The notes under the pieces: generated by a model | Database searches by the model: none | Seen by the model: the letters and a program-made list of their open reading frames with translations, nothing else | Told to the model about the DNA's origin: nothing | Made by a program: the position numbers and the translations under genes | Source: Verrucomicrobia bacterium CG1_02_43_26 | Lineage (GTDB): Bacteria; Verrucomicrobiota; Verrucomicrobiia; Opitutales; CG1-02-43-26 | DNA: 64,000 nucleotides | Reading direction: 5' to 3' | Assembly (NCBI GenBank): GCA_001872735.1 | Contig: MNWT01000005.1 | Span: 205,312-269,311 of the forward strand | In this document: positions 1 to 64,000 of the stretch, piece after piece | Layout: the number at the start of each line of letters is the position of its first letter | Position numbering within the stretch: the stretch's first letter is position 1

Positions 1-230
1 ATAGCCGCAGGCGGCGATTTCAATATAAAAGAGAATGATCTGTCCGCATAAACGCTAATAACGACAGGAATAATAAGACCCGCTCTCTCTTTTGTCTTTG
101 CGTTAAATTCTTTACAGAACATCATAATGTTCACCCCAGCAGCACCAAGTGCTGGCCCTACGGGAGGAGCTGGATTTGCAGCGCCTGCAGGAAGCTGAAG
201 TTTGATTTGAGTAATTACTTTTTTTGCCAT
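1..230 (-). CDS. rplK: 50S ribosomal protein L11, N-terminal part (gene runs off the left edge of the window)
   Basis: Manual reverse-complement translation from ATG (cat at 228-230) gives [76 protein letters not shown]. This is the canonical L11 N-terminal signature. It lies immediately downstream of nusG, as in most bacteria. It is absent from the ORF track because it is open-ended. Confidence 0.92.
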
Positions 231-270
231 GACCGATTTCCTATATTGTACAATTATTTTTTTATAAAAA

Positions 271-846
271 CTATCCTTCTACCCGATCCACTTGCCAATA
301 CTCCAATTCAACAGGAGTAAAGCGACCAAAAATGGAAACGGATACTTTAAGCTTTCCGCGTTCTGGATCTATCTCATCGATACGACCCGTTAAATTCAAA
401 AATGGACCATCATTAATCTTAACCGTTTGCCCCATTTCATATTGAACCTTAGGTACTTCTTTGCCTTCAGCCTCACGTACTTGACTTAAAATACGATCAA
501 TTTCGTCCTCCTTTAAAGGAACTGGACGCTCTCCGCCCACAAAATTAATGACACCCTGTGTGTTTTTAACAAACAACCAAGGGGCTTGAAGAATTTTATT
601 ATCCTCGTCATACAACTTCATATGAATAAAGGCATACCCGGGATAAAACTTGCGAACACGACTGGATTTCTTACCAGCTTTAACTTCTGCAACTGTTTCC
701 GTTGGGACCAATACCTCCTTAATCCATTCATCCATTTTCTCGATTTCGATAAACTTATCCAAATACAGCTTTACTTTCCCCTCTTGATTGGAAAGGGTCT
801 GTATCGCGTACCATCGGTAATCATGAATTGATTGTATATTAGACAT
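271..846 (-). CDS. nusG: Transcription termination/antitermination factor NusG
   Basis: 191-aa ORF with an NGN domain (WYAIQT...) and a C-terminal KOW motif ([11 protein letters not shown]). It sits in conserved secE-nusG-rplK synteny. Confidence 0.95.
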
Positions 847-869
847 CTTTAAAATTCTCTAGCGAGTAG

Positions 870-1088
870 CTACCCCCAAATACCAAAACGGGCCCATGAG
901 GTGAACAATTGAACCACTTGAAATAATGAAAAATCTACCACGCTGACATAAACTCCTAAAACAGCGATACCGACTAGCACCACGATCGTAGAATCACGCA
1001 ATTCTTTGCGATTTGGCCAGGATGCTTTTTTGAGCTCCCCCACCATTTCGGACATGAATATTCTGGTGACTTTAAATGGATTTTTCAT
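870..1088 (-). CDS. secE: Preprotein translocase subunit SecE
   Basis: 72-aa ORF with a basic N-terminus (ELKKASWPNRKEL) and a single C-terminal TM helix. It lies between tRNA-Trp and nusG. The start could instead be the internal Met at 1055. Confidence 0.85.
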   Translation of the reverse strand: MKNPFKVTRIFMSEMVGELKKASWPNRKELRDSTIVVLVGIAVLGVYVSVVDFSLFQVVQLFTSWARFGIWG

Positions 1089-1096
1089 TTTTTTTA

Positions 1097-1172
<76 letters not shown>

Positions 1173-1274
1173 AAATTTTTGTAATTGTATTATTTTTTAT
1201 AAAGCCTCTGCATAACATTTAGCCGAGCCCCTTACGTAAAGAGCACTCGGCAAAAACGTTATATATTAAAGATA

Positions 1275-2465
<1,191 letters not shown>

Positions 2466-2507
2466 TTTCTCTGAAGATTTAAGTTTAAATATGTTTTTGT
2501 TTCTTAA

Positions 2508-2583
<76 letters not shown>

Positions 2584-2788
2584 CCACCTGAAATTTCCTT
2601 GGCTTGGTAGGGCTGTGAATGTAAGGTACTTAATTTGCAATTCTTTTAAAAGTACGTCAATACTAAAAATTAAAAATAATAGTGTTTTTTAAAAAAAAGC
2701 TATATAGGGAAGATATTATAACTCCTTTCCCCGATTTCCAGGCTCTTCAAGCTAAACCGAAATCTAACATAAAACCGCTCGAGGTCGA

Positions 2789-3406
2789 CTATCCAGCCGT
2801 ATCAGCTTGTGGCATTTTCCACAAAAAGCTCTGGTTTTTAATTAAAATCTCCTTTTCAGCGTCTAAAAACTCGATTTCCCAAGCTAAGGGAGGCTCGCCG
2901 TCCAACGGCATACTTTCCCCCGTTAGACCAACATAAAGTTCACGGGACATCCCTTGCCCTTCCGGCAAATCAAAGGAAATCGTCTGGGGATCCGGATTAT
3001 CACTTAATATATAATTAATTCTTAATTCGGTTCCTTTGGGCAAATCATTAACATTCCCGTTTAAACCTATTATAAAGTATAGACCTTCGCGCTCCTCTGA
3101 GTTTGTTCTTAATACTAAATGAAAACCCATATTCTCTTTGCCAGTAAAAAACTCCGATATCCTCAAAAAATCTTCCTCAGACATCTTTTCCCGGTAGACA
3201 TAACCCACATTCCAGTTCGCCTTCCCCAATCCGTTAGCACCAAAGAGCCCAGGGATAAGCAATGACAGCCCTAACCCCAGAATGATAAAATGTGCACTCC
3301 TGCGTAACACGCCAAATCTTCGCATCCTAGAAATTATTCCAGCCAAAGCTATATTTGTCAAGGCAGCTATGAATAATAGAGTCGTTAGTATTGATAGACA
3401 AATCAT
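2789..3406 (-). CDS. Hypothetical membrane protein (two N-terminal TM helices plus a soluble C-terminal domain)
   Basis: Long ORF. ATG at 3404-3406 is preferred over the TTG at 3415. TM segments are ICLSILTTLLFIAALTNIALAGII and HFIILGLGLSLLIPGLFGA. I recognise no family motif. It is divergent from the OMP array. Confidence 0.55.
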   Translation of the reverse strand: MICLSILTTLLFIAALTNIALAGIISRMRRFGVLRRSAHFIILGLGLSLLIPGLFGANGLGKANWNVGYVYREKMSEEDFLRISEFFTGKENMGFHLVLRTNSEEREGLYFIIGLNGNVNDLPKGTELRINYILSDNPDPQTISFDLPEGQGMSRELYVGLTGESMPLDGEPPLAWEIEFLDAEKEILIKNQSFLWKMPQADTAG

Positions 3407-3493
3407 TTGATCCAAAACAAGCCACCTTTTCCATCATTGACAAATTTCCTTTTAAAACGTCTAATATCTGGCTTTTCAACTAAAACTGCATAC

Positions 3494-4204
3494 ATGACTA
3501 AAAGAATAATAATATCGCTATTGGCGATTATAGCTGGAATCCTCACACAGGCGTCCGCAGAAGATGAGGCTATAGACAAAAGCAACTACTACATCAGTGC
3601 CTTCGGGGGAATTACCGCGAGAAACAATGTTAAAATAAACATGCCTCAATTTGGCGCTTCGCTTAACGATTCCACAAAAATAGGTGTGAGCGCAGGACTA
3701 GCAATCGGTTACGTCTTCGAGCAATTCCGTTTTGAAATAGAAGGCTCTTCCAGGGAAAACCGTGTCATGAAGAGCGACATGGACCTCGGAGATATTTTCT
3801 TGTTCATTATTCTCCCCTTCCCCTTTTTTCTTCCGGAAAAAGGAGCCGTCTCCTACGATTCCCTCATCCTGAATTGTTATTACGATATCCCCCTTGGCTA
3901 CGACTTCTCTCTTTATATCGGCGCGGGTGCGGGCATTTCCCAAGAAACCATTAAACAAACTATCCGCTTCCAGCAAGGCAGCACCTTAAGTTACGAAAGC
4001 ACAAGGCTTGTATTTGCCGGCCAAGCCATGGCGGGGCTTAGTTATGCCATCAATCAAAGCTGGACGATCTATACCGGATACAAGTTTTTCTTTGTCCCCG
4101 GTCACAACATCAAAGACATCCATGGCCCCAGTGCCACATCCAAAGCAAAGATTAAGAATGCGTTCATTGATAACATAGAGCTCGGGGTCCGTTATCGTTT
4201 CTAA
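3494..4204 (+). CDS. Outer-membrane beta-barrel protein, paralog 1 (OMP_b-brl / opacity-porin-like)
   Basis: Signal peptide MTKRIIISLLAIIAGILTQASA. It shares family blocks with paralogs 2-6 (GxAxGYVFEQFRFExEGS, NCYYDIP, YxGAGAG, GYKFF) and has a C-terminal RYRF beta-signal. ATG at 3494 is preferred over the track start at 3407. Confidence 0.8.
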   Translation: MTKRIIISLLAIIAGILTQASAEDEAIDKSNYYISAFGGITARNNVKINMPQFGASLNDSTKIGVSAGLAIGYVFEQFRFEIEGSSRENRVMKSDMDLGDIFLFIILPFPFFLPEKGAVSYDSLILNCYYDIPLGYDFSLYIGAGAGISQETIKQTIRFQQGSTLSYESTRLVFAGQAMAGLSYAINQSWTIYTGYKFFFVPGHNIKDIHGPSATSKAKIKNAFIDNIELGVRYRF

Positions 4205-4276
4205 GCTTTTTCTTACCACAAAGTAGACGTTTTTCTTTTCACATAAAAAGGAAGTAAAAATCTTTAAACAAAAATA

Positions 4277-4305
4277 TTGACACAACCAACAGAAAATCTA
4301 AGAAT
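4277..4305 (+). promoter_or_regulatory. Putative sigma70-type promoter for OMP paralog 2
   Basis: TTGACA (4277-4282), a 16-17 nt spacer, then TAAGAAT (4299-4305), about 40 nt upstream of the ATG at 4347. Confidence 0.35.
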
Positions 4306-4346
4306 GTCCCCTCAATTCATAAATTAACACAAACCTAAAGATAATT

Positions 4347-5018
4347 ATGAACAAAAAACTATTAACTATATTGATCGCAGCAGCTTCCTTCGTTGGTGGC
4401 CAAGCGTTCGCAGGTGATTCTGACTTCTACGTAGCCGGTTTCGGTAACGGTGGATGGCATAATGACTCCAGCATCAAAAACATTGGTGTAACAAACAAAA
4501 CTCAGTACAAGTTCGGCTTCGGCGGTGGTGTAGCAGTTGGCTATATCTTCGAACAAATCCGTTTCGAACTTGAAGGTTCATACCGTCAAAACGACATCAA
4601 GAAAAGCACTGTTACAGGTCTTACCCTTAATAAAGGTAAAGGCAATGTAAATTATGCTTCTTTGATGGCTAACGTTTACTACGATATTCCTGTTTCTGAA
4701 GACTTCTACGTTTACGTAGGTGCGGGTGCCGGTGTTGCTCAAGAGAAAATCAAGAACGACATGATTGCATCTCCTGCAACAACAATTGCTAACTACAGAA
4801 GCACAAGAACAGTGTTTGCATGGCAAGCAATGGTTGGTGTTGGTTACAATATCAATGAAGATGTTGCTATCTATGCTGGATATCGCTTATTCGCGGTTCC
4901 TTCACACAACATCAAGCGTTTCACAACAACAGCTGCGGGTGGTTCAATCAACTCCAAAGCTAAGATGAAGGACGCTTACATTAACAATCTTGAAATCGGT
5001 ATTCGTTACCGCTTCTAA
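4347..5018 (+). CDS. Outer-membrane beta-barrel protein, paralog 2
   Basis: Signal peptide MNKKLLTILIAAASFVGGQAFA. Alternating-hydrophobic beta-strand pattern, conserved blocks GGGVAVGYIFEQIRFELEGSYRQN, NVYYDIP and YVGAGAGVAQ, terminal RYRF. Confidence 0.88.
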   Translation: MNKKLLTILIAAASFVGGQAFAGDSDFYVAGFGNGGWHNDSSIKNIGVTNKTQYKFGFGGGVAVGYIFEQIRFELEGSYRQNDIKKSTVTGLTLNKGKGNVNYASLMANVYYDIPVSEDFYVYVGAGAGVAQEKIKNDMIASPATTIANYRSTRTVFAWQAMVGVGYNINEDVAIYAGYRLFAVPSHNIKRFTTTAAGGSINSKAKMKDAYINNLEIGIRYRF

Positions 5019-5073
5019 TTGTTAGTTGTTTTAAGCTAATTTACAACCCGCTTCATTTGAAGCGGGTTTTTTT
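5019..5073 (+). repeat. 55-nt 3'-UTR/terminator block, copy 1 (copy 2 at 5862-5916)
   Basis: TTGTTAGTTGTTTTAAGCTAATTTACAACCCGCTTCATTTGAAGCGGGTTTTTTT occurs identically right after the stop codons of paralogs 2 and 3. Confidence 0.95.
5045..5073 (+). terminator. Rho-independent terminator after OMP paralog 2
   Basis: AACCCGCTTCA-TT-TGAAGCGGGTT stem followed by a T7 run. Confidence 0.85.
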
Positions 5074-5097
5074 ATAAAAAAAATAAAGCGAAAAACA

Positions 5098-5127
5098 TTG
5101 ACCTTGTAGCGCAAAAGTAATTAAATA
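5098..5127 (+). promoter_or_regulatory. Putative sigma70-type promoter for OMP paralog 3
   Basis: TTGACC (5098-5103), a 17 nt spacer, then TTAAAT (5121-5126), about 40 nt upstream of the ATG at 5169. Confidence 0.35.
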
Positions 5128-5168
5128 TTGGCTCGTTTCATAAACAATAAACCTAACGATAATATATT

Positions 5169-5861
5169 ATGAATAAAAAACTACTAACAATACTAATAGC
5201 TGCAGCTTCCTTTATTGGCGGCCAAGCTTTCGCTGGTACTTCTGACTTCTACGTAGCCGGTTTCGGTAACGGCAGCTGGCACAATGATTCTAGCTTGAAA
5301 AATCTTAATCTTGCAGGCCTAAACACGCCTAACACAACCGAATACAAATTCGGCTTGGGTGGTGGTGTTGCCGTAGGTTATATCTTCGATCAAATCCGTT
5401 TTGAAATTGAAGGCGCATACCGTCAAAACAATATCAAGAAGACAACAGCATCTATTTTAGGCATCAATGTGCCTCTTAACAATGGCAAAGGTCATGTAAG
5501 CTACGCTTCCTTGATGGCTAACGTTTACTACGACATCCCTGTTTCTGAAGACTTCTATGTTTATGTAGGTGCTGGTGCAGGTGTTGCTCAAGAGAAAATC
5601 AAGAACGACATGGTTTCTCCTACAGTAGGAACAATTGCTAACTACAGAAGCACAAGAACTGTCTTCGCATGGCAAGCAATGGCGGGCGTCGGCTACAATA
5701 TCAATGAAGATGTTTCTATCTATGCTGGATATCGCTTATTCGCAGTTCCTTCACACAACGTAAAGAAGCTCACATTCGCTGGCACAGGAGTTACTTCCAA
5801 AGCTAAGATGAAGGATGCTTACATTAACAATCTTGAAATCGGTATTCGTTACCGCTTCTAG
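5169..5861 (+). CDS. Outer-membrane beta-barrel protein, paralog 3 (recent duplicate of paralog 2)
   Basis: The signal peptide and predicted beta-strand segments are near-identical to paralog 2. Differences cluster in the predicted loops. Terminal RYRF. Confidence 0.88.
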   Translation: MNKKLLTILIAAASFIGGQAFAGTSDFYVAGFGNGSWHNDSSLKNLNLAGLNTPNTTEYKFGLGGGVAVGYIFDQIRFEIEGAYRQNNIKKTTASILGINVPLNNGKGHVSYASLMANVYYDIPVSEDFYVYVGAGAGVAQEKIKNDMVSPTVGTIANYRSTRTVFAWQAMAGVGYNINEDVSIYAGYRLFAVPSHNVKKLTFAGTGVTSKAKMKDAYINNLEIGIRYRF

Positions 5862-5916
5862 TTGTTAGTTGTTTTAAGCTAATTTACAACCCGCTTCATT
5901 TGAAGCGGGTTTTTTT
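5862..5916 (+). repeat. 55-nt 3'-UTR/terminator block, copy 2
   Basis: Base-for-base identical to 5019-5073 by direct reading. Confidence 0.95.
5888..5916 (+). terminator. Rho-independent terminator after OMP paralog 3 (identical copy of 5045-5073)
   Basis: Same stem-loop plus T7 run. It is part of a 55-nt block identical to 5019-5073. Confidence 0.85.
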
Positions 5917-6057
5917 GTGCCTGTTTCGCTATCATATTTAATAACGTATAGGAGCTAAGGCAATGTTGAGTTGACAAGCTCTTGAAAAAACACCTGTATA
6001 GATGGTAGGATTAAATCCCTAAACCATTTCCTCAAAACCTCAGAACCGTTTATCAGC

Positions 6058-6711
6058 ATGAAAAAACTCTTATTCCTCACGCTCACCGCTGGAATTTTAT
6101 CAGCTCTTGGAATAAAGGCCTTCGCAGATGCCCAAACCGATTATTATTACGATGATATAAATTTAGTAGATCAAAACTTCTACGTAGCAGCCTCGGGTAG
6201 CGTTAACTTTCACGACAAAATCAAAACACGTGGGCAAACCCCTAACGTTTCATACCAATTTCAAACAGGTGCTGGCTTTCATGGTTCTGCAGGTATGCAT
6301 TTCTGGCAAAATTTCCGAGCTGAACTCGAGTTTTCATACTTAGCTCAAGCGCTAAATAAAGCAGGGGGTGTAAGCGCAAGTGGTCGCCTCGAATATATTA
6401 ATTTCCTGATCAACCTCTTCTACGACTACGAAATCGTCAACGGGCTAGACGTTTACTTCGGTGTTGGCGGCGGCTACTCTCTTGCCAGAATGTTTAGGGT
6501 GACAGGAGGCGCAGGCCCACGGGTTGGCAAAGGTGATGACAGTTTGTTTGCCGGGCAAGTTATGATCGGGCTGGCTCAAAATTTAAACGCAGAATGGAAC
6601 ATCTGGGGCGGCTACCGCTTATTAATGGCTACACGTCCAACTTTTAGCAACGTGCGCTTTACCAACCCATTTGTCCACATGGTGGAAATTGGCTTACGCT
6701 ATGATATATAA
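6058..6711 (+). CDS. Outer-membrane beta-barrel protein, paralog 4
   Basis: Signal peptide MKKLLFLTLTAGILSALGIKAFA. Family blocks FRAELEFSY, NLFYDY, YFGVGGGY and GGYRLL. The C-terminus is GLRYDI. Confidence 0.82.
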   Translation: MKKLLFLTLTAGILSALGIKAFADAQTDYYYDDINLVDQNFYVAASGSVNFHDKIKTRGQTPNVSYQFQTGAGFHGSAGMHFWQNFRAELEFSYLAQALNKAGGVSASGRLEYINFLINLFYDYEIVNGLDVYFGVGGGYSLARMFRVTGGAGPRVGKGDDSLFAGQVMIGLAQNLNAEWNIWGGYRLLMATRPTFSNVRFTNPFVHMVEIGLRYDI

Positions 6712-6735
6712 ACCAAGTTTTAGCCTATTTACCTT

Positions 6736-7449
6736 ATGAAAAAAATTTATATCCTGTGCGGGATTCTTTTATTTGCTTGCGGGACATTCCCACAAGCCTT
6801 TGCCAACGATTATTATTACGAATCCGGTGATCCTGCCTTTGATTCCCGACCTGAAGCTTTTCAAAACTGGTACATCGCGTTAACAGGGGCGTTTTCCCAG
6901 CAACAAGATATCAAAACTCGCAATCAATCCCCAAATGCAAAAATTCGATTCAGGACAGGCGAAGGGGGCACTTTTAGTTTAGGACGAATCATTCCTCAAT
7001 ACCCAAGTGTACGCGTTGCCGCAGAGGTCTCATATTTTTACAATAAAGCAGCTTGGGTAAAACCAGATGGGCTAGGTAAATTTACCGCCAAGGGCGCTGT
7101 GGGCTACCTAAATGGTTTTTTAAACGTTTATTATGATATTCAACCGGAAGCTTTTAAAGATTTTTCTGTATACCTCGGTGCCGGCATTGGGTATTCCTAT
7201 GCTATGATTAGCAATATCCGTAATAATACGCTAGGAACAGTGATTAGGGAATCCCAACGTGGTCTGGCCGCCGGCCAAGTGATGGCTGGCATTGGCTACG
7301 AATTCACCCCTTCATGGACCTTAATAGGCGGCTATCGCCTTATGTTTATGGAAAAACCTACTTTTCGCGGGCCAGCAGGAAGCCCCAATGTTAAATTGCA
7401 GCACCCTATCTTAAGTGTATTGGAAGTTGGCTTACGAATTAATATTTAA
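6736..7449 (+). CDS. Outer-membrane beta-barrel protein, paralog 5
   Basis: Signal peptide MKKIYILCGILLFACGTFPQAFA. Blocks NVYYDI, YLGAGIGYSY and GGYRLMF. The C-terminus is GLRINI. It lies 24 nt after paralog 4, so they are probably co-transcribed. Confidence 0.82.
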   Translation: MKKIYILCGILLFACGTFPQAFANDYYYESGDPAFDSRPEAFQNWYIALTGAFSQQQDIKTRNQSPNAKIRFRTGEGGTFSLGRIIPQYPSVRVAAEVSYFYNKAAWVKPDGLGKFTAKGAVGYLNGFLNVYYDIQPEAFKDFSVYLGAGIGYSYAMISNIRNNTLGTVIRESQRGLAAGQVMAGIGYEFTPSWTLIGGYRLMFMEKPTFRGPAGSPNVKLQHPILSVLEVGLRINI

Positions 7450-7598
7450 GCGGGAAAAAACAAAAAAATCATTTTCACAGAAATAACGTTTAAAAAATTA
7501 GAAAATCCGTTTGACATCTTTGAAATATACTTTTTAACTGACAATTAGACTATCCCCTACCAAGGGGTTTGTTAAAACCTAAAAAAAGACAAATTACT

Positions 7599-8285
7599 AT
7601 GAAAAAGAAAATTCTAACCCTATTCTTGGGTCTTTGCGCTAGTGCACTGACACTCGTAGGTGCTCAAAACTCTAACTCAAAAAGCAGCAGCAGCAACTCA
7701 TTCAATATTGATGGTTGGTACCTCGGTGCTTCCGGTTCTGTGGGTTTCCACTCAAACCAAAAGAGCAAAAGTACTCCCACAGGTGCAGCACGCGAAATCT
7801 CATTTAAAACTGGTGGCGGCGGTGCCGTTGCAGTTGGTTTGATGTTCATGGAAAACTTCCGTTTCGAACTCGAAGGTTCCTATCGCACAAACTCTGTTAA
7901 AAAAGCAAGCACCCCAACTACTGGTAAAGCAAATGCTTCCGGTAGCGTTGAGTATACCAGCTTATTAGTTAACGCAGCTTATGACATCCCTGCTTTTGAA
8001 AACGTTATCATCTCCCTCGGTGGTGGTCTTGGCTGGACATATGCTAAAATGGGTAACATCAACCGCGCAGGCGTACGTCTATTAAACAGCCGTGGCGACA
8101 ATGTTCTTGGCTGGCAGTTAATGGCTCAAATTGGTTACATGTTCCAAGAGCAATTCACGCTTTATGTTGGATACCGCTTATTCTCAACAACTCAGCCTCG
8201 CTATCGCAATCCTGCAGGCGGCCAGTTGAAGATGGAATCACCTTACCTACACAATATCGACTTTGGTGTAAGAATTCACCTCTAG
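7599..8285 (+). CDS. Outer-membrane beta-barrel protein, paralog 6
   Basis: Signal peptide MKKKILTLFLGLCASALTLVGA. Blocks FRFELEGSYRTN, NAAYDIP and VGYRLF. The C-terminus is GVRIHL. ATG at 7599 is preferred over the TTG at 7569. Confidence 0.85.
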   Translation: MKKKILTLFLGLCASALTLVGAQNSNSKSSSSNSFNIDGWYLGASGSVGFHSNQKSKSTPTGAAREISFKTGGGGAVAVGLMFMENFRFELEGSYRTNSVKKASTPTTGKANASGSVEYTSLLVNAAYDIPAFENVIISLGGGLGWTYAKMGNINRAGVRLLNSRGDNVLGWQLMAQIGYMFQEQFTLYVGYRLFSTTQPRYRNPAGGQLKMESPYLHNIDFGVRIHL

Positions 8286-8315
8286 TCTTATTGACCTGAT
8301 TTTTATCAGAACTTT

Positions 8316-8348
8316 AAACCCGTCAGAAATTTTTCTGGCGGGTTTTTT
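8316..8348 (+). terminator. Rho-independent terminator closing the OMP array
   Basis: AAACCCGTCAGA-loop-TCTGGCGGGTTT stem followed by a T-run. Confidence 0.8.
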
Positions 8349-8442
8349 CTTTTCTAGGGAAGATTAAATAATAAGCTGGAAATCTTTACTAGTGCCAGCT
8401 AGTATAAAAAATAAGGCTCCCAAAATTCCCCACTTTCCCCAA

Positions 8443-9507
8443 ATGTTTAAAGGCAAATCCATACTCGTAACCGGCGGCACCGGTTCTTTCGGTCGTCATT
8501 TTTGTGCTAAAGTACTCAAGATGGCTCCCTCGCGTGTGATTGTTTATTCCAGAGATGAGTTTAAACAACATGAAATGCAAGAAATGCCTACTTTCTATAA
8601 TAATAAGCGCATGCGGTATTTCTTAGGCGATATCAGAGATGCTGACAGATTAAAACGTGCCATGCAGGGAGTGGATATTGTTGTCCACGCAGCCGCGTTG
8701 AAGCAAGTTCCCGCAGCAGAGTATAATCCAAATGAATTTATTAAAACCAATGTTAACGGTGCCACAAACATCGTTGATGCCGCCCTGCACGCAAATGTGC
8801 CTAGAGTAATTGCGTTAAGCACAGATAAAGCAGTCAACCCGGTTAATCTCTACGGTGCGACTAAACTTTGCTCAGACAAGGTATTCATTGCCGGGAATAG
8901 TTATAGAGGCAATCAAAGCCCTACCCTTTTTTCTGTGGTACGATACGGCAATGTTATCGGTAGCAGAGGCAGCGTTATCCCGCTATTTATAAAACAAAGA
9001 GATCAAAAGCACCTGACCATTACGAATCCGGATATGACTCGTTTTTATATCACACTGGAAGAAGGCGTCCTATTTGTCATGAAGTGCCTCCAGAAAATGG
9101 TTGGGGGTGAACTATTTATCCCTAAATTACCTAGTTGCACACTGGGCGATATGGCACATGCCGTTGCACCCAATTCGAAGCAGAAGATCGTGGGGCTGAG
9201 ACCAGGAGAAAAGATGCACGAAACGCTCATTCCAAGCGATGAGGCTCACTTAACCATTGAATACAAGGACTACTATGTCATTCAACCTACGCTTCGTTTC
9301 TGGACAAAAAGCGCCCTCCCGAAAGGAGGGAAAAAGTGCCCTAGTAACTTCGCCTATACAAGCGATAATAATCCCGACCGATTGACTATTGCTGATATCA
9401 AAAAACACATACAACACTTTGAAAACTACTTGCCCCATAACGGCACATGGCAAAACGATTCTCCATCAATAATAAAGAAATCAGCCCGAAAGAAAGCCCT
9501 TTCCTGA
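8443..9507 (+). CDS. pseB: UDP-N-acetylglucosamine 4,6-dehydratase (inverting), PseB/FlaA1/CapD family
   Basis: MFKGKSILVTGGTGSFG Rossmann motif, YSRDEFKQ, HAAALKQVPAAEYNP, STDKAVNPVNLYGATK and VRYGNVIGSRGSVIP. These match the PseB family pattern as I remember it. ATG at 8443 is preferred over the GTG at 8392. The C-terminal tail overlaps the next gene. Confidence 0.85.
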   Translation: MFKGKSILVTGGTGSFGRHFCAKVLKMAPSRVIVYSRDEFKQHEMQEMPTFYNNKRMRYFLGDIRDADRLKRAMQGVDIVVHAAALKQVPAAEYNPNEFIKTNVNGATNIVDAALHANVPRVIALSTDKAVNPVNLYGATKLCSDKVFIAGNSYRGNQSPTLFSVVRYGNVIGSRGSVIPLFIKQRDQKHLTITNPDMTRFYITLEEGVLFVMKCLQKMVGGELFIPKLPSCTLGDMAHAVAPNSKQKIVGLRPGEKMHETLIPSDEAHLTIEYKDYYVIQPTLRFWTKSALPKGGKKCPSNFAYTSDNNPDRLTIADIKKHIQHFENYLPHNGTWQNDSPSIIKKSARKKALS

Positions 9508-10499
9508 TCGCTGAAATATCCGGCAATCATAAGCAGGATATTAAGCACGCAAAAAAATTAATCAAAGCAGCTGTCGATGCTGGGGCCGATGCCGTTAAGC
9601 TACAAACTTATACGCCGGACACGCTCACGTTACCGGTGGATGCGCCCGATTTTTACGAAAACAACACCCTCTGGAATGGAAGGCATTTGTACGATATGTA
9701 CCAAGAAGGCATGACTCCTTGGGAATGGCTCCCGGAGCTCAATCGATTCGCTCAAGAACTTGGTACTACGCTATTCAGCACTCCCTTCGATGAGACAGCA
9801 GTCGATTACTTAGAAAAGGCTATTAACCCCGTTCTATACAAAGTCGCATCACTTGAAATCAACCACCTGCCATTACTAAGGCATATTGGTAAAACCCAAA
9901 AACCCGTGCTCCTCAGTACTGGTATGGCTACCGAAAAAGAAATTCATGTGGCGATCGATACCCTTTATACGGCTGGAACGCCAAGCATCGTTCTCTTAAA
10001 ATGCGTCAGCGCCTATCCCGCGGATCCCACCGATTTTAATTTACGATCTATTCCAGCAATGGCCTCTAAATTCAATTGCCTCATCGGGCTCTCAGACCAT
10101 TCCCTGGGGAATGAAATTGCCATTAGCGCCATCACACTAGGTGCCTGCGTGATCGAAAAGCATATTGTTATGGATCGTAATGATGGCAGCCTAGATGCCG
10201 GTTTTGCATTAGAACCTGAAGAATTTAAACAACTGGCAAACGCTTTAAAACTGGTCTACAAAGCATTTGGAACGGATAAAATAGGCCCTACGCAGCAAGA
10301 AGAGTCTCGCCTACGCTTTCGCAGGTCCATCTTCGTCTCTCAAGACATTAAAAAAGATGAAGTATTTACCCCGCAAAACATAAAGATTATACGCCCCGCA
10401 ACTGGCTTGCACCCAATATTTTGGGAAAGTTTACTGGGTCAAAAAGCAAAACAAGATCTCCCTGCGGGAACTCCACTTACAAAAGCTCATTTGCCGTAA
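9447..10499 (+). CDS. pseI: Nonulosonic (pseudaminic/sialic-type) acid synthase, NeuB/PseI family
   Basis: PFLIAEISGNHKQD, GADAVKLQTY, a NeuB TIM-barrel pattern and a C-terminal SAF/antifreeze-like domain (IKIIRPATGLHP). The PseI assignment over NeuB/LegI rests only on adjacency to pseB. Confidence 0.8.
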   Translation: MAKRFSINNKEISPKESPFLIAEISGNHKQDIKHAKKLIKAAVDAGADAVKLQTYTPDTLTLPVDAPDFYENNTLWNGRHLYDMYQEGMTPWEWLPELNRFAQELGTTLFSTPFDETAVDYLEKAINPVLYKVASLEINHLPLLRHIGKTQKPVLLSTGMATEKEIHVAIDTLYTAGTPSIVLLKCVSAYPADPTDFNLRSIPAMASKFNCLIGLSDHSLGNEIAISAITLGACVIEKHIVMDRNDGSLDAGFALEPEEFKQLANALKLVYKAFGTDKIGPTQQEESRLRFRRSIFVSQDIKKDEVFTPQNIKIIRPATGLHPIFWESLLGQKAKQDLPAGTPLTKAHLP

Positions 10500-10513
10500 G
10501 CAGCTATTTTTCG

Positions 10514-10999
10514 CTATAGTTTACTGGTTAGCCAATCAACGCATCTATCCAAAGCTAATTCTTTGAGCCCGCTTTGAGGATGTTCATAGCGATGGTAATC
10601 CTTGAGTTTTAGCGCTAGGAAAAAGGATACGGTAAAATCGTTTTCCTTCATAACTTGCTCATAAACTTTCCTAGCAACCCCCACAGGATCGAGCTTCTTG
10701 CCTTTTGTTGTAGCTACTTCAATGAGCCGTTCTCTGATCTCCTTTTTTGCATAACTATTTCCCTTCTCAATTAAGAGCTTTGTCGATTCTTCATCAAACG
10801 TCTTTAAATAGCGAATTCCCTCAGTTAACAAATGATTACCTTTCCCGAACAGAACTGGCCGCACTCCTCCTACAGGGATCGTTAAATACTGTTCATAAGT
10901 TCCTAGTGCGCAATTTAATAAACAGAAGATTTTAATAAACTCCTGTTTGCCCAAAATTCTTGTGTACAAAGATGGGCATTTAACACTTATTGTCTTCAT
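10514..10999 (-). CDS. Hypothetical protein
   Basis: 161-aa ORF with no competing ORF and no recognisable motif. Confidence 0.5.
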   Translation of the reverse strand: MKTISVKCPSLYTRILGKQEFIKIFCLLNCALGTYEQYLTIPVGGVRPVLFGKGNHLLTEGIRYLKTFDEESTKLLIEKGNSYAKKEIRERLIEVATTKGKKLDPVGVARKVYEQVMKENDFTVSFFLALKLKDYHRYEHPQSGLKELALDRCVDWLTSKL

Positions 11000-11099
11000 A
11001 ATTGATCCATCTGTTAGGGGTTTTTCAGGGGTATTGGTTTGCCATTGAGGCCCACAGAACTAGATTGTATTTTCAAACGGTATTATGTAAAGTCTCTTT

Positions 11100-12185
11100 A
11101 TGGTAAAGAAAGCTGTAACAAAAAAACCTAAAACACCCGAATTCCTCATAGACCTCCTGAATGCCCGTTCCCCATCAGGTTATGAGCAAGAGGCTCAAGC
11201 AGTGATCGATAAATACGTCAAGCCCTCGGCTGACGTTTACGAAAAAGACACCATGGGCAACCGTTTCGCTACCTTAAACCCGAAGGGTAACCCCGTTGTC
11301 ATGTTCGCAGGGCATATGGATGAACTCGGATTAATGGTCCACTACATTGACGATAAGGGTTTTGTGTATTTTAATACCATCGGTGGCCATGACCTTTCTA
11401 TAATCTCGGGTAGACGTGTTCAAATTTTAACAAAAAACGGTACTATCCACGGCGTCACCGGCAAACGTGCTATCCACCTCATGACACCGGAAGACCGTAA
11501 AAAAGTTCCCCAACGTCATGAAATCTGGATTGACGTTGGCGCCCAGGACAAAAAAGAAGCCGAATCGCTTGTCGAGATCGGCGACCCTATTGTCTATGAT
11601 CATGGTTTCCAAATCCTTCGCAAATGTCGTGCAACAGCTCGCGCCTTTGACGATAAAGCAGGCTGCTTTGTTGTCTGCGAGACACTCAGAAGGCTTGCTC
11701 AAGAAAAAACTAAACTACAGGCGAAAATCGTCTCCGTAGCAACCACCCAGGAAGAAGTCGGCACCCGCGGCGCTATCCTCTCCGGTTATTCCGTTAACCC
11801 GGACATTGCCGTTGCCGTTGACGTAGGTCATGCGACAGATAGCCCAGATTGCGACAAACGCCAATTCGGCGAATTTTATTTGGGCAAAGGTCCCATTATC
11901 TGCCGTGGCGCAAATATTAACCCCTTTGTCTTCGAGCGCCTTGTCGCCGTTGCCAAAGCCAATAAAATCCCTTACCAAGTGGAAGCAGAACCGGGACCAA
12001 CCGGCACCGATGCCCGCTCTATTCAAATATCGAGACAAGGGGTAGCCACTGGGCTAGTCTCCATACCACTTCGCTACATGCATACGCCCAGTGAAGTAGT
12101 TGACCTCGAAGATGTTGAAAATGCAATCAAACTTCTTGTTGCTTTCTCTAAGTCTATCAAAAAGACCGACACTGGTATTTGGTAA
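11100..12185 (+). CDS. M42 family metallopeptidase (FrvX/CelM-like aminopeptidase)
   Basis: Motifs AGHMDELG, FDDKAGC, TTQEEVGTRGA and RYMHTPSE, typical of the M42 glutamyl aminopeptidase family. Confidence 0.85.
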   Translation: MVKKAVTKKPKTPEFLIDLLNARSPSGYEQEAQAVIDKYVKPSADVYEKDTMGNRFATLNPKGNPVVMFAGHMDELGLMVHYIDDKGFVYFNTIGGHDLSIISGRRVQILTKNGTIHGVTGKRAIHLMTPEDRKKVPQRHEIWIDVGAQDKKEAESLVEIGDPIVYDHGFQILRKCRATARAFDDKAGCFVVCETLRRLAQEKTKLQAKIVSVATTQEEVGTRGAILSGYSVNPDIAVAVDVGHATDSPDCDKRQFGEFYLGKGPIICRGANINPFVFERLVAVAKANKIPYQVEAEPGPTGTDARSIQISRQGVATGLVSIPLRYMHTPSEVVDLEDVENAIKLLVAFSKSIKKTDTGIW

Positions 12186-12250
12186 TTCGGCACGATTGCT
12201 TTGACAGTCAAATAAATCATTGTTAATCTTTCTTGAAAACAAGATTAACA

Positions 12251-13147
12251 ATGATTTATCTCATCACCGTCTCCCTCATTTGGGCCTTTTCATTCGGCTT
12301 AGTCAAAACAGGTCTATCTGGCCTGGATCCTCACTTTTTGGCATTTGGCAGAATCCTGTGCGCACTGCCGCTGTTTCTTCCCTTCTTAGTTGTTAAGTCC
12401 CTTAATCGATCGCTTACAATTCGCCTACTCCTCATCGGGGCAATGCAATATGGCGTGTGCTATTTAGCTTATCTATTTGCATTTCAATATCTAGACAGTC
12501 ATCAAGTAGCATTATTTGCCATTATGATGCCTCTTTATATCGTCTTTATAAACGGCATTTACGAGAGAAAATTCCCAAAGTACAGTCTTATCATGGCCAG
12601 TTTGGCTGTTTTGGGAGCAGGCATCATAAAATACGATGGTATGTCGTTTCAAAATCTTCTTACGGGATTCATTTGCATGCAAATAGCGAATATTTCATTC
12701 GCATTAGGGGAAATCCAATACCGCCGCCTGCGTCATCAAAACCCACATTTAGTGGATAGAGAAATTTATGCCATCGTCTTCACAGGCGCTTTAATCATAA
12801 CCGCAATTGCTACAACCGTTGCCGGAGACTGGTCAACCCTCTCAATGATGAGCGCTAAGCAAGTCATCATATTAGCCTTTCTAGGTGTTTTCGCCACAGG
12901 GCTTGGTTTCTTCTGGTGGAACAAAGGTGCTGTGGTTTCCAAAATCGCTACATTGGCTGTTTTTCATAATATCAAAGTGCCATTAGCGATTCTTTCCTCA
13001 CTGATTATCTTTGGCGAGCACACAGATTACGAGCGCCTTATTTTAGGCGGCTGCGTGATGTTTATCGCTGTCTATCTTTCGCAAAAAGGCTTCTCCTCCC
13101 TCTTACCAAATTCATTAAGAAAAAAAGAGCAACCGCTTAATCCCTAA
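12251..13147 (+). CDS. EamA/DMT-family transporter
   Basis: About 10 TM helices in two EamA-like halves. ATG at 12251 is preferred over the TTG at 12233. Confidence 0.75.
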   Translation: MIYLITVSLIWAFSFGLVKTGLSGLDPHFLAFGRILCALPLFLPFLVVKSLNRSLTIRLLLIGAMQYGVCYLAYLFAFQYLDSHQVALFAIMMPLYIVFINGIYERKFPKYSLIMASLAVLGAGIIKYDGMSFQNLLTGFICMQIANISFALGEIQYRRLRHQNPHLVDREIYAIVFTGALIITAIATTVAGDWSTLSMMSAKQVIILAFLGVFATGLGFFWWNKGAVVSKIATLAVFHNIKVPLAILSSLIIFGEHTDYERLILGGCVMFIAVYLSQKGFSSLLPNSLRKKEQPLNP

Positions 13148-13184
13148 ACGGCTGCTCTTTTTGAAATCATTCTGAGAAACTAAA

Positions 13185-13340
13185 TCACTCAGCAGGCTTT
13201 GTCTTACGAAGCCCCATAACGGAGTTCCCCTCAGACCACTGTCCACGCTCTTTTAAGAGCTTAATGCGGTCAAAACGTTTAAGCACGGTCTTCTTCTTTC
13301 CTGAACCGCCTCCTTGATTAAAACTTCTGTGTCGTGACAT
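13185..13340 (-). CDS. Small basic protein (51 aa)
   Basis: Manual translation gives MSRHRSFNQGGGSGKKKTVLKRFDRIKLLKERGQWSEGNSVMGLRKTKPAE. It is below the ORF-track length cut-off. It resembles the conserved 'small basic protein' family as I remember it (KRFxRxxLLxxRGQW...GLxKTKP). Confidence 0.6.
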   Translation of the reverse strand: MSRHRSFNQGGGSGKKKTVLKRFDRIKLLKERGQWSEGNSVMGLRKTKPAE

Positions 13341-13452
13341 AATAAATCTTCCTACAATTAAAATTTCAAATTTCTAGTAAAAGGAATAACCTTCCTGCGG
13401 TCAAGTATAAATCAATTTATTTCTAATATATTCCCTAAAACGAAGGATTTTT

Positions 13453-14589
13453 TCAATCCTCAAAGGTAATTTTGGCATTTTTAATCCAAGAACACTGCTT
13501 TGCAAAGGTTATACCAGCTTTCCCCATACGCTTACGTAACTCTGGTTGCTCAATTAAGCGCGTCAACATCTTGGATAACTCATCAACACCACCAACAGGG
13601 GCTAAAAAGCCGGTTTTGTTGTCTAAAACCGCATCGGAAACGCCTCCAGAATCATACCCTACAACGGGAAGTCCACTTGCCGAAGCTTCCAAATAACTTA
13701 GCCCAAAGCCCTCGATACTATTCTGGTAAGGAATACTGGCCATTACAAATATATCGGCCTCATGGTAGCAGCGGGGCAACGCTTCTTCAGGCACTTCACC
13801 CAAGTATGCTATGTTAATATGGTGCGTTTGGGCATATTGTTTGATTTGTTCGAAATAGGCTGCCTTAACAATAGGCCCGGCAATCTGGTAAACTACTTTT
13901 TCCTTTAACGCTGACGGCATAGCGTTAATTGCCTCCAGCACCTGCATTTGCCCTTTTCTGGGGTGCAGGCGTGCCACTGTCAGTAATTTTACCGTATTAC
14001 TCATTAAATGGGTGTCCCTAGGGGGTATCGGTACAAATTCGCTACGTAGAGCACCCGGGGCAACAACCGTTCTTCCGCTCGCTTCCGGAAAATAGTCGCA
14101 AAGGGTTTTTTCACAATACTTGGAAAACAAAAGAATTCTATCAGTATCCCGCAACAAACTTCGAAATAAGCATTTTAACAGCCTGCTTTTCCCAAAGCGT
14201 AAAATCTCACTGCCGTGCAGGATTAAAATTAATTTCTGTGGCTGGATACGTTTAAATAGCCTTAAATACATAAACGCTAAAATTGGTCCGGGCTCTGGCA
14301 AACACAGTACCCCTTTCGCAATTTTGTCTTTATAGCGCATCATTTCCCGCATAGTCACAATGCGGCAACCCCATCCATGGGTTCCTCTATTGTTCAAAGG
14401 CACAGTGCTATAGGGAAATAAGTGCGTTTTGAAAGCAGAATGCTTTGGAGCAAAAACGGTTACTTCTCGCCCAAAACCGGCTAGAGATTTGGCCATTTCT
14501 TGCACACAAATAGAAATTCCGGCTTTTTTAGGGAAAAACTCATGTGTAAAAATGTATATTGGCCTACTTTTCTGCTTTGCGGAAGACAC
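13453..14589 (-). CDS. Glycosyltransferase family 4 (GT-B fold)
   Basis: C-terminal EX7E-type motif IEGFGLSYLEASASGLPVV and a typical GT4 N-terminus (PIYIFTHEFFPKKAGI). Confidence 0.85.
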   Translation of the reverse strand: MSSAKQKSRPIYIFTHEFFPKKAGISICVQEMAKSLAGFGREVTVFAPKHSAFKTHLFPYSTVPLNNRGTHGWGCRIVTMREMMRYKDKIAKGVLCLPEPGPILAFMYLRLFKRIQPQKLILILHGSEILRFGKSRLLKCLFRSLLRDTDRILLFSKYCEKTLCDYFPEASGRTVVAPGALRSEFVPIPPRDTHLMSNTVKLLTVARLHPRKGQMQVLEAINAMPSALKEKVVYQIAGPIVKAAYFEQIKQYAQTHHINIAYLGEVPEEALPRCYHEADIFVMASIPYQNSIEGFGLSYLEASASGLPVVGYDSGGVSDAVLDNKTGFLAPVGGVDELSKMLTRLIEQPELRKRMGKAGITFAKQCSWIKNAKITFED

Positions 14590-14638
14590 GCAATAGAGTT
14601 TAATCTTAAGTTCGGCCTATAAGCAAGCCACATATTTT

Positions 14639-15457
14639 ATGTCCAAATTATCCAATTATTACACAAGGGCACTCGTCACGGGTGGAGGCTCCGGGCTCGG
14701 TAAAGCATTCGCGGATATGTTGCGCCATGAAGGCATAGAGGTTTGGATCACTTCCCGAGCTCCCGAAAAGTTGCCCAAAGATACTCCTTTCCATTGCTTG
14801 CAACTGGATTTATTAGATAACACTTCTCTAGACAAGCTTATCCAAAGAGTAAATTCTGATGAATTATCGTTCGATCTACTCATAAACAATGCAGGCGCAG
14901 GTTCATTTTATCCCTTTGAAGAATTTCCCAAACAAGAGATAGAGGATCAAGTTCAACTCCTGTGCACCGGCCCCATTCTGCTTACCCAAGCTTTTTACAA
15001 AAAAATGCTGGCTAACAAAAAGGGAACCATCGTAAATATCAGCTCGCTTGGCGGCATTTTCCCTATACCGTTGCTTTCCTTGTATAGTGGTGCTAAAAGC
15101 GCCCTCTCTACTTTTACCGGAAGTTTAATTCTGGAAGCAACAGGATCTGGCATCCATGTAGTCGACATCCAGCCGGGCGATTACCAGACTGCGTTTAACG
15201 ATGTCGCTCATAAAGATACATCTTTTTCGAATAAACATTTCCACAAGGCGTGGGCTGCCATAGAAAAACACAGACACGCAGCCCCCACTGCTGAACACGC
15301 GGCAAAAGCGCTTAGAAAAATATTGCTGAAGCAAAAAAGCGGCCAGTATGCGATTGGAGATCTTTTTCAGTCTAAAATCGGCCCCTGCCTCGCCAAAATT
15401 GCTCCTAGAAGCCTCGTCCTCTGGTTTTTAAAAAGGTATTACCATCTCAATACATGA
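14639..15457 (+). CDS. Short-chain dehydrogenase/reductase (classical SDR)
   Basis: TGGGSGLG cofactor motif, NNAG, and the catalytic YSGAKSA motif. Confidence 0.85.
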   Translation: MSKLSNYYTRALVTGGGSGLGKAFADMLRHEGIEVWITSRAPEKLPKDTPFHCLQLDLLDNTSLDKLIQRVNSDELSFDLLINNAGAGSFYPFEEFPKQEIEDQVQLLCTGPILLTQAFYKKMLANKKGTIVNISSLGGIFPIPLLSLYSGAKSALSTFTGSLILEATGSGIHVVDIQPGDYQTAFNDVAHKDTSFSNKHFHKAWAAIEKHRHAAPTAEHAAKALRKILLKQKSGQYAIGDLFQSKIGPCLAKIAPRSLVLWFLKRYYHLNT

Positions 15458-17646
15458 AAATCGTCATTTTACAAGATTACTTACGTTGCGGGGGCACGGA
15501 AAAACAAAGCGTCTTCCTGGTAAACCATTTAAATGAAGCTGGCTATGATGCCCTGCTAATCACACTCAGACCGGGTGGCCTACTCTGGGATGAGGTCAAA
15601 GATGAAAAGGTTTTTTCCTTACAAAAAGGGGATACCGGTTTCGATTGGTATGCTCCGAGATTATTTAAAACCATCAAAAAACTCTCACCGGATATCGTTA
15701 TCTGCATGGGGCGGATCGCAAACATGTATGGCAGCTTTGTGCAAAACCGTTTCCCTAAGCTTCATGTTATCAGCACATTGCGTACAGGAAAAAAGCTTTC
15801 TTGCCTCTACAAACGTTCTCTTAAAACGTCTAAAAGCATTTTAACGAATTGCCAATGGTGGAAAAACGACTTACTGAAACGTGGGTTTAATTCGAATAAA
15901 ATTGAGGTGATTCCCAATCCCATCGTTCTGTCGCAATCCATTTCTTTCTCAAGTGAAGATCGCTTAGAGCAGCGAAAAAAATTTGGAGCTAGTGAAGACA
16001 CTATCATTTTTATCTGCGTACAAGGGTTTCGCCCAGGCAAAAACCACGCAAAGCTCATTGAACATTTTGCTAAATTAGACAGAAAAGCAAATTGGCAGCT
16101 ATGGCTAGTGGGCGAAGGGGAGCAAAAAAGGGCCTGCGAGGTGATCGTCAACCAACTCGGCTTAGGAGACAAAATTCACTTCATGGGTTTTCAAAAGAAT
16201 CCTGCCCCGTATTACCAGGCTGCAGACGTTGCCGTTTCCACGTCTAAAGAAGACGCTTTCCCTAATTTCATCATAGAAGCGCAATCCCTCGGGCTGCCGA
16301 TTATCGCAGTCGATACGGTGGGCGTGCAGGAGGCTTTTATCCCGAACCAATCGGGTTTTCTGGTCTCCCATGATCGTCCTGAGGAATTCGTAAAATATCT
16401 GGAGCTCTTTTTGCAAAGCCCAAATCAAATTCAAAAAATGGGCGAAGTCGGTCGCATATATGCACAAGACCACTTTTCTCCTGATGTTATTAAAAAGCAA
16501 ATCGACCAATACTTCGAAATGCGCACCAAAAAGCATAAGGGTCGAGTCATCGTACTGGCCAGATGGCTCACCTATGGAGATGGCGTTTCCATTGATGCCT
16601 TGGGCACATATTATTCTTTGATAGACGCAGGGTATGATGCTCACATTTATGCAAACGAACGTCATTCTTCTTTGAAGCATGAGCCCATTAAAAGTTTTAA
16701 AGTGCTTCAAAAGCTGCCACTCACCGAAGACGACATTCTCATCTACCACTTCACTTCGGGATGGAACGAGGGCATAGCGTTTCTTAGGAAAACGCCTTGT
16801 AAGAAGGTGCTTCGCTATCATAACGTCACGCCCGCGGAGTTTTTTGAAGGCTATAGCGAAAGCCACACCAAGCGGTGCCGTGAGGGTCGCGCATTCTTGT
16901 CTGAACTATGCAAAATAGACTGGTATAGGGCTTGTACCCCATCTAACTACAATGCTAATGAGTTAATTAGCCACGGCCTAGATCCAAAAATCACACAAAC
17001 ACTGATCTCCTTCACGCCTGTAGACAGCTTGGTATCTCATATTAAAACAAGCTCAGATCCTCAGGAAAAATACCTCCCGGGTACACCGGTTAATATCCTT
17101 TCTGTCGGGCGAATATCGCCTCAAAAGAATCATGCAGATCTTATCCGCGCGTTCGCCTTTTATCATAAAGAGCATAATCCCAATAGCCAACTAACCCTTT
17201 TTGGGAAGCAAAATCGCTATCTCAAAAAATATGTGGAGGACTTAAATAACCTCGCCAAGGAACTAGAAGTAGACCATGCCTTGATCTGGATCAATGGCGG
17301 TTCAGACAATGTACTCCATCACGCCTACCAAAAAGCGCATATTTTTGCCAAAACGAGCAAACATGAAGGCCTTTGCGTCCCTTTAATTGAAGCAATGGCC
17401 GAACAAGTCCCCATAGTCGCCTTTGCCTATGCAGCCGTCCCAGAAACAGTAGGTGGCGCAGGGATGATCATCCCTGATAATGACCCTCATAAAATGGCAG
17501 AAGCCTTTCACCGCATCATAAATGACGAACATGAAAGGGCTATTCTTCTCAAAAACGCAGCTCTTCGCTATCAAGAGCACTTTCAGTCTTCTGCGATTAA
17601 GCTCCAATTCCTACAATTTATAAATAGCTTATCTCCAAATAGATGA
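15454..17646 (+). CDS. Fused tandem glycosyltransferase (two GT4 modules in one 730-aa protein)
   Basis: Two separate EX7E-type motifs, EDAFPNFIIEAQSLGLPII at about residue 265 and HEGLCVPLIEAMAEQVPIV at about residue 640. Each is preceded by a Rossmann-like half. The ATGA overlap with the SDR stop suggests translational coupling. Confidence 0.8.
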   Translation: MKIVILQDYLRCGGTEKQSVFLVNHLNEAGYDALLITLRPGGLLWDEVKDEKVFSLQKGDTGFDWYAPRLFKTIKKLSPDIVICMGRIANMYGSFVQNRFPKLHVISTLRTGKKLSCLYKRSLKTSKSILTNCQWWKNDLLKRGFNSNKIEVIPNPIVLSQSISFSSEDRLEQRKKFGASEDTIIFICVQGFRPGKNHAKLIEHFAKLDRKANWQLWLVGEGEQKRACEVIVNQLGLGDKIHFMGFQKNPAPYYQAADVAVSTSKEDAFPNFIIEAQSLGLPIIAVDTVGVQEAFIPNQSGFLVSHDRPEEFVKYLELFLQSPNQIQKMGEVGRIYAQDHFSPDVIKKQIDQYFEMRTKKHKGRVIVLARWLTYGDGVSIDALGTYYSLIDAGYDAHIYANERHSSLKHEPIKSFKVLQKLPLTEDDILIYHFTSGWNEGIAFLRKTPCKKVLRYHNVTPAEFFEGYSESHTKRCREGRAFLSELCKIDWYRACTPSNYNANELISHGLDPKITQTLISFTPVDSLVSHIKTSSDPQEKYLPGTPVNILSVGRISPQKNHADLIRAFAFYHKEHNPNSQLTLFGKQNRYLKKYVEDLNNLAKELEVDHALIWINGGSDNVLHHAYQKAHIFAKTSKHEGLCVPLIEAMAEQVPIVAFAYAAVPETVGGAGMIIPDNDPHKMAEAFHRIINDEHERAILLKNAALRYQEHFQSSAIKLQFLQFINSLSPNR

Positions 17647-17707
17647 CTTGCCAAACCCTTGTATATTTGATATAAATCTTAACCAAACATAATTTTTTAT
17701 TCATATA

Positions 17708-19048
17708 ATGCTTTCTCCCTTAAGAACATACTTTTTAATTCCTTGTATCGCCTTGTTACTCATGCTAGCAAAGGGCGTTGCTCAGGATATTGAAGCGGCG
17801 GCTCCTCAACTCCACTCCATCCTTTTACCCGAGCAGGCGTTCCCGGAACTCTCAGACATTTTAAGGAAAGCAGAAGAAAATGCTCCACAAATTCTAATCC
17901 GCTCCGAATTGGTTACTGAAGCGGAAGGAAATAAAAAGTCCATGGCTTCGCGAAAGCTCCCTCAGCTATCTGGGGGGTATCAAGTTCTCGCAATCATTCG
18001 AAAGCGTGATAATGAAGACAATTTTTCCAAAGCTCAATATGTACCCACGGGAAGCTTAACCCTTAGCCAAGCCCTTTACCACTGGGGCAGCATAGATGCG
18101 GAAAAGCGTATCGGCGAAATACAACACAAACTGAGTAAAATGGACTTTAACCAAGCGAAGGCTCACCTACTAAAGGAAATACGCCGGAGCTACTTGGAAA
18201 TCTATGCGCTCAACTTCAATAAACAGCTCGCGGAAGAAAAGTTAGAGCTTGCGCAAAAAAACTTAAAAGATGCGGAAGACAAGGCTGCCATGAAAATAGT
18301 ATCAGCCCATCAACTCGACATCGCCCGCATTCAATACAATGAAGCTCAATTCGAACTCGCCTATATTTCAAACAACTTAGAGAACGCTACTAGTTACTTT
18401 TGTGATTTAACAGGTGGGGAAAAACCTAATATGGGACAAAGCTTACCGCCCCAGAAACTAGCTCAAAGCATCTTGGATAAAAATCCACAACTCGACCCAA
18501 CGGACCTCTCTCCTCGCTATTATGCATTAGAGCAAGAGCTCGAAATCGAAAAGAACAATTTCATTCGCATTCACTCGGAACAGTTACCTAAATTAAATTT
18601 CCTCACCGGTGTTTTTGAAGACAATGTTGATAGCACGACAAGTGACAGTGGTGTTAGACGGGCCAATGTTTTTGCAGGCCTCGAAGTTCGATGGAATATT
18701 TTTGATGGTTTTCGTACCGAAGGCCAGCGAATCACCTCAAAAGCAAAGCAACGACGGATCAAACTCGAGCTCAAACAAGAACGCCAAAAGACCCTCAGGG
18801 AAACCTCTCATATCTTACGCGGGCTAGCCATCGAGCGTGATCACATCAAAATCCAAATGCAAAAATTGGCTCTCAATGAAAATCAACTCAACGCCCAACA
18901 AGATTTATTTGACCAAGGTATTATCCAATATACTGATTTCTTAAGCTCTAAGAGCAATCGCGATGCCGTAGAATATCAGCTGGCAAACCTCATTAGAGAA
19001 TACTTTAACCATGTAAACGAATTTCTTATCTATACTTCAAAAATATAA
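17708..19048 (+). CDS. TolC-family outer-membrane efflux protein
   Basis: Signal peptide and two repeated coiled-coil/beta halves. The TolC-like pattern includes (W)NIFDGFRTEGQ and a size of about 446 aa. Confidence 0.8.
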   Translation: MLSPLRTYFLIPCIALLLMLAKGVAQDIEAAAPQLHSILLPEQAFPELSDILRKAEENAPQILIRSELVTEAEGNKKSMASRKLPQLSGGYQVLAIIRKRDNEDNFSKAQYVPTGSLTLSQALYHWGSIDAEKRIGEIQHKLSKMDFNQAKAHLLKEIRRSYLEIYALNFNKQLAEEKLELAQKNLKDAEDKAAMKIVSAHQLDIARIQYNEAQFELAYISNNLENATSYFCDLTGGEKPNMGQSLPPQKLAQSILDKNPQLDPTDLSPRYYALEQELEIEKNNFIRIHSEQLPKLNFLTGVFEDNVDSTTSDSGVRRANVFAGLEVRWNIFDGFRTEGQRITSKAKQRRIKLELKQERQKTLRETSHILRGLAIERDHIKIQMQKLALNENQLNAQQDLFDQGIIQYTDFLSSKSNRDAVEYQLANLIREYFNHVNEFLIYTSKI

Positions 19049-19065
19049 ATTCATACACCACTACC

Positions 19066-20181
19066 ATGAAAAAATCATCTATTATAATCGTCACTTTATT
19101 ACTCGTACTTGGCATAGCTTATTACGCATTTAACTCGGCCACGCCTACCGCTAAAGTAGCTGCTGCCAAAATGGGCTCAGCTGTCAATGCCGTTCCCGGA
19201 AACGTTAAAGTTCTTGCTGCTATGGAAGCAGTCGTCAAAACACAAACTGCCGGCGATATCCAAGAGCTTCTCGCACCAAAAAACACGGGCTCGATTGAGG
19301 TCAAAAGCAATGATATCGTCGCTAAACTCGATACCTCCGAGCTCGACCGCGAAATCGAACATTTACAGCTACGCTACGAGGCTGCTCTAAAACGCCAAGA
19401 AATTGGCTCCCCTTACGAAGCTGAAAAAAGAAGCCTTGAGCAGGATATGCCGCGCGTAGAAACTTTATTCAAACATGGCCAACTTCCTGAAGCTGAATTC
19501 AATAAAAGAAAGCAAGACCTTGAACGCGTCACCCGTGTCTATGAAAATGATGACCTAAATCGCACTCTTGAAGTCGAGTTGCTCAAAAATGAACTCAATC
19601 GCCGCCTCTCGCAACGTGAAAAAATGATCGTGCGCTCTCCTATTGATGGGCTTTTGACGGAAAATTACTTCCTTCCAGGCGCTCACGTCTATGGAGGAGA
19701 ATCGCTCGCTAAGGTTATTTCAAAGGATAATATGATCGAGGTCAGCATCAACGAAGAGGACTTTCCTGGAATCAGCATCGGCCAAACCGTTTCGATCAAT
19801 TTTCTAGGCCACGGCAATAAACTAGTCTCCGGAAAGGTCACTTCATTACTGGCTACTGCAAATGCAGACACCAAGCGGCGGTCTGTCTTTGTTCAATTAA
19901 ATAGTGCCGAAGATCTGGCTCCCGGCATGACCGGACAGGCAAGCATCACTAAGGCAACCCATGATAACGTTGTCATCGTGCCCAGAAGCGCTCTCACAGG
20001 CAACTTTGTCTACGTAATTAATAAGGGCAAAGTAGAGCTACGTAAGATTGTTCCAGGGTTCATTGGTTTTGATAAAGTGGAAATCAAAGAAGGCCTTAAA
20101 TCGGGCGAAGTGGTTATCGTGGAGGACATTTTTAACTTCAGAAATGGCCAACGCGTCAAAACCCAAAAGATTTCAGGCTAA
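19066..20181 (+). CDS. HlyD/MacA-type periplasmic adaptor (membrane fusion protein)
   Basis: N-terminal TM anchor, a lipoyl/barrel-sandwich motif (IVRSPIDGLL), a coiled-coil hairpin and a C-terminal beta-barrel. Confidence 0.85.
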   Translation: MKKSSIIIVTLLLVLGIAYYAFNSATPTAKVAAAKMGSAVNAVPGNVKVLAAMEAVVKTQTAGDIQELLAPKNTGSIEVKSNDIVAKLDTSELDREIEHLQLRYEAALKRQEIGSPYEAEKRSLEQDMPRVETLFKHGQLPEAEFNKRKQDLERVTRVYENDDLNRTLEVELLKNELNRRLSQREKMIVRSPIDGLLTENYFLPGAHVYGGESLAKVISKDNMIEVSINEEDFPGISIGQTVSINFLGHGNKLVSGKVTSLLATANADTKRRSVFVQLNSAEDLAPGMTGQASITKATHDNVVIVPRSALTGNFVYVINKGKVELRKIVPGFIGFDKVEIKEGLKSGEVVIVEDIFNFRNGQRVKTQKISG

Positions 20182-20183
20182 GG

Positions 20184-21431
20184 ATGAAGACTAATTTATA
20201 CATCGCCTGGAGATTTATCACTTCAAAAAAACGCTCCATGATTCTCAGTCTCCTGGGGGTCGTATTCGGCGTTGGCTTTTTTATCGTAACACAGGCGCAA
20301 ACTTCCGGTTTTGAAAACTTTTTCATCAAAACAATCCTAAGTACTAACGGCGCTATCCGTATTGCCGAGCATTTCCAGTCTACCATTCAAAGTATCGCAA
20401 GTAATCCCGATGATCAGGATAATTTTCGAGTACCGGTAAACGAGGGCAAACAGTACATATATGGCATAGAGTATCCTCATATGCTAAAAGAGGAATTAAC
20501 AAATTACTCAGAAATTTCAGGCATTTCGGAAATCCTGGAGGGGAATGCTGATGCTAAAAGCGGCTTCCGCAATCAACCCGCTAAACTGATGGGTATCCGT
20601 CTGGAAGACCATGCAACTGTTTCCGACTTACCTCGTCAGGTCATTTTAGGAGATATCGCCGACTACGCTTCAGACAATAATAGTGTCCTCCTAGGCTCTC
20701 GCCTCGCAAAACGCCTCAATCTCACGGTAAACGATTACGTTTACCTCAATACCCACGGCCAAGAAAAAGCATACCGCGTCTCCGGCATCGTTGAAACGGG
20801 CATCTCAGATATCGATAAAGTTCGCGTCTACATGCACCTCTCAGAATCCCGTTCTTTATTAAAACAACCCTTTGGCGGTTCCATTTTTCAAATCAGTTTA
20901 TTTGATCCCAGCAAAGCTCCGCAAATTGCCGCACATATCGAATCCAGCTACCAACACCATGCCGCTAGCTGGCAAGAACGCGAGCAGGTCTGGCTAGACG
21001 TTTTCAAAGCCTTACGCGTCTCCGCAGGAATAACCGTGTTTACAATTATTCTTATCTCCGGTCTGGGCATCTTTAATACCTTGGTCATGATCGTTATGGA
21101 AAAGACCAAAGAGATCGCTATCCTCCGTTCCATGGGGTATACCAGAAAAGACATTTCCAGCATCTTCCTACTCCAGGGAGGGATCGTCCTCGTGGCTGGA
21201 ACTGTTCTAGGTTGGATCTTTGCAGCATTCGCAACCTACGGCATTTCAAAAATCCCGCTTCGCATTCGAGGCATATTTTCCACAGACAGCTTTGTTGTCC
21301 ACTGGAGCCTCTCCCATTATATCATGGCCAGTGTGCTTGCGCTCATTGTTGTCATCACTGCCAGCTACATACCGGCTCGTAGAGCAGCAAAACTAGAACC
21401 AGGCGACATCGTCAGAGGAACCAGCGCATGA
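20184..21431 (+). CDS. FtsX-like ABC transporter permease (MacB/LolC/DevC family)
   Basis: N-terminal YIAWRFITSKKRS followed by a TM helix, a large periplasmic domain, and a C-terminal FtsX 3-TM bundle (EIAILRSMGYTRKDI). Confidence 0.88.
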   Translation: MKTNLYIAWRFITSKKRSMILSLLGVVFGVGFFIVTQAQTSGFENFFIKTILSTNGAIRIAEHFQSTIQSIASNPDDQDNFRVPVNEGKQYIYGIEYPHMLKEELTNYSEISGISEILEGNADAKSGFRNQPAKLMGIRLEDHATVSDLPRQVILGDIADYASDNNSVLLGSRLAKRLNLTVNDYVYLNTHGQEKAYRVSGIVETGISDIDKVRVYMHLSESRSLLKQPFGGSIFQISLFDPSKAPQIAAHIESSYQHHAASWQEREQVWLDVFKALRVSAGITVFTIILISGLGIFNTLVMIVMEKTKEIAILRSMGYTRKDISSIFLLQGGIVLVAGTVLGWIFAAFATYGISKIPLRIRGIFSTDSFVVHWSLSHYIMASVLALIVVITASYIPARRAAKLEPGDIVRGTSA

Positions 21432-22123
21432 AAAAAGATCCTTCCAACTATACTATTTTACAAGCCAACAATATTCACCGCACGCTTGGCTCTGGTGAAA
21501 ACGCAAACCATATTCTAAGAGGAGTATCCATCTCTCTCGATTCCTCCAACGTCTACTCAATCGTTGGCCCTTCTGGTTGCGGTAAAAGTACTCTCCTCTA
21601 CCTCCTAGGCTTGTTAGACAAGCCTAATAGCGGCAACATTTTCTTAAACGGTCAAGAAATGCCCCTTGACCAAGATGAGCTCAAAACTAAAGCCAGAAAC
21701 GAAAACATCGGCTTTGTCTTCCAATTTCACTTCCTTTTACCCGAATTTACCGCTTTGGAAAATGTTCTCTTTCCGATGAAAAAACTTGGCAAGCTTTCCC
21801 ATACGGAAATGCTTGATCACGCCAATGATCTCCTCACCGAAGTAGGTCTGGGACAAAAAGCCCACCGTTTGGCAACCCAGCTTTCAGGGGGAGAGCAACA
21901 ACGAGTCGCCATCGCCCGCGCTTTAGCCAATTCTCCCAGGCTCATCTTAGCAGACGAACCCACGGGAAACCTCGATGCTAAAAACTCTAACCTCGCGTTC
22001 GATCTGTTATATCGGCTTGCTCACGAGCGAGATCAAGCCATCCTCATCGTCACCCACAATCCGGAAATCGCCAATGCGTGTGACCATACACTTCCAATGC
22101 AAGATGGTCAGTTTGTGCGGTAA
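21428..22123 (+). CDS. ABC transporter ATP-binding protein (MacB/LolD/DevA type)
   Basis: Walker [10 protein letters not shown], signature LSGGEQQR and Walker [13 protein letters not shown]. The ATGA overlap with the permease gene suggests coupling. Confidence 0.93.
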
Positions 22124-22143
22124 ACAATACACGTAAGTCTATT

Positions 22144-23115
22144 TTACGCAAAGCGAGTCATCTGCACCAATTGCTCATACCGCCGCGCTATTTCCACCGC
22201 ACCCATTTGCTCTAGGCGTTTGCAGAAAAAGTCCTCCACCGTCAAGCTTGCTACAATCGTCCCATAAGCCATCGCCTTCTTAATAGACGCAAAATCACGT
22301 TTATTAACAGCGGCCAAATACCCTAGCATTCCCCCTGCGAATGTATCTCCGGCTCCAGTAGGGTCTCTCAGCTCCGTTACCGGGTAGGAAGGTAAGGCAA
22401 AAACACCTTCAGGGTGAAACAAATAAGCTCCATGTTCGCCTTTTTTGATAATCGTCATGGGTACTCCCATAGCTAACATGGATTCACCTGCCCGAATCAA
22501 ATTCGCTTCTCCGGTCAACAGGGTCGCTTCGCGGTCATTGATCAAAAATAGGCTGATGTGCTGAATCAGCTCTGCTAACTCAGCTCGCTTGGTTTCTATC
22601 CAGAGATCTATTGTATCCGCAATCGTAAAGGTGCTCTTTTTAAACTGCTTTAAAACATGCAACTGTAATGCCGGCGCAATATTCCCAAGCATCGCATACT
22701 CCATCTCTGTGGTCGCTTCGGGCAAGGTTGGGTAATATCCCTCAAATGCATTCATGTTGATCTCTAGGGTTTCCCGAGAATTAAAGTCTTCGTGGTACTT
22801 GCCTTTCCAATGAAAGGAAATTCGGTCATTATCCACTTCAACGCCAGAAAGATCTATCCCGCGTCTCTCCAAAATCGCACGATCGCTTGCTGTAAAGTCA
22901 TTGCCAACAATCCCAACGATTCGCGTTTGTGTAAAATAACTCGCTGCCATCGCACCAAATGCTGCAGCGCCGCCTAGGACGTTGTCGATTCGATCATAGG
23001 GCGTAATAATATCATCATACGCGATTGAGCCGATCACGAGCACTTCTTTTGAGTTCACACCGGCTATAGGAAGTCTTTCCATTCCACTTAATAGGGGTTC
23101 CAATTGGGGTAACAT
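22144..23115 (-). CDS. PfkB-family carbohydrate/nucleoside kinase
   Basis: DPTGAGDTFAGG anion-hole motif and an N-terminal GG dipeptide motif (NVLGGAA). Confidence 0.85.
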   Translation of the reverse strand: MLPQLEPLLSGMERLPIAGVNSKEVLVIGSIAYDDIITPYDRIDNVLGGAAAFGAMAASYFTQTRIVGIVGNDFTASDRAILERRGIDLSGVEVDNDRISFHWKGKYHEDFNSRETLEINMNAFEGYYPTLPEATTEMEYAMLGNIAPALQLHVLKQFKKSTFTIADTIDLWIETKRAELAELIQHISLFLINDREATLLTGEANLIRAGESMLAMGVPMTIIKKGEHGAYLFHPEGVFALPSYPVTELRDPTGAGDTFAGGMLGYLAAVNKRDFASIKKAMAYGTIVASLTVEDFFCKRLEQMGAVEIARRYEQLVQMTRFA

Positions 23116-23126
23116 GTATTTATAAA

Positions 23127-23846
23127 TTAAGAATCAGACAGCATTTGTCTCAGAGCCATAGCTCGTCGCTGCCAAATACCGGCGTTGGGCATCTGCCCGA
23201 TAGAGACTAACCTCATCATACCAGCCTTGTCTTGACCGTCTTTCATTAACAACAGGGCTAAATGATAGGCTGCTTCAGCACGATATGCGCTCATCAAACG
23301 ATCATCGCTTACAATTTCTTCCAAAAGCATTCTGCCTTGCTCATCATTACCGGATAAAATAGTCGCCATTCCGATTCCTAGCCGCGCGCGGCCTGCGAGA
23401 AAGTTCTCCTTTAAGCCCGCTTTTGACTTTTGATACCAGGTCAGTGCATTTTTATAATCACCTTCGCTGTATGCGCTATCTGCAAATTCTAGCATCGTCA
23501 CTGCGGCTAAAATTTCATTTGGGTTGGCTTTTACAAAAGCCTCTTGCTGCGCTTTCGTTTTTGCGGCAACAAAGGCCTTCTGTACCTTTGACGCATGCCA
23601 GCTTTGGTATAAATTCACCCCAGGAATAGCCAATCCTAATAATACGACCACAACAATAACAGAAGTGATTAGGCGTTTGTTATTTTTGAGAAAAATCCAT
23701 AATTTATCCTCAAAAGAAGATTGTTGAAAAACACCTTCAATCACATTACCGGCGCTTTCGCCTTTGCTATGATGTTTCTTACCATGGGGAGCTTTATGAT
23801 CCTGAGTCATGTAAACCATTAGGCTAAAAAAGTTCTCATCGGTCAA
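23127..23846 (-). CDS. TPR-repeat membrane-anchored protein (YfgM-like architecture)
   Basis: Basic N-terminus, a single TM helix (LITSVIVVVVLLGLAIPGV), then TPR-like helices. The start is ambiguous: TTG at 23846, or ATG at 23819 or 23810. Confidence 0.6.
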   Translation of the reverse strand: MTDENFFSLMVYMTQDHKAPHGKKHHSKGESAGNVIEGVFQQSSFEDKLWIFLKNNKRLITSVIVVVVLLGLAIPGVNLYQSWHASKVQKAFVAAKTKAQQEAFVKANPNEILAAVTMLEFADSAYSEGDYKNALTWYQKSKAGLKENFLAGRARLGIGMATILSGNDEQGRMLLEEIVSDDRLMSAYRAEAAYHLALLLMKDGQDKAGMMRLVSIGQMPNAGIWQRRAMALRQMLSDS

Positions 23847-23908
23847 CTAAATACAGTGCTACCGCTTTACTTTTGCCAATAGGATTGAAAGTGGTCTCAA
23901 AGCTATAC

Positions 23909-25648
23909 TCACACAAGGTTTTCTTGAAGCATAAGATTCGTATTGCCGTTGCCCCCATTATTAGGTGTCGTTACTTGAGAGTTCGATTCTTGCATCATTT
24001 TCCGTAAGGCCTCTTGAAGGCTTGTGCTTTGGGTATTAGCTAACATTTGTTCTAAATCTTCAAGCCTTTCGTTGCGTTGTCTACGCTGAGGAAGCACCCA
24101 GCGTTTACGAACACACCAAACAATGACATCAATGGGAGCCCCTATAATCATTCCTATAACAGCCAGAATTACGCCTCCACCTAAGCTTTCTAGAGACTCC
24201 ACAAAAGCTTTTGCGGTCGCATCCGTAATATTACTATTAATTGTTGTAAATAAAGCCTTTATAACTGATCCCAAAACATATGTGCCAAGTAAAAACCCAC
24301 ACAAACCTCCTATTGCCGTAAATTTCCAGCCACTATTCCAAAGCCACTTAATAGCTCGAGTAACGAGCTCAGTTGGACTTGAAGGGGCGCTTGTGTTAGC
24401 CGTGTTATTATTTGCATTCTCAACATTCCCACCTTCTTGATTGGTTCCGGTTTCATTTTGCCCTCCACCCAGAACCTCGTCTATACTGGTACCGAAGTCA
24501 GACGTAAACCATCCACCAGCTCCATTGGTCTCTAATTTTCGGGATAGGCGTTTATTTTTCTTAATCAAATCAGCAATCAACGTCAACATCTCCTCACGCT
24601 CTTTTTCGTGTGGATCAACCTCTTCCTCTTCCCTAGGACTCTGAACTTTTTTTAATTCTTCAGAAACCCTTTTCTCCATTTTGTTTATAATCTCATGATT
24701 ACATTCCATCTGGCTTTTTGTTTTATTGCCACGTTGCTTCTTAAGATCTTCTTTTACTTCCTCAGTTGCACCTGTTAAAAACTCCACTAATTTTGTCTTC
24801 AAAAACTTGTCCACTTGATCTTCATCTAGAAGAACTTTTTTTTCATACTCCTCCCTTTCATCATTCTGATTTTCAATATCGCTCACTTCTATCGCCTTCT
24901 CATTACCTACCTCTGTCTTCTCCCTCTTGGTTGACAACCTCAAGATCTTTTCCTTTGTACGGCTTTCTAACTCAAGATCTTTAGTCTTTCGCATCTCTCT
25001 TGATTTCTTCAAGCTTCTTGCCTGCTTTACGAAATTATCTATCAATCTTTTTTGATTTTCTTCCAATTCCTTTTCTTTCGGTTTCTCCTCAATAATTATT
25101 TCCTCCTTTTTGATGGTATCGATAATTTTTTCTTCAACAATCTCTTCGTTAACGGATATGTTCTCTTCTTTCTTTTCTTCTTCAAGGTTGATCAATCTTT
25201 TTTCCTCTAGAATAGAGTCTTTGCGCTCCACTAACAAGTTTTCGTGATCATTCCCCCTGCCGTCAGGGGTATTTTTTCCTGAGCTTATTTTCTCCTCCTC
25301 TTCCACTATTTTCTTAGATACTTGGTTTACGACTTGCCCCAGAAGCTCCCACATATTTCGTTTAGATTCTTTCTCCTCTAAGCGTTCATTGCTTTCCTCA
25401 ACCTCCTCCGTCTTTACCTCTTTTATATCTAATAAATTTTCCTGGTTAGATCTAATATCAATAACGATCTCATTTATATTGTTATTTTTATCAAATTTCT
25501 GCTCTTTGATCTTGGGTGTATTAGGATCGTCTTTAACAATCGTCACGCCACTCTCGTTCTGCTTTAAATTTTCCTTTTTACTATTTTTCGTAGGAGTGTT
25601 TACGGGTGAATTCTTATTACTGCCAGTAGATTTCTTAAATATATTCAT
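23909..25648 (-). CDS. Lys/Glu-rich low-complexity protein with a C-terminal double-TM hairpin (hypothetical)
   Basis: Long uninterrupted ORF of about 580 aa. The first about 400 aa are E/K/N/I-rich and look like coiled coil. Then come a G/N/T-rich linker and two TM helices (FTAIGGLCGFLLGTYVLGSVI and GGVILAVIGMIIGAPIDVIVWCV). ATG at 25648 is preferred over the TTG at 25678. Confidence 0.7.
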   Translation of the reverse strand: MNIFKKSTGSNKNSPVNTPTKNSKKENLKQNESGVTIVKDDPNTPKIKEQKFDKNNNINEIVIDIRSNQENLLDIKEVKTEEVEESNERLEEKESKRNMWELLGQVVNQVSKKIVEEEEKISSGKNTPDGRGNDHENLLVERKDSILEEKRLINLEEEKKEENISVNEEIVEEKIIDTIKKEEIIIEEKPKEKELEENQKRLIDNFVKQARSLKKSREMRKTKDLELESRTKEKILRLSTKREKTEVGNEKAIEVSDIENQNDEREEYEKKVLLDEDQVDKFLKTKLVEFLTGATEEVKEDLKKQRGNKTKSQMECNHEIINKMEKRVSEELKKVQSPREEEEVDPHEKEREEMLTLIADLIKKNKRLSRKLETNGAGGWFTSDFGTSIDEVLGGGQNETGTNQEGGNVENANNNTANTSAPSSPTELVTRAIKWLWNSGWKFTAIGGLCGFLLGTYVLGSVIKALFTTINSNITDATAKAFVESLESLGGGVILAVIGMIIGAPIDVIVWCVRKRWVLPQRRQRNERLEDLEQMLANTQSTSLQEALRKMMQESNSQVTTPNNGGNGNTNLMLQENLV

Positions 25649-25940
25649 AAATCCGGGGTATTTTTGGGGTTCAATCAATCTTCAGAATCGAAGCTGATTC
25701 ATTTGGGGTACAAGACGTTATAAATAAATAATTTTTCTTAAACTAGCAAACGTTTCTTGAAATTCATGAGTTCACTCAAATAATAATCCGTATCATTTTT
25801 TGGTTCTAAAATGCGTATCTGTTTTTTGGATACTTTCTCCATTGATGCAAAACATCAACTATCATAAGCGCACGTAAACAGGGTTTACAATTAAAGCAAA
25901 AGTCATCTCAAAGACCCTCCATACACCCAAAAATCCGTAA

Positions 25941-25969
25941 TTGACCTCCACCCCCTAAGTAATTGTAAT
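25941..25969 (+). promoter_or_regulatory. Putative promoter of the folPBK operon
   Basis: TTGACC (25941-25946), a 17 nt spacer, then TGTAAT (25964-25969). Only 9 nt separate the -10 element from the folP ATG. Confidence 0.3.
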
Positions 25970-25978
25970 ATAACAGGT

Positions 25979-26806
25979 ATGGACAATCACACAGATCTCT
26001 TTTCTACTGCCCCCTACCAGATTATGGGCATCCTTAATGTTACCCCGGATTCTTTCTCTGATGGAGGCAAGTTCACAGATCCCTATCGCGCCTTAGAGCA
26101 CGCCAAAAGCATGGTCTTGGCCGGTGCCACAATCGTAGATATTGGAGGAGAATCTAGCAGACCCGACCACACACCTATCACCGAGACCGAAGAACTTAAA
26201 CGCGTCATCCCTATTATTGAGTGCCTGGTAAAACAAATTCGCATTCCAATATCCATAGACACTTGCAAATCAAATGTCGCTGATGCCGCCCTCAAAGGAG
26301 GCGCCAAGATAGTTAATGACATCTGGGGCTTCCAAAAAGACGCAAAAATGGCTCATGTTGCAGCTAAACACAATGCCAGAGTCATTCTCATGCACAATCA
26401 AGAAGGTACTTTCTATCCAGGAGATTTAATAGACTCCATAAAATGTTTCTTAAACAACTCTATCAAGATTGCGACTGATGCAGGCGTCCCTGAAAGTCAC
26501 ATCTGGCTAGATCCTGGGTTCGGTTTCGGCAAAGATCCGGATCAAAACATGGAACTCCTCGGTCGCCTCGATGAAATCGTAGCCATGGGTTATCCAGTCG
26601 TCCTGGGTACGTCGCGTAAGTCCACATTGAGTTCCTTACTTAATCTCCCCCCAAAAGAGCTTGCAAGCGCTACTGCAGCAACTACTGTCATGGGAATGGC
26701 TGCCGGCGCATCTATCTTTCGTGTCCATGACGTTAAAGATAACTACCGTGCCATGAAGGTTGCTGAAGCCATTTTAAAAAGAAAACAAGAACCGGTCCCG
26801 GCTTAA
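25979..26806 (+). CDS. folP: Dihydropteroate synthase
   Basis: IMGILNVTPDSFSDGG, DIGGESSRP and DPGFGFGK motifs. Confidence 0.95.
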   Translation: MDNHTDLFSTAPYQIMGILNVTPDSFSDGGKFTDPYRALEHAKSMVLAGATIVDIGGESSRPDHTPITETEELKRVIPIIECLVKQIRIPISIDTCKSNVADAALKGGAKIVNDIWGFQKDAKMAHVAAKHNARVILMHNQEGTFYPGDLIDSIKCFLNNSIKIATDAGVPESHIWLDPGFGFGKDPDQNMELLGRLDEIVAMGYPVVLGTSRKSTLSSLLNLPPKELASATAATTVMGMAAGASIFRVHDVKDNYRAMKVAEAILKRKQEPVPA

Positions 26807-26809
26807 AAG

Positions 26810-27169
26810 ATGGATGCGATTATCTTAAAAGGAATGACTTTTTTCGGCCACCACGGCTACTTCCCAGAAGAGCGCAAGCTTGGACAAAAGTTTATAGTTG
26901 ATCTTGAGCTTACGCTAAACCTCAAGCCCGCCGGAGAAAGCGATGATATCACCAAATCCGTCAATTACGCCGAGATATTCCAATTGATTAAAGAAACTGT
27001 AGAGCAAACCCAATTCCACCTTATCGAAGGGCTTGCAGAACACATTAGCACGCTTCTTTTAAAAAACTATTCCCTTATTCAGGAAATCGCCCTAACCATA
27101 ACAAAGCCCTCGGTAGCCATTCAGGGCATTTGTGAGTCAGCAGGCATCAGACTCAACAGAAAGCGATAA
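26810..27169 (+). CDS. folB: Dihydroneopterin aldolase
   Basis: 119 aa with GHHGYFPEERKLGQKF, typical of FolB. It lies between folP and folK. Confidence 0.9.
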   Translation: MDAIILKGMTFFGHHGYFPEERKLGQKFIVDLELTLNLKPAGESDDITKSVNYAEIFQLIKETVEQTQFHLIEGLAEHISTLLLKNYSLIQEIALTITKPSVAIQGICESAGIRLNRKR

Positions 27170-27594
27170 TGATGACGGAGGCTTATATTGCCCTCGGTAG
27201 CAACTTAGGCGACCGTAACGACTATTTAAACAAAGCTATTGGGCTCTTAGCAGAGACTGATGGCATCACCTTAAGGGCAACTTCGTCTTACCACGAAACA
27301 GAGCCTGTTGGCTATCTCGATCAGGGAATGTTTTTAAACGCTGTTGTGCTATTAGACACAACCCTTTCTCCTCACGAGCTTCTAGCTCGCTGCCAACAAA
27401 TAGAACAACGTTTAGGCAGAGAACGTCCTTTTCAGAACGCACCCAGAACCATCGATCTCGATATCCTTCTCTACGGCACGCTAGAAATGAACGGTGCCGA
27501 ACTCATCATCCCTCACCCTCGCATGATGGAGCGTTCCTTCGTACTCCTCCCGCTCAACGAAATCATGGTGACTCATAGCCTATACCTAGTGTGA
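27169..27594 (+). CDS. folK: 2-amino-4-hydroxy-6-hydroxymethyldihydropteridine pyrophosphokinase
   Basis: YIALGSNLGD, RTIDLDILLY and PHPRMMERSFVLLPL motifs. TAATG overlap with folB. Confidence 0.93.
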   Translation: MMTEAYIALGSNLGDRNDYLNKAIGLLAETDGITLRATSSYHETEPVGYLDQGMFLNAVVLLDTTLSPHELLARCQQIEQRLGRERPFQNAPRTIDLDILLYGTLEMNGAELIIPHPRMMERSFVLLPLNEIMVTHSLYLV

Positions 27595-27704
27595 TAATCG
27601 CATATTGTTGTAAAAATATTACATTATTTTCTTGTTTTTTACAGAAATTATTCATAACGTAAAAATAACCCCTAAAGCCATACTATAACCTCGCACAACA
27701 ACAA

Positions 27705-28697
27705 ATGAACAGAGGATGGTTTATGAATACACAACTGAGCAGGCTAAACTCTATGCCTATCCTTCGCAGAAGAGAAAGCATAGAAAAAACGATTGAAGAA
27801 AAAAAGGAAACCGTTTTTGAGGAAATCAAGAATGAAAAAAAAGAAACGCTGGATATTCCACTTTTGGATTTATCTTCCCTTAATAAAAAGCTTAATAAAA
27901 CTGGGCTCAAGGAAGGTGAATACCAAATCGTTATCTTAGATGAGCAATTAGAGGATCGCAAGGTGAGCAAAGAAGACAATCTTCTTGAACTGAAACGAGA
28001 TATCAAGAAATTGGTAACCAAAAGCAAGAGCGATTCGGCTTTAAAACGCAGATCCCTTCAAATTGAAAACAAAGAGCAACAAATAGTGAACAGGCTCTCT
28101 TTATCGCCAACGTCCATACGCATGCAGCTTAGTAATGGTAATGAAATCATCACTAAAGAAGTCATCTCCCACAATCAACCAATTATCATCAACATACTCA
28201 ATGAACATTCGTGCTCTTCAGGTAAATCCAGCAGAAGGGGATCAACAGATAGTAGCAGTAGTCGACCATCAATCGATTTTGATGAGATAAAAAGCATAAC
28301 AGATGGGGACGGCATAAACCTGCTCAGCAAAGGACCATCGGTTGTCGCAAGCTCGCTCAAGAACATTGCCGGATTCATGCCAAACTACGGCATCTTTATG
28401 GTTTCAGGGGGAACGCTTTGTTTCATCGTTGGATTGGGCGTGGGCGCTGCTGTCGGTGTCGCTGCAGAAGGTGTTGGCGTTGTACCCGGCATGGCAATTG
28501 GAGGCGCTAGCGGCCTCATTCTTGGTATTACAGGAGGCCTGGCGATCGATGTTGGAATTACGGTCACCAAAAAAATCATTAAACATGTAAAAAAACAACA
28601 GGCACTTAAACAACAAACCCAAAACAGGATTAAGAAGCAACCTTCTCTGGTAGAAAAAACGATTAGTCGAATACTCCCCAAAAAGGCTACTATTTAG
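27705..28697 (+). CDS. Lys/Glu/Ser-rich protein with a C-terminal glycine-zipper double-TM hairpin (hypothetical)
   Basis: 330-aa ORF. It has an E/K-rich N-terminus, a Ser-rich stretch (SSGKSSRRGSTDSSSSRPS), a bilobed hydrophobic segment (GIFMVSGGTLCFIVGLGVGAAVGVAAEGVGVVPGMAIGGASGLILGITGGLAIDVGITV) and a basic tail. Confidence 0.7.
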   Translation: MNRGWFMNTQLSRLNSMPILRRRESIEKTIEEKKETVFEEIKNEKKETLDIPLLDLSSLNKKLNKTGLKEGEYQIVILDEQLEDRKVSKEDNLLELKRDIKKLVTKSKSDSALKRRSLQIENKEQQIVNRLSLSPTSIRMQLSNGNEIITKEVISHNQPIIINILNEHSCSSGKSSRRGSTDSSSSRPSIDFDEIKSITDGDGINLLSKGPSVVASSLKNIAGFMPNYGIFMVSGGTLCFIVGLGVGAAVGVAAEGVGVVPGMAIGGASGLILGITGGLAIDVGITVTKKIIKHVKKQQALKQQTQNRIKKQPSLVEKTISRILPKKATI

Positions 28698-28721
28698 CAA
28701 CTTACAAATAGTTCGATCCCT

Positions 28722-28762
28722 AAAAGAGGCGATACAAACAGGCTTGTATCGCCTCTTTTTTT
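28722..28762 (+). terminator. Rho-independent terminator
   Basis: AGAGGCGATACAA-ACAGGC-TTGTATCGCCTCT stem followed by a T7 run. Confidence 0.85.
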
Positions 28763-28862
28763 ACAACGCACGCACTTTTTGTTTGTTTTTCAAACTATAA
28801 ATATTTAACTTAAACCCTAATCCCCTAACAAACCCTAACCTTAAAAAAAAGGAGATAAGCAT

Positions 28863-30173
28863 ATGTCTGATATTAAAACTGGCAGTAAAAACACTTCCCC
28901 CAATATATCACCGATTCTTAAAAAGGAAGAACTTGAGAATCTAGAGGGTATCTTTGATGAAAAAAAGGTAGAGTCGCAGAATTCCAGCACCAAGAAAACA
29001 CCTCGAAAACAGGGTGACCTGAACCTAAGCAATGAAAATCTTTTCAGCAAAGAAGTTTTCAATATCAGCTCTACTCTTTTAGAAAAAAATGATGAATTAA
29101 CCAAAAAGCTCGATGAAAAAACTAAAGAAGAGCTTCTCAAGAAAGAGACAAAGATCCTCAAGCTAAAAGACGAACTCAAAAAGAAGGACGACGAACTCAA
29201 AAGGAAGGACGACGAGGTCACTAAAGTAAAAGAGGAGCTTAATAACTCTCAATTAAGCGTAGAAGACGATGAAGAGGTGGGCGAACTCGCAAAAAATTAT
29301 ATTAAAAGAAAAGAAACCAAACTCGAAAACCTCACAAAGAATGGTGTACACGAATTTATAAAGAGTAAAATCAATACTTTGGGTAATAATCTTTTAAAGA
29401 GTCCACAGGAATTATTCGATGGGTTCGTAAAGGCTGCGGAACAGATCGTCAGTAAAGATCCTACGGATCTTACAAAAGTAGCAACTGAAATTGCAAAATC
29501 GCCTCTACTTACACCTGTTTTAGCAAAACTGGATCTTAATCCGGCAAAATTTGCTGAATTCTTTCTAGACAAGGTACAAAAGGACTTGAAGCAAGTTGAT
29601 GACGATTTCAAAGATGAAAAAAAGCCTGACTTTTCCAAAAAAGAACAAGTTGTTGATAAACTGATTGAAGTTTTTGCAGACAAAATGCTAGACACACTTT
29701 TAGGGTATGACGTAACGGAACGTGATCCGAGCTACAAAGCCGTAGTCAACATTCTGAAATTCAGCAAAGACTATGTGGGAAGCATCTTCTTGCCTTCATT
29801 GACCAATGAGACGACTAAGGATCTCTCTGAGCGTGCTGTAAAGGACCTTACGAGCTATCTTGGCCCTGTAGCACCGCTTGCGAGAATGGTCACTAGCTTC
29901 TTTAATACGGTTGCAGGCCCGTTCTTGCCTAAAACAAGCTGGTCCGGCTTACTAACGGGGGTGACCACAACGGCCGGTATCTATCTGGCCTACAGCAAGC
30001 CTTCCTTCCTGTTAGATACTATAACAACCTACTCTAAAAAGTATTCCGAAAACGTGGTCTATGGCGCCTTTGGCATTGTAGGAGCGGGATTGGGGTTCAC
30101 TGGGGAATGGTCTATTTACCTGGTTAGCCTGATGCTTGGCAAGCTCTTTGGTAATAAGGAAAAAATGGCTTAA
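28863..30173 (+). CDS. Lys/Glu-rich coiled-coil protein with C-terminal TM segments (hypothetical)
   Basis: 436-aa ORF preceded by a strong AAGGAGAT Shine-Dalgarno sequence. It has a K/E/D-rich N-terminus with a DELKKKD/DELKRKD repeat. The C-terminus has hydrophobic segments GLLTGVTTTAGIYLAY and VVYGAFGIVGAGLGFTGEWSIYLVSLMLGKLF. Confidence 0.7.
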   Translation: MSDIKTGSKNTSPNISPILKKEELENLEGIFDEKKVESQNSSTKKTPRKQGDLNLSNENLFSKEVFNISSTLLEKNDELTKKLDEKTKEELLKKETKILKLKDELKKKDDELKRKDDEVTKVKEELNNSQLSVEDDEEVGELAKNYIKRKETKLENLTKNGVHEFIKSKINTLGNNLLKSPQELFDGFVKAAEQIVSKDPTDLTKVATEIAKSPLLTPVLAKLDLNPAKFAEFFLDKVQKDLKQVDDDFKDEKKPDFSKKEQVVDKLIEVFADKMLDTLLGYDVTERDPSYKAVVNILKFSKDYVGSIFLPSLTNETTKDLSERAVKDLTSYLGPVAPLARMVTSFFNTVAGPFLPKTSWSGLLTGVTTTAGIYLAYSKPSFLLDTITTYSKKYSENVVYGAFGIVGAGLGFTGEWSIYLVSLMLGKLFGNKEKMA

Positions 30174-30195
30174 GACCGCTATTTAATCGGCTTTA

Positions 30196-30238
30196 ACGAC
30201 AAAAAGACCTTCCTCGGTGAGGAAGGTCTTTTTGTCGT
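30196..30238. terminator. Bidirectional-looking terminator hairpin 1 between convergent genes
   Basis: ACGACAAAAAGACCTTCCTC-GGTG-AGGAAGGTCTTTTTGTCGT is a perfect long stem with an internal A-run and T-run. Confidence 0.75.
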
Positions 30239-30243
30239 TATTA

Positions 30244-30279
30244 GGGCATAGTTTGTTCCAGGTGGAACAAACTATGCCC
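30244..30279. terminator. Perfect 17-bp inverted repeat (hairpin 2) between convergent genes
   Basis: GGGCATAGTTTGTTCCA-GG-TGGAACAAACTATGCCC. There is no flanking T-run, so the terminator function is uncertain. Confidence 0.45.
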
Positions 30280-30376
30280 TGAAAGAGTGAACATAAGATC
30301 ACCCCAGAAACAACCCTACGCCCTTATGCCTTTAGTAGAATTTTTACATAAAAAAACAAACAACTAGGTGTTTATT

Positions 30377-31027
30377 TTAAGCACCGTTAAACTTGGGTTT
30401 TTCCAGGTGCCTGATCGCATCCAAAATCTTGTCGGTTACAACTTGGTAGCGGTTTTCAGCATTTTTACCGGGATCATAATCTTTTGGGAAAAGGGGTTTT
30501 CCGTAGGCGATCGTGATATCTTGGTTAAAGTTAGGCAATTTATCGCCCTTGCGCCAGGCTTCGAAGGCTCCAAAAAAGCGGACAGGGACAACAGGCACTT
30601 GTGTGCGGCAAGCAATCATCCCGACACCACGTTTTCCAGGCTGCACTTGGCCATCCTTAGAGCGCGTTCCTTCAGGGAACAGCAAGATGCCATTACCGGA
30701 TTCCAGCACCTTAAACACACGTTTTAAAGCGCCCACATCCGAGTCTCCATCGCGGTCTACGGGGATCGCATGAAAGCGATTTAGTATCCAGGCCTTAAAG
30801 CGTGATGAGAAAAGGGTTTTGCGGGCAAAGAAATAGATCCGGCGCCTAAACTGGCTACCTGCCAGAAAGGGATCAAAATAACTCACGTGATTACAGGCTA
30901 AAATAAAAGGGCCCTCTTTGGGGACATTTTCCGCGCCCACGCTATCACAGCGGAACATGAGATTAAAGAGATTATAGGAAAGGGAATGGCCTATATCATA
31001 AATCGGATTGTAATCTTCAGCACTCAC
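30377..31027 (-). CDS. plsC: 1-acyl-sn-glycerol-3-phosphate acyltransferase
   Basis: HX4D motif (NHVSYFDP) and FPEGTRS motif. Confidence 0.88.
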   Translation of the reverse strand: MSAEDYNPIYDIGHSLSYNLFNLMFRCDSVGAENVPKEGPFILACNHVSYFDPFLAGSQFRRRIYFFARKTLFSSRFKAWILNRFHAIPVDRDGDSDVGALKRVFKVLESGNGILLFPEGTRSKDGQVQPGKRGVGMIACRTQVPVVPVRFFGAFEAWRKGDKLPNFNQDITIAYGKPLFPKDYDPGKNAENRYQVVTDKILDAIRHLEKPKFNGA

Positions 31028-31045
31028 AACAACTAGTAATCCTTT

Positions 31046-31735
31046 TTATGAACGAGATTCGCCTGCGGGGCAAAGGGCTCCATTGATAATTTCGCAGACT
31101 TTATCGACCACCTCTTCAAAACCGAGATGCGAAGTATCGATGCGAATAGCACCCTCCGGACAATTTGTAGGAGAGGCCGCGCGCGTAGAGTCCACGTGAT
31201 CGCGCTTTACGATGTGGTCCACCTTACCCTCAGCGGCTCTGCGTTGAACACGGGTTTCGATATCGGCCTCCAAGAAAAAGCGAAAATCAGCCTCTGGGAA
31301 AATAGCCGTACCGATGTCCCTACCCTCCATGACGAGCCCATTAAAACCAGCTTCCCTTGCAATGTGTTTTTGCTCCCTTTGAAAATCAAATAAATACTGC
31401 CGGATTCGAGGGATAGCAGCGACGGTAGAGACACGAGCATTCACCTCAGGCGTGCGCAATACAGAATCGGGAACAACCTCCCCATTGAAAGAAATATGAG
31501 CTGTTTCGCCCTCGATACTAGTCCCTAACTCCATACCATCAAAAAAGGCCGTTACCTTATTCCCTAAAGACAGATCAACGTTATTTTGAAGCAAATACCA
31601 CGTTAAGGCTCTATAATAGCAGCCTGTATCCACATGCATTAAATGAAAACGCTTAGCAAGCGCCCTAGAAGTCGTAGACTTTCCAGAAGCAGCGCCTCCA
31701 TCCATAGCGATAATGACAAAAGGTTTATTCCCCAT
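31046..31735 (-). CDS. cmk: Cytidylate kinase
   Basis: IAMDGGAASGKST P-loop, YRALTW and GRDIGT motifs. Confidence 0.92.
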   Translation of the reverse strand: MGNKPFVIIAMDGGAASGKSTTSRALAKRFHLMHVDTGCYYRALTWYLLQNNVDLSLGNKVTAFFDGMELGTSIEGETAHISFNGEVVPDSVLRTPEVNARVSTVAAIPRIRQYLFDFQREQKHIAREAGFNGLVMEGRDIGTAIFPEADFRFFLEADIETRVQRRAAEGKVDHIVKRDHVDSTRAASPTNCPEGAIRIDTSHLGFEEVVDKVCEIINGALCPAGESRS

Positions 31736-31740
31736 AGACC

Positions 31741-33066
31741 TTACTGAATACGCAAATTTTCCAAGATGTCAAAAAACTTCGGAAAAGTTTTTGAACAACA
31801 GCCCGGATCCTTGATAGTAATCCAAGAACTACCATCCCCATTAAAGTTATAAGAACCCAATACGGCAAAACTCATGGCGATGCGATGATCACCATGGGGA
31901 TCAATCACAGCCGGCTGTAGCGGCTTGGGATGAATTTCTAAAGTCGCTTCTGTTTCATGAACCTCCTGGCCAAGCTTTCTAAGCTCTTGTGCGACACACT
32001 TAACGCGATCACATTCCTGATGGCGCGTGTGGCCAATCCCGGTAATACACGAATACCCCTTCAATAAAGGAGCTATAGCGGCAAACGTTAAGAAAGTATC
32101 GGATATTTCACTAAAATTATGCTCCATGCCAATCATAGCGGTTTGGATTTTTTGCTGCACAACCCAAGAGTCTTCTGACATCTTCACTTCCAGCCCCAAA
32201 GATTTTATAAGATTCACAAAAGCGGCATCGCCCTGCTTCATCCGAGAAGACATCCCCGGAAAAATAATTCTACCGCCCACCAATAAGACAAGGGCAATAA
32301 AGTAACTGGCAGCGGTGGCATCCGGCTCTATCGCATACTCACCCCCCTTAAAAGAATAATGCCCATTACCTGAAAAATCGTACACGTTATCCGAGCTAGA
32401 AATTTGGCTTGAGTAACCAAACTCATGGATCATTTTCTCTGTTAACGTAATAAACGGCTTAGAAACAGCTTCTCCCGCTAATTGTATAGACAACGGCCCC
32501 TCGGCCAAAGGAGCTACCAGCATGAGCGCGGAAACAAATTGGCCACTGCGCGAAGCATCAATCTTAAGCTTTCCACCAGGCAAGCCGTTTGTTTGAATAG
32601 AAAAAGGGTAATAACCAACTTCCCCATCATAAGTAACCGAAATAGCGCCCGCAGACTCCAAAGCCCCTAACAAAGGGCTCATAGGACGTTTCGTCATCGC
32701 TTCACCCGCTGTCAACTTATAAGAGCCCCCCTTTTTCAAGGCTAATAAAGCAGGTATAAAGCGAGCAACAGTACCCCCATTGCCCACATTCACTTCTGCG
32801 GTTGAATGAGGGATATCGCCCCCTTGCCCATAAACCGTAACGGTTAAGTTTGCTTCATCGCGATCTACTTGAAAGCCGAGTTGCTCCAGGCAGTTCATCA
32901 TACCCACGGTGTCATCTGAAAACAAAACATTCTTGAGCCTTACAGGTCCGGCACAAAGCGCGGCCAACACAAGCGCTCTAGCCGTGATGCTTTTTGAGCC
33001 AGGCAAGCGCACGGTGCCTGATACAGCGGACTGAAAGGGGGTTATAGCGAGTTCGTTGTCGTTCAT
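31741..33066 (-). CDS. aroA: 3-phosphoshikimate 1-carboxyvinyltransferase (EPSP synthase)
   Basis: LPGSKSITARALVLAAL near the N-terminus and a size of about 441 aa from ATG at 33066. The track ORF (to 33264) is a spurious extension into tyrA. Confidence 0.93.
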   Translation of the reverse strand: MNDNELAITPFQSAVSGTVRLPGSKSITARALVLAALCAGPVRLKNVLFSDDTVGMMNCLEQLGFQVDRDEANLTVTVYGQGGDIPHSTAEVNVGNGGTVARFIPALLALKKGGSYKLTAGEAMTKRPMSPLLGALESAGAISVTYDGEVGYYPFSIQTNGLPGGKLKIDASRSGQFVSALMLVAPLAEGPLSIQLAGEAVSKPFITLTEKMIHEFGYSSQISSSDNVYDFSGNGHYSFKGGEYAIEPDATAASYFIALVLLVGGRIIFPGMSSRMKQGDAAFVNLIKSLGLEVKMSEDSWVVQQKIQTAMIGMEHNFSEISDTFLTFAAIAPLLKGYSCITGIGHTRHQECDRVKCVAQELRKLGQEVHETEATLEIHPKPLQPAVIDPHGDHRIAMSFAVLGSYNFNGDGSSWITIKDPGCCSKTFPKFFDILENLRIQ

Positions 33067-33076
33067 TAAGACAAAA

Positions 33077-33922
33077 TTATCTATCCAGATCTTTGCGAAA
33101 AATTTGCCCCGCTTCAAGAAGAACCTTGAAGGCGTCGAGATCGTTATTTTGTAATAATAAATCGGCCTGGGCAAGCTTTTCTTTAAACCCGACCAGTAGC
33201 TTTTGTATATTTTCTCGGTTTTCCTGAATGATAGGGATCCAGATATCCGGGTTACTTGCGGCAATTCTTGTTGTATCCCTTAACCCATTACCGGCATATT
33301 CGCCCCATTCAGAAGGAAGCGCATCTAATAAAAAAGCACTTAAAAGCGAGGCCACGCATTGAGGGAAATGGCTAACCCCAGCCACAATTTCATCATGCTC
33401 AACAGGATCCACCTCCACTAATTTCAAAGAAATCAGGCTCCAAAAGTCTTTTGCGACCTGGATACTATGCCTTTGAGCATGAGAGCTAGCGGTAATGAAA
33501 CACAGCTTGCCAATAAAAATGGCTTCATCCGATGCCATGATACCGGATTTCTCCGAACCGGCCATAGGATGGGCTCCGACAAAATTGCCGTTATCAAAAA
33601 TGCTATCAGCAATCTGACAAATTCGCTGCTTAGTGCTGCCGACATCCGTCACAAGGCAATGGGGAGTTATATGTGGCTGTATGCGCTTAAAGACAGATTC
33701 CATGTGATCAATCGGCACACAAACGACAACGACATCCACGTGACTAATGTCAGCAAAATCATTTTGCAAAACAGTACAGCCCAATTGCGCCATGCAGTAC
33801 TGATTGACCACTTCATCCTTATCCCAAGAAAAAACACGGATACGATGCTTGCGCAAAGCTCGTATGATTGATCCCCCCAAGAGACCACAGCCAATAACGG
33901 CAACGTTAGAAATGTCACTCAT
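33077..33922 (-). CDS. tyrA: Prephenate/arogenate dehydrogenase
   Basis: VAVIGCGLLGGS Rossmann motif and GAHPMAGSE catalytic-region motif. ATG at 33922 is preferred over the TTG at 33928. Confidence 0.88.
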   Translation of the reverse strand: MSDISNVAVIGCGLLGGSIIRALRKHRIRVFSWDKDEVVNQYCMAQLGCTVLQNDFADISHVDVVVVCVPIDHMESVFKRIQPHITPHCLVTDVGSTKQRICQIADSIFDNGNFVGAHPMAGSEKSGIMASDEAIFIGKLCFITASSHAQRHSIQVAKDFWSLISLKLVEVDPVEHDEIVAGVSHFPQCVASLLSAFLLDALPSEWGEYAGNGLRDTTRIAASNPDIWIPIIQENRENIQKLLVGFKEKLAQADLLLQNNDLDAFKVLLEAGQIFRKDLDR

Positions 33923-34202
33923 CTTCAAATTATCGAATTGGCAATCGCAGTAAATTGCACTTTCATATTACACATGTGCATTTCACTATCCATACAAAAA
34001 GTAAGGAAAAAGAACCAAGCGTTATTGGCGCTTCGGCTGACGATGGTTGCGTTTATTTTGACCCCGCTTGTTTTATTTTGGATTTTCTTGTAAAGGTAAA
34101 GGCAGCTTTCCATCAAATCTAACATTGCAAATTTGAACAAAATAGAACATACGTAACAACTGACATTCGTCACTCCCAAAAAACCCGCTTTTAAATAAAT
34201 AT

Positions 34203-35258
34203 ATGAACAAAACGATACTCATCATCCGAATATTATTCATGGCATTATGCGTATTCGGGGCTTGGCTTTTCTGGTACGCTAACCCTGACTTACAAGAATA
34301 CTTGGCGCTTAGCCTCTTTATAGGAGCGGCTATAGGCACATTAACGATTCTTATAGATGTGTTCATTAAAGGCTTTTCTGTGCGAGGGCTTACCGCAGTC
34401 GCATTTGGCATAGCAGTCGGCTCGCTAATAGCCTTTTTAATTACCTCATCCCCCCTATTCGACCAAGGCGACCCACAAACCCTTCATTTAAGCAGATTAG
34501 CTCTTTTCATCATCAGCGTGTACCTGGCAACCATTATTACGCTACGCGGCAAAGACGACTTCAATCTATTGATTCCTTATATTAAATTTGTTCCGCATAA
34601 CGTTGATGTCCCCCTCATAGTCCTCGACACCAGTATTCTGATTGACGGCCGGATTGTAAACATCTGCCAAAGCCGTTTTATAAGCTCCGCGATCGTTATT
34701 CCCAAGTTTGTTATCGAGGAATTGCACCGTGTTGCGGATTCCGGCGATACGCAGAAGCAAATCAAGGGGCGAAAAGGCCTTGAAGTGCTCAACAAGCTCA
34801 AGAACATGAACTACATTGACCTGCGAATACAAGACGTGGATGTAGATCAAGCCGAGCAAGTAGACTCCAAGCTCATTTATCTTTGCCAAACACTGAAAGC
34901 AAAGCTGATGACCACAGATTTTAATTTAGCTAAATTGGCGGAATTTCACGGTATTGCGTGGTTAAATTTAAACGCGCTGAGTAAAGCGCTAAACCCGGAC
35001 ATCAGCATAGGGCAATACCTTGATGTTGACCTGGTAAAAACCGGAAAAGAAGAACACCAAGGCGTAGGATACCTCTCTGATGGCTCTATGGTTGTGGTAA
35101 ACGAATCCGCTCAATTCATAGGAAAATCAGTCACAGCGGAAGTTATTAGCATCCTTCCCTCTGCCGGTGGCAAAATGATCTTTGCGCGTATTCATGCAGC
35201 CAGCAACCCCTCAAACGCAAACGGAACAAGTGCAACTGCCGGAATACCAGCATATTAA
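34203..35258 (+). CDS. PIN/TRAM-domain membrane protein (YacL-like)
   Basis: Four N-terminal TM helices, a PIN domain (LIVLDTSILIDGRI ... MTTDFNLAKLA) and a C-terminal TRAM-like beta domain. Confidence 0.8.
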   Translation: MNKTILIIRILFMALCVFGAWLFWYANPDLQEYLALSLFIGAAIGTLTILIDVFIKGFSVRGLTAVAFGIAVGSLIAFLITSSPLFDQGDPQTLHLSRLALFIISVYLATIITLRGKDDFNLLIPYIKFVPHNVDVPLIVLDTSILIDGRIVNICQSRFISSAIVIPKFVIEELHRVADSGDTQKQIKGRKGLEVLNKLKNMNYIDLRIQDVDVDQAEQVDSKLIYLCQTLKAKLMTTDFNLAKLAEFHGIAWLNLNALSKALNPDISIGQYLDVDLVKTGKEEHQGVGYLSDGSMVVVNESAQFIGKSVTAEVISILPSAGGKMIFARIHAASNPSNANGTSATAGIPAY

Positions 35259-35327
35259 GGGAAATAAACCCACCTTTAAAACGCCATATATTTCAATAAA
35301 AAAGCATCCATAAAATACATAATTTAG

Positions 35328-35356
35328 TTGGTTTTCGCATAAAACCGTGGTATATT
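35328..35356 (+). promoter_or_regulatory. Putative sigma70-type promoter of the pilin gene
   Basis: TTGGTT (35328-35333), a 17 nt spacer, then TATATT (35351-35356). This leaves an 80-nt leader containing (ACCCAA)x3 and no Shine-Dalgarno sequence. Confidence 0.35.
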
Positions 35357-35440
35357 TAGGTAAGAAGTGGAGCCGTAGGGATTACCCAATAGCTTCATAA
35401 ATCTATAGGAACCCAAACCCAAACCCAACAACCGAATATT

Positions 35441-35788
35441 ATGGATAATTCCAAATCAAAAAAGGGTTTTACCCTCGTTGAAATCATGATTGTCGTGGTC
35501 ATCATCGGTCTATTAGCCGCCATGGCCATTCCAGCATTCCAAAAAGTACGTCAAGAATCTCGTGAAAAAGCTATCACGAATAACTTGCGACAAGTGGCTT
35601 CAGCTGGTGCTCAATTCATATTGGACACTGGTGCCTCGCAAGTAGCTTATACTGCATTGACCCCAACATACTTCAATACGATCGCAGCTGTTGCTGGTGA
35701 ATCGTACACAGGTATCTCGGTTGATGAAGACGGTGGAACACTGACTGTAACCACAACCGGTGGTCAGTCTGTTTCATTTACGTACTAA
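35441..35788 (+). CDS. Prepilin-type N-terminal cleavage/methylation domain protein (type IV pilin or pseudopilin-like)
   Basis: MDNSKSKKG|FTLVEIMIVVVIIGLLAAMAIPAF is a class III signal with Gly-1, Phe+1 and Glu+5. It has a short 115-aa body and a Thr/Gly-rich C-terminus (GGTLTVTTTGGQSVSFTY). Confidence 0.9.
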   Translation: MDNSKSKKGFTLVEIMIVVVIIGLLAAMAIPAFQKVRQESREKAITNNLRQVASAGAQFILDTGASQVAYTALTPTYFNTIAAVAGESYTGISVDEDGGTLTVTTTGGQSVSFTY

Positions 35789-35807
35789 TCTAATTGACGA
35801 CTCTTGT

Positions 35808-35843
35808 AGACCGCTTGCTATAAAAGCGAGCGGTCTTTTTTTT
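35808..35843 (+). terminator. Rho-independent terminator/attenuator after the pilin gene
   Basis: AGACCGCTTGC-TATAAA-AGCGAGCGGTCT stem followed by a T8 run, only 11 nt before the next ATG. Confidence 0.8.
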
Positions 35844-35854
35844 GTTTAAAAATC

Positions 35855-37708
35855 ATGAAAAACTGGAAACCGGTTCTTGCGTTTGCTGTTATTGCAATTA
35901 TATCGCTCGTTGTAGGGCAATGGGCGTTTTCCCCACTTCAAGCCGTTACCTTCGTGAAATATGGGGGTTACTGGATCATGCTCGTCACGGCAGGTCTATT
36001 TTTCTATTTTCTCTATAAATGCCTCCTGCCCTACCTAAAAGATAAGCACTTTCGAACAAAAGCATTCTGGACTGAACCCAAGAACCTCCTCGTCTGCCTA
36101 TTGATTATATTTTGCTTTTTGTACATTCGCCTTCAAGAGAAAGTTGAATACAAAATAGTGATGGATGAACCCGTACTGGTGGCCACATCTATGTCCATGC
36201 ACCAAGATCGCATAGTCCAAGTGCCCAATAGAGCCCATACGATCGCCGGCACCTTTTATATATTGGACGGCTTTGTAGACAAACGCCCCTCTGCCTATCC
36301 CTTTTTTCTCTCCGTTATCCATGATTTTAGCGGTTTTCGCCCTGAAAATGCCTTTTATTTCAACCTCTTTCTCACCGGCTTGTTTCTCTTTTTGACTTAT
36401 CTAGTGGGCTTCAAACTGGCTTCGCGAACAGGAGGTGTGTTTGCCGTCCTATTATTTACCTTTTTACCGCTCTTTGTGCGTGCCTCTAATGGAGCTGGAT
36501 TTGAGGTTTTGAATATAGTCATGATCCTCGGGACTATGCTGATCGGGATGGAATACCTTAAGCGACCGACAAAGACTAACCTCAATGCGCTTTGCTTAAC
36601 CACGGTTATTTTAGCGCAAGTGCGCTATGAAAGCGTCATGTACATTGCGCCGGCTGGCTTGCTCATTCTCTATGCCTGGTGGCGAGAAAAGAAGATTACG
36701 ACCTCCTGGGGATTGATGATCACGCCTATTTTGCTCATCCCCTATCTATGGACGCACAAAGTGTTTGATCTCAACGATGGTCACTGGCAATTATGGGATC
36801 GTTCTTCAGCAACAAGCCCCTTTGGCTTTCAATACGCCTATCAAAACATCGGCCACGCCCTCAATTTCTTCCTTGATGCCGGCCTTGAAATGACAAATTC
36901 TTTGCCGATTGCCATTCTTGCCCTAGCATTTATCCCCTTCTTTATTTTGGTGGTCTACAAGCTCCTGAAGGCCAAAAAGCGCTTCCCGATTCCGCTGATC
37001 GTTCTGTGCTTTTTCTGCCTAGGCTTCGTGATGAATACACTTCTGATCATCTTCTATTTTTTTGGTCAACTGGACGATCCGATCATCCACCGCCTGGCAT
37101 TCCCAATGCTGATCCCTATGGTGTTTATCCCCATCTGGATGATTTACTCCTACACGACAAACCCCGCCTATCGGCAAACGTTTTCCTGGTTTATTTGTCT
37201 AGGGATACTTGTTTTCTGCGTGCCAAAAATTTCTGCTAAACACTATTCTCAGAATCAACTGCCCGTGGATCGCGTCAACTGGATGATCGATATCATCAAA
37301 AACTCGGAAATGGCCGGAAAACACTATTTTGTGCTCTCGGAGACCCCCTTTATATGGATCATGCACCGCGTAGACGCCATGAGCACCGCGTATGCGATAA
37401 AACGCAAGGATCGGGTATTGCATTATTTAAAACAAAAAGGGAACCCACCGGTATATGTTCAGCAGAGTCGGTTGTTAAATGCTCCGACCGGCACATACGT
37501 CTATGACGGCGGCTTCCTGAAGGCTAAAAAGAACTATGACCTCGATAACGATTTTGTACTAGAACCTTACAAAGATGAGCACATCTGGCCATTGAGGCAA
37601 ATTAGGTTCTATAAATTAGTCGATGTTAAAAATACTCCCCCTATGGATCTGCCTCAGCCCACGAACAATAAGGAGTATATGCGGCAGTGGATTGAAACCT
37701 TACCTTAA
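35855..37708 (+). CDS. GT-C fold integral-membrane glycosyltransferase (ArnT/PMT/TfpW-like, polyprenyl-phosphate-sugar dependent)
   Basis: 617 aa with at least 11 predicted TM helices and a soluble C-terminal domain of about 150 aa. An acidic DE motif (IVMDEPVLV, 36164-36169) lies in the first extracytoplasmic loop, as in GT-C enzymes. Confidence 0.7.
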   Translation: MKNWKPVLAFAVIAIISLVVGQWAFSPLQAVTFVKYGGYWIMLVTAGLFFYFLYKCLLPYLKDKHFRTKAFWTEPKNLLVCLLIIFCFLYIRLQEKVEYKIVMDEPVLVATSMSMHQDRIVQVPNRAHTIAGTFYILDGFVDKRPSAYPFFLSVIHDFSGFRPENAFYFNLFLTGLFLFLTYLVGFKLASRTGGVFAVLLFTFLPLFVRASNGAGFEVLNIVMILGTMLIGMEYLKRPTKTNLNALCLTTVILAQVRYESVMYIAPAGLLILYAWWREKKITTSWGLMITPILLIPYLWTHKVFDLNDGHWQLWDRSSATSPFGFQYAYQNIGHALNFFLDAGLEMTNSLPIAILALAFIPFFILVVYKLLKAKKRFPIPLIVLCFFCLGFVMNTLLIIFYFFGQLDDPIIHRLAFPMLIPMVFIPIWMIYSYTTNPAYRQTFSWFICLGILVFCVPKISAKHYSQNQLPVDRVNWMIDIIKNSEMAGKHYFVLSETPFIWIMHRVDAMSTAYAIKRKDRVLHYLKQKGNPPVYVQQSRLLNAPTGTYVYDGGFLKAKKNYDLDNDFVLEPYKDEHIWPLRQIRFYKLVDVKNTPPMDLPQPTNNKEYMRQWIETLP

Positions 37709-37739
37709 GGTGATTTTATTAGCGAGAATCGGATAGAAT

Positions 37740-37771
37740 AAAAAAGGCCCCACATAGTGTGAGGCCTTTTT
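37740..37771. terminator. Bidirectional terminator between convergent genes
   Basis: An A6 run, then the GGCCCCACA-TAG-TGTGAGGCC hairpin with one mismatch, then a T5 run. Confidence 0.7.
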
Positions 37772-37810
37772 GTTGCGAAAAAACAAGTTGATCGCGACTG
37801 TTTATTCAAA

Positions 37811-38206
37811 TTAGAAAAGCTTTCTCTTAAAAGCTGGGTTAGTATTATTCTGTTGGTTGGCTAGATGGGCTTGCCTATTTTCCAGATAAAGGCATTTTGA
37901 ATCTAGGTGCCGGGGTGTCGTTTCTTTGACCCGAGAAATACCGGTTAAATCAGGCTTTGGTGGAGCAAATTTAACAACTGGTTTTTTAACAGTTATCTTT
38001 TTTGTTATTTTCGAAGGTTTAGAGATCTTATTCTTTTGCTCTGTTTCATTAAGGTTTATCTTCAAGTTCTTTTTAAACAACTGGGAAATTTCCTCCTCAG
38101 TAATGTCCTTGATCTTGTCGCCCTTGTTTTCAGATTTATTATCTTTTTTATTCTGGATATTTTGGGAAGGAACATATCCACCACCAATGTTAATTTTATT
38201 ATTCAT
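37811..38206 (-). CDS. Lys/Asn-rich basic hypothetical protein
   Basis: 131-aa ORF in an AT-rich stretch, with no TM helix and no recognised motif. An alternative-frame ORF on the opposite strand makes the coding status less certain. Confidence 0.45.
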   Translation of the reverse strand: MNNKINIGGGYVPSQNIQNKKDNKSENKGDKIKDITEEEISQLFKKNLKINLNETEQKNKISKPSKITKKITVKKPVVKFAPPKPDLTGISRVKETTPRHLDSKCLYLENRQAHLANQQNNTNPAFKRKLF

Positions 38207-38458
38207 ATTTTTATAATAAGTTTACTTTAATTGACTCAATCGATATAAATTTTATACCAATTGAGGTAAATTGCCATAAAATACCTAAAAGAGCAATAGG
38301 AAAAATAAATAATTAACACTAAATTGCTAAATACTTCAAATTAACGGGGTTTTAAATGAAAATAATACAGATTTGGCTAATCTAAAAAACGTTATCCATG
38401 AATTTAATAGCCATCGATTAAACGTTTCTAGCGTAAGTCCTTTTGTAGCTGCAAAAAA

Positions 38459-39148
38459 TCAGCGAAAGAGGTTGTACTTTATGATCGCATAAATGGCACG
38501 GAAACCGTCTTTCCAATTGATTTTCTTGCCCTCTTGGTAGGTTCGCCCGGAATAACCGATACCGACTTCAAAGATGCGGCAGCCGCTTTTGGCTAATTTT
38601 GCGGTGATTTCAGGCTCAAAGCCAAAGCGGTTTTCCTCGAGCTTAATCTTCTGGATGATTTCACGGCGCACCATCTTGTAACACGTCTCCATGTCTGTTA
38701 GATTGATGTTGGTGAGCATGTTTGAGAAAAAGGTCAACAGCTTGTTACCGACCATGTGCCAAAAGAAGACGACCCGGTGGGGTTCTGCGCCGATAAAACG
38801 CGAACCAAAAACGGCATCTGCCTTACCCTCTTTTATCGGTTGGAGTAGTTTTGGGTACTCTTGAGGATCATATTCTAAATCCGCGTCTTGAACAATAATC
38901 ACATCGCCTTTTGCCTGAGCGATACCGGTTCGTAGCGCGGCTCCTTTGCCCTGATTAGTTTCATGGTAAAATTTGCAACAAAGCGGCATATCGATTTCAT
39001 TTTCTAAGATCTCACGCGTACCATCCGTGGAACCATCATCGACAACGATAATTTCCCGTAACGCCACAGGTGCGTTTGCTACGCGTTCCAAGAGCTGTTT
39101 AATCGTATCTTTTTCGTTATAGACGGGGACAACTACAGAAATATTCAT
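38459..39148 (-). CDS. GT2 polyprenol-phosphate glycosyltransferase (Dpm1/GtrB/ArnC-like)
   Basis: [31 protein letters not shown] (DXD) and [12 protein letters not shown] at 39148 is preferred over the track start at 39208. Confidence 0.88.
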
Positions 39149-39271
39149 GCCGAAAAGAGAAGGTGTAAATTCAAACGTAATTATAGAGAGCCACGCAAAG
39201 GAAAGCAATTACTAGATACGACCATATTTGAATTGTCAGCTTAAAAGTAAAATGAATATGATAACGAGATC

Positions 39272-39958
39272 ATGCTTTTTCGGCACAAGCTATTTATCCC
39301 CGGCCTGACTGCCGCCTTAGTCATCACTGCCGGCATTATTCTGTATTATTTTTTTGGCGCTGATTTAGATCCAGTGCGCGCCATTGAACAATTTTCCCGG
39401 CACTTATCGGCATTAGCAAAACTGCACCCTGCTTACTTAATCCTGGCGATCACAATTGCTCCCGCAGTGGGCATACCCGTTAGCCCCCTGTACATCCTTT
39501 CCGGCATTGCCTATGGTACGCAAGCAGGCATCATTTATTCCACAATTGGAGTAGCCCTTAATATTGCGCTTACCTATTGGGTTGCTAGACGATTCTTAAA
39601 CAAATTCATCCAAAGGCTTTTGACTCGCTTTAATTACAAAGTGCCCGAAGTGCCCAAAAAGCATCACTGGAAGATGGTTGTGGCCGTAAGAATCATGCCC
39701 GGGGTACCCCTTCCGGTACAAAATTACATACTTGGGCTAACAGCAATCCCCTTTTGGACGTATTTTACTTTTTCCTGGATCATACAATTCCTCTGGGTAA
39801 TTGGTTATGTAGTAACCGCAGGATCTATCTTCAAAGGGCATATGAAACTAGCTTTATTTGGCATCGCATTTATGATTGGAGTTGCTGTAATCTTACAACT
39901 CGTACGAAAGCGCTATGTCAAACTTAAGAAAGCCCAAATTGAAGACGATGGAGAGTGA
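39272..39958 (+). CDS. TVP38/TMEM64 (DedA-related) family membrane protein
   Basis: Five or six TM helices and the (R)xxPxxPxxxxNY-like motif RIMPGVPLPVQNYILG typical of this family. Confidence 0.75.
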   Translation: MLFRHKLFIPGLTAALVITAGIILYYFFGADLDPVRAIEQFSRHLSALAKLHPAYLILAITIAPAVGIPVSPLYILSGIAYGTQAGIIYSTIGVALNIALTYWVARRFLNKFIQRLLTRFNYKVPEVPKKHHWKMVVAVRIMPGVPLPVQNYILGLTAIPFWTYFTFSWIIQFLWVIGYVVTAGSIFKGHMKLALFGIAFMIGVAVILQLVRKRYVKLKKAQIEDDGE

Positions 39959-41138
39959 TCAGATTCTCTCTGTCTCTGATTTTAACGCGCGTGTAAAAAC
40001 AATCTTGGAAAACGAAATTCCGCCCTGTTGGGTTCGTGGGGAAGTTTCCAATTTACGACACCAATCCAGTGGGCATATTTATTTTTCATTAAAAGACGCT
40101 AATAGCCAGATCTCAGCGGTACTCTTTAAAGGCTATGCTGCCCAAATTTCGTTGCAACTAGCGGAAGGCATGCAAATTCTCGTCTTTGGAGAAATCAATG
40201 TCTATGAACCACGCGGGCAGTATCAACTCATCGCTCGATTTATTTTGGAAGACGGGCAAGGGCAATTGCAACTCGAGTTTAATCGCCTTAAAGAAAAGTT
40301 AGCCAACGAAGGTTTATTTGACACAGATAAAAAGAAAAGCCTCCCCCCTATCCCTCGCACAATCGGCTTTATAACCTCTCCTACAGGCGCGGCGATACGA
40401 GACTTCATAAGCATACTCAAACGACGTGGCTGGCAAGGCACCGTCATCATTTTCCCCTCTAACGTTCAAGGCACGAGTGCGGCCGCTGAAATGATCGAAC
40501 AGTTAAGAATCGCACAGGAGTTTAATAAGCTAGACCTGCTTGTAATCGGCCGAGGCGGCGGAAGCATCGAAGATCTATGGGCCTTTAATGAAGAGCCCTT
40601 AGTGCGGGCTGTTGCCGCGTGCACCCTTCCAATTATTTCTGCCGTGGGACATGAAATAGATTTTGTACTGACCGATTTTGCGGCAGACAAACGAGCAGAG
40701 ACTCCTTCCGCAGCCGCAGAGTTAATCTCATCCCTCTACCTGGATTGTGTTTCACGCGTTAATCATATCAAAAAAACACTACACCCATCTCGATTCTCCC
40801 CAATTTTAGAAAATTATGCGCTGAAGCTAGACGATAAAGAAAACAGACTCTATCAATCCCTCACGCAACGATTACGCGGAGCCAAGGATATGCTTAAAAG
40901 CGCGGAAAATCGATTAAGCGCAATCTCCCCCGCGCATAGCCTACGCGCCCACAACAAGCACGTAGAACAACTACACAAGCGATTAGAATCATGTAACCCG
41001 GCCAACATCCTCAATCGCGGGTATGCTTGGGTGCAAGGCAAAAACAAAGTTTTTATAGAAAACAAAGCATCCGCCCAAAAAGAAGCCGTTCTTACTATCA
41101 CCTTCAAAGACGGCCAAATTGAAGCCGAAAGATTATAA
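39948..41138 (+). CDS. xseA: Exodeoxyribonuclease VII large subunit
   Basis: LSVSDFNARVKTILE...VRGEVSNL OB-fold N-terminus, a catalytic core (GRGGGSIEDLWAFNEE ... SAVGHEIDF) and a coiled-coil C-terminus. ATG at 39948 is preferred over 39915. Confidence 0.92.
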   Translation: MESDQILSVSDFNARVKTILENEIPPCWVRGEVSNLRHQSSGHIYFSLKDANSQISAVLFKGYAAQISLQLAEGMQILVFGEINVYEPRGQYQLIARFILEDGQGQLQLEFNRLKEKLANEGLFDTDKKKSLPPIPRTIGFITSPTGAAIRDFISILKRRGWQGTVIIFPSNVQGTSAAAEMIEQLRIAQEFNKLDLLVIGRGGGSIEDLWAFNEEPLVRAVAACTLPIISAVGHEIDFVLTDFAADKRAETPSAAAELISSLYLDCVSRVNHIKKTLHPSRFSPILENYALKLDDKENRLYQSLTQRLRGAKDMLKSAENRLSAISPAHSLRAHNKHVEQLHKRLESCNPANILNRGYAWVQGKNKVFIENKASAQKEAVLTITFKDGQIEAERL

Positions 41139-41145
41139 GCGGGCT

Positions 41146-41706
41146 CTACACAATCCTGCTACAAGAAGCCTCAGCCGCAAGCAACTGCTGCTTCAGAGGA
41201 ACACCCCACGCATAGCCACCGATACCCGTTACCCCTAAAACGCGATGACACGGCACAATGACCGCAATGGAATTAGCACCCACGGCTCCACCAACGGCTC
41301 TAGCCCCATTATCGCAACCCAATTCTTTAGCAATATCGCCATAAGTTCTGGTCTCCCCCCGTGGGATGGCGAGCAGTGAACGCCAAACAGCCCTCTGAAA
41401 AGGCGTTCCGATTAATGCGAGCTTGGGCAACATGGTTGTTCGGCCTAAAATCGCATCTTCCAACAATCGGCTATAATCGGCCTTCATGGATTCAGCCATG
41501 GCCTCGCAGGCTACGCCCCAACGTTTCTGGGTATAGCGCATCACTTCAGATAAATCAGCCTGCTTCAATCCGATAACAAAACAAAGGGCATCTTCGAGCA
41601 CACCCACACCCCAGTAACCAAAGTCGTTGCGAACACACGCAACGGTAATCTTCGGCGACGGCGCGCCTTGTTTAAAAAAATCTTTTTCTAATTCAATAAC
41701 AGTCAT
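41146..41706 (-). CDS. ogt: Methylated-DNA--protein-cysteine methyltransferase
   Basis: Active-site PCHRV motif and an upstream FQRAVWRSLLAIPRGETRTYGDIA helix-turn-helix. ATG at 41706 is preferred. Confidence 0.9.
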   Translation of the reverse strand: MTVIELEKDFFKQGAPSPKITVACVRNDFGYWGVGVLEDALCFVIGLKQADLSEVMRYTQKRWGVACEAMAESMKADYSRLLEDAILGRTTMLPKLALIGTPFQRAVWRSLLAIPRGETRTYGDIAKELGCDNGARAVGGAVGANSIAVIVPCHRVLGVTGIGGYAWGVPLKQQLLAAEASCSRIV

Positions 41707-41827
41707 GGCTACAAAACTAGTGAACAAATTTTCATTGCTTTTTGCAACCAAATTTTTTACGCATTGAAGTAACACAACAAACAATCTAAAAACAATAGAA
41801 ACTCAAAAAAACAATCCTTAAACAAAT

Positions 41828-42940
41828 ATGGCACAACCAAAATCAAATCCATCTAGCAAAAAAAACTCCTCCTACGAGCGGTCATCCGACAACAAGACAC
41901 TGGAACTCGCCATGTCTGCTATCAACAAACAATTCGGCGATGGTGCCGTCATGCTCATGGGATCATCCTCAAAAATGCAGGTTTCTACTATTTCCACCGG
42001 CTCCGTAGCTATTGACTTAGCATTAGGCGTAGGCGGACTGCCACGCGGCCGCGTCTGTGAAGTTTTCGGCCCAGAATCTTCCGGAAAAACAACGTTTTGC
42101 CTAAGTGTTATCGCCGAAGCACAACGCAGAGGGGGCAATGTTGCCTTTATCGATGTAGAGCACGCCCTGGATCCCCGTTACGCAGGCCTGGTTGGTGTGG
42201 ACATCGCTAGCTTGATCGTTTCGCAGCCAAATTGCGGTGAAGACGCCTTAAACATTGCGGAAACCTTAATTCGTTCCGGCGAAATCGATGTCGTTGTCTT
42301 GGATTCCGTTGCTGCTTTGGTATCGCGCGCTGAACTTGATGGCCAAATGGGAGATGCTACAATCGGCCTACAAGCTCGCATGATGAGCCAAGCGATGCGC
42401 AGGTTAACGGCTACAATCAGCCAAACAAAATGCGTTTGTATCTTTACAAACCAAATTCGCGAAAAGATCGGCGTCATGTTCGGAAGCCCGGAAACCACTC
42501 CAGGCGGCCGTGCGCTCAAGTTTTTTGCGTCTATTCGCATTGACATACGCCGTATTGGAGCGATTAAAGAATCCAACGGTAAAGTAATTGGTAACCGTAC
42601 CCGCGTGAAGATTGTTAAAAACAAGGTTGCGCCTCCCTTCACCGAATGCGAATTCGACATTATGTACAATGAAGGCATTTCCAGAACAGGTTCTTTAGTC
42701 GACCTAGGATGCACCTACAAGATCATTGAAAAGAAAGGTGCCTGGTTCTCCTACAACGGCCAATTAATCGGCCAAGGGCGTGAAGCTGCGAAGCAACATA
42801 TTAAGGAAAACCCGGATATAGCTGAAGAAATCAGTAAGGCCATTATGAGCCAAGTTCAAGTTGCCGGAGGCATGTCTTTAGGCGGCAGTGATGAATCTTT
42901 TGCCGATAGCGAAGAAAAAGCTTTAGCCACAGCGGATTAA
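41828..42940 (+). CDS. recA: Recombinase A
   Basis: GPESSGKTT Walker [19 protein letters not shown] and [20 protein letters not shown]. Confidence 0.97.
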
Positions 42941-43021
42941 TTTGATAGATTATCCTTGTCTTCCCAAGTGCCTTATGCCCCATAGGGCACTTGGCATTTA
43001 CCGTTATTACCCAAAGAAATC

Positions 43022-43741
43022 ATGGAATGCACTCAGCAAAGCCAGCGAAAGGATCTATCGACGTGGAAGTTTCGCTTTAGGCAATTTAAGGCAATGATAT
43101 CAGACGATTTCGCGTTTTATAGCCGATTATCATTTTTAAAAAAGGAATTGTATCGTCTTTGGGTCTGCAGACGAAAAGGAGCCTTTCAACTAAATGCCGA
43201 TTTTTTTAGAGGCTCAAAAGACCCACGAGAGTCGAACGCCTATGGTGAAACTCCCTTAAGGGTAATGGATATTATAGCTCGTATTACAGGGCTTCATTCT
43301 GGTGATGTATTTTATGATTTGGGCTCATCTACCGGCAGGACTTCCTTTTTTTTAAACGAATTTTACGGCTGTAACGTTATTGGAATAGAGCTGAACTCGG
43401 AACTTTTCAACAATGCTAAAAAAGTTTTAAACAAATTTCCAAATCCCCGTGTAACGTTTCGCGAGGCAAACTATTTTGAAATTGATTATTCAGAGGCAAC
43501 CGTTGTTTATCTCTTCAGCACCTGTGTTACAGACATAGGCATGCTTGATTTTGCAAAGGCTCTTGCTACGGCTCGAAAGGGAACTAAAATTATTACTGTA
43601 TCCAAATCACTGATGAACCTTCAATGCAACCCGGATTCTGACGAAGCGAATGCTAAGATTTCTCAGTTTAAACTTTTAGCAGAAAAACTCCTTCCTTACA
43701 TCTTTGGGTATATTACTGTATATTTTCATGAAAAAATATAA
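43022..43741 (+). CDS. Class I SAM-dependent methyltransferase (substrate unknown)
   Basis: Motif I VFYDLGSSTGR and post-I acidic IGIELN. I cannot assign a subfamily. Confidence 0.65.
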   Translation: MECTQQSQRKDLSTWKFRFRQFKAMISDDFAFYSRLSFLKKELYRLWVCRRKGAFQLNADFFRGSKDPRESNAYGETPLRVMDIIARITGLHSGDVFYDLGSSTGRTSFFLNEFYGCNVIGIELNSELFNNAKKVLNKFPNPRVTFREANYFEIDYSEATVVYLFSTCVTDIGMLDFAKALATARKGTKIITVSKSLMNLQCNPDSDEANAKISQFKLLAEKLLPYIFGYITVYFHEKI

Positions 43742-43845
43742 TCCATTTAAAATATTGATTGTAAATGGAAACCCTCAAAGAAACGATTCAACGCATCAAA
43801 GGCTATTATTATTGGGGAAAAGCAACGGTTTACATACATGAAAAA

Positions 43846-45048
43846 CTATAAGCTGTCCTGAAATAAGTGGGCAATTTTTTCGGCATTTTTTACCGCGTCA
43901 AAATTCTCCTCCACCCACATGCGTGCTGCCTTAGCAATTTTTTGATAGGTTTGCTGGTCTTGCGCAAGCGTTTCTAGAGCACTTACCCAAGCGTCATCAT
44001 TATCATAATCATTTACAAGAAACCCATTTTCGCCGGTACGGATCACTTCCGGCAAAGCGGAAACGGTAGAAGCCACTACAGGAACTCCCTTAGCCATGGC
44101 TTCACCGACAACATTAGGAAAACCATCACGATCACCCGATTTTGCCACAACACCGGTAAACAAAAAGACATCCGCCCAATCCAGCATACTTTCCGTTTTA
44201 CTGTAACTGAGCCAACCCGGCATCTCAACCGACTGTGCTAAGCCTAGCGTGCGAATCTGGCTAACAAGCTCATCTCGCAAAGGGCCCTCGCCAATAATTT
44301 TAGCCTGAAAGGGAAGGCCCTTTTCTTTTAACGCTTTATAAATGAGCAATTGCCGAGCATAGCCCTTTTTCTCAACCAAGCGACCTACGGAGATAATTCG
44401 CAGCGGCGCATGGGCACCCTCTTCTACGGATTTAATCGACGGCATCGGCATCAAACCGCGTCGGATCATTTTAATTTTATCCGCAGCTATCCCTTTGGAC
44501 ACCATTTCCGTTTTAGCGACTAGCGTTGATGTATGCACAAAAGATGCCTCCTTTGCTTTTTCCGCAAGAAAGGCATCTCCACTGTATTCAAAAACATCAT
44601 ACGCATGTGCTCCCATCGAAAACGGTATATCCGTAAAACATTTGATAACCCAAGCGGCCATTGCGGGCATAGACGCCCATGCGGCATGAATATTCGTGTA
44701 GCCTTTCCGCTTGAAACAATGAGCGTACAGCAGTCCAAAAGCCGCGCCCAGAAGATTTTCACCAAAGTTCTCCCAGCCATGGCGTTTCTTAAAAAATAAG
44801 CGCTTAACAAATGCCCAAACGACAGCTGGCTTCTTAACACTCCAATAAGCCAGCAGAAAAGGAACGAACACCAACCAATATTTAGGAAACAAGCGAACGG
44901 GTTGTTCCTCAAAAGAACGCTCTCCGCCCCACAAGGAATAGATATCAAAATCAATTCCCAGCTCACGCATGCCCCGCACCTCTCGTTGAAGAAAGGTCTC
45001 CGAAGATTTAGGAAAAGTTGTGAAAATATACGCGACTTTTAGCTTCAT
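43846..45048 (-). CDS. Glycosyltransferase family 4
   Basis: EX7E-type motif RDGFPNVVGEAMAKGVPVV and an N-terminal MKLKVAYIFTTFP. The start at 45048 (or 45066) overlaps the 3' end of the upstream GT28 gene. Confidence 0.85.
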   Translation of the reverse strand: MKLKVAYIFTTFPKSSETFLQREVRGMRELGIDFDIYSLWGGERSFEEQPVRLFPKYWLVFVPFLLAYWSVKKPAVVWAFVKRLFFKKRHGWENFGENLLGAAFGLLYAHCFKRKGYTNIHAAWASMPAMAAWVIKCFTDIPFSMGAHAYDVFEYSGDAFLAEKAKEASFVHTSTLVAKTEMVSKGIAADKIKMIRRGLMPMPSIKSVEEGAHAPLRIISVGRLVEKKGYARQLLIYKALKEKGLPFQAKIIGEGPLRDELVSQIRTLGLAQSVEMPGWLSYSKTESMLDWADVFLFTGVVAKSGDRDGFPNVVGEAMAKGVPVVASTVSALPEVIRTGENGFLVNDYDNDDAWVSALETLAQDQQTYQKIAKAARMWVEENFDAVKNAEKIAHLFQDSL

Positions 45049-46225
45049 TGGCGGCTTCGTTTGCAAAACTCATTAACTTCCCAAAAAAGGCTTCAGGAGT
45101 GGGCTCGGCTTCCTTTAAGTCTCTAAAATTTTTCAACAACGCCTGGTAATCACTTCCCTTATCCTTCCAGGCTTCTATCAAGCGATCAAACTGCTTTATC
45201 GATGAAAAGATACGCGTTGCGTTATTCTTTTTGAAAAATTTAACGGTCACTTTCTCTTGGGGCATCATGCCGTTTAAGCGATTAAAAATAATCGGCGTGC
45301 CCAGAAAAAGGCATTTAGCAGCGGTGTTCCCCCCGCCTTTAGCAATCACAATATCGCTCGCTTGTATTAATTGACGCACCCTGGAGGAATGACCTTCTAA
45401 AAATAGTTCAAAATCGGAATGCTCTTGTTTCCATTTAGAAACTCGCTGGAAAGTGCTTTGGCTGCGACCACACACAACAACCGCTTGCACGGATTTCTTA
45501 TACTTATAGAGAACATTTAATAAAGGAAGGTGGTTATTCGCGCCGTTGCCACCTGTTGTCAAAAAAACGGTAAATTTTTCTCGGTCTAACCCAAGTTCAT
45601 TTTGCCGATAATCTTTCTTTCCATCCTCTTGCAATCGGTCTTCATGAACGCGAGGAGCAAATAAGCCTAAATATACACTGGAGCGTTCTTTAGGCGCGCC
45701 CAGTTTAAGGGCAAATTTTTGTGCCATGGCCGTTCTAGAGATATACCAGTCGGAAGATGAATTTACCCAGTTTATGCTAAAGCCGAATCCTCCGGAAAAT
45801 TCCCCACAATAGGTGACACATTTCACATGATCTTTTCCAAGAATTTTTCGAGCTAACTCAAAATAGCCTAGATTTAAGAAATCGTGGACGCTGATAATCA
45901 AGTGCGGCTTGAAGTCGCGAATCAATCCCTCAAAATATTTTTTCCCAACTAATATATTCCATCGCGCTAACTGCCCTACTATTTCTATAATAAACCAATA
46001 AATATAGTGCACAAAAGGGGCGTAGCGTTGAATAAAATTGTAAAAATCTACGCCGAAGTTACCGGTTGAAGACGCGTTTTCTAAAAAGTGCTCCACTTTA
46101 ACGTCCACGGCCTCACCATATAACTTCTGAAACCAATCACGCATTGCGTAAGCACGCGCATCATGCCCACTCCCGGTACTCGAAGTCAGGATCAAGACAC
46201 GTCTTGCTATTGGCTTGCTGTCCAC
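45008..46225 (-). CDS. MGDG-synthase/UgtP-like diacylglycerol glycosyltransferase (GT28 family)
   Basis: N-terminal VLILTSSTGSGHDARAYA, typical of the monogalactosyldiacylglycerol-synthase-like family, and a C-terminal GT-B half (KGGGNTAAKCLFLGTP). Confidence 0.75.
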   Translation of the reverse strand: MDSKPIARRVLILTSSTGSGHDARAYAMRDWFQKLYGEAVDVKVEHFLENASSTGNFGVDFYNFIQRYAPFVHYIYWFIIEIVGQLARWNILVGKKYFEGLIRDFKPHLIISVHDFLNLGYFELARKILGKDHVKCVTYCGEFSGGFGFSINWVNSSSDWYISRTAMAQKFALKLGAPKERSSVYLGLFAPRVHEDRLQEDGKKDYRQNELGLDREKFTVFLTTGGNGANNHLPLLNVLYKYKKSVQAVVVCGRSQSTFQRVSKWKQEHSDFELFLEGHSSRVRQLIQASDIVIAKGGGNTAAKCLFLGTPIIFNRLNGMMPQEKVTVKFFKKNNATRIFSSIKQFDRLIEAWKDKGSDYQALLKNFRDLKEAEPTPEAFFGKLMSFANEAANEAKSRVYFHNFS

Positions 46226-46233
46226 GATCCCAT

Positions 46234-47499
46234 TTAGCCGTTATATTGGCCAAAAATCAACCCAACATTCGCGCCGCCAAAGCCACTACTGTTAGCTAAA
46301 ACATAGCGAGGCGCCTTATCTTGGGTTTCTGTTATCACGTTGTAAGGCTTTGCCCTTTCGTCTAATTCTTCAATATTAGCGGATCCGGGAATAAATTTTT
46401 CTTTAATCGCTAACAAACTGAAGGCAGACTCCATGATACTCGCCAAGGATAGGCCATGTCCCGTCAATGCCTTAGTGCTACTAATAGCGGGTTGGTACTT
46501 TGCGTGAGGGAATATACCTTCAATTGCTTGCAATTCGGCTATATCACCAGGGAAAGTTCCTGTAGCGTGGGCATTAATGTAGTCTATATCTTTAGGATCT
46601 ACTCCGGAATACTTGAGTGCGTTGCTCATAGCATCATGCAGACCCTTTCCTTCAGGGTCCGGTTTAGCCGGGTGATAACCATCTGTGCCTTGGCCCCAGC
46701 CCATCATTTCGGCGTAAACATTGGCTCCTCTTGCCTTCGCAAGGCTCTCTTCTTCTAAAATGGCAACAACTGCGCCTCCGGTACCCACAAAACCGTCTCT
46801 ATTCTTATCAAAAGGACGTGATGCTTTATCCGGATTGGTTGAGGTGCTCAATACCCGCATAGACGCAAAAGGTAAAATATTAACGAGGGTACAATCTTCT
46901 CCCCCTACAACAATCATCCGATCTTGAAAACCTTGCTTAATTTGGTCGTATGCATGTCCTAATGCGTGGCCGGAAGAAGCACAAGCGGATGCAAATCCGA
47001 CGGACGAGCCGCGTATATGGTAACTTGCTGTTAAATTAAAGTTTAATGTGCCTACGATTCCTCCAATCATACTTGTTGGCGAACAACGCATCACACCTTT
47101 CTCAAACATTTTCCCGAGATGATTCCACATAACGTACGTGGAGCCAGAAGATGCCGTATATAAGCCAGTACGGGGGTTAGAAATCTCCTCTTCAGTCAAA
47201 CCGGCTTCTTTGAGCGCTTGGTTCATCGCATAATAAGAATAAAATACGTGAGGAGATAAACCACGCATCACGCTAAGAGGCAGTTTTAAATCGGGTGGGC
47301 CCGTCCAATCCTCCGGCTGAATCGAGCTTGTATTAAAACCCTTAATGGTTGCAGCCAATTTTACCGGTATATTATCTTTTTGAAATTCGGGAAACAGCTC
47401 TATGCCATGTCTTAATTCACGTAAATTCTTAAGTACGGTACCTTTATCATTACCAATACTGGTTACAAACCCTAATCCTGTTACAACAACCCGCCTCAT
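46234..47499 (-). CDS. Beta-ketoacyl-ACP synthase (KAS I/II type)
   Basis: Active-site Cys (ACASSGHAL) and the two His motifs (NAHATGT and LTGHGLS). C-terminal GFGGANV. Confidence 0.9.
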   Translation of the reverse strand: MRRVVVTGLGFVTSIGNDKGTVLKNLRELRHGIELFPEFQKDNIPVKLAATIKGFNTSSIQPEDWTGPPDLKLPLSVMRGLSPHVFYSYYAMNQALKEAGLTEEEISNPRTGLYTASSGSTYVMWNHLGKMFEKGVMRCSPTSMIGGIVGTLNFNLTASYHIRGSSVGFASACASSGHALGHAYDQIKQGFQDRMIVVGGEDCTLVNILPFASMRVLSTSTNPDKASRPFDKNRDGFVGTGGAVVAILEEESLAKARGANVYAEMMGWGQGTDGYHPAKPDPEGKGLHDAMSNALKYSGVDPKDIDYINAHATGTFPGDIAELQAIEGIFPHAKYQPAISSTKALTGHGLSLASIMESAFSLLAIKEKFIPGSANIEELDERAKPYNVITETQDKAPRYVLANSSGFGGANVGLIFGQYNG

Positions 47500-47500
47500 G

Positions 47501-47950
47501 TTACTTCAAAAAATCAAATGCTAATGTCAACCCCTCAACAGAGAGCACCTTCTCTCCATCCTTCCTAATATAACCATCAAAACGCATTAAAGGAGGACGT
47601 ACTCGTTTCAATTGTATTCTCATCTCTAATAAATCCCCTGGGCGACATACATTATGGCAGCTCAAGCGATCTGATGAGGTAAACATGACTCGTTTATTAT
47701 CCACCGGCATCGTTAATTCCGGTTGTTTTGTCGTCAATAAAAAGAGAACCGCAAGTTGCCCCAACGCTTCCATCATAATAGAAGCAGGGAATATCGGTTC
47801 CTCCTTAAAATGACCTTTTAAAAAATCTTCGCTTCCGGTAACTTGATAAAGCCCCGAAGCAGTCTTTTCCTCTAACGTAGCGCTATCTAAGAATAAAAAT
47901 GGCTCCTGATGGGGCAAAATAGATCGAATACGCGCTCTGTCCATTTCCAT
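47501..47950 (-). CDS. FabZ/FabA-like 3-hydroxyacyl-ACP dehydratase (hot-dog fold)
   Basis: ILPHQEPFLFLD and GHFKEEPIFPASIMMEALGQ motifs. 1-nt gap to the KAS gene. Confidence 0.85.
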   Translation of the reverse strand: MEMDRARIRSILPHQEPFLFLDSATLEEKTASGLYQVTGSEDFLKGHFKEEPIFPASIMMEALGQLAVLFLLTTKQPELTMPVDNKRVMFTSSDRLSCHNVCRPGDLLEMRIQLKRVRPPLMRFDGYIRKDGEKVLSVEGLTLAFDFLK

Positions 47951-47958
47951 AAAGCACT

Positions 47959-48339
47959 TTACGCTGACCCCTTAATTTTCTGGCTAATATAATCCTTCAC
48001 ATCTTTAACGGATTGCAGGCCACGAAGTTCTTCATCAGGAATGGATAATTTCAAAGTCTCTTCGATTGTCATCACAATTTCGACCATTATCAGAGAATCT
48101 ACCCCTAGGTCATCAATCATGCGAAGATCGTCGCAATCTTCTACTTGCAGCTTGGATCGCATTTCCGGCTCTAAAAATCGCTCAATGATGCCTAGAACTA
48201 TCTTAGGCGCCTCCTTAGGGTCTCGTGTCCGGCGATAATGCACAGCAGCTTCTATAATCTCGGGTCTGCAACGTTTGAGAGATTCCCTTAAATCAGCCTC
48301 AGCTTCAGGCGTAAAAGTGTTATCAGAAATAGAACTCAT
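47959..48339 (-). CDS. Acyl carrier protein with an N-terminal extension of about 45 aa
   Basis: Phosphopantetheine attachment motif DDLGVDSLIMVEIV in the C-terminal half. It is the first gene of the ACP, dehydratase, KAS, GT28, GT4 string. Confidence 0.8.
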   Translation of the reverse strand: MSSISDNTFTPEAEADLRESLKRCRPEIIEAAVHYRRTRDPKEAPKIVLGIIERFLEPEMRSKLQVEDCDDLRMIDDLGVDSLIMVEIVMTIEETLKLSIPDEELRGLQSVKDVKDYISQKIKGSA

Positions 48340-48467
48340 AAACTGATATAAATATCAGATTTTCACGATTTGTAAATAATAAAAATCCGTAGAAATAGAA
48401 CTCCCCCATCGCGCTTCTGTTAAACCAATAGGCACAGGGCATATTTCCTTTACTATCTTTATTAATT

Positions 48468-48490
48468 TTATTGAAATCCAGTCTCAATAA
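48468..48490. promoter_or_regulatory. Inverted repeat overlapping a putative feoA promoter (candidate metalloregulator operator)
   Basis: TTATTGA-N9-TCAATAA. It overlaps TTGAAA (48471-48476), a 17 nt spacer, then ATAATA, about 30 nt upstream of feoA. Confidence 0.3.
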
Positions 48491-48527
48491 ACCATAATAA
48501 CTCCAAGATCATTCTATATATATCAAT

Positions 48528-48761
48528 ATGGCTATCCTAAAAACAATAACCGAGTTAAACCCTGGAGACAAAGGAACGATTGAAGCGATCGACCCGGCCT
48601 GCAGTTTAATGACTCGCCTTCAAGAATTAGGTCTACTCCCTGGCACCCCCTTTGAATTCATCCGCCGCGCCCCTTGGGGGGATCCCTTGGAAATCAAGGT
48701 ACGGGGATCCCATTTATGCCTGCGTAAAGACGAGGCTTCTTTCATCTCAGTAAGCATTTAG
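48528..48761 (+). CDS. feoA: Ferrous iron transport protein A
   Basis: 77-aa SH3-like FeoA pattern (LNPGDKGTI ... LGLLPGTPFEFIRRAPWGDPLEI), directly upstream of feoB. Confidence 0.9.
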   Translation: MAILKTITELNPGDKGTIEAIDPACSLMTRLQELGLLPGTPFEFIRRAPWGDPLEIKVRGSHLCLRKDEASFISVSI

Positions 48762-48778
48762 CACCTGCTTCTTTATCC

Positions 48779-50911
48779 ATGTTTCCCGCATTTTTAGAAA
48801 ACAAGCAGATCGGCAAAAAGCAACAAAACAGTCAGCTGCCGCCTAAGAAAAATCCTGTCTACGCACTTGTAGGGAACCCGAATTCGGGAAAAACAACGAT
48901 TTTCAATCAACTCACAGGGTTGAGGCAAAAGGTTGCCAATTACTCAGGGGTCACCGTTGAGAAAAAAACAGGTATCTGTTTCTCTCAGCATGGCCAGCCC
49001 ATGGAGATTATAGACCTCCCGGGCGCCCATAGCCTAATGGCAAACTCACCTGATGAAGCGATTCTTAAGAATGTGCTCTTGGGAAGGCGGCCTAATACAC
49101 CAAAACCAGATCGCGTGATATGTGTTGTTGATGCCTCTCACTTAGAGCGCCATTTATACCTCGCTAGCCAAGTAGCAGAACTTGGGCTACCGATGATCCT
49201 GGTTGTAAATATGATGGATGTGGCGCAACGCCAGGGTAAAGAAATTAATATCGCCCATCTAGAAAAGGCCTTTGGCATACCGGTCATCCCCACGGAAGCG
49301 CATAAGAATAATGGCATTATTGCGCTAAAGGTGGCCATGAGCCGCAGTAAAATCCCTCAGCCCAACTGGAACATTGATCTTCCTAAACCAATAGCGGAAG
49401 CGGTTCTGAGCATCCAGTCGACATTGGTAGAAAAAGTCGGCCAAGATATTCGCCTAGCCAGGGGCCAAGCGCTCATGATGTTGACAGAAGACCCTAACAT
49501 CAAAGACGAATCCATCGAAACCTACCACATCGTCAAGGGCTGCCAGGAACACTTAAACCGCGCCCTACCGAACTGGAGCACGCTGATTATAGAATCGAGA
49601 TACAAGGCCATTAATGCACTTCTCCCGCACGCGGTTAAAAAGCAAGATCGCCCGATACGCCTCTTTTCTGAACGAATTGATAATTTTATCCTTCACCCGG
49701 CTTGGGGCTGGTTGGTCTTTGCGGTCGTCATGTCGAGCATCTTTTGGAGCATTTTCAGCATCGCAGAATACCCAAAGGCGCTGATAGAAACCTTTTTCCA
49801 ATACCTATCTGCTACCGCCAATAACATACTCCCGGACGGACCGATTAAAGGGCTGATTGCAGACGGAATTATTGTGGGCGTGGGGAACATCGTGGTCTTC
49901 CTGCCCCAAATCATGATCCTTTTCTTTTTTATAGGGTTATTAGAGTCTAGCGGTTACTTGCCACGAGCGGCTTTTCTGTTAGACAAGGTCATGCGGCGGG
50001 TCGGATTGCAGGGCAAGTCCTTCATCCCGTTGCTCAGTTCATTTGCCTGTGCCATACCGGGAATCATGGCAACGAGAACCATCGCCTCCACTCAAGAACG
50101 CCTGGCAACAATACTGGTTGCTCCGTGGATGAGTTGTTCCGCTCGCTTGCCGGTTTATTTACTCATGATCGGCACGCTTTTCCCCAACAAGGAAGCCTCC
50201 GCGGGCATGAAGGCTTTGATTCTCTTTCTTTTCTATATGCTGGGCATCGCGGCTGCGTTTGTTTTTGCCTGGATTTTCAGAAAAACGCTCCTTAAGGGAA
50301 AATCCGGCACTTCCTTTATAGAACTGCCACCCTATCGTCTCCCCTCGATTAAGAACACTTTTATCGATATGCTAGACCGCGGCTTTGTTTTTCTTAAAAA
50401 TGCCGGCACGGTCATCCTCCCCCTTTCTATTCTGCTTTGGTTTTTGGTATCTTACCCGAATGCCCATTTTCAGGAACAAGATACGACACCCATACAACTT
50501 GCCCAAAGCTATGCAGGCAAAATAGGCAAGGCGATCGAGCCTGTCATACAGCCGCTTGGCTTTGATTGGAAAATCGGCGTAGGCTTGGTGGCCTCTTTTG
50601 CTGCCCGCGAGGTATTTGTCAGCACCATGGCCATCCTGTATAACGCCGAAAATGTACAAGAAGACCACCTGCCTGAAGTTTTGCAAAAGCAAAAAAATGC
50701 CACCGGCATGCCCATCTATACACCATTGACCTCCATGAGTGTTATGATTTTCTTTGTATTCGCCATGCAGTGCATGAGCACCCTTGGAATCGTAAGAAGA
50801 GAAACGAATAGCTGGAAATGGCCTGCGTTCCAATTCTTCTTTATGACCGGCTTTGCCTACCTGGCATCTTTAATCGTATACCAAGGAGGCCTCTGGATTA
50901 ACCAGCTGTAG
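48779..50911 (+). CDS. feoB: Ferrous iron transporter FeoB
   Basis: N-terminal G-domain (GNPNSGKTTIFNQLTG and DLPG) and a polytopic membrane domain with two gate motifs. Confidence 0.95.
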   Translation: MFPAFLENKQIGKKQQNSQLPPKKNPVYALVGNPNSGKTTIFNQLTGLRQKVANYSGVTVEKKTGICFSQHGQPMEIIDLPGAHSLMANSPDEAILKNVLLGRRPNTPKPDRVICVVDASHLERHLYLASQVAELGLPMILVVNMMDVAQRQGKEINIAHLEKAFGIPVIPTEAHKNNGIIALKVAMSRSKIPQPNWNIDLPKPIAEAVLSIQSTLVEKVGQDIRLARGQALMMLTEDPNIKDESIETYHIVKGCQEHLNRALPNWSTLIIESRYKAINALLPHAVKKQDRPIRLFSERIDNFILHPAWGWLVFAVVMSSIFWSIFSIAEYPKALIETFFQYLSATANNILPDGPIKGLIADGIIVGVGNIVVFLPQIMILFFFIGLLESSGYLPRAAFLLDKVMRRVGLQGKSFIPLLSSFACAIPGIMATRTIASTQERLATILVAPWMSCSARLPVYLLMIGTLFPNKEASAGMKALILFLFYMLGIAAAFVFAWIFRKTLLKGKSGTSFIELPPYRLPSIKNTFIDMLDRGFVFLKNAGTVILPLSILLWFLVSYPNAHFQEQDTTPIQLAQSYAGKIGKAIEPVIQPLGFDWKIGVGLVASFAAREVFVSTMAILYNAENVQEDHLPEVLQKQKNATGMPIYTPLTSMSVMIFFVFAMQCMSTLGIVRRETNSWKWPAFQFFFMTGFAYLASLIVYQGGLWINQL

Positions 50912-50916
50912 TTGTT

Positions 50917-51072
50917 ATGATAGATCAGTATTTCCAACATGTCATCGTGATCTCGCTTGTCGGGCTGGCGCTTTTCACCCTTATACAAAGAAGGCGAAAG
51001 AAAAAGATTGGTTGCCTGATGAAAACAAACGCCTGCAAATGCAAGCCGCCTATTTTGAAAGATAAGGCATAA
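50917..51072 (+). CDS. FeoB-associated Cys-rich small membrane protein (51 aa)
   Basis: Manual translation gives MIDQYFQHVIVISLVGLALFTLIQRRRKKKIGCLMKTNACKCKPPILKDKA: one TM helix, a basic patch and a CxxxxxCxC tail. It starts 6 nt after the feoB stop and is below the ORF-track cut-off. Confidence 0.6.
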   Translation: MIDQYFQHVIVISLVGLALFTLIQRRRKKKIGCLMKTNACKCKPPILKDKA

Positions 51073-51083
51073 GGAAACCAGGC

Positions 51084-51395
51084 TTATTTCCCGTTATCGT
51101 TTGCGGAAGCTTCCCAAAAGACGACATGCTCTGGCTTTACTATATGGGACAGATGATCAAGGGCGGGTTTCACTTTATCCTCGTGATCAAAAAACTCGAT
51201 TGCGATCGGCAAATCTAGCGACAAATCAATCCAGGAGGAGGTATGTTCCCCCATCTCTCCGTAGCCTTGTATGGCTCGAAAAACAGATATCCCTCGCACT
51301 TTAACATCATCCTTCAGGTATTTAATAACCGTTTTGACGGCTTCTTCTGCCTCTGTTAAATAAATGCGTACCATGATAACTTTTACTTTCTTCAT
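51084..51395 (-). CDS. DUF190 (UPF0166, PII-like) protein commonly linked to crcB
   Basis: MVRIYLTEAE ... GISVFRAIQGYG pattern. ATG at 51395 forms an ATGA overlap with the crcB stop. Confidence 0.8.
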   Translation of the reverse strand: MKKVKVIMVRIYLTEAEEAVKTVIKYLKDDVKVRGISVFRAIQGYGEMGEHTSSWIDLSLDLPIAIEFFDHEDKVKPALDHLSHIVKPEHVVFWEASANDNGK

Positions 51396-51793
51396 ATTTG
51401 CCGTCCTAAAATAACGCCTGCCCAAGCTGCGGCTACGCACAAAACAACACTTAATACAATATTAAGCATTGCCCCTAAATAGCTACCAGACTCGATCAAG
51501 CCGATTGTTTCAATTGAAAACGAGGAAAAAGTAGTATAGCCGCCTAAAAAACCGATTAACAGCAATGGCCGGAAAATTTGATGCATTCCACTAAACCGAT
51601 CAAAAATAACAACAAACAAAAAGCCCATAATTAACGAGCCGCTCACGTTAACGACAAGCGTACCAATCGGAAATTGTTTTCCAAAAATCCAATGAGAAAA
51701 ATTTGATATCCAGTAACGAGCAACCCCGCCCAGGCCACAGCCTATAAATATAAGCAAACTGACGCTCGAAAATATATCGTTCAAACTGCGCAT
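51392..51793 (-). CDS. crcB: Fluoride ion channel CrcB/Fluc
   Basis: Four TM helices with GGVARY and GFLGGYTTFSSF motifs. ATG at 51793 is preferred over the TTG at 51811. Confidence 0.9.
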   Translation of the reverse strand: MRSLNDIFSSVSLLIFIGCGLGGVARYWISNFSHWIFGKQFPIGTLVVNVSGSLIMGFLFVVIFDRFSGMHQIFRPLLLIGFLGGYTTFSSFSIETIGLIESGSYLGAMLNIVLSVVLCVAAAWAGVILGRQI

Positions 51794-51887
51794 ATTGTAA
51801 TAATGCTTCAAGGGGATAAAAACTCCCTTTATTGATATCCCCAGGCTTCTTCTAAGTCAATGCATTACCGATTACAACTGGCCAGGC

Positions 51888-52994
51888 CTACATTCGCGTC
51901 TTCATTTTCATGATACGCTCGTATGCTTCATCAATGCGTGATTTAGGAATATCCCCTTTCTCCACGAGATTGTAAACAAGGGCAATCGCTTCGGCGGTTT
52001 GGTCTTTACCGTGATGGTTTGCCAAGATAAACACGTCTACACCCGCATTGATACCGTTTTTCAAAGCTGTCCTAAAATCATACAAATCCGCAATGGCGCC
52101 CATAGTCATGTCATCTGAAATGACAGCGCCTTGAAATCCGATATCATCTCGCAATATACCCCCAATCATTTTTTTAGAAAGGGTCGCTGGCACAACAGAT
52201 GGCTCGCCTGCCATTGTGAGGATGGTTGTATTATCTAAATTCCGGTTAACCACGTGCCCGACCATTACCAAATCGGAGTAACCAGAGCCCACTAGCTGGC
52301 GATAGGGCTCGAGTTCCTCCGCCTGCCAAGTATAAGTTACATCTGTTAACCCATTATGAGAATCTGTAGTTGCGCTACCATGACCAGGGAAATGCTTCAA
52401 ACTCGTCAATATACGTTTCTCTTGAAATGCTTTTATAAACGCCTTGGCCTGGCTAGCAACAACGTTTGGATCTTTAGAAAAACTTCTTCCTAAGCCACCA
52501 ATTGCAGGAGAAACAGGGTTTACGTCCAAATCCACAACGGGAGCGAAGTTCATATTAAAGCCATACTCTTCAAGCAAGGCCGCTAATTCTTGAGCATATT
52601 CGTAGGTAAACTGCGGGTCATTCAGCTCGCCAAGTGCCTTGGCCATAATTACGCGGTGCTTAAACCCTTGGCGTGGGGATAAGCGATCCACCCAACCGCC
52701 TTCCACATCAATGGCCAGCAAGAGCGTTGGGTTATGTTCTTTGGCATACGCTTTTATATCTGTCGTTAATTGCTTCAGTTGTCCGGGGTCATTAATATTA
52801 CGACCCTCTAGGGCAAAGAAGATTAATCCCCCTACTTTTTGCTCTTTAATGGCTTTAGCTACGAGGCTGCCCTCAGAGAACGATCCGCCATCAAAGCCTA
52901 CAATAAACATCTGGGCGATCTTTTCAGACAGCTCATCCGCGTTTAGCATTCCACAAAAAAGAGCAATCGACAACAGGGCTGCAATAAATTTCAT
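51888..52994 (-). CDS. Glycoside hydrolase family 3 (NagZ-like beta-N-acetylhexosaminidase), secreted or periplasmic
   Basis: Signal peptide MKFIAALLSIALFCGMLNA, plus KHFPGHG and DVEGG motifs. ATG at 52994 is preferred over 53072. Confidence 0.85.
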   Translation of the reverse strand: MKFIAALLSIALFCGMLNADELSEKIAQMFIVGFDGGSFSEGSLVAKAIKEQKVGGLIFFALEGRNINDPGQLKQLTTDIKAYAKEHNPTLLLAIDVEGGWVDRLSPRQGFKHRVIMAKALGELNDPQFTYEYAQELAALLEEYGFNMNFAPVVDLDVNPVSPAIGGLGRSFSKDPNVVASQAKAFIKAFQEKRILTSLKHFPGHGSATTDSHNGLTDVTYTWQAEELEPYRQLVGSGYSDLVMVGHVVNRNLDNTTILTMAGEPSVVPATLSKKMIGGILRDDIGFQGAVISDDMTMGAIADLYDFRTALKNGINAGVDVFILANHHGKDQTAEAIALVYNLVEKGDIPKSRIDEAYERIMKMKTRM

Positions 52995-53112
52995 GCTAAT
53001 ACCCTGCCACAGGCTAAAAGGGAATCCAAGCAGATTCGAAGGAGCTGGGCCCCCAAAATTCAATTGACTCATCCCACCAAATATAAGACATTTACCTTTC
53101 TTTAAACGGCTT

Positions 53113-53187
53113 GCTCCCGTAGTTCAATGGATAGAACGTTGGCCTCCGAAGCTGAAAATCTGGGTTCGAGTCCCGGCGGGAGCACCA
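53113..53187 (+). tRNA. trnR: tRNA-Arg (anticodon CCG)
   Basis: GCTCCCGTAGTTCAATGGATAGAACGTTGGCCTCCGAAGCTGAAAATCTGGGTTCGAGTCCCGGCGGGAGCACCA. The acceptor stem GCTCCCG/CGGGAGC pairs perfectly, the anticodon loop is CT-CCG-AA, and CCA is encoded. Confidence 0.9.
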
Positions 53188-53604
53188 TTAGCCGAATAGC
53201 CAACAGAACCCCACGGCGTAAACAAAGCCTAAGAGCAACCCCGCCGCCACCTCCAGTGGCTTGTGCCCAATAGATTCTCTTAACGGCTTGTCCTCTCCCC
53301 CCAGTTTCCCAAAAGTCAGTTTATTCAGCACACTGGCCTGTTTACCTATATTCTTACGTAAACTCAACGCATCCATCACAACAATAAACAGCATCGTAGC
53401 TGCGATGCCCGCCATCGGCGTATTAAAGCCATCTTTTAGCCCTATGTAGAAAAAGATCGATCCGACAATTGCGCTATGGTTACTGGGCATCCCCCCATAG
53501 CCAATATATTTCCAAGCGAGCTCCTTGTATTTAATGGTATTAATCGAAAATTTTACTATGCCTGTCAAAAACCAGGCCACTAAGGGGATTAACCAATAAT
53601 ACAT
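53188..53604 (-). CDS. Divergent PAP2-family membrane phosphatase (DUF212-type)
   Basis: GGMPSNHSA motif characteristic of the divergent PAP2 family and four TM helices. The stop codon abuts the 3' end of tRNA-Arg. Confidence 0.75.
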   Translation of the reverse strand: MYYWLIPLVAWFLTGIVKFSINTIKYKELAWKYIGYGGMPSNHSAIVGSIFFYIGLKDGFNTPMAGIAATMLFIVVMDALSLRKNIGKQASVLNKLTFGKLGGEDKPLRESIGHKPLEVAAGLLLGFVYAVGFCWLFG

Positions 53605-53616
53605 AATCGCTTTCTC

Positions 53617-54489
53617 CTAATATAACGTTGTTGATAAATTAAACCACTCGATCACAAAATAAGACACTAACCACAGGGCAATCGCCACCTGCATTTTCCA
53701 ATCTTTCATTAAGATCACTTCCGGCTCCTCTCCTTTTTCTAACACCATTACCAGTCGCTTGTAATGGGCAATCGCAAAAAATACAATAGGTATTGTGATG
53801 ATCAACAGGCTACTTTTATCCGATTCTATCGTAAACAGGGCATAGGATATAATGGCCATGTTAGCCGTTCCATTTAACAGAGATCTTAAGAAGGGCATGG
53901 AATAATAATCCAACACAGGCCGTTGATCGAATTTCTTTGTATTGCACAGCTCTGAATACCGTTTTGCGAATACCAAAAACAGCGCCAGGAAGAAAGTACA
54001 CACTAATATCCAAGCTGTCGGGAATTGGCCGATAACGTATATACCGGCTAACAAACGAAAGATAAAACCAAAGGCAATAGACATGCAGTCTACAATCGCC
54101 CAGTGTTTTAGCCAAAAAGTGTATAGAATATTATTGAGCGCATACAAAAGCACAGCCCAAAACACAACCGATCCCAAATAACACGCTCCCCATATAGAGA
54201 GCCCAAACAAAACAATGCCTAATCCTAATGCGTTAGGGACAGGAACCGCCCCTCGCGCAATCGGCCTAAATTGCTTTTTAGGGTGCGCTCTATCTTTTTC
54301 ACGGTCAATAATATCGTTTAACACATAGAGCGATGACGATAGCCCGCAGAACACAATGAACAAGAAGGTGCTCAACACCCAAGCGTTTAGATTCTCTAGA
54401 CCTCTAATACCAAAGAACAAACCGGCATAGCAAAATAAATTCTTGCTCCACTGCTGTGGCCTGAGGAGGATTATGTAATCTTTTATCAT
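53617..54489 (-). CDS. UbiA-superfamily prenyltransferase, polyprenyl-phosphate phosphoribosyltransferase-like (DPPR-synthase-like)
   Basis: LNDIIDREKDRAHPKKQFRPIARG (NDxxDxxxD followed by HPxKxxRPIAxG) and 8-9 TM helices. The motif resembles decaprenyl-phosphate phosphoribosyltransferase as I recall it. Confidence 0.7.
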   Translation of the reverse strand: MIKDYIILLRPQQWSKNLFCYAGLFFGIRGLENLNAWVLSTFLFIVFCGLSSSLYVLNDIIDREKDRAHPKKQFRPIARGAVPVPNALGLGIVLFGLSIWGACYLGSVVFWAVLLYALNNILYTFWLKHWAIVDCMSIAFGFIFRLLAGIYVIGQFPTAWILVCTFFLALFLVFAKRYSELCNTKKFDQRPVLDYYSMPFLRSLLNGTANMAIISYALFTIESDKSSLLIITIPIVFFAIAHYKRLVMVLEKGEEPEVILMKDWKMQVAIALWLVSYFVIEWFNLSTTLY

Positions 54490-54495
54490 GCTTCG

Positions 54496-55524
54496 TTAAG
54501 ATATTTTCTTTAATAGCCCCAAAATTTTCTGCTTAACCACGCTTCTATGCGGGCTCTTGCCTGTCGTCTCAAACACTTCTTGGGGGTGTTCTAAAAACCA
54601 GTCATAGCTTTCTCGCAACATCCGCTCATTGGAATAGGCTGGCTTCCAACCCATGTACAACAAGGGTTTTACGTCAAAATAAAAGGGCTTATGATAGGTT
54701 AGGTAATGCCAGGGTGCTAATGGAGACATATTAATCACATCAAGCAGCTTAAGCGCCCCCATAGCCAGGCAAGTTGGAATGCTCACGATGGTGGAAGTGG
54801 ATTTCGCGTACTGGATCAAGTTTGCCAGATCTCCTCGCAGTGAGCCGTATTCTGCCGCCCCCACGTTATAAATCCCTGGTTGTTCTTTGGATAGCGCCAA
54901 CATGTAAAAATCCATTAAATCATGCGCGTGCACAAATTGGAAACCGCCTGTTCCCGGGCCTATGATATAGATTTTTCTATTATCGCGTATCCAATCAAAC
55001 AGGATCTCGAAAATGCCCAGTCTGCCTTCCCCTAAAATGGTGCGCGGGCGAATTACGATTAAGGGCAGGTTATTTTTCTCACAAATTTCTCGCACGGCAA
55101 GCTCTCCGGCCAATTTGCCTTTGCCGTAAATTTCCACGGGGCGGTAAGGGGTGTCATTCGTCACGGGGCAAACGTTGGGGGCACCAAAAATCGCACTGGA
55201 ACTCGTATGTATGAAGGCCTTTACCTTACTTTCCACAGCAACCTCGGCGGCTATACGTGTTCCGTTAACATTTACATCCCAAAATTTGTCTCCAGATTTG
55301 GTCAAGGGAACGAGGGCCACGGTGTGGTGAACGATGTCTATCCCCTCCATCGCTTTTTTTACGCCCGCTCTATTTCTTATATCGCATTCAATGTACTCGA
55401 TTTCAGCAGGTCGATCTTTGTCTTCCCAGACATCCAAGACGCGTACCTGCTCGCCCTTTTCAAGCAAACGCTTAGCAATCAAATTACCTAAAAAACCGGA
55501 ACCGCCTGTTACCAAATGTCGCAT
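54496..55524 (-). CDS. NAD-dependent epimerase/dehydratase (extended SDR)
   Basis: VTGGSGFLG Rossmann motif and catalytic YGKGKLAGE (YxxxK). ATG at 55524 is preferred. Confidence 0.85.
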   Translation of the reverse strand: MRHLVTGGSGFLGNLIAKRLLEKGEQVRVLDVWEDKDRPAEIEYIECDIRNRAGVKKAMEGIDIVHHTVALVPLTKSGDKFWDVNVNGTRIAAEVAVESKVKAFIHTSSSAIFGAPNVCPVTNDTPYRPVEIYGKGKLAGELAVREICEKNNLPLIVIRPRTILGEGRLGIFEILFDWIRDNRKIYIIGPGTGGFQFVHAHDLMDFYMLALSKEQPGIYNVGAAEYGSLRGDLANLIQYAKSTSTIVSIPTCLAMGALKLLDVINMSPLAPWHYLTYHKPFYFDVKPLLYMGWKPAYSNERMLRESYDWFLEHPQEVFETTGKSPHRSVVKQKILGLLKKIS

Positions 55525-55528
55525 TATA

Positions 55529-56603
55529 TTACTGGAAGGTAGAAGCAAATTGCCCGCTATCTTGCATCCATTTCAAGCTACGGCGCATCCCTTCTTTCAA
55601 ATCAACCTTAGGTGCGTAGCCGAGTTCCTTTTTGGCTTTTTCGACAGAGCAGGCTATATTTTTGTTCATTTCTGATAACACATGTATCTTTTGATGGTAA
55701 AGGCCAACTGTTTGCAGTAACCGATCAACCATCAGCGCCACTTCGCTGGCTACCCCAGGCAATCGCATGCGTTTGTGCGCGCAGGTCTGCCCAAACTCTT
55801 TCTCCAAAAGGTTTTCAACGGTATCGACAATCTCGTTCATCGTATAAGGTCGCTCATCTGCGATCCAATAAATCTGACCGTTCGCTTTTTCACTCAAAGC
55901 AGCCAAGATAAGGCCTTGGCAGAGGTTTTCAATATAAGACATCGAGCGTAGGTTGTCGCCTGATCCCACAATGGGTGCCTTACCATCGCATATCATTTTA
56001 AAAAACAAGGACTGCCTTTGAGGTTGATAGGGGCCATAAAACCAGGTTCCTCTTACAATAACCGTCTCTAGCTTTCCTGCTTTCTGAACCCCAATGATGT
56101 ACTCTTCCATCTCCCGCTTTGCGCGACCGTAATGCATATACGGACGATACGGTGCGTTTTCATCAAATAAACACGTTTTATTCGAATTGCAGCCTACAGG
56201 GGAATTAGATGACATTGTCACCACGCGTTTCAATTTACACTTTTCCGCCGCCTTGTGGATATTTTTTGTGCATTCCACGTTCACGGTATAGAGATCTTGT
56301 ATGCGCTTTGGGTGAATTAACCCCGCCAGATGGAATAAAATGCTCCCCTCTGCGCCAGAGCAAAAAAGCTCACAATCATCCTTATCCCTTAAGTCGCCAT
56401 AAAAATACTCCACCTGAGGGAAATTTCTCCTTCAAGGCATCTACCTTTAAACCACGCTCAATAAAGGCACGTATCTTCAAATCTTTATTGAGCCCGCTTA
56501 AGGACTCCACTTCTGGGATTCCGTTAACGAGGGCATTCAGCAAACCATGCCCCAGCCAGCCAGACGCTCCCGTCACTAACACTAAATTATTGGGGAAATT
56601 CAT
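55529..56603 (-). pseudogene. NAD-dependent epimerase/dehydratase interrupted by a single-nucleotide frameshift
   Basis: ORF 56382-56603 carries the Rossmann N-terminus (LVTGASGWLGHG). ORF 55529-56413 carries the remainder, including YGRAKREME (YxxxK). The frames overlap at 56384-56431. Removing one base from the A3T3C3 run (56418-56426) restores ...KEKFPQVEYFYGDLRD... Confidence 0.75.
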
Positions 56604-56787
56604 TTAAAGATGTAATTTTTTATATTGGGGATAACAAATTCAAAGCGCCAATCTAGCTTTCTCCCGCTCTAAAGGCAACTTTTTTCATCCTACACATTAG
56701 CTCTTCGAGCACAACGAGACCAGAGCTGAGAGTTGTCCGCCAAAGATTCAACAACGTAATCGCTCCCCAAATAGCGATAAAACGTTT

Positions 56788-57315
56788 CTACAAGTAATCA
56801 ACGCTGCTGGCATCAATAAGCGCTTCTGTATCCTCGTCTGAGAGCATTTTCTCTACATCCAGTAAAATTGTTTCATGATTCTCCTCTTTGGCAATTCCCA
56901 CCACATAGTGGCTATGCTGGTGCTCCATCGGTAAATCCAAATGTTCGATATCTTCTTTGTTGATATGCGAAACAATACTCACAGCATCCACTAATAACCC
57001 GGCCAACACCAGGTTGTCTTCGCTCATTTTCTCTACTACTATAATGGTAGATTCGGCTGGAGAGCGCTCTGGCTTATGCATGCGAGCCCGTAGATCATAG
57101 ACAGGAATCACTTTCCCCCTTAAGTTAATAATACCCTTTATATAATCACGCGTCTCGGGTATTTGGGTAATAGTCTGCCGTCCAATGATTTCCTTTACCT
57201 TTAAAATACTGATCCCATAACTCACTTGATCAACACGGAAAATGAGGTACTTGTTTCCCGCTGATCTTTTTTCAGAAAGCACGGAAGGCTCTGTAGTAAC
57301 ATGGGTTCTGCGCAT
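56788..57315 (-). CDS. cheW: Chemotaxis coupling protein CheW (solitary)
   Basis: YLIFRVDQVSYGISILKVKEI ... INLRGKVIPVYDLR, the CheW-like domain pattern. Confidence 0.85.
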   Translation of the reverse strand: MRRTHVTTEPSVLSEKRSAGNKYLIFRVDQVSYGISILKVKEIIGRQTITQIPETRDYIKGIINLRGKVIPVYDLRARMHKPERSPAESTIIVVEKMSEDNLVLAGLLVDAVSIVSHINKEDIEHLDLPMEHQHSHYVVGIAKEENHETILLDVEKMLSDEDTEALIDASSVDYL

Positions 57316-57489
57316 ACATTCAAAGGGGGTTAACGAATTCTATTCAAATAGTAAACAACAACTTACACTGATGCAACCCCATACCATTCAGATGCTTCAC
57401 CAAAGAGCTCAGCAAGGTTCACACTATTATGTACTGGTATTTTCAATCGCTGACTTGTAAAATAAAAACCAATAACCCCTTGTAAATAA

Positions 57490-58458
57490 ATGAATTCCGA
57501 AAAGTTGACTTTTGGCGTAATAGGCCTAGGCAATATCGGTGGCTTTTATGGAGCTAAACTTCAAAACGCTGGCTATTCAGTCACCTTTTTTGAAGAATAC
57601 CACTACAAAGCCATTGAAAAAGAAAAGGTCCTTTCTGTAAAATCTCCTCAGGGTGATTTTCAAGTAGAACCGATTCATCTAACGAATGACTTAGCACAAA
57701 TGCCTAAATGTGATTATGTTTTATTGACACTCAAAAGCCCTCAATTGGACAATAGTAGCATTTTATCCCAACTGCCTTCTTTTCTAAAACCAAATGGTGC
57801 TGTTCTCGTTATGCAAAACGGTTTTGGCACTGAAGAGAAAATTGAAAAATACATTAAACCAAGCCAAATCATCACCGCAGTCCCCTTTATAATCGTTCAG
57901 AGAACTTCCCCAAACCGCATCATGCACCTAGACTACGGGCTCATTTCCCTTGCCGACTATACCGTAAGCAACGAACCTGCAGGTATTAGCCCTCGACTGG
58001 AAAAACTCGAATCTATCCTTAAAAGCGCTGACATTGAATGCTCACTCGAGGAGGACTACCAAACCGTCCGTTGGCAAAAACTGCTATGGTACATCCCCTT
58101 TAACGCCCTTGCAGTTGTCCTCAACGCCAATTCCAAACAACTACTGACCAACGCAAATAGCTGTACCATGATTAACGAATTGATGCTGGAAATCGTTGCC
58201 GCGGCAAAATCCCAAGGCAGAGATATCTCCGAAGAGCTCGTTAACCAATGGATGCGTAGCACGCAACATATGGAGCCCTATCCTACCAGTATGAAAACAG
58301 ATTTTGACTTAAAGCGCCCACTGGAAATTGAATCCTTAATAAAAGAACCCATCAGGCGTGCCAAAAGTCAAGGAGTCACTCTCCCCAAGATGGAATTTCT
58401 GTACAGCCAGCTTAAGTTCATAGAAGAACATTCTCTGGCCTTTGGGCAACTGGTTTAA
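57490..58458 (+). CDS. panE: 2-dehydropantoate 2-reductase family protein (ApbA/PanE)
   Basis: N-terminal GLGNIGGFYGAKL Rossmann motif and a C-terminal ApbA_C-like pattern (KTDFDLKRPLEIESL). Confidence 0.75.
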   Translation: MNSEKLTFGVIGLGNIGGFYGAKLQNAGYSVTFFEEYHYKAIEKEKVLSVKSPQGDFQVEPIHLTNDLAQMPKCDYVLLTLKSPQLDNSSILSQLPSFLKPNGAVLVMQNGFGTEEKIEKYIKPSQIITAVPFIIVQRTSPNRIMHLDYGLISLADYTVSNEPAGISPRLEKLESILKSADIECSLEEDYQTVRWQKLLWYIPFNALAVVLNANSKQLLTNANSCTMINELMLEIVAAAKSQGRDISEELVNQWMRSTQHMEPYPTSMKTDFDLKRPLEIESLIKEPIRRAKSQGVTLPKMEFLYSQLKFIEEHSLAFGQLV

Positions 58459-58589
58459 CGCAAACAGGCTATACTGTATCCCTTTAGTATCTCTTTCATG
58501 CGCAAGTTGATATCAAAAGATGAATTATGCTACTTTAAACTCGTCAATAACTTGTTTTTGTGAAAAATAGTTTAGATTAAGTCAGCGCC

Positions 58590-60284
58590 ATGACCAAAAG
58601 ACTATCTATACCAATCTACTTAGTAACGATATTTTTCTTCGCTATTTTCTTCCTTTGGCCAATATGTCAAGTGCTCACCGGTGCGTTCTACGACATCGAT
58701 GGGAAATTCACATTCGCCTTCATACAGGAAGTCTTTAAAAATGAAGTTTACGTGGAGGGGCTTCGCAACGCTTTAGGCATCGCATTTTTCTCCACCCTCT
58801 TCGCCTTACTGATAGCGCTCCCATTAGCCCGTTTAGCGGATAAATACGACTTCCCCGGCAAACGCTTTTTCATGGCACTTGTTTTGCTGCCTATCATGCT
58901 CCCGCCTTTCGTGGGCGCAATTGGCATCAGACAGCTACTAAGCCCCTACGGCTCTGTTAATGTCATCCTACAAAAGATAGGACTCCTGGCCCCCCATGAG
59001 TACATCAACTGGCTGGGCGAAGGTCAATTCTGGGGCATCATCATCGTAAACGCCCTTAGTCTTTATCCCATCCTTTATTTAAATGCAGTTGCCTCCCTGG
59101 CTAATGTTGACCCCGCGTTGGAAGAAGCTGCCCAAAATCTTGGCTGCCATCGTTTTCGCAAATTCTTTAAAATCACCCTCCCGTTAATTCGCCCGGGTCT
59201 CTTTGCGGGATGCACCATTGTCTTCATCTGGTCGTTCACCGAACTGGGTGTTCCGCTTATATTTGACTACAGTCGCGTCACATCTGTACAAATTTTTCAC
59301 GGCCTTAAAAACCTAGGCAACGACCCTTTCCCTTACGCCCTTGTTGTCGTCTTATTCATGCTTTCCCTTATGGTATACGCTATGGGCAAAGGTCTATTCG
59401 GCCGAAATCCATTCACGATGATGGCCAAAGCCAATCAGGCGAAATCCACACAATTTCTTGGCCCTTGGGGAAAACTGTGGTGCTTCTTAGCATTTAGCAC
59501 AGTCATCTTTTTTGCGCTCCTGCCGCATATTTCTGTGATCTTGATTTCGTTTTCATCAGACTGGTATCAATCCATCCTCCCCTCTAGCTGGACGCTCGGT
59601 AATTATGAAATTGCCCTGGGCAGCCACTACACGCTGCCTTCCATCAAGAACAGTTTATTCTACTCGGGTTGCGCAACATTACTAAACGTTTTTCTGGGCA
59701 TCGGTATCGCCTTCGTAATCGTAAGATCAAAGCTCCCGGGCCGCAATATACTTGATGCCGTAGCAATGCTCCCGCTCACAGTACCGGGTATCGTCATGGC
59801 ATTCGGCTATCTTGCCATGAGCCAAGAGGGTAACTTTTTCTCTTTCCTTAATCCGGTTGAAAACCCTACCGCACTCCTGATTATAGCTTACGCTGTCCGC
59901 AAACTTCCGTTCATGGTGCGCTCTGCCATATCCGGTCTTCAGCAAATCAGTAGCACGTACGAGGAAGCCGCCCAAAACCTCGGTTGCTCCCCTTTAAAAT
60001 CGAGCGTCAAGATTACCATCCCACTTATCCTTGCCAACCTCATGGCCGGTGGCTTGTTGGTCTTCTCCCAAACAATGCTCGAAGTATCCGACTCTCTTAT
60101 TCTGGCTCAAAAGCAGCAATTTTACCCGATCACAAAAGCCATTTACGTGCTCATGAATTTGCTCGGCGATGGGCCTTTCATTGCTTGCGCATTAGGCGTG
60201 TGGGCAATGGCTTTTCTTGCCGTCACTATCGTGGGCGCTTCCTTACTCTTAGGGAAGAACCTCGGCTCCATCTTCAAGGTTTAA
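58590..60284 (+). CDS. ABC transporter permease with two fused transmembrane domains (iron(III)/thiamine-type FbpB/ThiP-like)
   Basis: Two copies of the EAA-loop region (LEEAAQNLGCHRFRKFFKITLPL and YEEAAQNLGCSPLKSSVKITIPL) and about 12 TM helices. Confidence 0.8.
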   Translation: MTKRLSIPIYLVTIFFFAIFFLWPICQVLTGAFYDIDGKFTFAFIQEVFKNEVYVEGLRNALGIAFFSTLFALLIALPLARLADKYDFPGKRFFMALVLLPIMLPPFVGAIGIRQLLSPYGSVNVILQKIGLLAPHEYINWLGEGQFWGIIIVNALSLYPILYLNAVASLANVDPALEEAAQNLGCHRFRKFFKITLPLIRPGLFAGCTIVFIWSFTELGVPLIFDYSRVTSVQIFHGLKNLGNDPFPYALVVVLFMLSLMVYAMGKGLFGRNPFTMMAKANQAKSTQFLGPWGKLWCFLAFSTVIFFALLPHISVILISFSSDWYQSILPSSWTLGNYEIALGSHYTLPSIKNSLFYSGCATLLNVFLGIGIAFVIVRSKLPGRNILDAVAMLPLTVPGIVMAFGYLAMSQEGNFFSFLNPVENPTALLIIAYAVRKLPFMVRSAISGLQQISSTYEEAAQNLGCSPLKSSVKITIPLILANLMAGGLLVFSQTMLEVSDSLILAQKQQFYPITKAIYVLMNLLGDGPFIACALGVWAMAFLAVTIVGASLLLGKNLGSIFKV

Positions 60285-60293
60285 CAACAGTAA

Positions 60294-60887
60294 CTACGCT
60301 TCAACGCGAGCCATAGCAGCAACGGTCACCCGCTGGGCAACAATTTCAGCTCGGATATTCCCAGGCGCAAATCGATAGGCTTTCAGAGCCACTTTTTGCG
60401 CATTTTCCACATGGCCACTTGCAAGCCACGCCTCTGCTAAATCCAACAAACCTTCCACATGAGATGGCTCTTGATCGCACACGGTCTCATAAAGATGTAA
60501 TGCCGTTGTCTTCAAGCCAAGCATCTGGGCAAGCTTGCCTAAACGTCTGGTGTAATAAAGATTTTCAGGAAAAGCATCTCTCAAGCGCTCCAGTACAGCT
60601 AACGCCTTATAGGGCTTCTTTTTCCAAAAAAGCAGAAACCAGCCCCAATGCGTTACACCAACCAGTTTATCCCGCCATCGACGGGTAACTCCTTTTTGCG
60701 ATAATTGTTTTTCGCGAGCTTCTTCTAGCAACACACGCAAAGCTAAGCACCCGGGCTCTTTGGATAATAAGAAGTGGAGCGTCTCTATCGCGTAATCATA
60801 ATCTTTCGTTAAAAGGGCTTTCTTCGCACGAGCGGCGAAATCCTGCAACAGTGAATCAAGAGCTTCTATTTCAACCTCTTCTACCAT
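60294..60887 (-). CDS. TPR-like helical repeat hypothetical protein
   Basis: 197-aa ORF with helical-repeat character (A/L-rich 34-residue periodicity). No specific family recognised. Confidence 0.55.
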   Translation of the reverse strand: MVEEVEIEALDSLLQDFAARAKKALLTKDYDYAIETLHFLLSKEPGCLALRVLLEEAREKQLSQKGVTRRWRDKLVGVTHWGWFLLFWKKKPYKALAVLERLRDAFPENLYYTRRLGKLAQMLGLKTTALHLYETVCDQEPSHVEGLLDLAEAWLASGHVENAQKVALKAYRFAPGNIRAEIVAQRVTVAAMARVEA

Positions 60888-60892
60888 GGTAC

Positions 60893-62236
60893 CTACAAAT
60901 TAAAATCCGATTGAATCGCATCTAACAACGATTGCATTGCTTGATTAACGCTTTGTTCATCTTGCCCTTCCACAAGTAACCTTAGCTTGGGCTCTGTTCC
61001 CGAATAGCGGATGAGAAGTCGACCTTCTTGGCCAAAGAAGTTTTCCCATTTAGCACGAGCTTGATTGAGCGCCTCTAGCGTCTCCAAGGGCTTTTTTTCC
61101 GCAACAACAACGGCTGCTGCTTTATGCGGGAAAAGGGGTATTTCACACGCTAACTGACTCACGCTTTTACGCTTGTCTCGCATAATACTCATAAACATCA
61201 ATGCCGCAAATAGACTATCCCCGCTCATGCAATGGCCAAAAAAGATCAAGTGCCCAGAGCTCTCTCCGCCAAAATCGGCTTTCAGTTCAAGCATCTTGTA
61301 AGCAACATTTCTATCCCCCACATCTACACGGGCGACCCTTCCTCCTGCTTTTCTAATCGCTTTATCTAGGCCTAAATTACTTTGTACCGTTGTCACAAGC
61401 GTTTTGCTCCCCGGGCTTTCCATATCGATCAAATACTTGGAAATCACACCCATGACAACTTCCCCGGGCACCACGTCCCCATGTTCATCGCATATTAATA
61501 GCCGATCCCCATCCCCATCATGCGCGATCCCGATATCCGCACTGTGCTCCATCACCGCCGATCGACAATGCTGGGGAAACTCACTTCCCACACAATCATT
61601 TATATTATTGCCATCTGGCTGATCTCCGATTGCTATAACCTCTGCGCCAAAGGAGCGCATCACCTCGGGGCTGATCCCTGCCATCGCTCCGTTCGCCGCA
61701 TCTACAACAATTTTTAAGTTGTGAAAATAAGTACTAGAAAACAAGCTAAGAAAGGTCTTTGCGTATAAGTCTGCTCCATCCAATGATTGGATCTCGCCAT
61801 CACCTGATATTACAGGCACTTCAATTGCCCCTAACCTCTCTTCAATTGCACGTTCTTCTTCGCGAGACAGCTTCATCCCGCTTTTATTAAAGAATTTTAA
61901 TCCGTTATCACTCGCCGGATTATGCGATGCAGTGATCATGACCCCCATGTCCGCATCTAGCCCGTCTACCAATAAAGATACTCCCGGTGTCGGCAACACA
62001 CCCAAACGAACGATCTCGACTCGATCTCCTGCTAACCCATAAATAAAGTGGTTCTCTATTTCTTGCCCTGAAGCTCGGGTGTCACGCCCTATAATGACTT
62101 TTACTTTCTCCCCCTCACTGCGTTCTTTTACAAAATGCTTAATCGCCACTCCAAGCTTTTTGACAAAAGCTTCCGTAAAGAAGGTTGATCCATATCGCCC
62201 TCTTATTCCATCTGTTCCAAAATAATCCAGATTCAT
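60893..62236 (-). CDS. glmM: Phosphoglucosamine mutase
   Basis: FGTDGIRG, active-site ITASHNPASDNG, and metal-binding HDGDGDR. Confidence 0.95.
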   Translation of the reverse strand: MNLDYFGTDGIRGRYGSTFFTEAFVKKLGVAIKHFVKERSEGEKVKVIIGRDTRASGQEIENHFIYGLAGDRVEIVRLGVLPTPGVSLLVDGLDADMGVMITASHNPASDNGLKFFNKSGMKLSREEERAIEERLGAIEVPVISGDGEIQSLDGADLYAKTFLSLFSSTYFHNLKIVVDAANGAMAGISPEVMRSFGAEVIAIGDQPDGNNINDCVGSEFPQHCRSAVMEHSADIGIAHDGDGDRLLICDEHGDVVPGEVVMGVISKYLIDMESPGSKTLVTTVQSNLGLDKAIRKAGGRVARVDVGDRNVAYKMLELKADFGGESSGHLIFFGHCMSGDSLFAALMFMSIMRDKRKSVSQLACEIPLFPHKAAAVVVAEKKPLETLEALNQARAKWENFFGQEGRLLIRYSGTEPKLRLLVEGQDEQSVNQAMQSLLDAIQSDFNL

Positions 62237-62242
62237 AACGGT

Positions 62243-63340
62243 TTATGATTTGTGTAGAGGTGGCTTTTTGATCTGCAGAGGCAGTCTGGTTCCCCTAATA
62301 TCAACACACAGATCTTGGCTAGCGGCATACGCTTTTTTAATCAATGCGCTTCCTATGGCTTTGCCGATCATGGGGGAAAAACTTCCGGAAAGCACGCGCC
62401 CAACAAGCTCATCTCCGGAAAACACTTCCGCTCCTTCCCGTGCTATGCGGCGATCATCTAAAATGTAAAAGACAACGGTCTGGGTTACCCCTGCGTTCAA
62501 ATTTTGCGTTTCTAAGGCCATGCGGCCAATAAAATCATTTTTCTTACCCCATTTAATGACCCATTCTAAGCCCGCTTCAAGAGGGCCAACGGTCTCGCTG
62601 ATCTCATGTCCGTAGAGAGGATAACCAGCTTCAAGCCTTAAACTATCCCGTGCGCCTAATCCTGCTAAAATCAACCCCAAGGATTTACCTTTTTCATAAA
62701 TGAGTTCGGCAAGCATACCTCCTTCATCCCAGGGGCAATAGAGCTCAAAGCCGTCCTCTCCCGTATAACCGGTACGGCTCACCAATACTTCTATTCCATC
62801 TATTTCCACTTTCTCCACATGGAATCGTTTCAAGTGCTTCCATTCCTTACTCGTAACTGCTTCCAAAATTGCTTGTGCCTTCGGCCCCTGTAAGGCCAAC
62901 AAGGCGTATTCCAGGGACACATCTTTTATAAGGCAATCGAAAGAAACACTCTGGTCAAGCATCCAAATAATGTCTTTCTGCGCATTGGAGGCATTTAAGC
63001 ATACCATGTATTCTGCGATATTGAGGCACGTTACAATCACATCATCAATGACTTCCCCGTTTTCATTGCACATTAACGAGTATACTGCTTTTCCAGGCTT
63101 AAGGTTGCTGATAGCATTCGTCATAATATAGTCTAAAAACATCCCGGCCTGCGAACCTCGCACCAGGACTTCGCCCATATGGCTTACGTCAAATAACCCG
63201 GCTTGTTCACGCACTCCTTTATGTTCTTCAATAATAGAGGTATATTGTACCGGCATCTGCCAACCGGCAAAAGGAACAAATCTTGCCCCGTGTCGTTCAT
63301 GAAATTCATGTAAGGGAGTTTTACTAAGGGTCTCAGTCAT
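62243..63340 (-). CDS. gcvT: Glycine cleavage system aminomethyltransferase T
   Basis: TPLHEFHERHGARFVPFAGWQMPVQY, FDVSHMG and RTGYTGEDGFE motifs. Confidence 0.95.
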   Translation of the reverse strand: MTETLSKTPLHEFHERHGARFVPFAGWQMPVQYTSIIEEHKGVREQAGLFDVSHMGEVLVRGSQAGMFLDYIMTNAISNLKPGKAVYSLMCNENGEVIDDVIVTCLNIAEYMVCLNASNAQKDIIWMLDQSVSFDCLIKDVSLEYALLALQGPKAQAILEAVTSKEWKHLKRFHVEKVEIDGIEVLVSRTGYTGEDGFELYCPWDEGGMLAELIYEKGKSLGLILAGLGARDSLRLEAGYPLYGHEISETVGPLEAGLEWVIKWGKKNDFIGRMALETQNLNAGVTQTVVFYILDDRRIAREGAEVFSGDELVGRVLSGSFSPMIGKAIGSALIKKAYAASQDLCVDIRGTRLPLQIKKPPLHKS

Positions 63341-63444
63341 GTTTTATCTTGAAGATGGGATCGTTTAAGCCAATAATAAAGCATATAAATATGAATTACG
63401 GAAATCATTTTTTCCCATCAACATGCATTTTTTTGTAAAATAAA

Positions 63445-64000
63445 ATGTTAAATCTTGTCATTGCCATCGTTTGCACTATTAGCATCTCTGCATTCTGTTC
63501 TCTCCTCGAAGCGATCACGCTGAGTGCGTCTGCCGCAGACATCGAAGACTTAAAACGAACGAATCCTGTTCGTGGAAAAAAAATGTACCATTATAAAAAG
63601 GACATAGAAGAGACCAGCTCTGCCATTCTTGCCCTTAACACCATTGCCAATACTTTAGGTGCTGTCCTCGTTGGGGGTCTAGCCACCCAGATCTTTGGTG
63701 ACGATAGTTTACTATACTTCTCCATCGGTATGTCTTTAGGTATTTTGCTCTTTTCAGAAATTATCCCCAAGAACATAGGCGTCATTTACCGCCATGGCCT
63801 TCTGGATTTTGCTGTCCCGGCAATTCGCCTGGTGCGATTGGTTATGCTGCCGATTTCAAGGGCCTGTAAACTAGCGGTGCGTTTATTGGTGCCGGGCAAA
63901 AACATCATGCACACCTCCGACAAGGAAATCATTCTCTTAGCGGATAAAAGTACGCTTGAAGGAACGATGTCACCAACAGAGAGAGCTCTCATTACTAACG
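63445..64000 (+). CDS. CNNM/DUF21-domain (TlyC/CorC hemolysin-family) membrane protein, N-terminal part (runs off the right edge of the window)
   Basis: Manual translation from ATG at 63445 gives MLNLVIAIVCTISISAFCSLLEAITLSAS...AILALNTIANTLGAVLVGG...FSEIIPKNIG..., the DUF21 pattern. It is open-ended, so it is absent from the ORF track. Confidence 0.8.
   Translation, partial: MLNLVIAIVCTISISAFCSLLEAITLSASAADIEDLKRTNPVRGKKMYHYKKDIEETSSAILALNTIANTLGAVLVGGLATQIFGDDSLLYFSIGMSLGILLFSEIIPKNIGVIYRHGLLDFAVPAIRLVRLVMLPISRACKLAVRLLVPGKNIMHTSDKEIILLADKSTLEGTMSPTERALITN

Follow-up and report, generated by a model that had tools for sequence, protein, structure and literature searches.

The window analysed here, a stretch of 64,000 nucleotides, belongs to Verrucomicrobia bacterium CG1_02_43_26 (taxid 1805421), an unclassified member of the Verrucomicrobiota represented by a MAG from Crystal Geyser groundwater. 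Exact protein matches to this organism bear out the suggestion of a first-pass annotation that the DNA comes from the PVC group. Its folate operon is flanked, as that annotation had reported, by three open reading frames: gene A on the minus strand (positions 23909-25648; 579 aa; OIO60751), and genes B (27705-28697; 330 aa from the first ATG) and C (28863-30173; 436 aa; OIO60756), both on the plus strand. Public annotation gives the same starts for A and C, and begins B at M7 or M17 (324 or 314 aa). The chance of encountering such an open frame is 3e-21 for A, 3e-10 for B and 7e-14 for C, and open frames in shuffled sequence never exceeded 211 codons; the three frames are thus far beyond chance length and are not chance ORFs. 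In many samples from Crystal Geyser, the sequences recur unchanged or with a single residue different.

The neighbouring genes are those of an ordinary, autonomous metabolism (folate, shikimate and fatty-acid synthesis, RecA, FeoAB, efflux), and no secretion-system gene, type III included, is present in the 64-kb window. All three genes fall within seven consecutive genes out of 62, a mildly unusual grouping (p ~0.02). The combined Lys and Glu fraction of their products (0.26 in A, 0.18 in B and 0.23 in C) compares with 0.03-0.20, and mostly 0.06-0.17, in the approximately 58 other ORFs of the window, and charged residues make up 0.34-0.46 of their N-terminal domains, with a net charge near zero. 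The genes had been described as more AT-rich than their neighbours, and they are (GC 0.38-0.42 versus 0.43-0.48). Most of this drop occurs at codon positions 1 and 2, with GC3 only slightly lower, and therefore reflects amino-acid composition; synonymous codon usage is the same as in the neighbours and, together with the housekeeping context, argues against recent import. A fourth N/K-rich orphan ORF is found at positions 37811-38206 of the window.

Gene A is co-directional with a YfgM-like TPR gene and pfkB downstream. Its product consists of a Glu/Lys-rich polyampholyte of about 375 aa, a G/S/N/T linker (residues ~375-425), two transmembrane (TM) helices and a 67-aa tail beginning with RKRWVLPQRRQRNER. 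The hydrophobic hairpin (24113-24316, minus strand) comprises TM1 at residues ~445-463 and TM2 at residues ~488-512, carries three GxxxG motifs, and has an inter-helix loop of ~24 aa with a net charge of about -1. Basic residues border its outer ends on both sides, including a K/R cluster directly after TM2 (+7 within 18 residues).

Gene B starts 110 bp after the end of folK, with no terminator between them. Here, a charged N-terminal region is followed by a Ser-rich linker, a glycine-zipper helical hairpin (28389-28559, plus strand; residues ~229-285) and a Lys-rich tail. The two TM helices (residues 230-254 and 262-285) are joined by a loop of ~7 residues, the turn being E255-GVGVVP-G262, and the hairpin contains seven GxxxG motifs and 26% Gly; as in A, a K/R cluster directly follows TM2 (+6 within 17 residues). 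AlphaFold2 predicts an antiparallel helical pair for residues 229-256 and 262-311, with a pLDDT of 80-85 in the tail, in a model that is, like that of C, of low confidence overall (pLDDT 43 and 48 for the two). Downstream of B lies an intrinsic terminator (28722-28759, plus strand), formed by a perfect 16-nt inverted repeat and a T-run, which places B and C in different transcription units. In hydrophobicity, the segments at residues 445-463 and 488-506 of A and at residues 230-248 and 263-281 of B equal genuine TM helices encoded in the same window, namely those of MacB and EamA. Neither protein has an N-terminal hydrophobic segment or signal peptide, and in a crude heptad test neither displayed coiled-coil periodicity above that of shuffled sequences.

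Gene C is preceded by a strong Shine-Dalgarno sequence, AAGGAGAT (28849-28856, plus strand; 6 nt upstream of the ATG). Its rarity in the window, already pointed out in the first-pass annotation, is confirmed by our count: a Shine-Dalgarno core of at least 5 nt precedes 4 of 61 genes. The N-terminus of the protein is of low complexity; a heptad coiled coil, ~200 aa of all-helical sequence and two marginally hydrophobic C-terminal helices follow. In the AlphaFold2 model of C, a pLDDT of 63-83 is confined to the coiled-coil-like helix (29034-29276, plus strand; residues ~58-138), and C alone among the three proteins has a heptad score above shuffles, at residues 93-138. Within this helix, a 21-nt tandem repeat at 29169-29215 encodes DELKKKD/DELKRKD. 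The C-terminal helix pair, rich in Gly, Thr and aromatic residues (29934-30143, plus strand; residues ~358-376 and ~401-427), scores 0.8-1.25 in KD19 hydropathy with a summed dG of about 5, values which overlap those of buried helices in the soluble proteins FolP, AroA and RecA, and its membrane insertion is not certain. Only seven residues follow as a tail. C and plsC converge, and two perfect hairpins with 22-nt and 18-nt arms, probable terminators, separate them (30194-30280).

An exhaustive HMMER search returned one homologue of C, P0009 (E-value 3.4e-8 library-wide, 4e-17 pairwise), which comes from a related, uncultured bacterium and is the syntenic ortholog of C: the two loci have the same gene order and the same position upstream of plsC-cmk-aroA-tyrA. 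C and P0009 are just 26% identical, while neighbouring genes are 45-74% identical. At the place of B, the relative carries a tandem paralog in the form of a partial ORF (L021:2-811, E-value 1e-9). These three sequences make up a small, clade-restricted C-like family, across whose species and paralogs the terminal NKEK motif and the C-terminal architecture are kept, including the arrangement of the helix pair in both P0009 and the L021 paralog. The divergence of the syntenic ortholog relative to its neighbours, along with the tandem paralog, indicates a genuine gene that has been retained across species under poor constraint. Judged by sequence comparison, C is a real gene, very fast-evolving and clade-restricted.

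Are A, B and C members of one family? BLASTP, profile comparison (hhalign) and shuffle tests detected no similarity among them, and neither hhalign nor an HMM of the C-like family recognised A or B as members. The G-x-x-IDV motif that had been proposed to unite A and B is not significant (BLASTP E-value 0.089, shuffle p 0.056), and varies within the population, GAPIDV being replaced by GAPTDV in P0002. No common N-terminal motif survived shuffle tests; the sole nominal match was between A and P0009 (p 0.005, uncorrected), and in that region no alignment is obtained even between C and P0009, which are true orthologs. The common architecture described in the first-pass annotation stands in part. 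Lys/Glu richness extends to all three proteins, whereas the coiled-coil periodicity suggested for the long charged region appears in C and is absent from A and B. Conversely, the G/S/N/T-rich linker, the basic tail and the two hydrophobic, GxxxG-rich C-terminal helices hold for A and B, whereas C has no such linker, a very short tail and helices of marginal hydrophobicity. On these sequence comparisons, the three proteins cannot be shown to form one family.

None of the three proteins could be assigned to a characterised family, in agreement with the first-pass annotation: no entry of Pfam, NCBIfam, PHROG, PADLOC or PDB reached its cut-off. PADLOC returned nothing for A, B or C, and tblastn searches of phages with A and B, and of plasmids with C, came back without a match. 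No homologue of A or B turned up among 5.8 billion clustered proteins. Both were searched for with a word-indexed method, which overlooked the true ortholog of C, and their orphan status is therefore weak. Several candidates scored below threshold. Glycine zipper 2TM (PF05433, the Rick_17kDa_Anti or SlyB-Pcp type) matched TM1 of A with 10.9 bits for the full-length protein and 13.8 for the C-terminal 150 aa, against a gathering threshold of 24.2, and did not match B or C. DUF6861 (PF21724) matched the hairpin of B with 18 bits (E-value 0.002 over 36 residues), and 9.6 bits for the C-terminal part, against a gathering threshold of 28. Members of both families resemble A and B in having two short Gly-rich helices; they are outer-membrane lipoproteins, however, with a lipobox signal peptide that A and B lack. 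For phage holins, we looked for a significant profile match, a length of roughly 70-150 aa and a lysis-cassette context; phrog_1350 matched A with an E-value of 0.01, and Phage_holin_3_6 matched the C-terminal part of B with an E-value of 0.023 (15.2 bits, cut-off 28.4). The DUF883 (ElaB/YqjD) profile of Pfam did not match the C-terminal pieces even at an E-value of 10. SNARE or syntaxin profiles of Pfam gave no match at E-values up to 1, A and B being devoid of heptad signal as well.

The reading that we tentatively prefer, at a level of confidence approaching an even chance, is that A, B and C are unrelated, lineage-specific and fast-evolving, and that A and B are resident inner-membrane proteins with a C-terminal helical hairpin and cytoplasmic charged domains. 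The hairpin would most likely be their anchor in the cytoplasmic membrane. Basic flanks on both sides of a short, neutral or acidic loop point, under the positive-inside rule, to cytoplasmic ends; from hydropathy and this rule we infer that both termini of A and B lie in the cytoplasm. Only the loop, of 5-24 residues, would then cross the membrane. Such a hairpin could be inserted post-translationally, in the manner of tail-anchored proteins, and moderately hydrophobic bacterial tail anchors are able to insert unassisted (PMC6794478). The GxxxG or glycine-zipper faces probably pack the two helices against each other and may drive self-association, while the long charged N-terminal domains, helical or disordered, would stand out on the cytoplasmic side of the membrane, serving as spacers, scaffolds or platforms for binding. 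We infer the scaffold or spacer role in generic terms; the novel envelope or compartment scaffolding role put forward in the first-pass annotation may apply and lies near the explanation preferred here. The C-terminal helices of C are only moderately hydrophobic, so that this protein may bind the membrane peripherally or conditionally.

On our best reading, the nearest architectural parallels to A and B would be the hairpin tail-anchor of Syntaxin 17 and the tail-anchored proteins of magnetosomes. Syntaxin 17 possesses a helical/coiled-coil cytosolic domain, two close glycine-zipper TM helices that insert as a hairpin from the cytosolic side, and a short basic tail (PMC5839791). The order of domains is the same in A and B, and adjacent C-terminal glycine-zipper TM helices followed by a basic tail are found in B and, with three GxxxG motifs, partly in A. 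Aligned with the hairpin of Syntaxin 17, that of B scores better than shuffled sequences (p ~0.01); the presumed Syntaxin 17 sequence used agrees with PMC5839791 at G244, G248, G264 and G268. The likeness is one of composition and pattern and would therefore be convergent, not homologous: unlike the eukaryotic protein, A and B have no detected SNARE motif or Habc domain, and their host is a bacterium. Magnetosome proteins of the MamD, MamG and Mms6 type combine low-complexity soluble N-domains devoid of mutual homology with a Gly-rich, moderately hydrophobic C-terminal GxxxG helix (PMC11628618). Their N-domains are Ala-rich or acidic, however, and not Lys/Glu-rich as here; their membrane anchor is one helix where A and B have two; and they are encoded in a magnetosome island with MamF-like insertion factors, a context that is absent here.

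Could the hairpins instead reside in a foreign membrane? The first-pass annotation had likened these genes to chlamydial Inc proteins, whose bilobed domain is defined, in PMC3048545, by two TM helices of 15-32 residues and a loop of <30 residues. A (loop ~24) and B (loop ~7) show this pattern, and with it the Inc-type pairing of a hairpin with a long charged region, whereas the helices of C (KD19 0.8-1.25) may be too weakly hydrophobic for it. A and B further resemble Incs in their long helical hydrophilic domain, in being lineage-specific and in sharing an architecture without mutual similarity, as Incs do according to PMC3656976. In an effector reading, the proteins would be exported by a type III, IV or VI system, with the hairpin in a host or prey membrane and the charged domain facing the foreign cytosol; the Ser/Thr/Asn/Pro/Lys-rich N-termini of A and C would suit this, as would the pace at which C outruns its neighbours, a trait suggested for host-exposed proteins in PMC3048545. 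That paper, however, defines Incs as Chlamydiae-specific and as localising to the inclusion, whereas our genes belong to a groundwater Verrucomicrobiota MAG, and there is no evidence here of an inclusion, a host or a type III system. The window is metabolically autonomous, with no secretion-system gene in 64 kb, codon usage is native and no N-terminal motif common to the proteins withstood the shuffle tests. Moreover, the hairpin of A and B is C-terminal, whereas CPn1054 and CPn1055 bear their hydrophobic domain near the N-terminus (PMC3048545). We thus consider effectors of this kind quite improbable, and a link of A, B or C to chlamydial host-membrane effectors is unsupported. It is very improbable that these genes are the first non-chlamydial set of fast-evolving, hairpin-anchored charged proteins acting on another membrane, be it by Inc-like delivery or by shaping or tethering internal membranes with wedge hairpins of the Mic10 or reticulon kind; if they were, such genes would have a hot spot in the folK-plsC interval, where the relative has tandem paralogs. 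Least probable of all are membrane-active toxins or holin-like proteins, in which pores built from oligomers of the glycine-zipper hairpins would depolarise the producing cell or a competitor. Some pore-forming membrane proteins do contain glycine zippers (Kim et al. 2005, as cited in PMC11628618), GxxxG repeats are dense in B, and A and B weakly match phrog_1350 and Phage_holin_3_6; all these scores are far under curated cut-offs, however, the proteins (330-579 aa, with cytoplasmic domains of 200-430 aa) are 5-10 times the size of holins, no phage, lysis, immunity or secretion genes lie nearby, and the phage, plasmid and PADLOC searches were empty.

Two further alternatives keep the proteins at home. 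E. coli ElaB, YqjD and YgaM (DUF883) are proteins of about 100 aa with a hydrophilic helical cytoplasmic domain and a Gly-rich anchor, consisting of one TM helix at the very C-terminus, then basic residues; ElaB and YqjD end in anchors of the GxGxGAAxGxxxG-RR type. A, B and C might likewise be stress or stationary-phase hydrophilins whose charged domain binds to ribosomes or has a membrane-protecting role, a logic that their layout matches and that the unassisted insertion of bacterial tail anchors (PMC6794478) would accommodate. We deem this rather unlikely, given the lack of any DUF883/ElaB match up to an E-value of 10 for the C-terminal pieces, the two helices of A and B in place of one, the 45-67 residues beyond their anchor and a length 3-6 times that of ElaB. 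It is also unlikely, if a little less so, that the three are young or nearly unconstrained genes devoid of specific function, low-complexity ORFs in a variable spot between housekeeping operons. The absence of homologues of A and B among 5.8 billion clustered proteins, the low identity of C to its ortholog, the recent 21-nt repeat expansion within C and the orphan ORF at 37811-38206 are what such genes would lead one to expect. Against this, frames of 330-579 codons stay intact and nearly invariant across the Crystal Geyser samples, and C is equipped with a terminator of its own, a strong Shine-Dalgarno sequence of a rare kind, and a C-terminal architecture and NKEK motif conserved across species and paralogs.

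For now, A, B and C count as uncharacterised hypothetical proteins from a single uncultured lineage, and nothing points to a new mechanism. If A and B are the hairpin-anchored inner-membrane proteins they look like, non-model bacteria make hairpin-type tail-anchored proteins with glycine-zipper anchors, a design for which syntaxin 17 of eukaryotes, the Incs of chlamydiae and magnetosome proteins are the main known examples. The two would then lend themselves as simple systems in which to study post-translational insertion into membranes and the action of disordered charged domains on the cytoplasmic side of a bacterial membrane. C illustrates how word-indexed searches overlook fast-diverging orthologs, and provides a clean example of a gene whose position and architecture are kept while identity drops to 26%, against 45-74% for its neighbours.

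The folP-folB-folK operon is flanked by three genes, here called A, B and C, whose frames are not chance open reading frames. A (23909-25648, minus strand) encodes a protein of 579 aa (OIO60751), B (27705-28697, plus strand) one of 330 aa counted from the first ATG, which public annotation starts at M17 (314 aa) or M7 (324 aa), and C (28863-30173, plus strand) one of 436 aa (OIO60756); the FolP encoded between A and C is OIO60752 by exact-sequence match. All three are present as the first-pass annotation described them. Given their own base compositions, the chance of each frame staying open is 3e-21 for A, 3e-10 for B and 7e-14 for C, and the longest open run in shuffled versions never exceeded 211 codons. 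The host is a MAG from Crystal Geyser groundwater, Verrucomicrobia bacterium CG1_02_43_26, whose contigs reach 559 kb and which NCBI places among the unclassified Verrucomicrobiota.

The lysine and glutamate richness that drew attention to these proteins is genuine: the K+E fraction is 0.26 in A, 0.18 in B and 0.23 in C, against 0.03-0.20 (mostly 0.06-0.17) in the other ~58 ORFs of the window. Their N-terminal domains are strong polyampholytes, with a charged fraction of 0.34-0.46 and a net charge of about zero. The genes are also, as had been claimed, more AT-rich than their neighbours (GC 0.38-0.42 versus 0.43-0.48). Is this the trace of a foreign origin? The deficit falls largely on the first two codon positions, with GC3 a little reduced, and Lys, Glu, Asn and Asp are encoded with the same synonymous preferences as in neighbouring genes; the low GC is thus a matter of amino-acid composition, and we rejected recent horizontal transfer as its cause. 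A phage, plasmid or defence origin was likewise rejected, since tblastn gave no match for A and B in phage records or for C in plasmid records, and PADLOC returned nothing. The proteins were said to belong to no characterised family, and indeed neither whole sequences nor C-terminal pieces reached a curated threshold in Pfam, NCBIfam, PHROGs or PADLOC, or matched a PDB sequence at threshold. The nearest misses, to the Glycine zipper 2TM profile (13.8 bits, cut-off 24.2), to DUF6861 (18 bits, cut-off 28) and to two holin profiles (E 0.01-0.02, sub-threshold), are compositional.

A word-indexed search of 5.8 billion clustered proteins recovered only the queries themselves for A, B and C. An exhaustive HMMER search with residues 140-436 of C returned a single protein, P0009 (E 3.4e-8, and 4e-17 when the two are compared directly, with 26% identity over 266 residues), encoded on a 36-kb Logan contig, L021 (SRR31776075). 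The contig has the gene order of the window: P0009 is followed by plsC, cmk, aroA, tyrA, a PIN/YacL-like gene and an N_methyl gene (64, 62, 62, 45, 74 and 71% identical to their counterparts, respectively). This shared order, together with the sequence match, identifies P0009, from a related bacterium, as C's positional ortholog, and the 26% identity, set against 45-74% for the neighbours, indicates that C diverges far faster than its surroundings. Just upstream of P0009 (1037-2173), in the position of B, lies a partial ORF cut by the contig end (L021:2-811), whose product is a paralog of P0009, matching it over the C-terminal 105 residues (E 1e-9). Both end in a common pattern comprising a TM-like helix, FFxxYSxxLxFDKNH, a Gly/Ala-rich helix and a terminal NKEK. 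The C-like gene is thus tandemly duplicated in the L021 bacterium, with a strong terminator hairpin between the two copies. Judging from sequence and gene order, C belongs to a very small syntenic family that evolves fast. Since the word-indexed search missed P0009, the lack of homologues for A and B is weak evidence. L021 ends before the folPBK region. A PIN/YacL scan found only three more distantly related loci, which keep just aroA-tyrA-x-PIN (PIN protein 52-53% identical) and carry no C-like gene, and in an Opitutaceae locus pabABC-folPBK lacks charged genes at its flanks. A folP scan of GTDB representatives gave no close relative, and a cmk scan of metagenomes found nothing.

Do A and B belong with C? 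We rejected a single family of three, the best pairwise BLASTP match having a non-significant E of 0.089. The alignment of the C family (C, P0009 and the partial L021 paralog) gave a probability below 1% against A and B in hhalign, and with an HMM of its C-terminus A and B scored no better than shuffles (p 0.12-0.13). The shared architecture noted in the first-pass annotation is matched by no significant link in any of the three comparisons, and A, B and C do not appear to form one family. The G-x-x-IDV motif it had reported as common to A and B is itself the best BLASTP match, but reaches only p 0.056 against shuffles and is polymorphic, a population variant (P0002) carrying GAPTDV instead. 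A and P0009 also resemble each other near the N-terminus (KNS..KENLxQNxxG), at p 0.005 before correction for 10 tests, in a region where C and P0009, although true orthologs, fail to align. An F-x-P-x-x-W/Y motif before the first helix is common to B, C, P0009 and the L021 paralog, with p 0.017 for B versus P0009 only. We regard these three resemblances as weak leads and not as evidence.

The two hydrophobic C-terminal helices attributed to all three proteins hold for A and B and are marginal in C. We judged hydrophobicity against internal controls from the window, namely the TM helices of MacB and EamA and the soluble proteins FolP, AroA and RecA; for KD19 and the Hessa-type dG, the comparison with controls weighs more than the absolute numbers. 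The helices of A (445-463 and 488-506) and B (230-248 and 263-281), with KD19 of 1.7-2.1 and summed dG of 1.1-2.2, are on a par with the true TM helices, whereas the two candidates in C (KD19 0.8-1.25, dG ~5) overlap with buried helices of the soluble proteins. GxxxG motifs number seven in the hairpin of B, which is 26% glycine, and three in each of A and C. The G/S/N/T linker and basic tail are likewise found in A and B and not really in C. Coiled coil, on the other hand, holds for C only: in a crude heptad test scored against shuffles, residues 93-138 of C stand out and A and B do not, so the latter are more aptly called charged, helical or disordered. AlphaFold2 models built without alignment, of low overall confidence (pLDDT 48 for B, 43 for C), agree with this test. 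In B they give an antiparallel helix pair turning at VGVVP and, with confidence, a basic helix in the tail (pLDDT 80-85), and in C one long helix (residues 58-128) as the sole moderately confident element. A 21-nt tandem repeat within C (29169-29215; 2.2 copies, 96% identical), encoding DELKKKD/DELKRKD, is a recent heptad duplication, which fits rapid low-complexity evolution.

A and B are most likely hairpin-type tail-anchored proteins with glycine-zipper anchors. Neither has an N-terminal hydrophobic segment, so their N-terminal domains of 225-440 residues cannot be Sec-exported. Basic residues follow TM2 closely (+7 within 18 residues in A, +6 within 17 in B), with a modest basic excess before TM1 and a neutral or acidic loop; by the positive-inside rule, both termini would be cytoplasmic and only a loop of 5-24 residues would cross the membrane. 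Post-translational insertion would be possible for such a hairpin: bacterial tail anchors of moderate hydrophobicity insert in vitro without assistance (PMC6794478), and in the syntaxin-17 hairpin, inserted from the cytosol, glycine zippers pack the two helices (PMC5839791). A and B would be resident inner-membrane proteins, anchored and possibly oligomerised by their hairpins, with the charged domains along the cytoplasmic face. Among bacteria, the nearest precedent is the magnetosome tail-anchored set, in which non-homologous low-complexity N-domains are joined to a Gly-rich GxxxG anchor (PMC11628618). Membrane association of C may be only peripheral or conditional. The three are new in sequence and conceptually ordinary hypothetical membrane proteins.

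The first-pass annotation had likened these hairpins to chlamydial Inc proteins, and A and B do have two helices of 15-32 residues separated by a loop of <30, the structural criterion for Inc (PMC3048545). The Inc family is, however, chlamydia-specific and inclusion-localised by definition (PMC3048545), the present host looks metabolically autonomous, the hydrophobic domain of A and B lies at the C-terminus, and testing left no shared N-terminal signal standing; Inc-like effectors are thus very unlikely, and this part of an otherwise partly confirmed description is not supported. We give a slight chance to the broader idea of effectors, or of membrane-shaping hairpin proteins, in a PVC bacterium, and a slighter one to a pore-forming or holin-like toxin, for which profile matches stay below threshold and protein size and gene context are contrary. 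Stress proteins of the ElaB/YqjD type would be a special case of tail anchoring, quite unlikely with no profile support. That the genes are young and nearly unconstrained is also unlikely, given the intact long frames, the conserved architecture of C and its dedicated expression signals.

Among those signals is the Shine-Dalgarno site AAGGAGAT, whose strength had been remarked upon rightly: a core of at least 5 nt occurs near a candidate start in only 4 of 61 window genes (28863, 43846, 53188, 55529). C has its own upstream region, and two perfect hairpins separate it from the convergent plsC. Upstream of C (28776-28845) are three imperfect CCCTAA units and a 13-nt block, TTTTTGTTTGTTT, that recurs unchanged ahead of P0009 (L021 ~960-1030). 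The block is not enriched elsewhere in the window and could act as a conserved promoter or regulatory element; a C-rich stretch, CCCCCAACCCCAA, precedes the P0009 start codon. An imperfect 24-nt inverted repeat (28779-28802 / 30340-30363, 79% complementary, ~1.56 kb apart) brackets C and its terminator hairpins, and could be chance in AT-rich DNA. B begins 110 bp after folK with no terminator between, and is followed by a perfect 16-nt hairpin and T-run (28722-28759). A diverges from folP over a 330-bp gap, where a riboswitch or other RNA was rejected for want of an Rfam match, and is codirectional with pfkB and a gene for a YfgM-like TPR membrane protein. The latter, immediately downstream of A (23127-23846, minus strand), has an N-terminal TM helix and a weak TPR_21 match (E 0.003, below cut-off), and could share a transcript with A and pfkB.

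The window is ordinary bacterial chromosome, with rpoB, ribosomal protein genes, nusG, secE, tuf, neuB, glycosyltransferases, MacAB-TolC, pfkB, folP-folB-folK, plsC, cmk, aroA, tyrA, recA, xseA, fabF, acpP and feoAB; its 64 kb hold no secretion-system, phage or mobile-element genes, and an Rfam scan gave tRNAs only. A fourth low-complexity orphan ORF (37811-38206, minus strand; 131 aa, Asn/Lys-rich, GC 0.35) has no hydrophobic segment and no Pfam match. Among GTDB species representatives, the nearest FolP to that of the window (25979-26806) is from Firmicutes (Alkalibaculum, 56%), with others in Clostridia and Tissierellia, and Opitutales relatives reach only 45-47%; this could mean a horizontal origin of folP or unsampled close relatives of the lineage. 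Directly downstream of the tuf-secE-nusG-ribosomal protein cluster, five tandem paralogs of 217-238 aa (4347-8285) encode small outer-membrane beta-barrels (Pfam OMP_b-brl / Surface_Ag_2).

Follow-up and report, generated by a model that had tools for sequence, protein, structure and literature searches.

A class-wide pairing of a small type IV pilin with a putative pilin-glycosylating GT-C membrane enzyme in Opitutia (Verrucomicrobiota)

The window, a stretch of 64,000 nucleotides of Verrucomicrobia bacterium CG1_02_43_26 analysed here at its full length, carries a prepilin gene (35441-35788) that is followed on the plus strand by a hairpin with a T8 run and by the gene of a GT-C glycosyltransferase (35855-37708), with a GT2 glycosyltransferase gene (38459-39148) on the opposite strand. 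These elements, together with a DE motif in the membrane protein, had been named in the original prediction and all of them were found to be present. The locus comprises the following features:

35441-35788, plus strand: prepilin, 115 aa (ORF and sequence; N_methyl, TIGR02532 and PDB matches; AlphaFold model)
35808-35844, plus strand: intrinsic terminator between pilin and GT-C genes, 12-bp stem, 5-nt loop and T8 (hairpin scan and folding)
35855-37708, plus strand: integral membrane glycosyltransferase of predicted GT-C(A) fold, 617 aa (model, Foldseek, hydropathy, family alignment)
37741-37771, no strand assigned: 14-bp hairpin flanked by A- and T-runs (the sequence is symmetric, with A5 and T5 at opposite sides; the hairpin scan listed it for the minus strand)
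37811-38206, minus strand: K/N-rich orphan ORF, 131 aa (no Pfam or NCBIfam match; GC 27-34%)
38459-39148, minus strand: GT2 catalytic domain, 229 aa, ATG at 39148 (PF00535 at 1.4e-39, PDB matches, motifs)
39272-39958, plus strand: DedA/VTT-family membrane protein, 228 aa (PF09335 at 9.9e-19)

The 115-aa protein belongs to the small pilins of Opitutia, a conserved family of type IV pilins of the prepilin-peptidase type. Its N-terminal processing motif reads KKG/FTLVEIM, with a leader of 9 residues, cleavage between G9 and F10 and a glutamate at mature position 5, and the translation ends in ...GGTLTVTTTGGQSVSFTY. The protein matches N_methyl in Pfam (4.6e-9) and TIGR02532 in NCBIfam, where its N-terminal part also matches PilA/GspG models, and full-length matches were obtained to the type IV PilA chains 9laa, 8tum and 6xxd in the PDB. 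The AlphaFold model (pLDDT 82.6) predicts a long N-terminal helix (residues 12-63) followed by an alpha-beta loop and a three-stranded sheet, and family-conserved Ser/Thr columns of the pilin alignment lie at S40, S/T66, T100, T102, S/T110 and T114. Pilins of cultured Puniceicoccales are 60-77% identical to that of the window, and in one relative a prepilin peptidase gene adjoins the pilin gene. The earlier suggestion of a lone or accessory pilin did not hold, since the protein is a member of a conserved family whose genes often stand in tandem duplicates; the remark that the window lacks pilus assembly genes was borne out by a Pfam scan of its ORFs of at least 150 aa, which revealed none.

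Pilin and GT-C genes are separated by a gap of 66 nt (35789-35854), and the strong hairpin with T8 that had been predicted there is an intrinsic terminator with a 12-bp stem (35808-35836, 7 G-C pairs) and a folding energy of -22.4 kcal/mol (z = -4.85; 0 of 200 shuffles as stable). Because the T-run abuts the GT-C start codon, stopping 10 nt 5' of it, the spacer leaves no space for a separate promoter. Among relatives, 85 of 111 pilin genes are followed at their 3' side by a hairpin and T-run. The GT-C gene and the minus-strand ORF converge on the second hairpin (37741-37771), which looks like a bidirectional terminator.

Pfam makes no call for the 617-aa protein (PMT_2 at E = 0.014 and 16.1 bits, against a cut-off of 26.1), so its assignment to the GT-C type was made from the predicted structure and the homologues. 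All 26 Foldseek matches of the AlphaFold model (pLDDT 85.9, pTM 0.89) to the PDB at E <= 0.001 are GT-C enzymes (STT3, AglB, PglB, ArnT, AftA, AftB, ALG3/9/12 and EmbC), and more GT-C enzymes (Pmt4, Pmt1-Pmt2, EmbA/B and AftD) come up with weaker E-values; ArnT 5f15 is among the best, with a target TM-score of 0.53, in a search by which protein-modifying and lipid- or glycan-modifying GT-C enzymes are inseparable. Fold and PDB matches agree with the GT-C identity originally proposed despite the sub-threshold PMT_2 score. The C-terminal domain (about residues 457-617) is predicted to be alpha/beta and periplasmic.

At the level of sequence the protein matched no GT-C entry in NCBIfam or the PDB, ArnT included, and it gave no Wzy_C match even at E <= 10. 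Weak PF13231 (PMT_2) matches occur in about 40% of the homologues among those listed, and a profile-profile comparison (hhalign) with the PMT_2-positive neighbours returned a probability of 9.5%, which is not significant. The profile stays within a compact family of about 1,700 clusters that differ little in size, and by sequence the GT-C is a family of its own, not recognisably TfpW, ArnT, PMT or PglL. Nor does it group by sequence with the lipid A enzymes, ArnT among them, against which the original prediction had set it. The TfpW-like enzyme envisaged there is alike in arrangement and fold only, and membership of the TfpW family is ruled out by the missing TPR C-terminal domain and the missing YX6PFX7P motif.

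The family alignment contains 41 invariant columns, among them E95, K100, D104-E105 (invariant in 31 family members), D142-K143-R144, H156-D157, E217, R257-Y258-E259, Y401, D407, R413 and P417. By hydropathy and the positive-inside rule, the loops that hold the invariant acidic and basic residues are predicted to lie on the periplasmic side, a pattern that would be expected of an active GT-C. The DE motif had been assigned to the first external loop; the positive-inside rule does put it on the periplasmic side, but its loop follows the third hydrophobic helix.

What ties the GT-C to the pilin is gene order alone. Among GTDB loci whose upstream DNA reaches 700 nt or more, 62 of 63 have this pilin family directly upstream of the GT-C orthologue on the same strand; 22 loci hold a single copy, 38 hold two copies and 2 hold three. 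ORFs with a prepilin motif number 105 within 2.2 kb upstream of the GT-C, while elsewhere in the flanking sequence (1.07 Mb) not one genuine case was counted. In a single genome (L060) the GT-C has no adjacent pilin. The pair recurs in cultured Rubellicoccus, Cerasicoccus and Puniceicoccus amid differing neighbours: it is flanked by PIN/TRAM in the window, in the three relatives L001-L003 and in Rubellicoccus, by ferrochelatase in Cerasicoccus, by an FGE-sulfatase in Puniceicoccus and by RsfS in Opitutaceae. The pair travels as a unit through changing flanks, and the pilin-then-GT-C order, which the original prediction had proposed to follow in related genomes, is kept across class Opitutia in a way that chance does not explain. 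In one Opitutales lineage the orthologous GT-C is preceded by unrelated, longer N_methyl proteins. Viewed from the pilin side, a GT-C lies downstream in 15 of 22 orthologous pilin loci versus 0 of 12 non-orthologous ones; the coupling is not obligatory on this side, 7 of the 22 lacking the GT-C.

Related clusters add a second GT-C (524-577 aa) and a GT2 of 307-323 aa, often with a methyltransferase, and at least three distinct layouts of the cluster include GT2 genes. The window has neither the second GT-C nor the 307-323-aa GT2, and tblastn detected no remnants of the two in it. The orphan ORF at 37811-38206 lies where relatives hold these genes, as judged by synteny with L001-L003; it marks a deletion or replacement and stands outside the module. 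The 229-aa GT2, which has DDG and DAD motifs and neither a transmembrane part nor a membrane anchor, resembles polyprenyl-phosphate sugar synthases of the DPMS/ArnC/GtrB type, its best NCBIfam models (AglJ, ArnC, dolichyl-P-hexose transferase and PpgS) all scoring under their cut-offs and its best solved relatives being Pyrococcus DPMS (5mlz, 7e-23), ArnC and GtrB. An orthologue was seen only in L001-L003 (68% identity). Because no clade but the window's own has this gene beside the cluster, the case for it as donor synthase is weaker than the original prediction had it. A GT2 of the expected type is present nearby; it lies on the minus strand and is not the conserved partner of the cluster. 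It is a possible candidate donor synthase. The VTT gene is divergent from the GT2 gene, and the two stay paired in L001-L003; the VTT protein is, speculatively, a candidate flippase for a polyprenyl-phosphate-linked substrate, and none of the known flippase types (GtrA, SMR or MATE) was found near the locus.

Another putative donor source lies apart from the locus:

53188-56620, minus strand: cassette of putative lipid-linked pentofuranose donor genes (Pfam, NCBIfam and PDB matches)
53188-53604, minus strand: divergent PAP2
53617-54489, minus strand: polyprenyl-phosphate phosphoribosyltransferase homologue
54496-55548, minus strand: SDR epimerase
55529 to about 56620, minus strand: second SDR, frameshifted

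Matches within this cassette (PDB 8j8j at 2.2e-31; NF008977 at 1.2e-58, below cut-off; DUF212 at 9e-33) suggest that it could supply a lipid-linked pentofuranose donor, and tests of whether it is connected to the pilin GT-C were negative.

The chief alternative, which we regard as plausible if clearly the less probable reading, is that the GT-C modifies another envelope glycoconjugate (lipid A or LPS core, O-antigen, exopolysaccharide), as do ArnT and Gtr enzymes, and that its place beside the pilin reflects co-regulation or an old gene order. ArnT ranks among the best structural matches, and Opitutaceae and Rubellicoccus clusters neighbour amino-sugar genes (DegT aminotransferase, hexapeptide transferase or acyltransferase, GFO/IDH oxidoreductase) that, with the GT2, give an Arn-like chemistry and would fit an envelope-glycan pathway equally well; the GT-C without a pilin in L060 and the orthologous pilin loci without a GT-C point the same way. 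Against this stand the lack of any sequence match to ArnT or another NCBIfam or PDB GT-C, the pair kept intact while all flanks vary, an N_methyl adjacency that persists even with a different pilin family, and the tight packing of terminator and start codon, by which GT-C expression appears bound to the pilin promoter. A reading we consider unlikely is that the enzyme O-glycosylates periplasmic proteins in general, as PMT or PglL do, the abundant pilin being one substrate of many. The weak PMT_2 matches of homologues and the DE motif, a feature of PMT/ArnT-type enzymes, are consistent with it, and pilins are reportedly often among the substrates of general O-glycosylation systems; yet the tight, specific order with one pilin family favours a dedicated pair, the model has no MIR or TPR substrate-recruiting domains, and the comparison with genuine PMT_2 neighbours was not significant.

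That the GT-C-like protein might be a non-catalytic pilin accessory or assembly factor seems very improbable. TfpX/Y/Z are said to be pilin-adjacent accessory proteins rather than glycosyltransferases, and the window copy has no firmly tied donor-synthesis gene, but the invariant acidic pair and Lys/Arg/His/Glu residues in predicted periplasmic loops and the recurrence of GT2 genes in the clusters argue otherwise. Chance adjacency we consider scarcely credible: Verrucomicrobiota encode numerous N_methyl proteins and over 7,000 relatives came up in the pilin search, but the synteny counts contradict it.

We favour, with moderate confidence, the reading that the locus pairs a pilin gene with an enzyme dedicated to modifying that pilin. 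The pairing kept across class Opitutia suggests that the GT-C probably glycosylates the pilus subunit, and the locus is most likely a reduced pilin O-glycosylation module that would be analogous but not homologous to pilA-tfpW. The GT-C family is undescribed, and as the original prediction had supposed for PVC-type bacteria, our literature search found no description of such a pilin-GT-C system in them. Under the dedicated-enzyme reading, most transcripts would end after the pilin and a minority would read through, so that little GT-C is made. The GT-C would act in the inner membrane, on whose periplasmic face a polyprenyl-phosphate-linked donor would provide the sugar, and would move this sugar onto Ser/Thr hydroxyls of the pilin while the latter is membrane-anchored and not yet assembled. 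Candidate acceptors are S66, where the alpha-beta loop begins, and a Thr/Ser ladder in the last two strands (T100/T102/T104 and S110/S112). In the longer pathway of relatives the second GT-C would extend the glycan or add a second sugar and the 307-323-aa GT2 would make the lipid-linked donor, often with methyltransferase and amino-sugar genes too; the window would hold a reduced version with one GT-C, for which the 229-aa GT2 nearby, the phosphoribosyltransferase cassette at a distance of 16 kb or some other part of the genome would provide the donor.

The closest parallel is Pseudomonas aeruginosa pilA-tfpW, where pilin O-glycosylation depends on a GT-C gene that directly follows pilA and shares its transcript (bioRxiv 10.1101/2020.04.19.049825); TfpW of group IV strains adds D-arabinofuranose oligomers to the pilin. 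In both systems the gene directly after that of the major pilin, on the same strand, encodes a GT-C-fold membrane enzyme; both may have unlinked donor-synthesis genes, and both are accessory, present at some pilin loci only. They differ in the C-terminal domain (predicted alpha/beta here, TPR in TfpW), in motifs (DE rather than DDX, and no YX6PFX7P), in the confinement of the window-type profile to its similarly sized clusters, in the use by relatives of two GT-Cs and a GT2 (with or without a methyltransferase) instead of the DPPRS/DprE1/DprE2 pathway, and in host phylum (Verrucomicrobiota versus Pseudomonadota). TfpO/PilO and PglL, of the Wzy_C family, are likewise pilin-modifying membrane enzymes, tfpO lying directly after pilA, and glycosylate pilin Ser/Thr in the periplasm from a lipid-linked donor; unlike the window GT-C they carry Wzy_C, and they transfer preassembled undecaprenyl-pyrophosphate-linked oligosaccharides, whereas polyprenyl-monophosphate monosaccharides would be the expected donors of a GT-C(A) enzyme that is partnered by a GT2.

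The three-component periplasmic systems (GtrA/GtrB/GtrV; ArnC/ArnE-F/ArnT; the pentofuranose system of Kelly et al. 2024, PMC11127046) share the logic of a cytoplasmic synthase that loads polyprenyl phosphate, a flip across the membrane and transfer by a periplasmic GT-C, and DPMS/ArnC/GtrB-type GT2 genes recur in pilin-GT-C clusters; here, however, the proposed acceptor is a protein rather than O-antigen or lipid A, no GtrA, SMR or MATE flippase lies nearby, and the cluster's own GT2 has been lost. PMT/GT39 enzymes (Pfam PMT, PMT_2) share the GT-C(A) fold and a DE motif in the catalytic loop and O-glycosylate Ser/Thr with a polyprenyl-phosphate sugar from a DPMS-type GT2, but the window GT-C scores under the PMT_2 threshold and lacks MIR domains. 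In cyanobacteria, the ogt gene lies beside pilA across the phylum, and Synechococcus elongatus needs Ogt to glycosylate its pilin and to form pili normally (PMC9306852). This resembles the Opitutia pair in having a glycosyltransferase gene kept next to a pilin gene throughout a large lineage, but Ogt is a soluble, cytoplasmic, UDP-GlcNAc-using enzyme without a secretion signal and not a GT-C membrane enzyme (PMC9306852).

The genes on which the analysis centers are arranged as follows.

35441-35788, plus strand: pilin, a 115-aa prepilin
35855-37708, plus strand: GT-C, a 617-aa membrane protein
37811-38206, minus strand: K/N-rich orphan ORF, 131 aa
38459-39148, minus strand: GT2, 229 aa
39272-39958, plus strand: DedA/VTT gene

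The original prediction described this region as a pilin gene, a hairpin with a T-run and a GT-C gene, with a GT2 nearby, and small corrections aside that layout is present, both in the ORFs and in the Pfam matches of the pilin (PF07963, 4.6e-9) and the GT2 (PF00535, 1.4e-39). The pilin (N-terminus MDNSKSKKG, cleaved before FTLVEIMIVVVIIGLLAAMAIPAF; C-terminus GGTLTVTTTGGQSVSFTY) carries a complete class III signal composed of a short basic leader, a Gly/Phe cleavage site, Glu at mature position +5 and a hydrophobic helix, and its prepilin N-methylation motif is also recovered by TIGR02532 (2.5e-8). In an AlphaFold model (pLDDT 82.6) a helix at residues 12-63 is followed by a loop and by strands at 93-95, 100-104 and 110-114, and the predicted structure is that of a minimal type IV pilin in which a long alpha-1 helix packs on a small beta-sheet head. 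Foldseek returned only noise for this model (E > 3), and sequence matches to solved pilins were taken instead: the type IV PilA chains 9laa, 8tum and 6xxd match full-length in a PDB sequence search, and GspG matches N-terminally only. Relatives of the pilin in cultured Puniceicoccales share 60-77% identity with it (Rubellicoccus peritrichatus, three Cerasicoccus species, Ruficoccus and Puniceicoccus vermicola), and those from Opitutaceae are ~50% identical, which places the source of the window within Opitutia. Within the pilin family, Ser/Thr is conserved at S40, S/T66 (where the alpha-beta loop begins), T100, T102, S/T110 and T114. As had been claimed, no pilus assembly genes (PilB/C/D/M-Q) were found among window ORFs of at least 150 aa scanned against Pfam.

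Conservation of the pilin-GT-C pair is the key evidence in this analysis, and it makes the core interpretation, that the GT-C glycosylates the pilin, much stronger than the basis on which it was first proposed. We collected 80 GTDB loci encoding GT-C relatives, 63 of which have at least 700 nt of upstream sequence, and a pilin gene lies directly upstream on the same strand in 62 of these 63, as one copy (22 loci), two copies (38) or three (2). Prepilin-motif ORFs number 105 upstream of the GT-C gene versus 0 elsewhere in 1.07 Mb of flanks. The pair remains intact while its flanks differ between lineages.

Genes flanking the pilin-GT-C pair
PIN/TRAM: the window, its 44%-identity relatives and Rubellicoccus
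Ferrochelatase: Cerasicoccus
FGE-sulfatase: Puniceicoccus
RsfS: Opitutaceae

One Opitutales lineage has the orthologous GT-C behind two unrelated, longer N_methyl proteins. Viewed from the pilin side, a GT-C is found at 15 of 22 orthologous pilin loci with sufficient downstream DNA, compared with 0 of 12 non-orthologous pilin loci. The remaining seven orthologous loci have other neighbors and no GT-C, one genome (L060) has the GT-C with no adjoining pilin, and the module is therefore accessory rather than obligatory, like the pilin accessory genes of P. aeruginosa. In a metagenomic relative (L109:4001-5787) the gene after an orthologous pilin encodes a prepilin peptidase (A24_N_bact and Peptidase_A24) and not the GT-C.

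The two genes are separated by 66 nt, within which a 12-bp stem (35808-35836, 7 GC) is followed by T8. The spacer folds at -22.4 kcal/mol (z = -4.85; none of 200 shuffles was as stable), and the T-run ends 10 nt upstream of the GT-C ATG. A hairpin and T-run also lie 3' of 85 of 111 pilin genes in relatives, where the distance from terminator to GT-C start varies and its value hangs on uncertain start codons; the tight packing of terminator and start is secure for the window and three close relative loci (L001-L003) only. Simple pattern scans for sigma-54 and sigma-70 promoters upstream of the pilin at ten loci found no common motif, and the window pilin is preceded only by a weak TTGGTT-17 nt-TATATT (35328-35356).

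The 617-aa protein receives no Pfam call, its PMT_2 score of 16.1 bits (PF13231, E = 0.014) falling short of the 26.1-bit cut-off, and it matches no NCBIfam model, those for ArnT included, nor Wzy_C (PF04932) at E <= 10. PDB sequence searches with the single sequence and with a 31-sequence profile gave no meaningful match, and some homologues have weak precomputed PF13231 matches. Structure was more informative. An AlphaFold model built on an alignment of 30 homologues (pLDDT 85.9, pTM 0.89) was searched against the PDB with Foldseek, and all 26 matches at E <= 0.001 were GT-C enzymes (STT3, AglB, PglB, ArnT, AftA, AftB, ALG3/9/12 and EmbC; TM-scores 0.26-0.53), followed at weaker E-values by Pmt4, Pmt1-Pmt2, EmbA/B and AftD. 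As modeled, the protein has the GT-C(A) fold, so that the GT-C assignment of the original prediction holds at the level of fold; the structure search fixes no subfamily. Invariant residues across 31 family sequences include E95, K100, D104-E105, D142-K143-R144, H156-D157, E217 and R257-Y258-E259. Among them are D104-E105, E95, K100, D142-K143-R144 and R257, a set with acidic residues of the kind that GT-C(A) enzymes keep in their first periplasmic core loop, presumably for catalysis, and with basic residues that presumably serve the donor phosphate. Hydropathy and the positive-inside rule predict a cytoplasmic N-terminus, a periplasmic DE loop after the third helix and a periplasmic location for the last ~160 residues, and the model shows an alpha/beta C-terminal domain with mixed strands and helices at 490-617, lacking helical repeats. 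Searched with a profile of the family, 1.84 billion representatives yielded 1,706 clusters at E <= 0.001, almost all 580-640 aa long, and judged by sequence the family is compact, with no merging into the ArnT or PMT_2 families. Related clusters contain a second, PMT_2-positive GT-C type, to which hhalign profile-profile comparison showed no demonstrable relationship by sequence (probability 9.5%, not significant).

Related clusters contain further genes beside the pair. The second GT-C is a paralogue of the first in Opitutaceae clusters (66 of 74 loci) and the PMT_2-positive type of 524-577 aa in Puniceicoccales-type clusters, and these clusters also encode a GT2 (307-323 aa, 50-55% identity between lineages), frequently with a methyltransferase beside it and commonly with amino-sugar genes. 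In Opitutaceae the methyltransferase and GT2 are fused into a protein of ~474 aa directly after two GT-Cs (L014:11597-13021; also loci L031, L032, L062, L066, L071 and L081), and in the Rubellicoccus and Puniceicoccus clusters they are separate genes. The methyltransferase genes hint that the transferred sugar is methylated. One Opitutaceae chromosome (OZ245769, L084) has four GT-C-type genes inside 12 kb: a minus-strand block just past pilin-GT-C-GT-C, at 15413-21899 of the locus, encodes two further PMT/PMT_2 proteins, a DegT aminotransferase, a 243-aa GT2 and a GFO/IDH oxidoreductase. Both the second GT-C and the cluster GT2 are absent from the window, with no remnants of them in 37.6-38.6 kb; the 131-aa orphan ORF sits where relatives have these genes. 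Since GC content falls to 27-34% at exactly this site (37600-38450), compared with ~45% in the flanks, deletion and replacement of the second GT-C and GT2 are suggested.

The 229-aa GT2 of the window is a different gene from the cluster's conserved GT2, which bears on its proposed role as donor-synthase partner of the GT-C. It has a DAD motif at 88, and its PDB matches are led by DPMS (5mlz, 7e-23 over residues 1-225) and continue with ArnC and GtrB, so the family resemblance in the original prediction stands, with all NCBIfam equivalog scores under cut-off. The partnership is harder to maintain: the protein lacks a C-terminal transmembrane anchor, the DPMS alignment stopping at residue 249 of 374, and an orthologue (68% identity) is present only in the relative loci L001-L003, where it is likewise paired with the DedA/VTT gene. 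No known flippase genes (GtrA, SMR or MATE) are present, and the DedA/VTT neighbor may be considered a candidate flippase component.

Other features of the window concern the cell surface and sugar metabolism. Six tandem small paralogous ORFs of 217-265 aa occupy 3407-8285 (plus strand), five matching OMP_b-brl and some also Surface_Ag_2 or Opacity, and one (6736-7449) having no Pfam match; tandem outer-membrane beta-barrel arrays of this kind are characteristic of variable surface antigens. Next to them, at 8392-10499 (plus strand), the gene of a PseB/PglF-like 4,6-dehydratase (Polysacc_synt_2) shares 61 nt with that of a NeuB-family synthase, which suggests nonulosonic-acid synthesis of the pseudaminic or legionaminic type, and GT4 genes lie at 13453-17646. 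Low-complexity ORFs rich in K, E and N occur at 23909-25678 (minus), 27705-28697 (plus), 28863-30173 (plus) and 37811-38206 (minus). The three scanned against Pfam (23909-25678, 27705-28697 and 37811-38206) gave no match, and the three large ORFs terminate in hydrophobic segments rich in glycine. By appearance the low-complexity ORFs encode secreted or membrane proteins specific to the lineage, which may point to life in association with a host.

A further set of sugar genes was considered as a donor source for the pilin GT-C.

53188-56620, minus strand: cassette of four genes, namely a divergent PAP2, a phosphoribosyltransferase homologue and two SDR epimerase-type genes

The PAP2 gene matches DUF212 (9e-33), and its neighbor is a homologue of decaprenyl-phosphate phosphoribosyltransferase in the UbiA family (PDB 8j8j, 2.2e-31; NF008977, 1.2e-58, below cut-off). 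The second SDR gene (55529-56620, minus strand) is split, its Rossmann N-terminus (NLVLVTGASGWLG...) lying in a different frame upstream of a 294-aa ORF, which makes it a pseudogene with a frameshift or else an error of assembly. The cassette is similar to the donor arm found in pathways for lipid-linked pentofuranose (Ribf/Araf/Xylf), among them the pathway supplying TfpW. Three tests of a tie to the pilin GT-C were negative: no homologue of it occurs in ~90 pilin-GT-C loci, the three homologue contexts retrieved, all on metagenome contigs, show a different cassette (GMC-oxidoreductase-SDR-SDR-UbiA), and the large membrane proteins beside cassette homologues do not match the GT-C family profile. 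The closest homologues are ~50% identical and on metagenome contigs, with named ones in cyanobacteria and Planctomycetota and none in Opitutia. As a donor source for the pilin GT-C the cassette is an idea only.

In the mechanism that we propose, the pilin would be transcribed at a high level with most transcripts ending at the terminator, and read-through would give a little GT-C, the spacer having no room for a promoter of its own. The GT-C, its DE loop on the periplasmic face, would take the sugar of a polyprenyl-phosphate donor and attach it to Ser/Thr of the pilin ahead of assembly. A second GT-C and GT2, with or without the methyltransferase, would finish a longer pathway in relatives, and the window copy would be a one-enzyme version. 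We consider this core interpretation plausible and lean slightly toward the pilin as the acceptor. The main rival, that the GT-C instead modifies another envelope glycan, its link to the pilin being positional only, seems to us rather unlikely; the link is indeed one of position, and it is the constancy of that position across differing flanks that favors the pilin. We think it improbable that the full extension of the pilin reading is correct, in which a new GT-C family serves type IV pilin O-glycosylation throughout Opitutia, as the first pilin glycosylation system of PVC bacteria, and in the window is fed by the phosphoribosyltransferase/PAP2/SDR cassette (53-56 kb) to place pentofuranose on the pilin, which if true would parallel TfpW arabinosylation by convergence.

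Pilin glycosylation shapes pilus assembly, adhesion and phage resistance. To our knowledge it has been worked out almost solely in Pseudomonadota, where we know of two enzyme types, the Wzy_C oligosaccharyltransferases and a single GT-C example, TfpW. Were another GT-C family, unrelated to TfpW, to accompany the pilin gene across a class of Verrucomicrobiota, bacteria would have reached the solution more than once, and the ~1,700 sequence clusters, for none of which a function has been described, would make up a candidate new glycosyltransferase family. Cultured carriers are available (Rubellicoccus peritrichatus, Cerasicoccus species and Puniceicoccus vermicola), which makes the proposal directly testable, and the window copy, with one GT-C and no cluster GT2, offers a natural minimal version that could separate initiating from extending steps.

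We searched the literature for a pilin-GT-C system in Verrucomicrobiota and found none described, in agreement with the original claim for PVC bacteria. The cyanobacterial pilA-adjacent Ogt, which we had considered as a GT-C/PMT_2 precedent, is cytoplasmic and uses UDP-GlcNAc (PMC9306852), and was dropped on those grounds. The window GT-C also differs from PglL, TfpO and WaaL in not being a Wzy_C oligosaccharyltransferase. Its module shares the logic of three-component periplasmic systems (PMC11127046) but lacks their known flippase: the GT-C is present, the 229-aa GT2 is its neighbor in the window clade only, and the DedA/VTT protein is a candidate for the remaining part. The closest parallel in layout is TfpW of P. 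aeruginosa, a GT-C that directly follows pilA, is co-transcribed with it and is essential for pilin O-glycosylation (bioRxiv 10.1101/2020.04.19.049825), and the window GT-C is likewise immediately downstream of its pilin on the same strand. Kinship with TfpW and the GT2 link are both weaker than the original prediction stated. Measured against the published description of TfpW (AAM52060.1), with its TPR domain and proline motif, family membership fails: the window protein has an alpha/beta C-terminal domain instead of TPR, DE rather than DDX in periplasmic loop 1, and no match to YX6PFX7P or to YX6PX5P, a loose Y401...D407...R413...P417 loop being all that is present, so that what the two systems have in common is their gene layout and the GT-C fold.

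Follow-up and report, generated by a model that had tools for sequence, protein, structure and literature searches.

Five consecutive genes in this Opitutales genome (positions 43846-48339 of the window, the whole 64,000-nucleotide stretch that was analysed) probably form part of a gene cluster, conserved in Opitutia, for a glycosylated sphingolipid-like envelope lipid built on a private carrier that is loaded by a ketosynthase. We put the probability of this reading at roughly 0.6. Within such a pathway, which would be specific to Opitutia, the five genes are best explained as the part that supplies the acyl chain and attaches the first sugar.

The operon and its acyl module

Five co-directional open reading frames on the minus strand, as described in the initial annotation of this DNA, are all present, and Pfam and NCBIfam domain assignments agree with the functions given there. 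They encode a dedicated acyl carrier protein (ACP) of 126 amino acids (47959-48339; Pfam PP-binding, E 1.1e-8), a FabZ-type 3-hydroxyacyl-ACP dehydratase of 149 amino acids (47501-47950; Pfam FabA/FabZ hot-dog, E 1.2e-16), an elongating β-ketoacyl-ACP synthase (KAS) of 421 amino acids (46234-47499; both ketoacyl-synthase domains in Pfam), a GT28-family lipid glycosyltransferase of 405 amino acids (45008-46225; full-length match to MGD1/UgtP) and a WcaL/EpsE-like GT4 glycosyltransferase of 400 amino acids (43846-45048; Pfam Glycos_transf_1, E 1e-30). Catalytic residues are intact in each part. From the ACP to the GT4 gene, the first three spacings are 8, 1 and 8 nt, as expected from the reported gaps or overlaps of 1-8 nt; the last is a 41-nt overlap of the GT4 start over the GT28 stop, slightly outside that range. 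Alignments of GT4 orthologues favour the ATG at 45048 over a TTG at 45066. A promoter and terminator scan of 43600-48600 gave the same counts as shuffled sequence and says nothing on operon boundaries.

The phosphopantetheine serine of the ACP is Ser82, in the DSL motif of GVDSL, which places about 45 residues upstream of the carrier fold. This N-terminal extension, already noticed in the initial annotation, is conserved in 23 orthologues, contains a near-invariant L..LKRC motif and, in an AF2 model of an orthologous fusion protein, forms two helices packed ahead of ACP helix I. At 54.5 bits against the best NCBIfam ACP model (cut-off, 71), the protein is no AcpP equivalog. The dehydratase has its catalytic His47 and Glu61 14 residues apart, which is the FabZ spacing, and scores 79.5 bits against NCBIfam FabZ (cut-off, 113), and is thus a divergent paralogue. 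In most relatives the ACP and the dehydratase are one fused protein with the dehydratase as its C-terminal half; here, the dehydratase is a separate open reading frame in another frame, 8 nt past the ACP stop, and the split lies inside the linker.

The AF2 model of an orthologous ACP-dehydratase fusion superimposes on FabZ structures with a TM score of about 0.9, normalised to the target, and the anammox amxACP/amxFabZ structures 7qv0, 8ayb and 8ayd are among its fold matches. Anammox Planctomycetes, also in the PVC superphylum, similarly pair a dedicated ACP with a FabZ-fold dehydratase for a lineage-specific lipid. Their system differs in serving ladderanes, in being unfused and in having no linkage to serine palmitoyltransferase (Spt) or glycosyltransferase genes, and sequence identity is only about 25%.

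The complete Cys-His-His ketosynthase that had been reported is borne out by Cys173, His311 and His348, together with Lys343. The KAS scores 341 bits against NCBIfam FabF (cut-off, 494) and 326 bits against FabB (cut-off, 630), its closest PDB matches are FabB proteins and, in a small tree, the Opitutales KAS clade (support 100/99) is sister to Escherichia coli FabB (96/94). Judged by its sequence, it is FabB-like, yet too distant to count as an equivalog of either FabB or FabF. A grouping with FabB and not FabF would suit a FabA/FabB-like primary branch that provides every membrane lipid with unsaturated fatty acids, much as the paired dehydratase and KAS genes FabN and FabO of Enterococcus make unsaturated fatty acids. 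We regard such a role as highly improbable, given that the dehydratase is of the FabZ type (His/Glu) and fused to a private ACP, that the module is embedded among glycosyltransferases and that searches of 40 Opitutales genomes left 18 without a match to it, some of these 18 being free-living and 2.3-3.9 Mb in size.

Housekeeping functions are encoded elsewhere in the genome. FabF (627 bits against the cut-off of 494), AcpP and FabG are on contig 24, and there are two other copies of FabZ, one stand-alone and one a FabZ-domain match in a 445-amino-acid open frame that we take as a putative LpxC-FabZ fusion. A third KAS and an ACP are on contig 22, and the lipid A-related genes LpxB and KdtA also lie elsewhere. 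The window operon is therefore not the fab cluster. The initial annotation had drawn the same distinction, with the reservation that these would be the housekeeping copies if the genome lacked any other fabB, fabF, fabZ or acpP; other fabF, fabZ and acpP genes are present. We accordingly rejected a housekeeping identity for this KAS, which is under both the FabF and the FabB cut-off, the true FabF being that on contig 24.

Conservation in Opitutia and the link to Spt

We compared the operon with 92 related loci, comprising 12 from Opitutales genomes and 80 further Opitutia loci found using the ACP-dehydratase fusion. The commonest order in the 80 loci is a divergent GT4 gene, then ACP-dehydratase, KAS, a short-chain dehydrogenase/reductase (SDR), GT28 and two GT4 genes, followed by Spt and another GT4 gene on the opposite strand. 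A matching arrangement recurs in the 12 genome loci, with genes for Spt-like, KdsR-like SDR and GT9 proteins as neighbours. This conservation of order in both sets is far beyond chance, and the association of acyl genes with glycosyltransferases that was first noticed in the window is thus conserved, not accidental. Spt lies within 10 kb of the cluster in 25 of the 80 loci and, in one (L051), directly 3' of ACP-dehydratase.

Among the 40 Opitutales genomes, KAS orthologues occur in 21-22 and an Spt orthologue in 17. All 17 Spt-positive genomes hold KAS and ACP-dehydratase, and relatives of GT28 occur in exactly those 17; Spt was found in none of the 18 KAS-negative genomes and GT28 relatives in none of the 23 Spt-negative genomes searched. 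In the genome studied here, an Spt-like α-oxoamine synthase (AOS) is encoded on another contig (G000:C23:50398-51588) and shares 64% identity with the Spt of the cluster. Among solved structures it matches best the SPT of Sphingobacterium (S. multivorum), at 298 bits; Kbl reaches about 204 bits and BioF 176. It has 10 of the 12 active-site residues of SPT unchanged and conservative changes at the other 2, and its score of 373 is below the NCBIfam SPT equivalog cut-off of 640. On this sequence evidence, we consider that an AOS of the Spt clade is present and linked to the cluster genes. When an Spt dimer and the ACP, each entered as an alignment, were modelled as a complex, the score was 0.31 against a mark of 0.32, which speaks neither for nor against binding. 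Two long Spt homologues, P0122 (915 amino acids) and P0154 (839 amino acids), were considered as possible fusions with cluster parts but are uninformative, as the AOS domain alone is recognisable in them.

The Spt-like and KdsR-like SDR neighbours, together with the tracking of Spt by GT28 in the 40 genomes, point to a sphingolipid-type lipid. Of the product first proposed for the operon, an acyl chain that is then glycosylated to give a specialised glycolipid, the glycolipid thus remains likely, whereas a free acyl chain is probably not what is glycosylated.

Three genomes (G002, G011 and G035) keep the ACP, dehydratase and KAS without a match to Spt or GT28, which indicates a role of the module that is, or formerly was, independent of Spt. 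Genes for a Kdo transferase and an LpxH-like metallophosphoesterase come next after the dehydratase and KAS genes in G002. These genomes, the GT9 heptosyltransferase-like gene within several related clusters and the gene evidence that the present genome makes lipid A would all fit a module linked to lipid A or lipopolysaccharide, in which an unusual acyl chain, such as a long one, is made for an outer-membrane glycolipid and the glycosyltransferases make core sugars. A precedent is the rhizobial acpXL-fabZXL-fabF2XL-fabF1XL-lpxXL cluster, which makes the very-long-chain fatty acid of lipid A. The two share a trio of private ACP, FabZ-type dehydratase and FabF/B-type KAS that depends on housekeeping reductases and feeds an outer-membrane glycolipid. 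In Opitutales, however, there is one KAS instead of two, the ACP and dehydratase are fused in most members, and the partners are Spt and glycosyltransferases; no LpxXL/LpxL-type acyltransferase occurs in the window operon or among the annotated genes of related loci. A lipid A link around the module was seen in G002 only, the recurrent neighbour elsewhere is Spt and not lpx genes, and GT28 is of the MGD1/UgtP type and tracks Spt. An acpXL-like function is therefore, in our view, unlikely.

Glycosyltransferases, reductase and displaced parts

The alignment of the GT28 protein to Arabidopsis MGD1 (4wyi; E 1.3e-16, residues 8-374) spans the whole protein, a match to UgtP (9wde) has E 1.5e-11, and the Pfam scores are weak (GT28_C, 24.2 against a cut-off of 22; MGDG_synth, 22.2 against 25). 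Its sequence thus has a full-length GT-B likeness to the lipid glycosyltransferases MGD1 and UgtP, and we propose that it adds the first sugar to the lipid anchor. Because its best solved matches are diacylglycerol glycosyltransferases, and because the operon here consists of ACP, dehydratase, KAS, GT28 and GT4 only, the product could instead be a glycoglycerolipid (MGDG/DGDG-like), as the initial annotation would suggest, with an acyl chain from the private ACP and an incidental linkage to Spt. This seems to us quite doubtful. The window operon and the annotated neighbours in related loci include no acyltransferase for transferring the chain to glycerol, many loci have Spt within the cluster or next to it, and the absence of GT28 relatives from the 23 Spt-negative genomes searched argues against such a product.

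The GT4 protein of the operon matches NCBIfam EpsE over its full length (1.6e-36), and its gene sits after GT28 or KAS in most related loci. Other parts are displaced, such that this genome scatters the cluster over three loci: the window operon, an SDR with three GT4 domains at 13453-17646, and Spt on the other contig. The classical SDR (14639-15457, plus strand), displaced by 29 kb, is 48% identical to the SDR in the cluster of L021. In most clusters of Opitutaceae, its orthologue sits between the KAS and GT28 genes, and the claim that the cluster lacks a ketoreductase is therefore not upheld. Of the NCBIfam models, KdsR matches the SDR best, but its 131 bits are on a par with generic SDR models and fall far short of the cut-off of 400. 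Found only in KAS-holding genomes and absent from the KAS-positive, Spt-negative G002, G011 and G035, it is a candidate 3-keto-sphingoid-base reductase, or possibly the ketoreductase of the acyl module.

A GT4 glycosyltransferase assigned by Pfam (13453-14589, minus strand) is the orthologue of the GT4 divergent from ACP-dehydratase in most related clusters (tblastn, 36-45% identity, at a conserved site upstream of ACP-dehydratase in about 55 of the 80 loci). Directly after the SDR is a double GT4 of 730 amino acids (15454-17646, plus strand) with two Glycos_transf_1 stretches in Pfam; its N-terminal half has orthologues, at 38-44% identity, in the clusters of L021, L022, L028 and L056. Beside it, a MacAB-TolC-type exporter (17708-22123) was considered as the exporter of the cluster and rejected, as the two are not kept side by side in the 92 loci, the one exception being a weak TolC match in L021, the closest relative.

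The resemblance to aryl-polyene clusters that had been suggested proves superficial, and we rejected this identity: the operon has one ketosynthase and one dehydratase, and no ketosynthase/chain-length-factor (KS/CLF) pair, second dehydratase, thioesterase, LPLAT or MMPL/LolA-like exporter is present among its genes and the annotated genes of related loci. A broader version, in which the product is an amino-lipid or polyketide-like secondary metabolite (aryl-polyene-like or PigJ/PigH-like) and not a membrane sphingolipid, draws on the logic of prodigiosin MBC synthesis, in which a ketosynthase and ACP precede an AOS, on weak matches of the NCBIfam Cispentacin and PigJ models to the ACP, dehydratase and KAS, and on PKS-AOS fusions found in the database. 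Those model matches are far under the family cut-offs, there is a single elongating ketosynthase without a CLF, and thioesterase and tailoring enzymes were unseen among the annotated genes. The cluster is also class-wide and dominated by 4-6 glycosyltransferases, which is more like an envelope glycolipid, and we judge a secondary metabolite very unlikely.

A proposed route to a glycosphingolipid-like product

Under the sphingolipid-like reading, the private ACP would be malonylated and the FabB-like KAS would join this malonyl-ACP to a fatty-acyl primer from housekeeping fatty-acid synthesis, leaving the chain on the private carrier. FabG or the cluster SDR may then reduce the 3-oxo group, and the dehydratase, usually fused to the ACP, would remove water from the intermediate. 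The Spt-like AOS (G000:C23:50398-51588) would condense the acyl- or enoyl-ACP with serine, the keto group would be reduced, GT28 would add the first sugar and GT4 enzymes would extend the glycan. The substrates, the order of the steps, the product and the manner, or indeed existence, of second-chain addition are what we infer from the genes.

Bacterial ACP-dependent delivery of acyl chains to Spt is established in Rhodobacteria, where it involves AcpR/AasR (PMC9386255), and the Caulobacter/Rhodobacteria system further includes bCerS, CerR and Sgt glycosyltransferases (PMC9386255, PMC11087976, PMC11324152). As in Caulobacter, an Spt-family AOS co-occurs and clusters with a specialised, non-AcpP ACP, the cluster contains a candidate reductase and glycosyltransferases, and the organism retains lipid A genes. 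Unlike in Caulobacter, the place of the acyl-ACP synthetase is taken by a FabB-like KAS together with a dehydratase of the FabZ type that is mostly fused to the ACP, and no AMP-binding enzyme of that kind was found among the annotated genes around the cluster in related loci; in our best reading, the private carrier is loaded by the ketosynthase instead. The Opitutales ACP also differs in its conserved extension of about 45 amino acids, the candidate reductase is a classical SDR, apparently not of the CerR type, and the first glycosyltransferase is an MGD1-like GT28. AMP-ligase-ACP-AOS fusions, found in the database in other lineages only, and PKS-AOS fusions follow the same logic of carrier-linked supply. 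In Pseudomonas fluorescens MYb115, SgaABC makes sphinganine by means of an iterative type I PKS that carries AT and KR domains (PMC12134224). There, as we propose for Opitutales, a ketosynthase module hands an ACP-bound acyl chain to a serine-condensing AOS; the Opitutales cluster differs in its discrete type II parts and its wealth of glycosyltransferases.

Several observations weigh against a glycosphingolipid: no ceramide synthase was found, the Spt and SDR scores are below cut-offs, three genomes keep the acyl module without Spt, and in the present genome the parts are dispersed over three loci. Profiles PF13444 and PF03798 gave zero matches in the search for a ceramide synthase. PF13480, which we take to be the family of bCerS, gave one sub-threshold GNAT match in this genome (21 bits) that does not co-occur with Spt; a divergent enzyme could escape this search. 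That GNAT protein (G000:C13:127295-128149) was rejected as bCerS, its relatives being in 3 of the 40 genomes, all Spt-negative, and a search with the GNAT portion of P0123, an AOS-GNAT fusion, found no homologue. The literature searched contained no paper describing this gene cluster and no lipid data or lipid product for any Opitutales.

As the cluster has no enoyl reductase, the module may pass a trans-2-enoyl chain to Spt, a handover that, if true, would mean that the 4,5 double bond of the sphingosine type arises at condensation and not by later desaturation. A more far-reaching and rather speculative idea is that Opitutia have an undescribed sphingolipid route in which a type II ketosynthase, dehydratase and ACP load the carrier of Spt, maybe with a trans-2-enoyl chain, and in which the second chain is added by an enzyme with no relationship to either bCerS or the eukaryotic CerS, or not added at all.

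Bacterial sphingolipids are now considered widespread, but what is known of the pathway (Spt, bCerS, CerR and AcpR/AasR) derives from a small number of Proteobacteria and Bacteroidota. In metagenome surveys, Spt-like genes turn up across many phyla, including Verrucomicrobiota, often with bCerS or CerR absent beside Spt. The cluster provides a concrete, testable alternative for acyl supply in the form of a ketosynthase, a dehydratase and a fused carrier, offers GT28, of the MGD1 family, as a candidate for the glycosylation of ceramide, and exposes an important acyl-transfer step without an assigned enzyme. In a lineage that is abundant in soil, freshwater and groundwater, it most likely encodes a route, without prior biochemical description, to a sugar-decorated, sphingolipid-like envelope lipid.

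An operon outside the housekeeping fab set

Five minus-strand open reading frames at 43846–48339 were all confirmed as first described. By Pfam and NCBIfam, they encode an ACP (47959–48339; PP-binding, E 1.1e-8) with Ser82 in a GVDSL motif and about 45 residues before the carrier fold; a FabZ-type hot-dog dehydratase (DH; 47501–47950) with His47 and Glu61; a ketoacyl-ACP synthase (KAS; 46234–47499) with Cys173, His311, Lys343 and His348; a GT28 glycosyltransferase (45008–46225), alignable over its full length to both Arabidopsis MGD1 (4wyi, E 1.3e-16) and UgtP; and a GT4 glycosyltransferase assigned by Pfam and NCBIfam to the WcaL/EpsE type (43846–45048). Intergenic spacings across the operon are 8, 1 and 8 nt, followed by a 41-nt overlap (45008–45048) of the GT28 stop with the GT4 start (ATG at 45048). 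In L021, the locus of the closest relative, the two genes share only 4 nt at this junction, so the GT28 C-terminal tail is longer in the window genome.

None of the three fatty-acid parts reaches a housekeeping NCBIfam cut-off. The KAS scores 341 bits against FabF (cut-off 494) and 326 bits against FabB (cut-off 630), the DH 79.5 bits (cut-off 113) and the ACP 54.5 bits (cut-off 71). The best PDB matches of the KAS are FabB proteins, ahead of FabF. A small tree included 11 orthologues, the FabF and third KAS of this genome, and both FabB and FabF of E. coli. In it the Opitutales KAS form a long-branched clade (100/99) with FabB as its sister (96/94); because sampling is thin, we describe the enzyme only as FabB-like, in its own clade.

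The genome (G000; 1.84 Mb, 98.9% complete, with the window at G000:C15:205312–269311) contains KAS, ACP and FabZ-type genes in three copies each. Contig 24 carries FabG, AcpP and FabF, each exceeding its equivalog cut-off, and one FabZ-domain match falls in a 445-aa open frame that, from its FabZ domain, we take for a putative LpxC–FabZ fusion. LpxB and a Kdo transferase were also found. Given these separate FabF, AcpP, FabG and FabZ-type genes, the operon does not hold the sole copies, and the initial proposal that it lies outside the housekeeping fab set holds.

The third KAS (434 aa, under the FabF cut-off) lies on contig 22 (L035:6762–9802, minus strand) with an ACP of 82 aa and a 486-aa flavoprotein of CrtI/amine-oxidase-like type, in a compact cluster that adjoins a family B DNA polymerase gene. 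Almost all of the 40 Opitutales relatives, some with genomes of 0.8–1.3 Mb, have KAS matches at about 30% identity, which points to a conserved, possibly essential lipid function for this cluster.

Clusters in related genomes

KAS orthologues of the operon number in the hundreds (54–77% identity), and the named ones belong to Opitutaceae, Puniceicoccaceae or Verrucomicrobiota. The order ACP, DH, KAS, (GT28), GT4 recurs in 12 Opitutales genomes. Neighbouring genes in three loci (L020, L021 and L022) include an alpha-oxoamine synthase (AOS) for which NCBIfam gives serine palmitoyltransferase as the top model (E 1e-107; hereafter Spt), a classical short-chain reductase (SDR) that scores best with the 3-ketodihydrosphingosine reductase model, one GT9 and additional GT4s.

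In most of those 12 genomes, ACP and DH form a single reading frame of about 280 aa (ACP-DH). The ACP and DH genes of the window occupy different frames; their 8-nt spacer (47950–47961) sits in the linker of the fused relatives, about eight residues of which are absent, and the split may reflect gene fission or a tolerated frameshift. Split genes also occur in G002, G011, G018 and G035. The N-terminal extension of the ACP is conserved across orthologues, with the motif L..LKRC, and an AlphaFold model of ACP-DH (mean pLDDT 83.8) places it as two helices preceding ACP helix I; by fold comparison, the C-terminal half of the same model matches FabZ structures. Across a 200-genome sample of the phylum, ACP-DH was found only in the class of the window genome: in that genome itself, in 18 further members of its order and in two genomes from other orders. 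None of the roughly 160 others yielded it.

We scanned one genome per species with an ACP-DH alignment and mapped the window proteins onto the returned loci. All 80 loci carry Opitutia, Opitutales or Verrucomicrobia labels, and their commonest order is a minus-strand GT4, then ACP-DH, KAS, SDR, GT28, GT4 and GT4, with Spt next in the opposite orientation. Of the 80, 25 have Spt within 10 kb; in the locus L051, it immediately follows ACP-DH.

Because related genomes are not independent, we treat counts across 40 Opitutales genomes as patterns rather than statistics. An Spt orthologue occurs in 17 of the 40; GT28 relatives were found in each of these 17, and no genome of the remaining 23 has one. 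KAS and ACP-DH occur in those 17 and in G002, G011, G030 and G035; G005 has a KAS at only 44% identity and no ACP-DH was found there. The Spt contig may simply be missing from the assembly of G030 (87% complete). The SDR orthologue was found in 14 of the 40, each of which has the KAS, and not in G002, G011 or G035. Three genomes, G002, G011 and G035, keep the ACP/DH/KAS module but have no Spt, and in one of them lipid A genes adjoin it: in G002 (L027, G002:C6, 5848–9729), DH and KAS precede two genes on the same strand, a Kdo transferase that overlaps the end of KAS and a metallophosphoesterase of LpxH-like type, with the matching ACP on another contig. This locus possibly connects the module with lipid A.

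The window genome holds every part of the cluster, at three places. A GT4 (13453–14589, minus strand), the SDR (14639–15457) and a double GT4 (15454–17646) lie 29 kb upstream within the window, and Spt, 64% identical to the cluster Spt, adjoins another GT4 on contig 23. A thioredoxin-reductase gene flanks both the L021 cluster and this Spt locus, which fits a single ancestral cluster having broken up.

Directly after the double GT4, 17708–22123 encodes a TolC-like outer-membrane efflux protein, an HlyD-type adaptor, a MacB-type permease and an ABC ATPase; this adjacency is not conserved in 92 related loci, except for a weak TolC match in L021. Directly downstream of Spt (L034:8826–9317, minus strand, on contig 23) is a gene for a 163-aa protein with a signal-like N-terminal hydrophobic segment and no match in a Pfam search.

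A proposed glycosphingolipid pathway

The best solved match of the window genome's AOS is Sphingobacterium multivorum SPT (298 bits, compared with about 204 for Kbl and 176 for BioF). The SPT active site comprises Asn52, Ser81, Phe114, His138, Ser185, Asp210, Ala212, His213, Thr241, Lys244, Met271 and Ala274 (PMC10196870). Of the 11 residues other than Phe114, compared in an alignment, nine are identical and two change conservatively (Thr to Ser, Met to Val). The protein scores under the NCBIfam SPT cut-offs, so we regard its amino-acid substrate only as probably that of SPT.

The initial annotation proposed a specialised glycolipid with an acyl chain built or modified on its own carrier. That proposal is partly supported. 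The Spt context leads us to revise it to a bacterial cluster of glycosphingolipid type in which an undescribed module supplies the acyl chain, a reading to which we assign a probability of about 0.6. In Rhodobacteria, an acyl-ACP synthetase charges a specialised ACP with the acyl chain that Spt uses (PMC9386255). No such synthetase was seen among genes annotated around the present cluster in related loci; its place beside the carrier is taken by a KAS and a dehydratase. In the simplest reading, the KAS would move a chain onto malonyl-ACP through a single round of elongation or several, the dehydratase joined to the carrier in cis would act on the intermediate, and Spt would condense the ACP-bound chain with serine. 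Carrier-bound delivery to the AOS family is supported by database fusions (AMP-ligase–ACP–AOS, KR–DH–ACP–AOS and KS–AT–ACP–AOS). The cluster contains no enoyl reductase, so a 2-enoyl chain could possibly be passed on to Spt, purely as an inference.

AOS-related database proteins (P0123, P0126–P0132 and P0124–P0157) include AOS–GNAT fusions (782–919 aa, some with an N-terminal PilZ) and many AMP-ligase–ACP–AOS fusions (about 1000–1300 aa, some labelled Pirellulaceae), which look like single-polypeptide Spt–bCerS and AasR–AcpR–Spt, respectively. Searches with PF13480, PF13444, PF03798 and the GNAT half of P0123 found no N-acyltransferase candidate. Metagenomic surveys report Spt-like genes in Verrucomicrobiota MAGs, with bCerS and CerR often not co-located with Spt, and do not describe a KAS/ACP-DH module (PMC11334938). 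The literature searched yielded no lipid chemistry for Opitutales.

Because GT28 tracks Spt, we propose that it glycosylates a sphingoid lipid rather than diacylglycerol. Several GT4 and GT9 enzymes would then build an oligosaccharide, in parallel with the glycosphingolipids of Sphingomonas and Caulobacter, which carry one. As the organism keeps lipid A, the sphingoid glycolipid would add to lipid A and not replace it.
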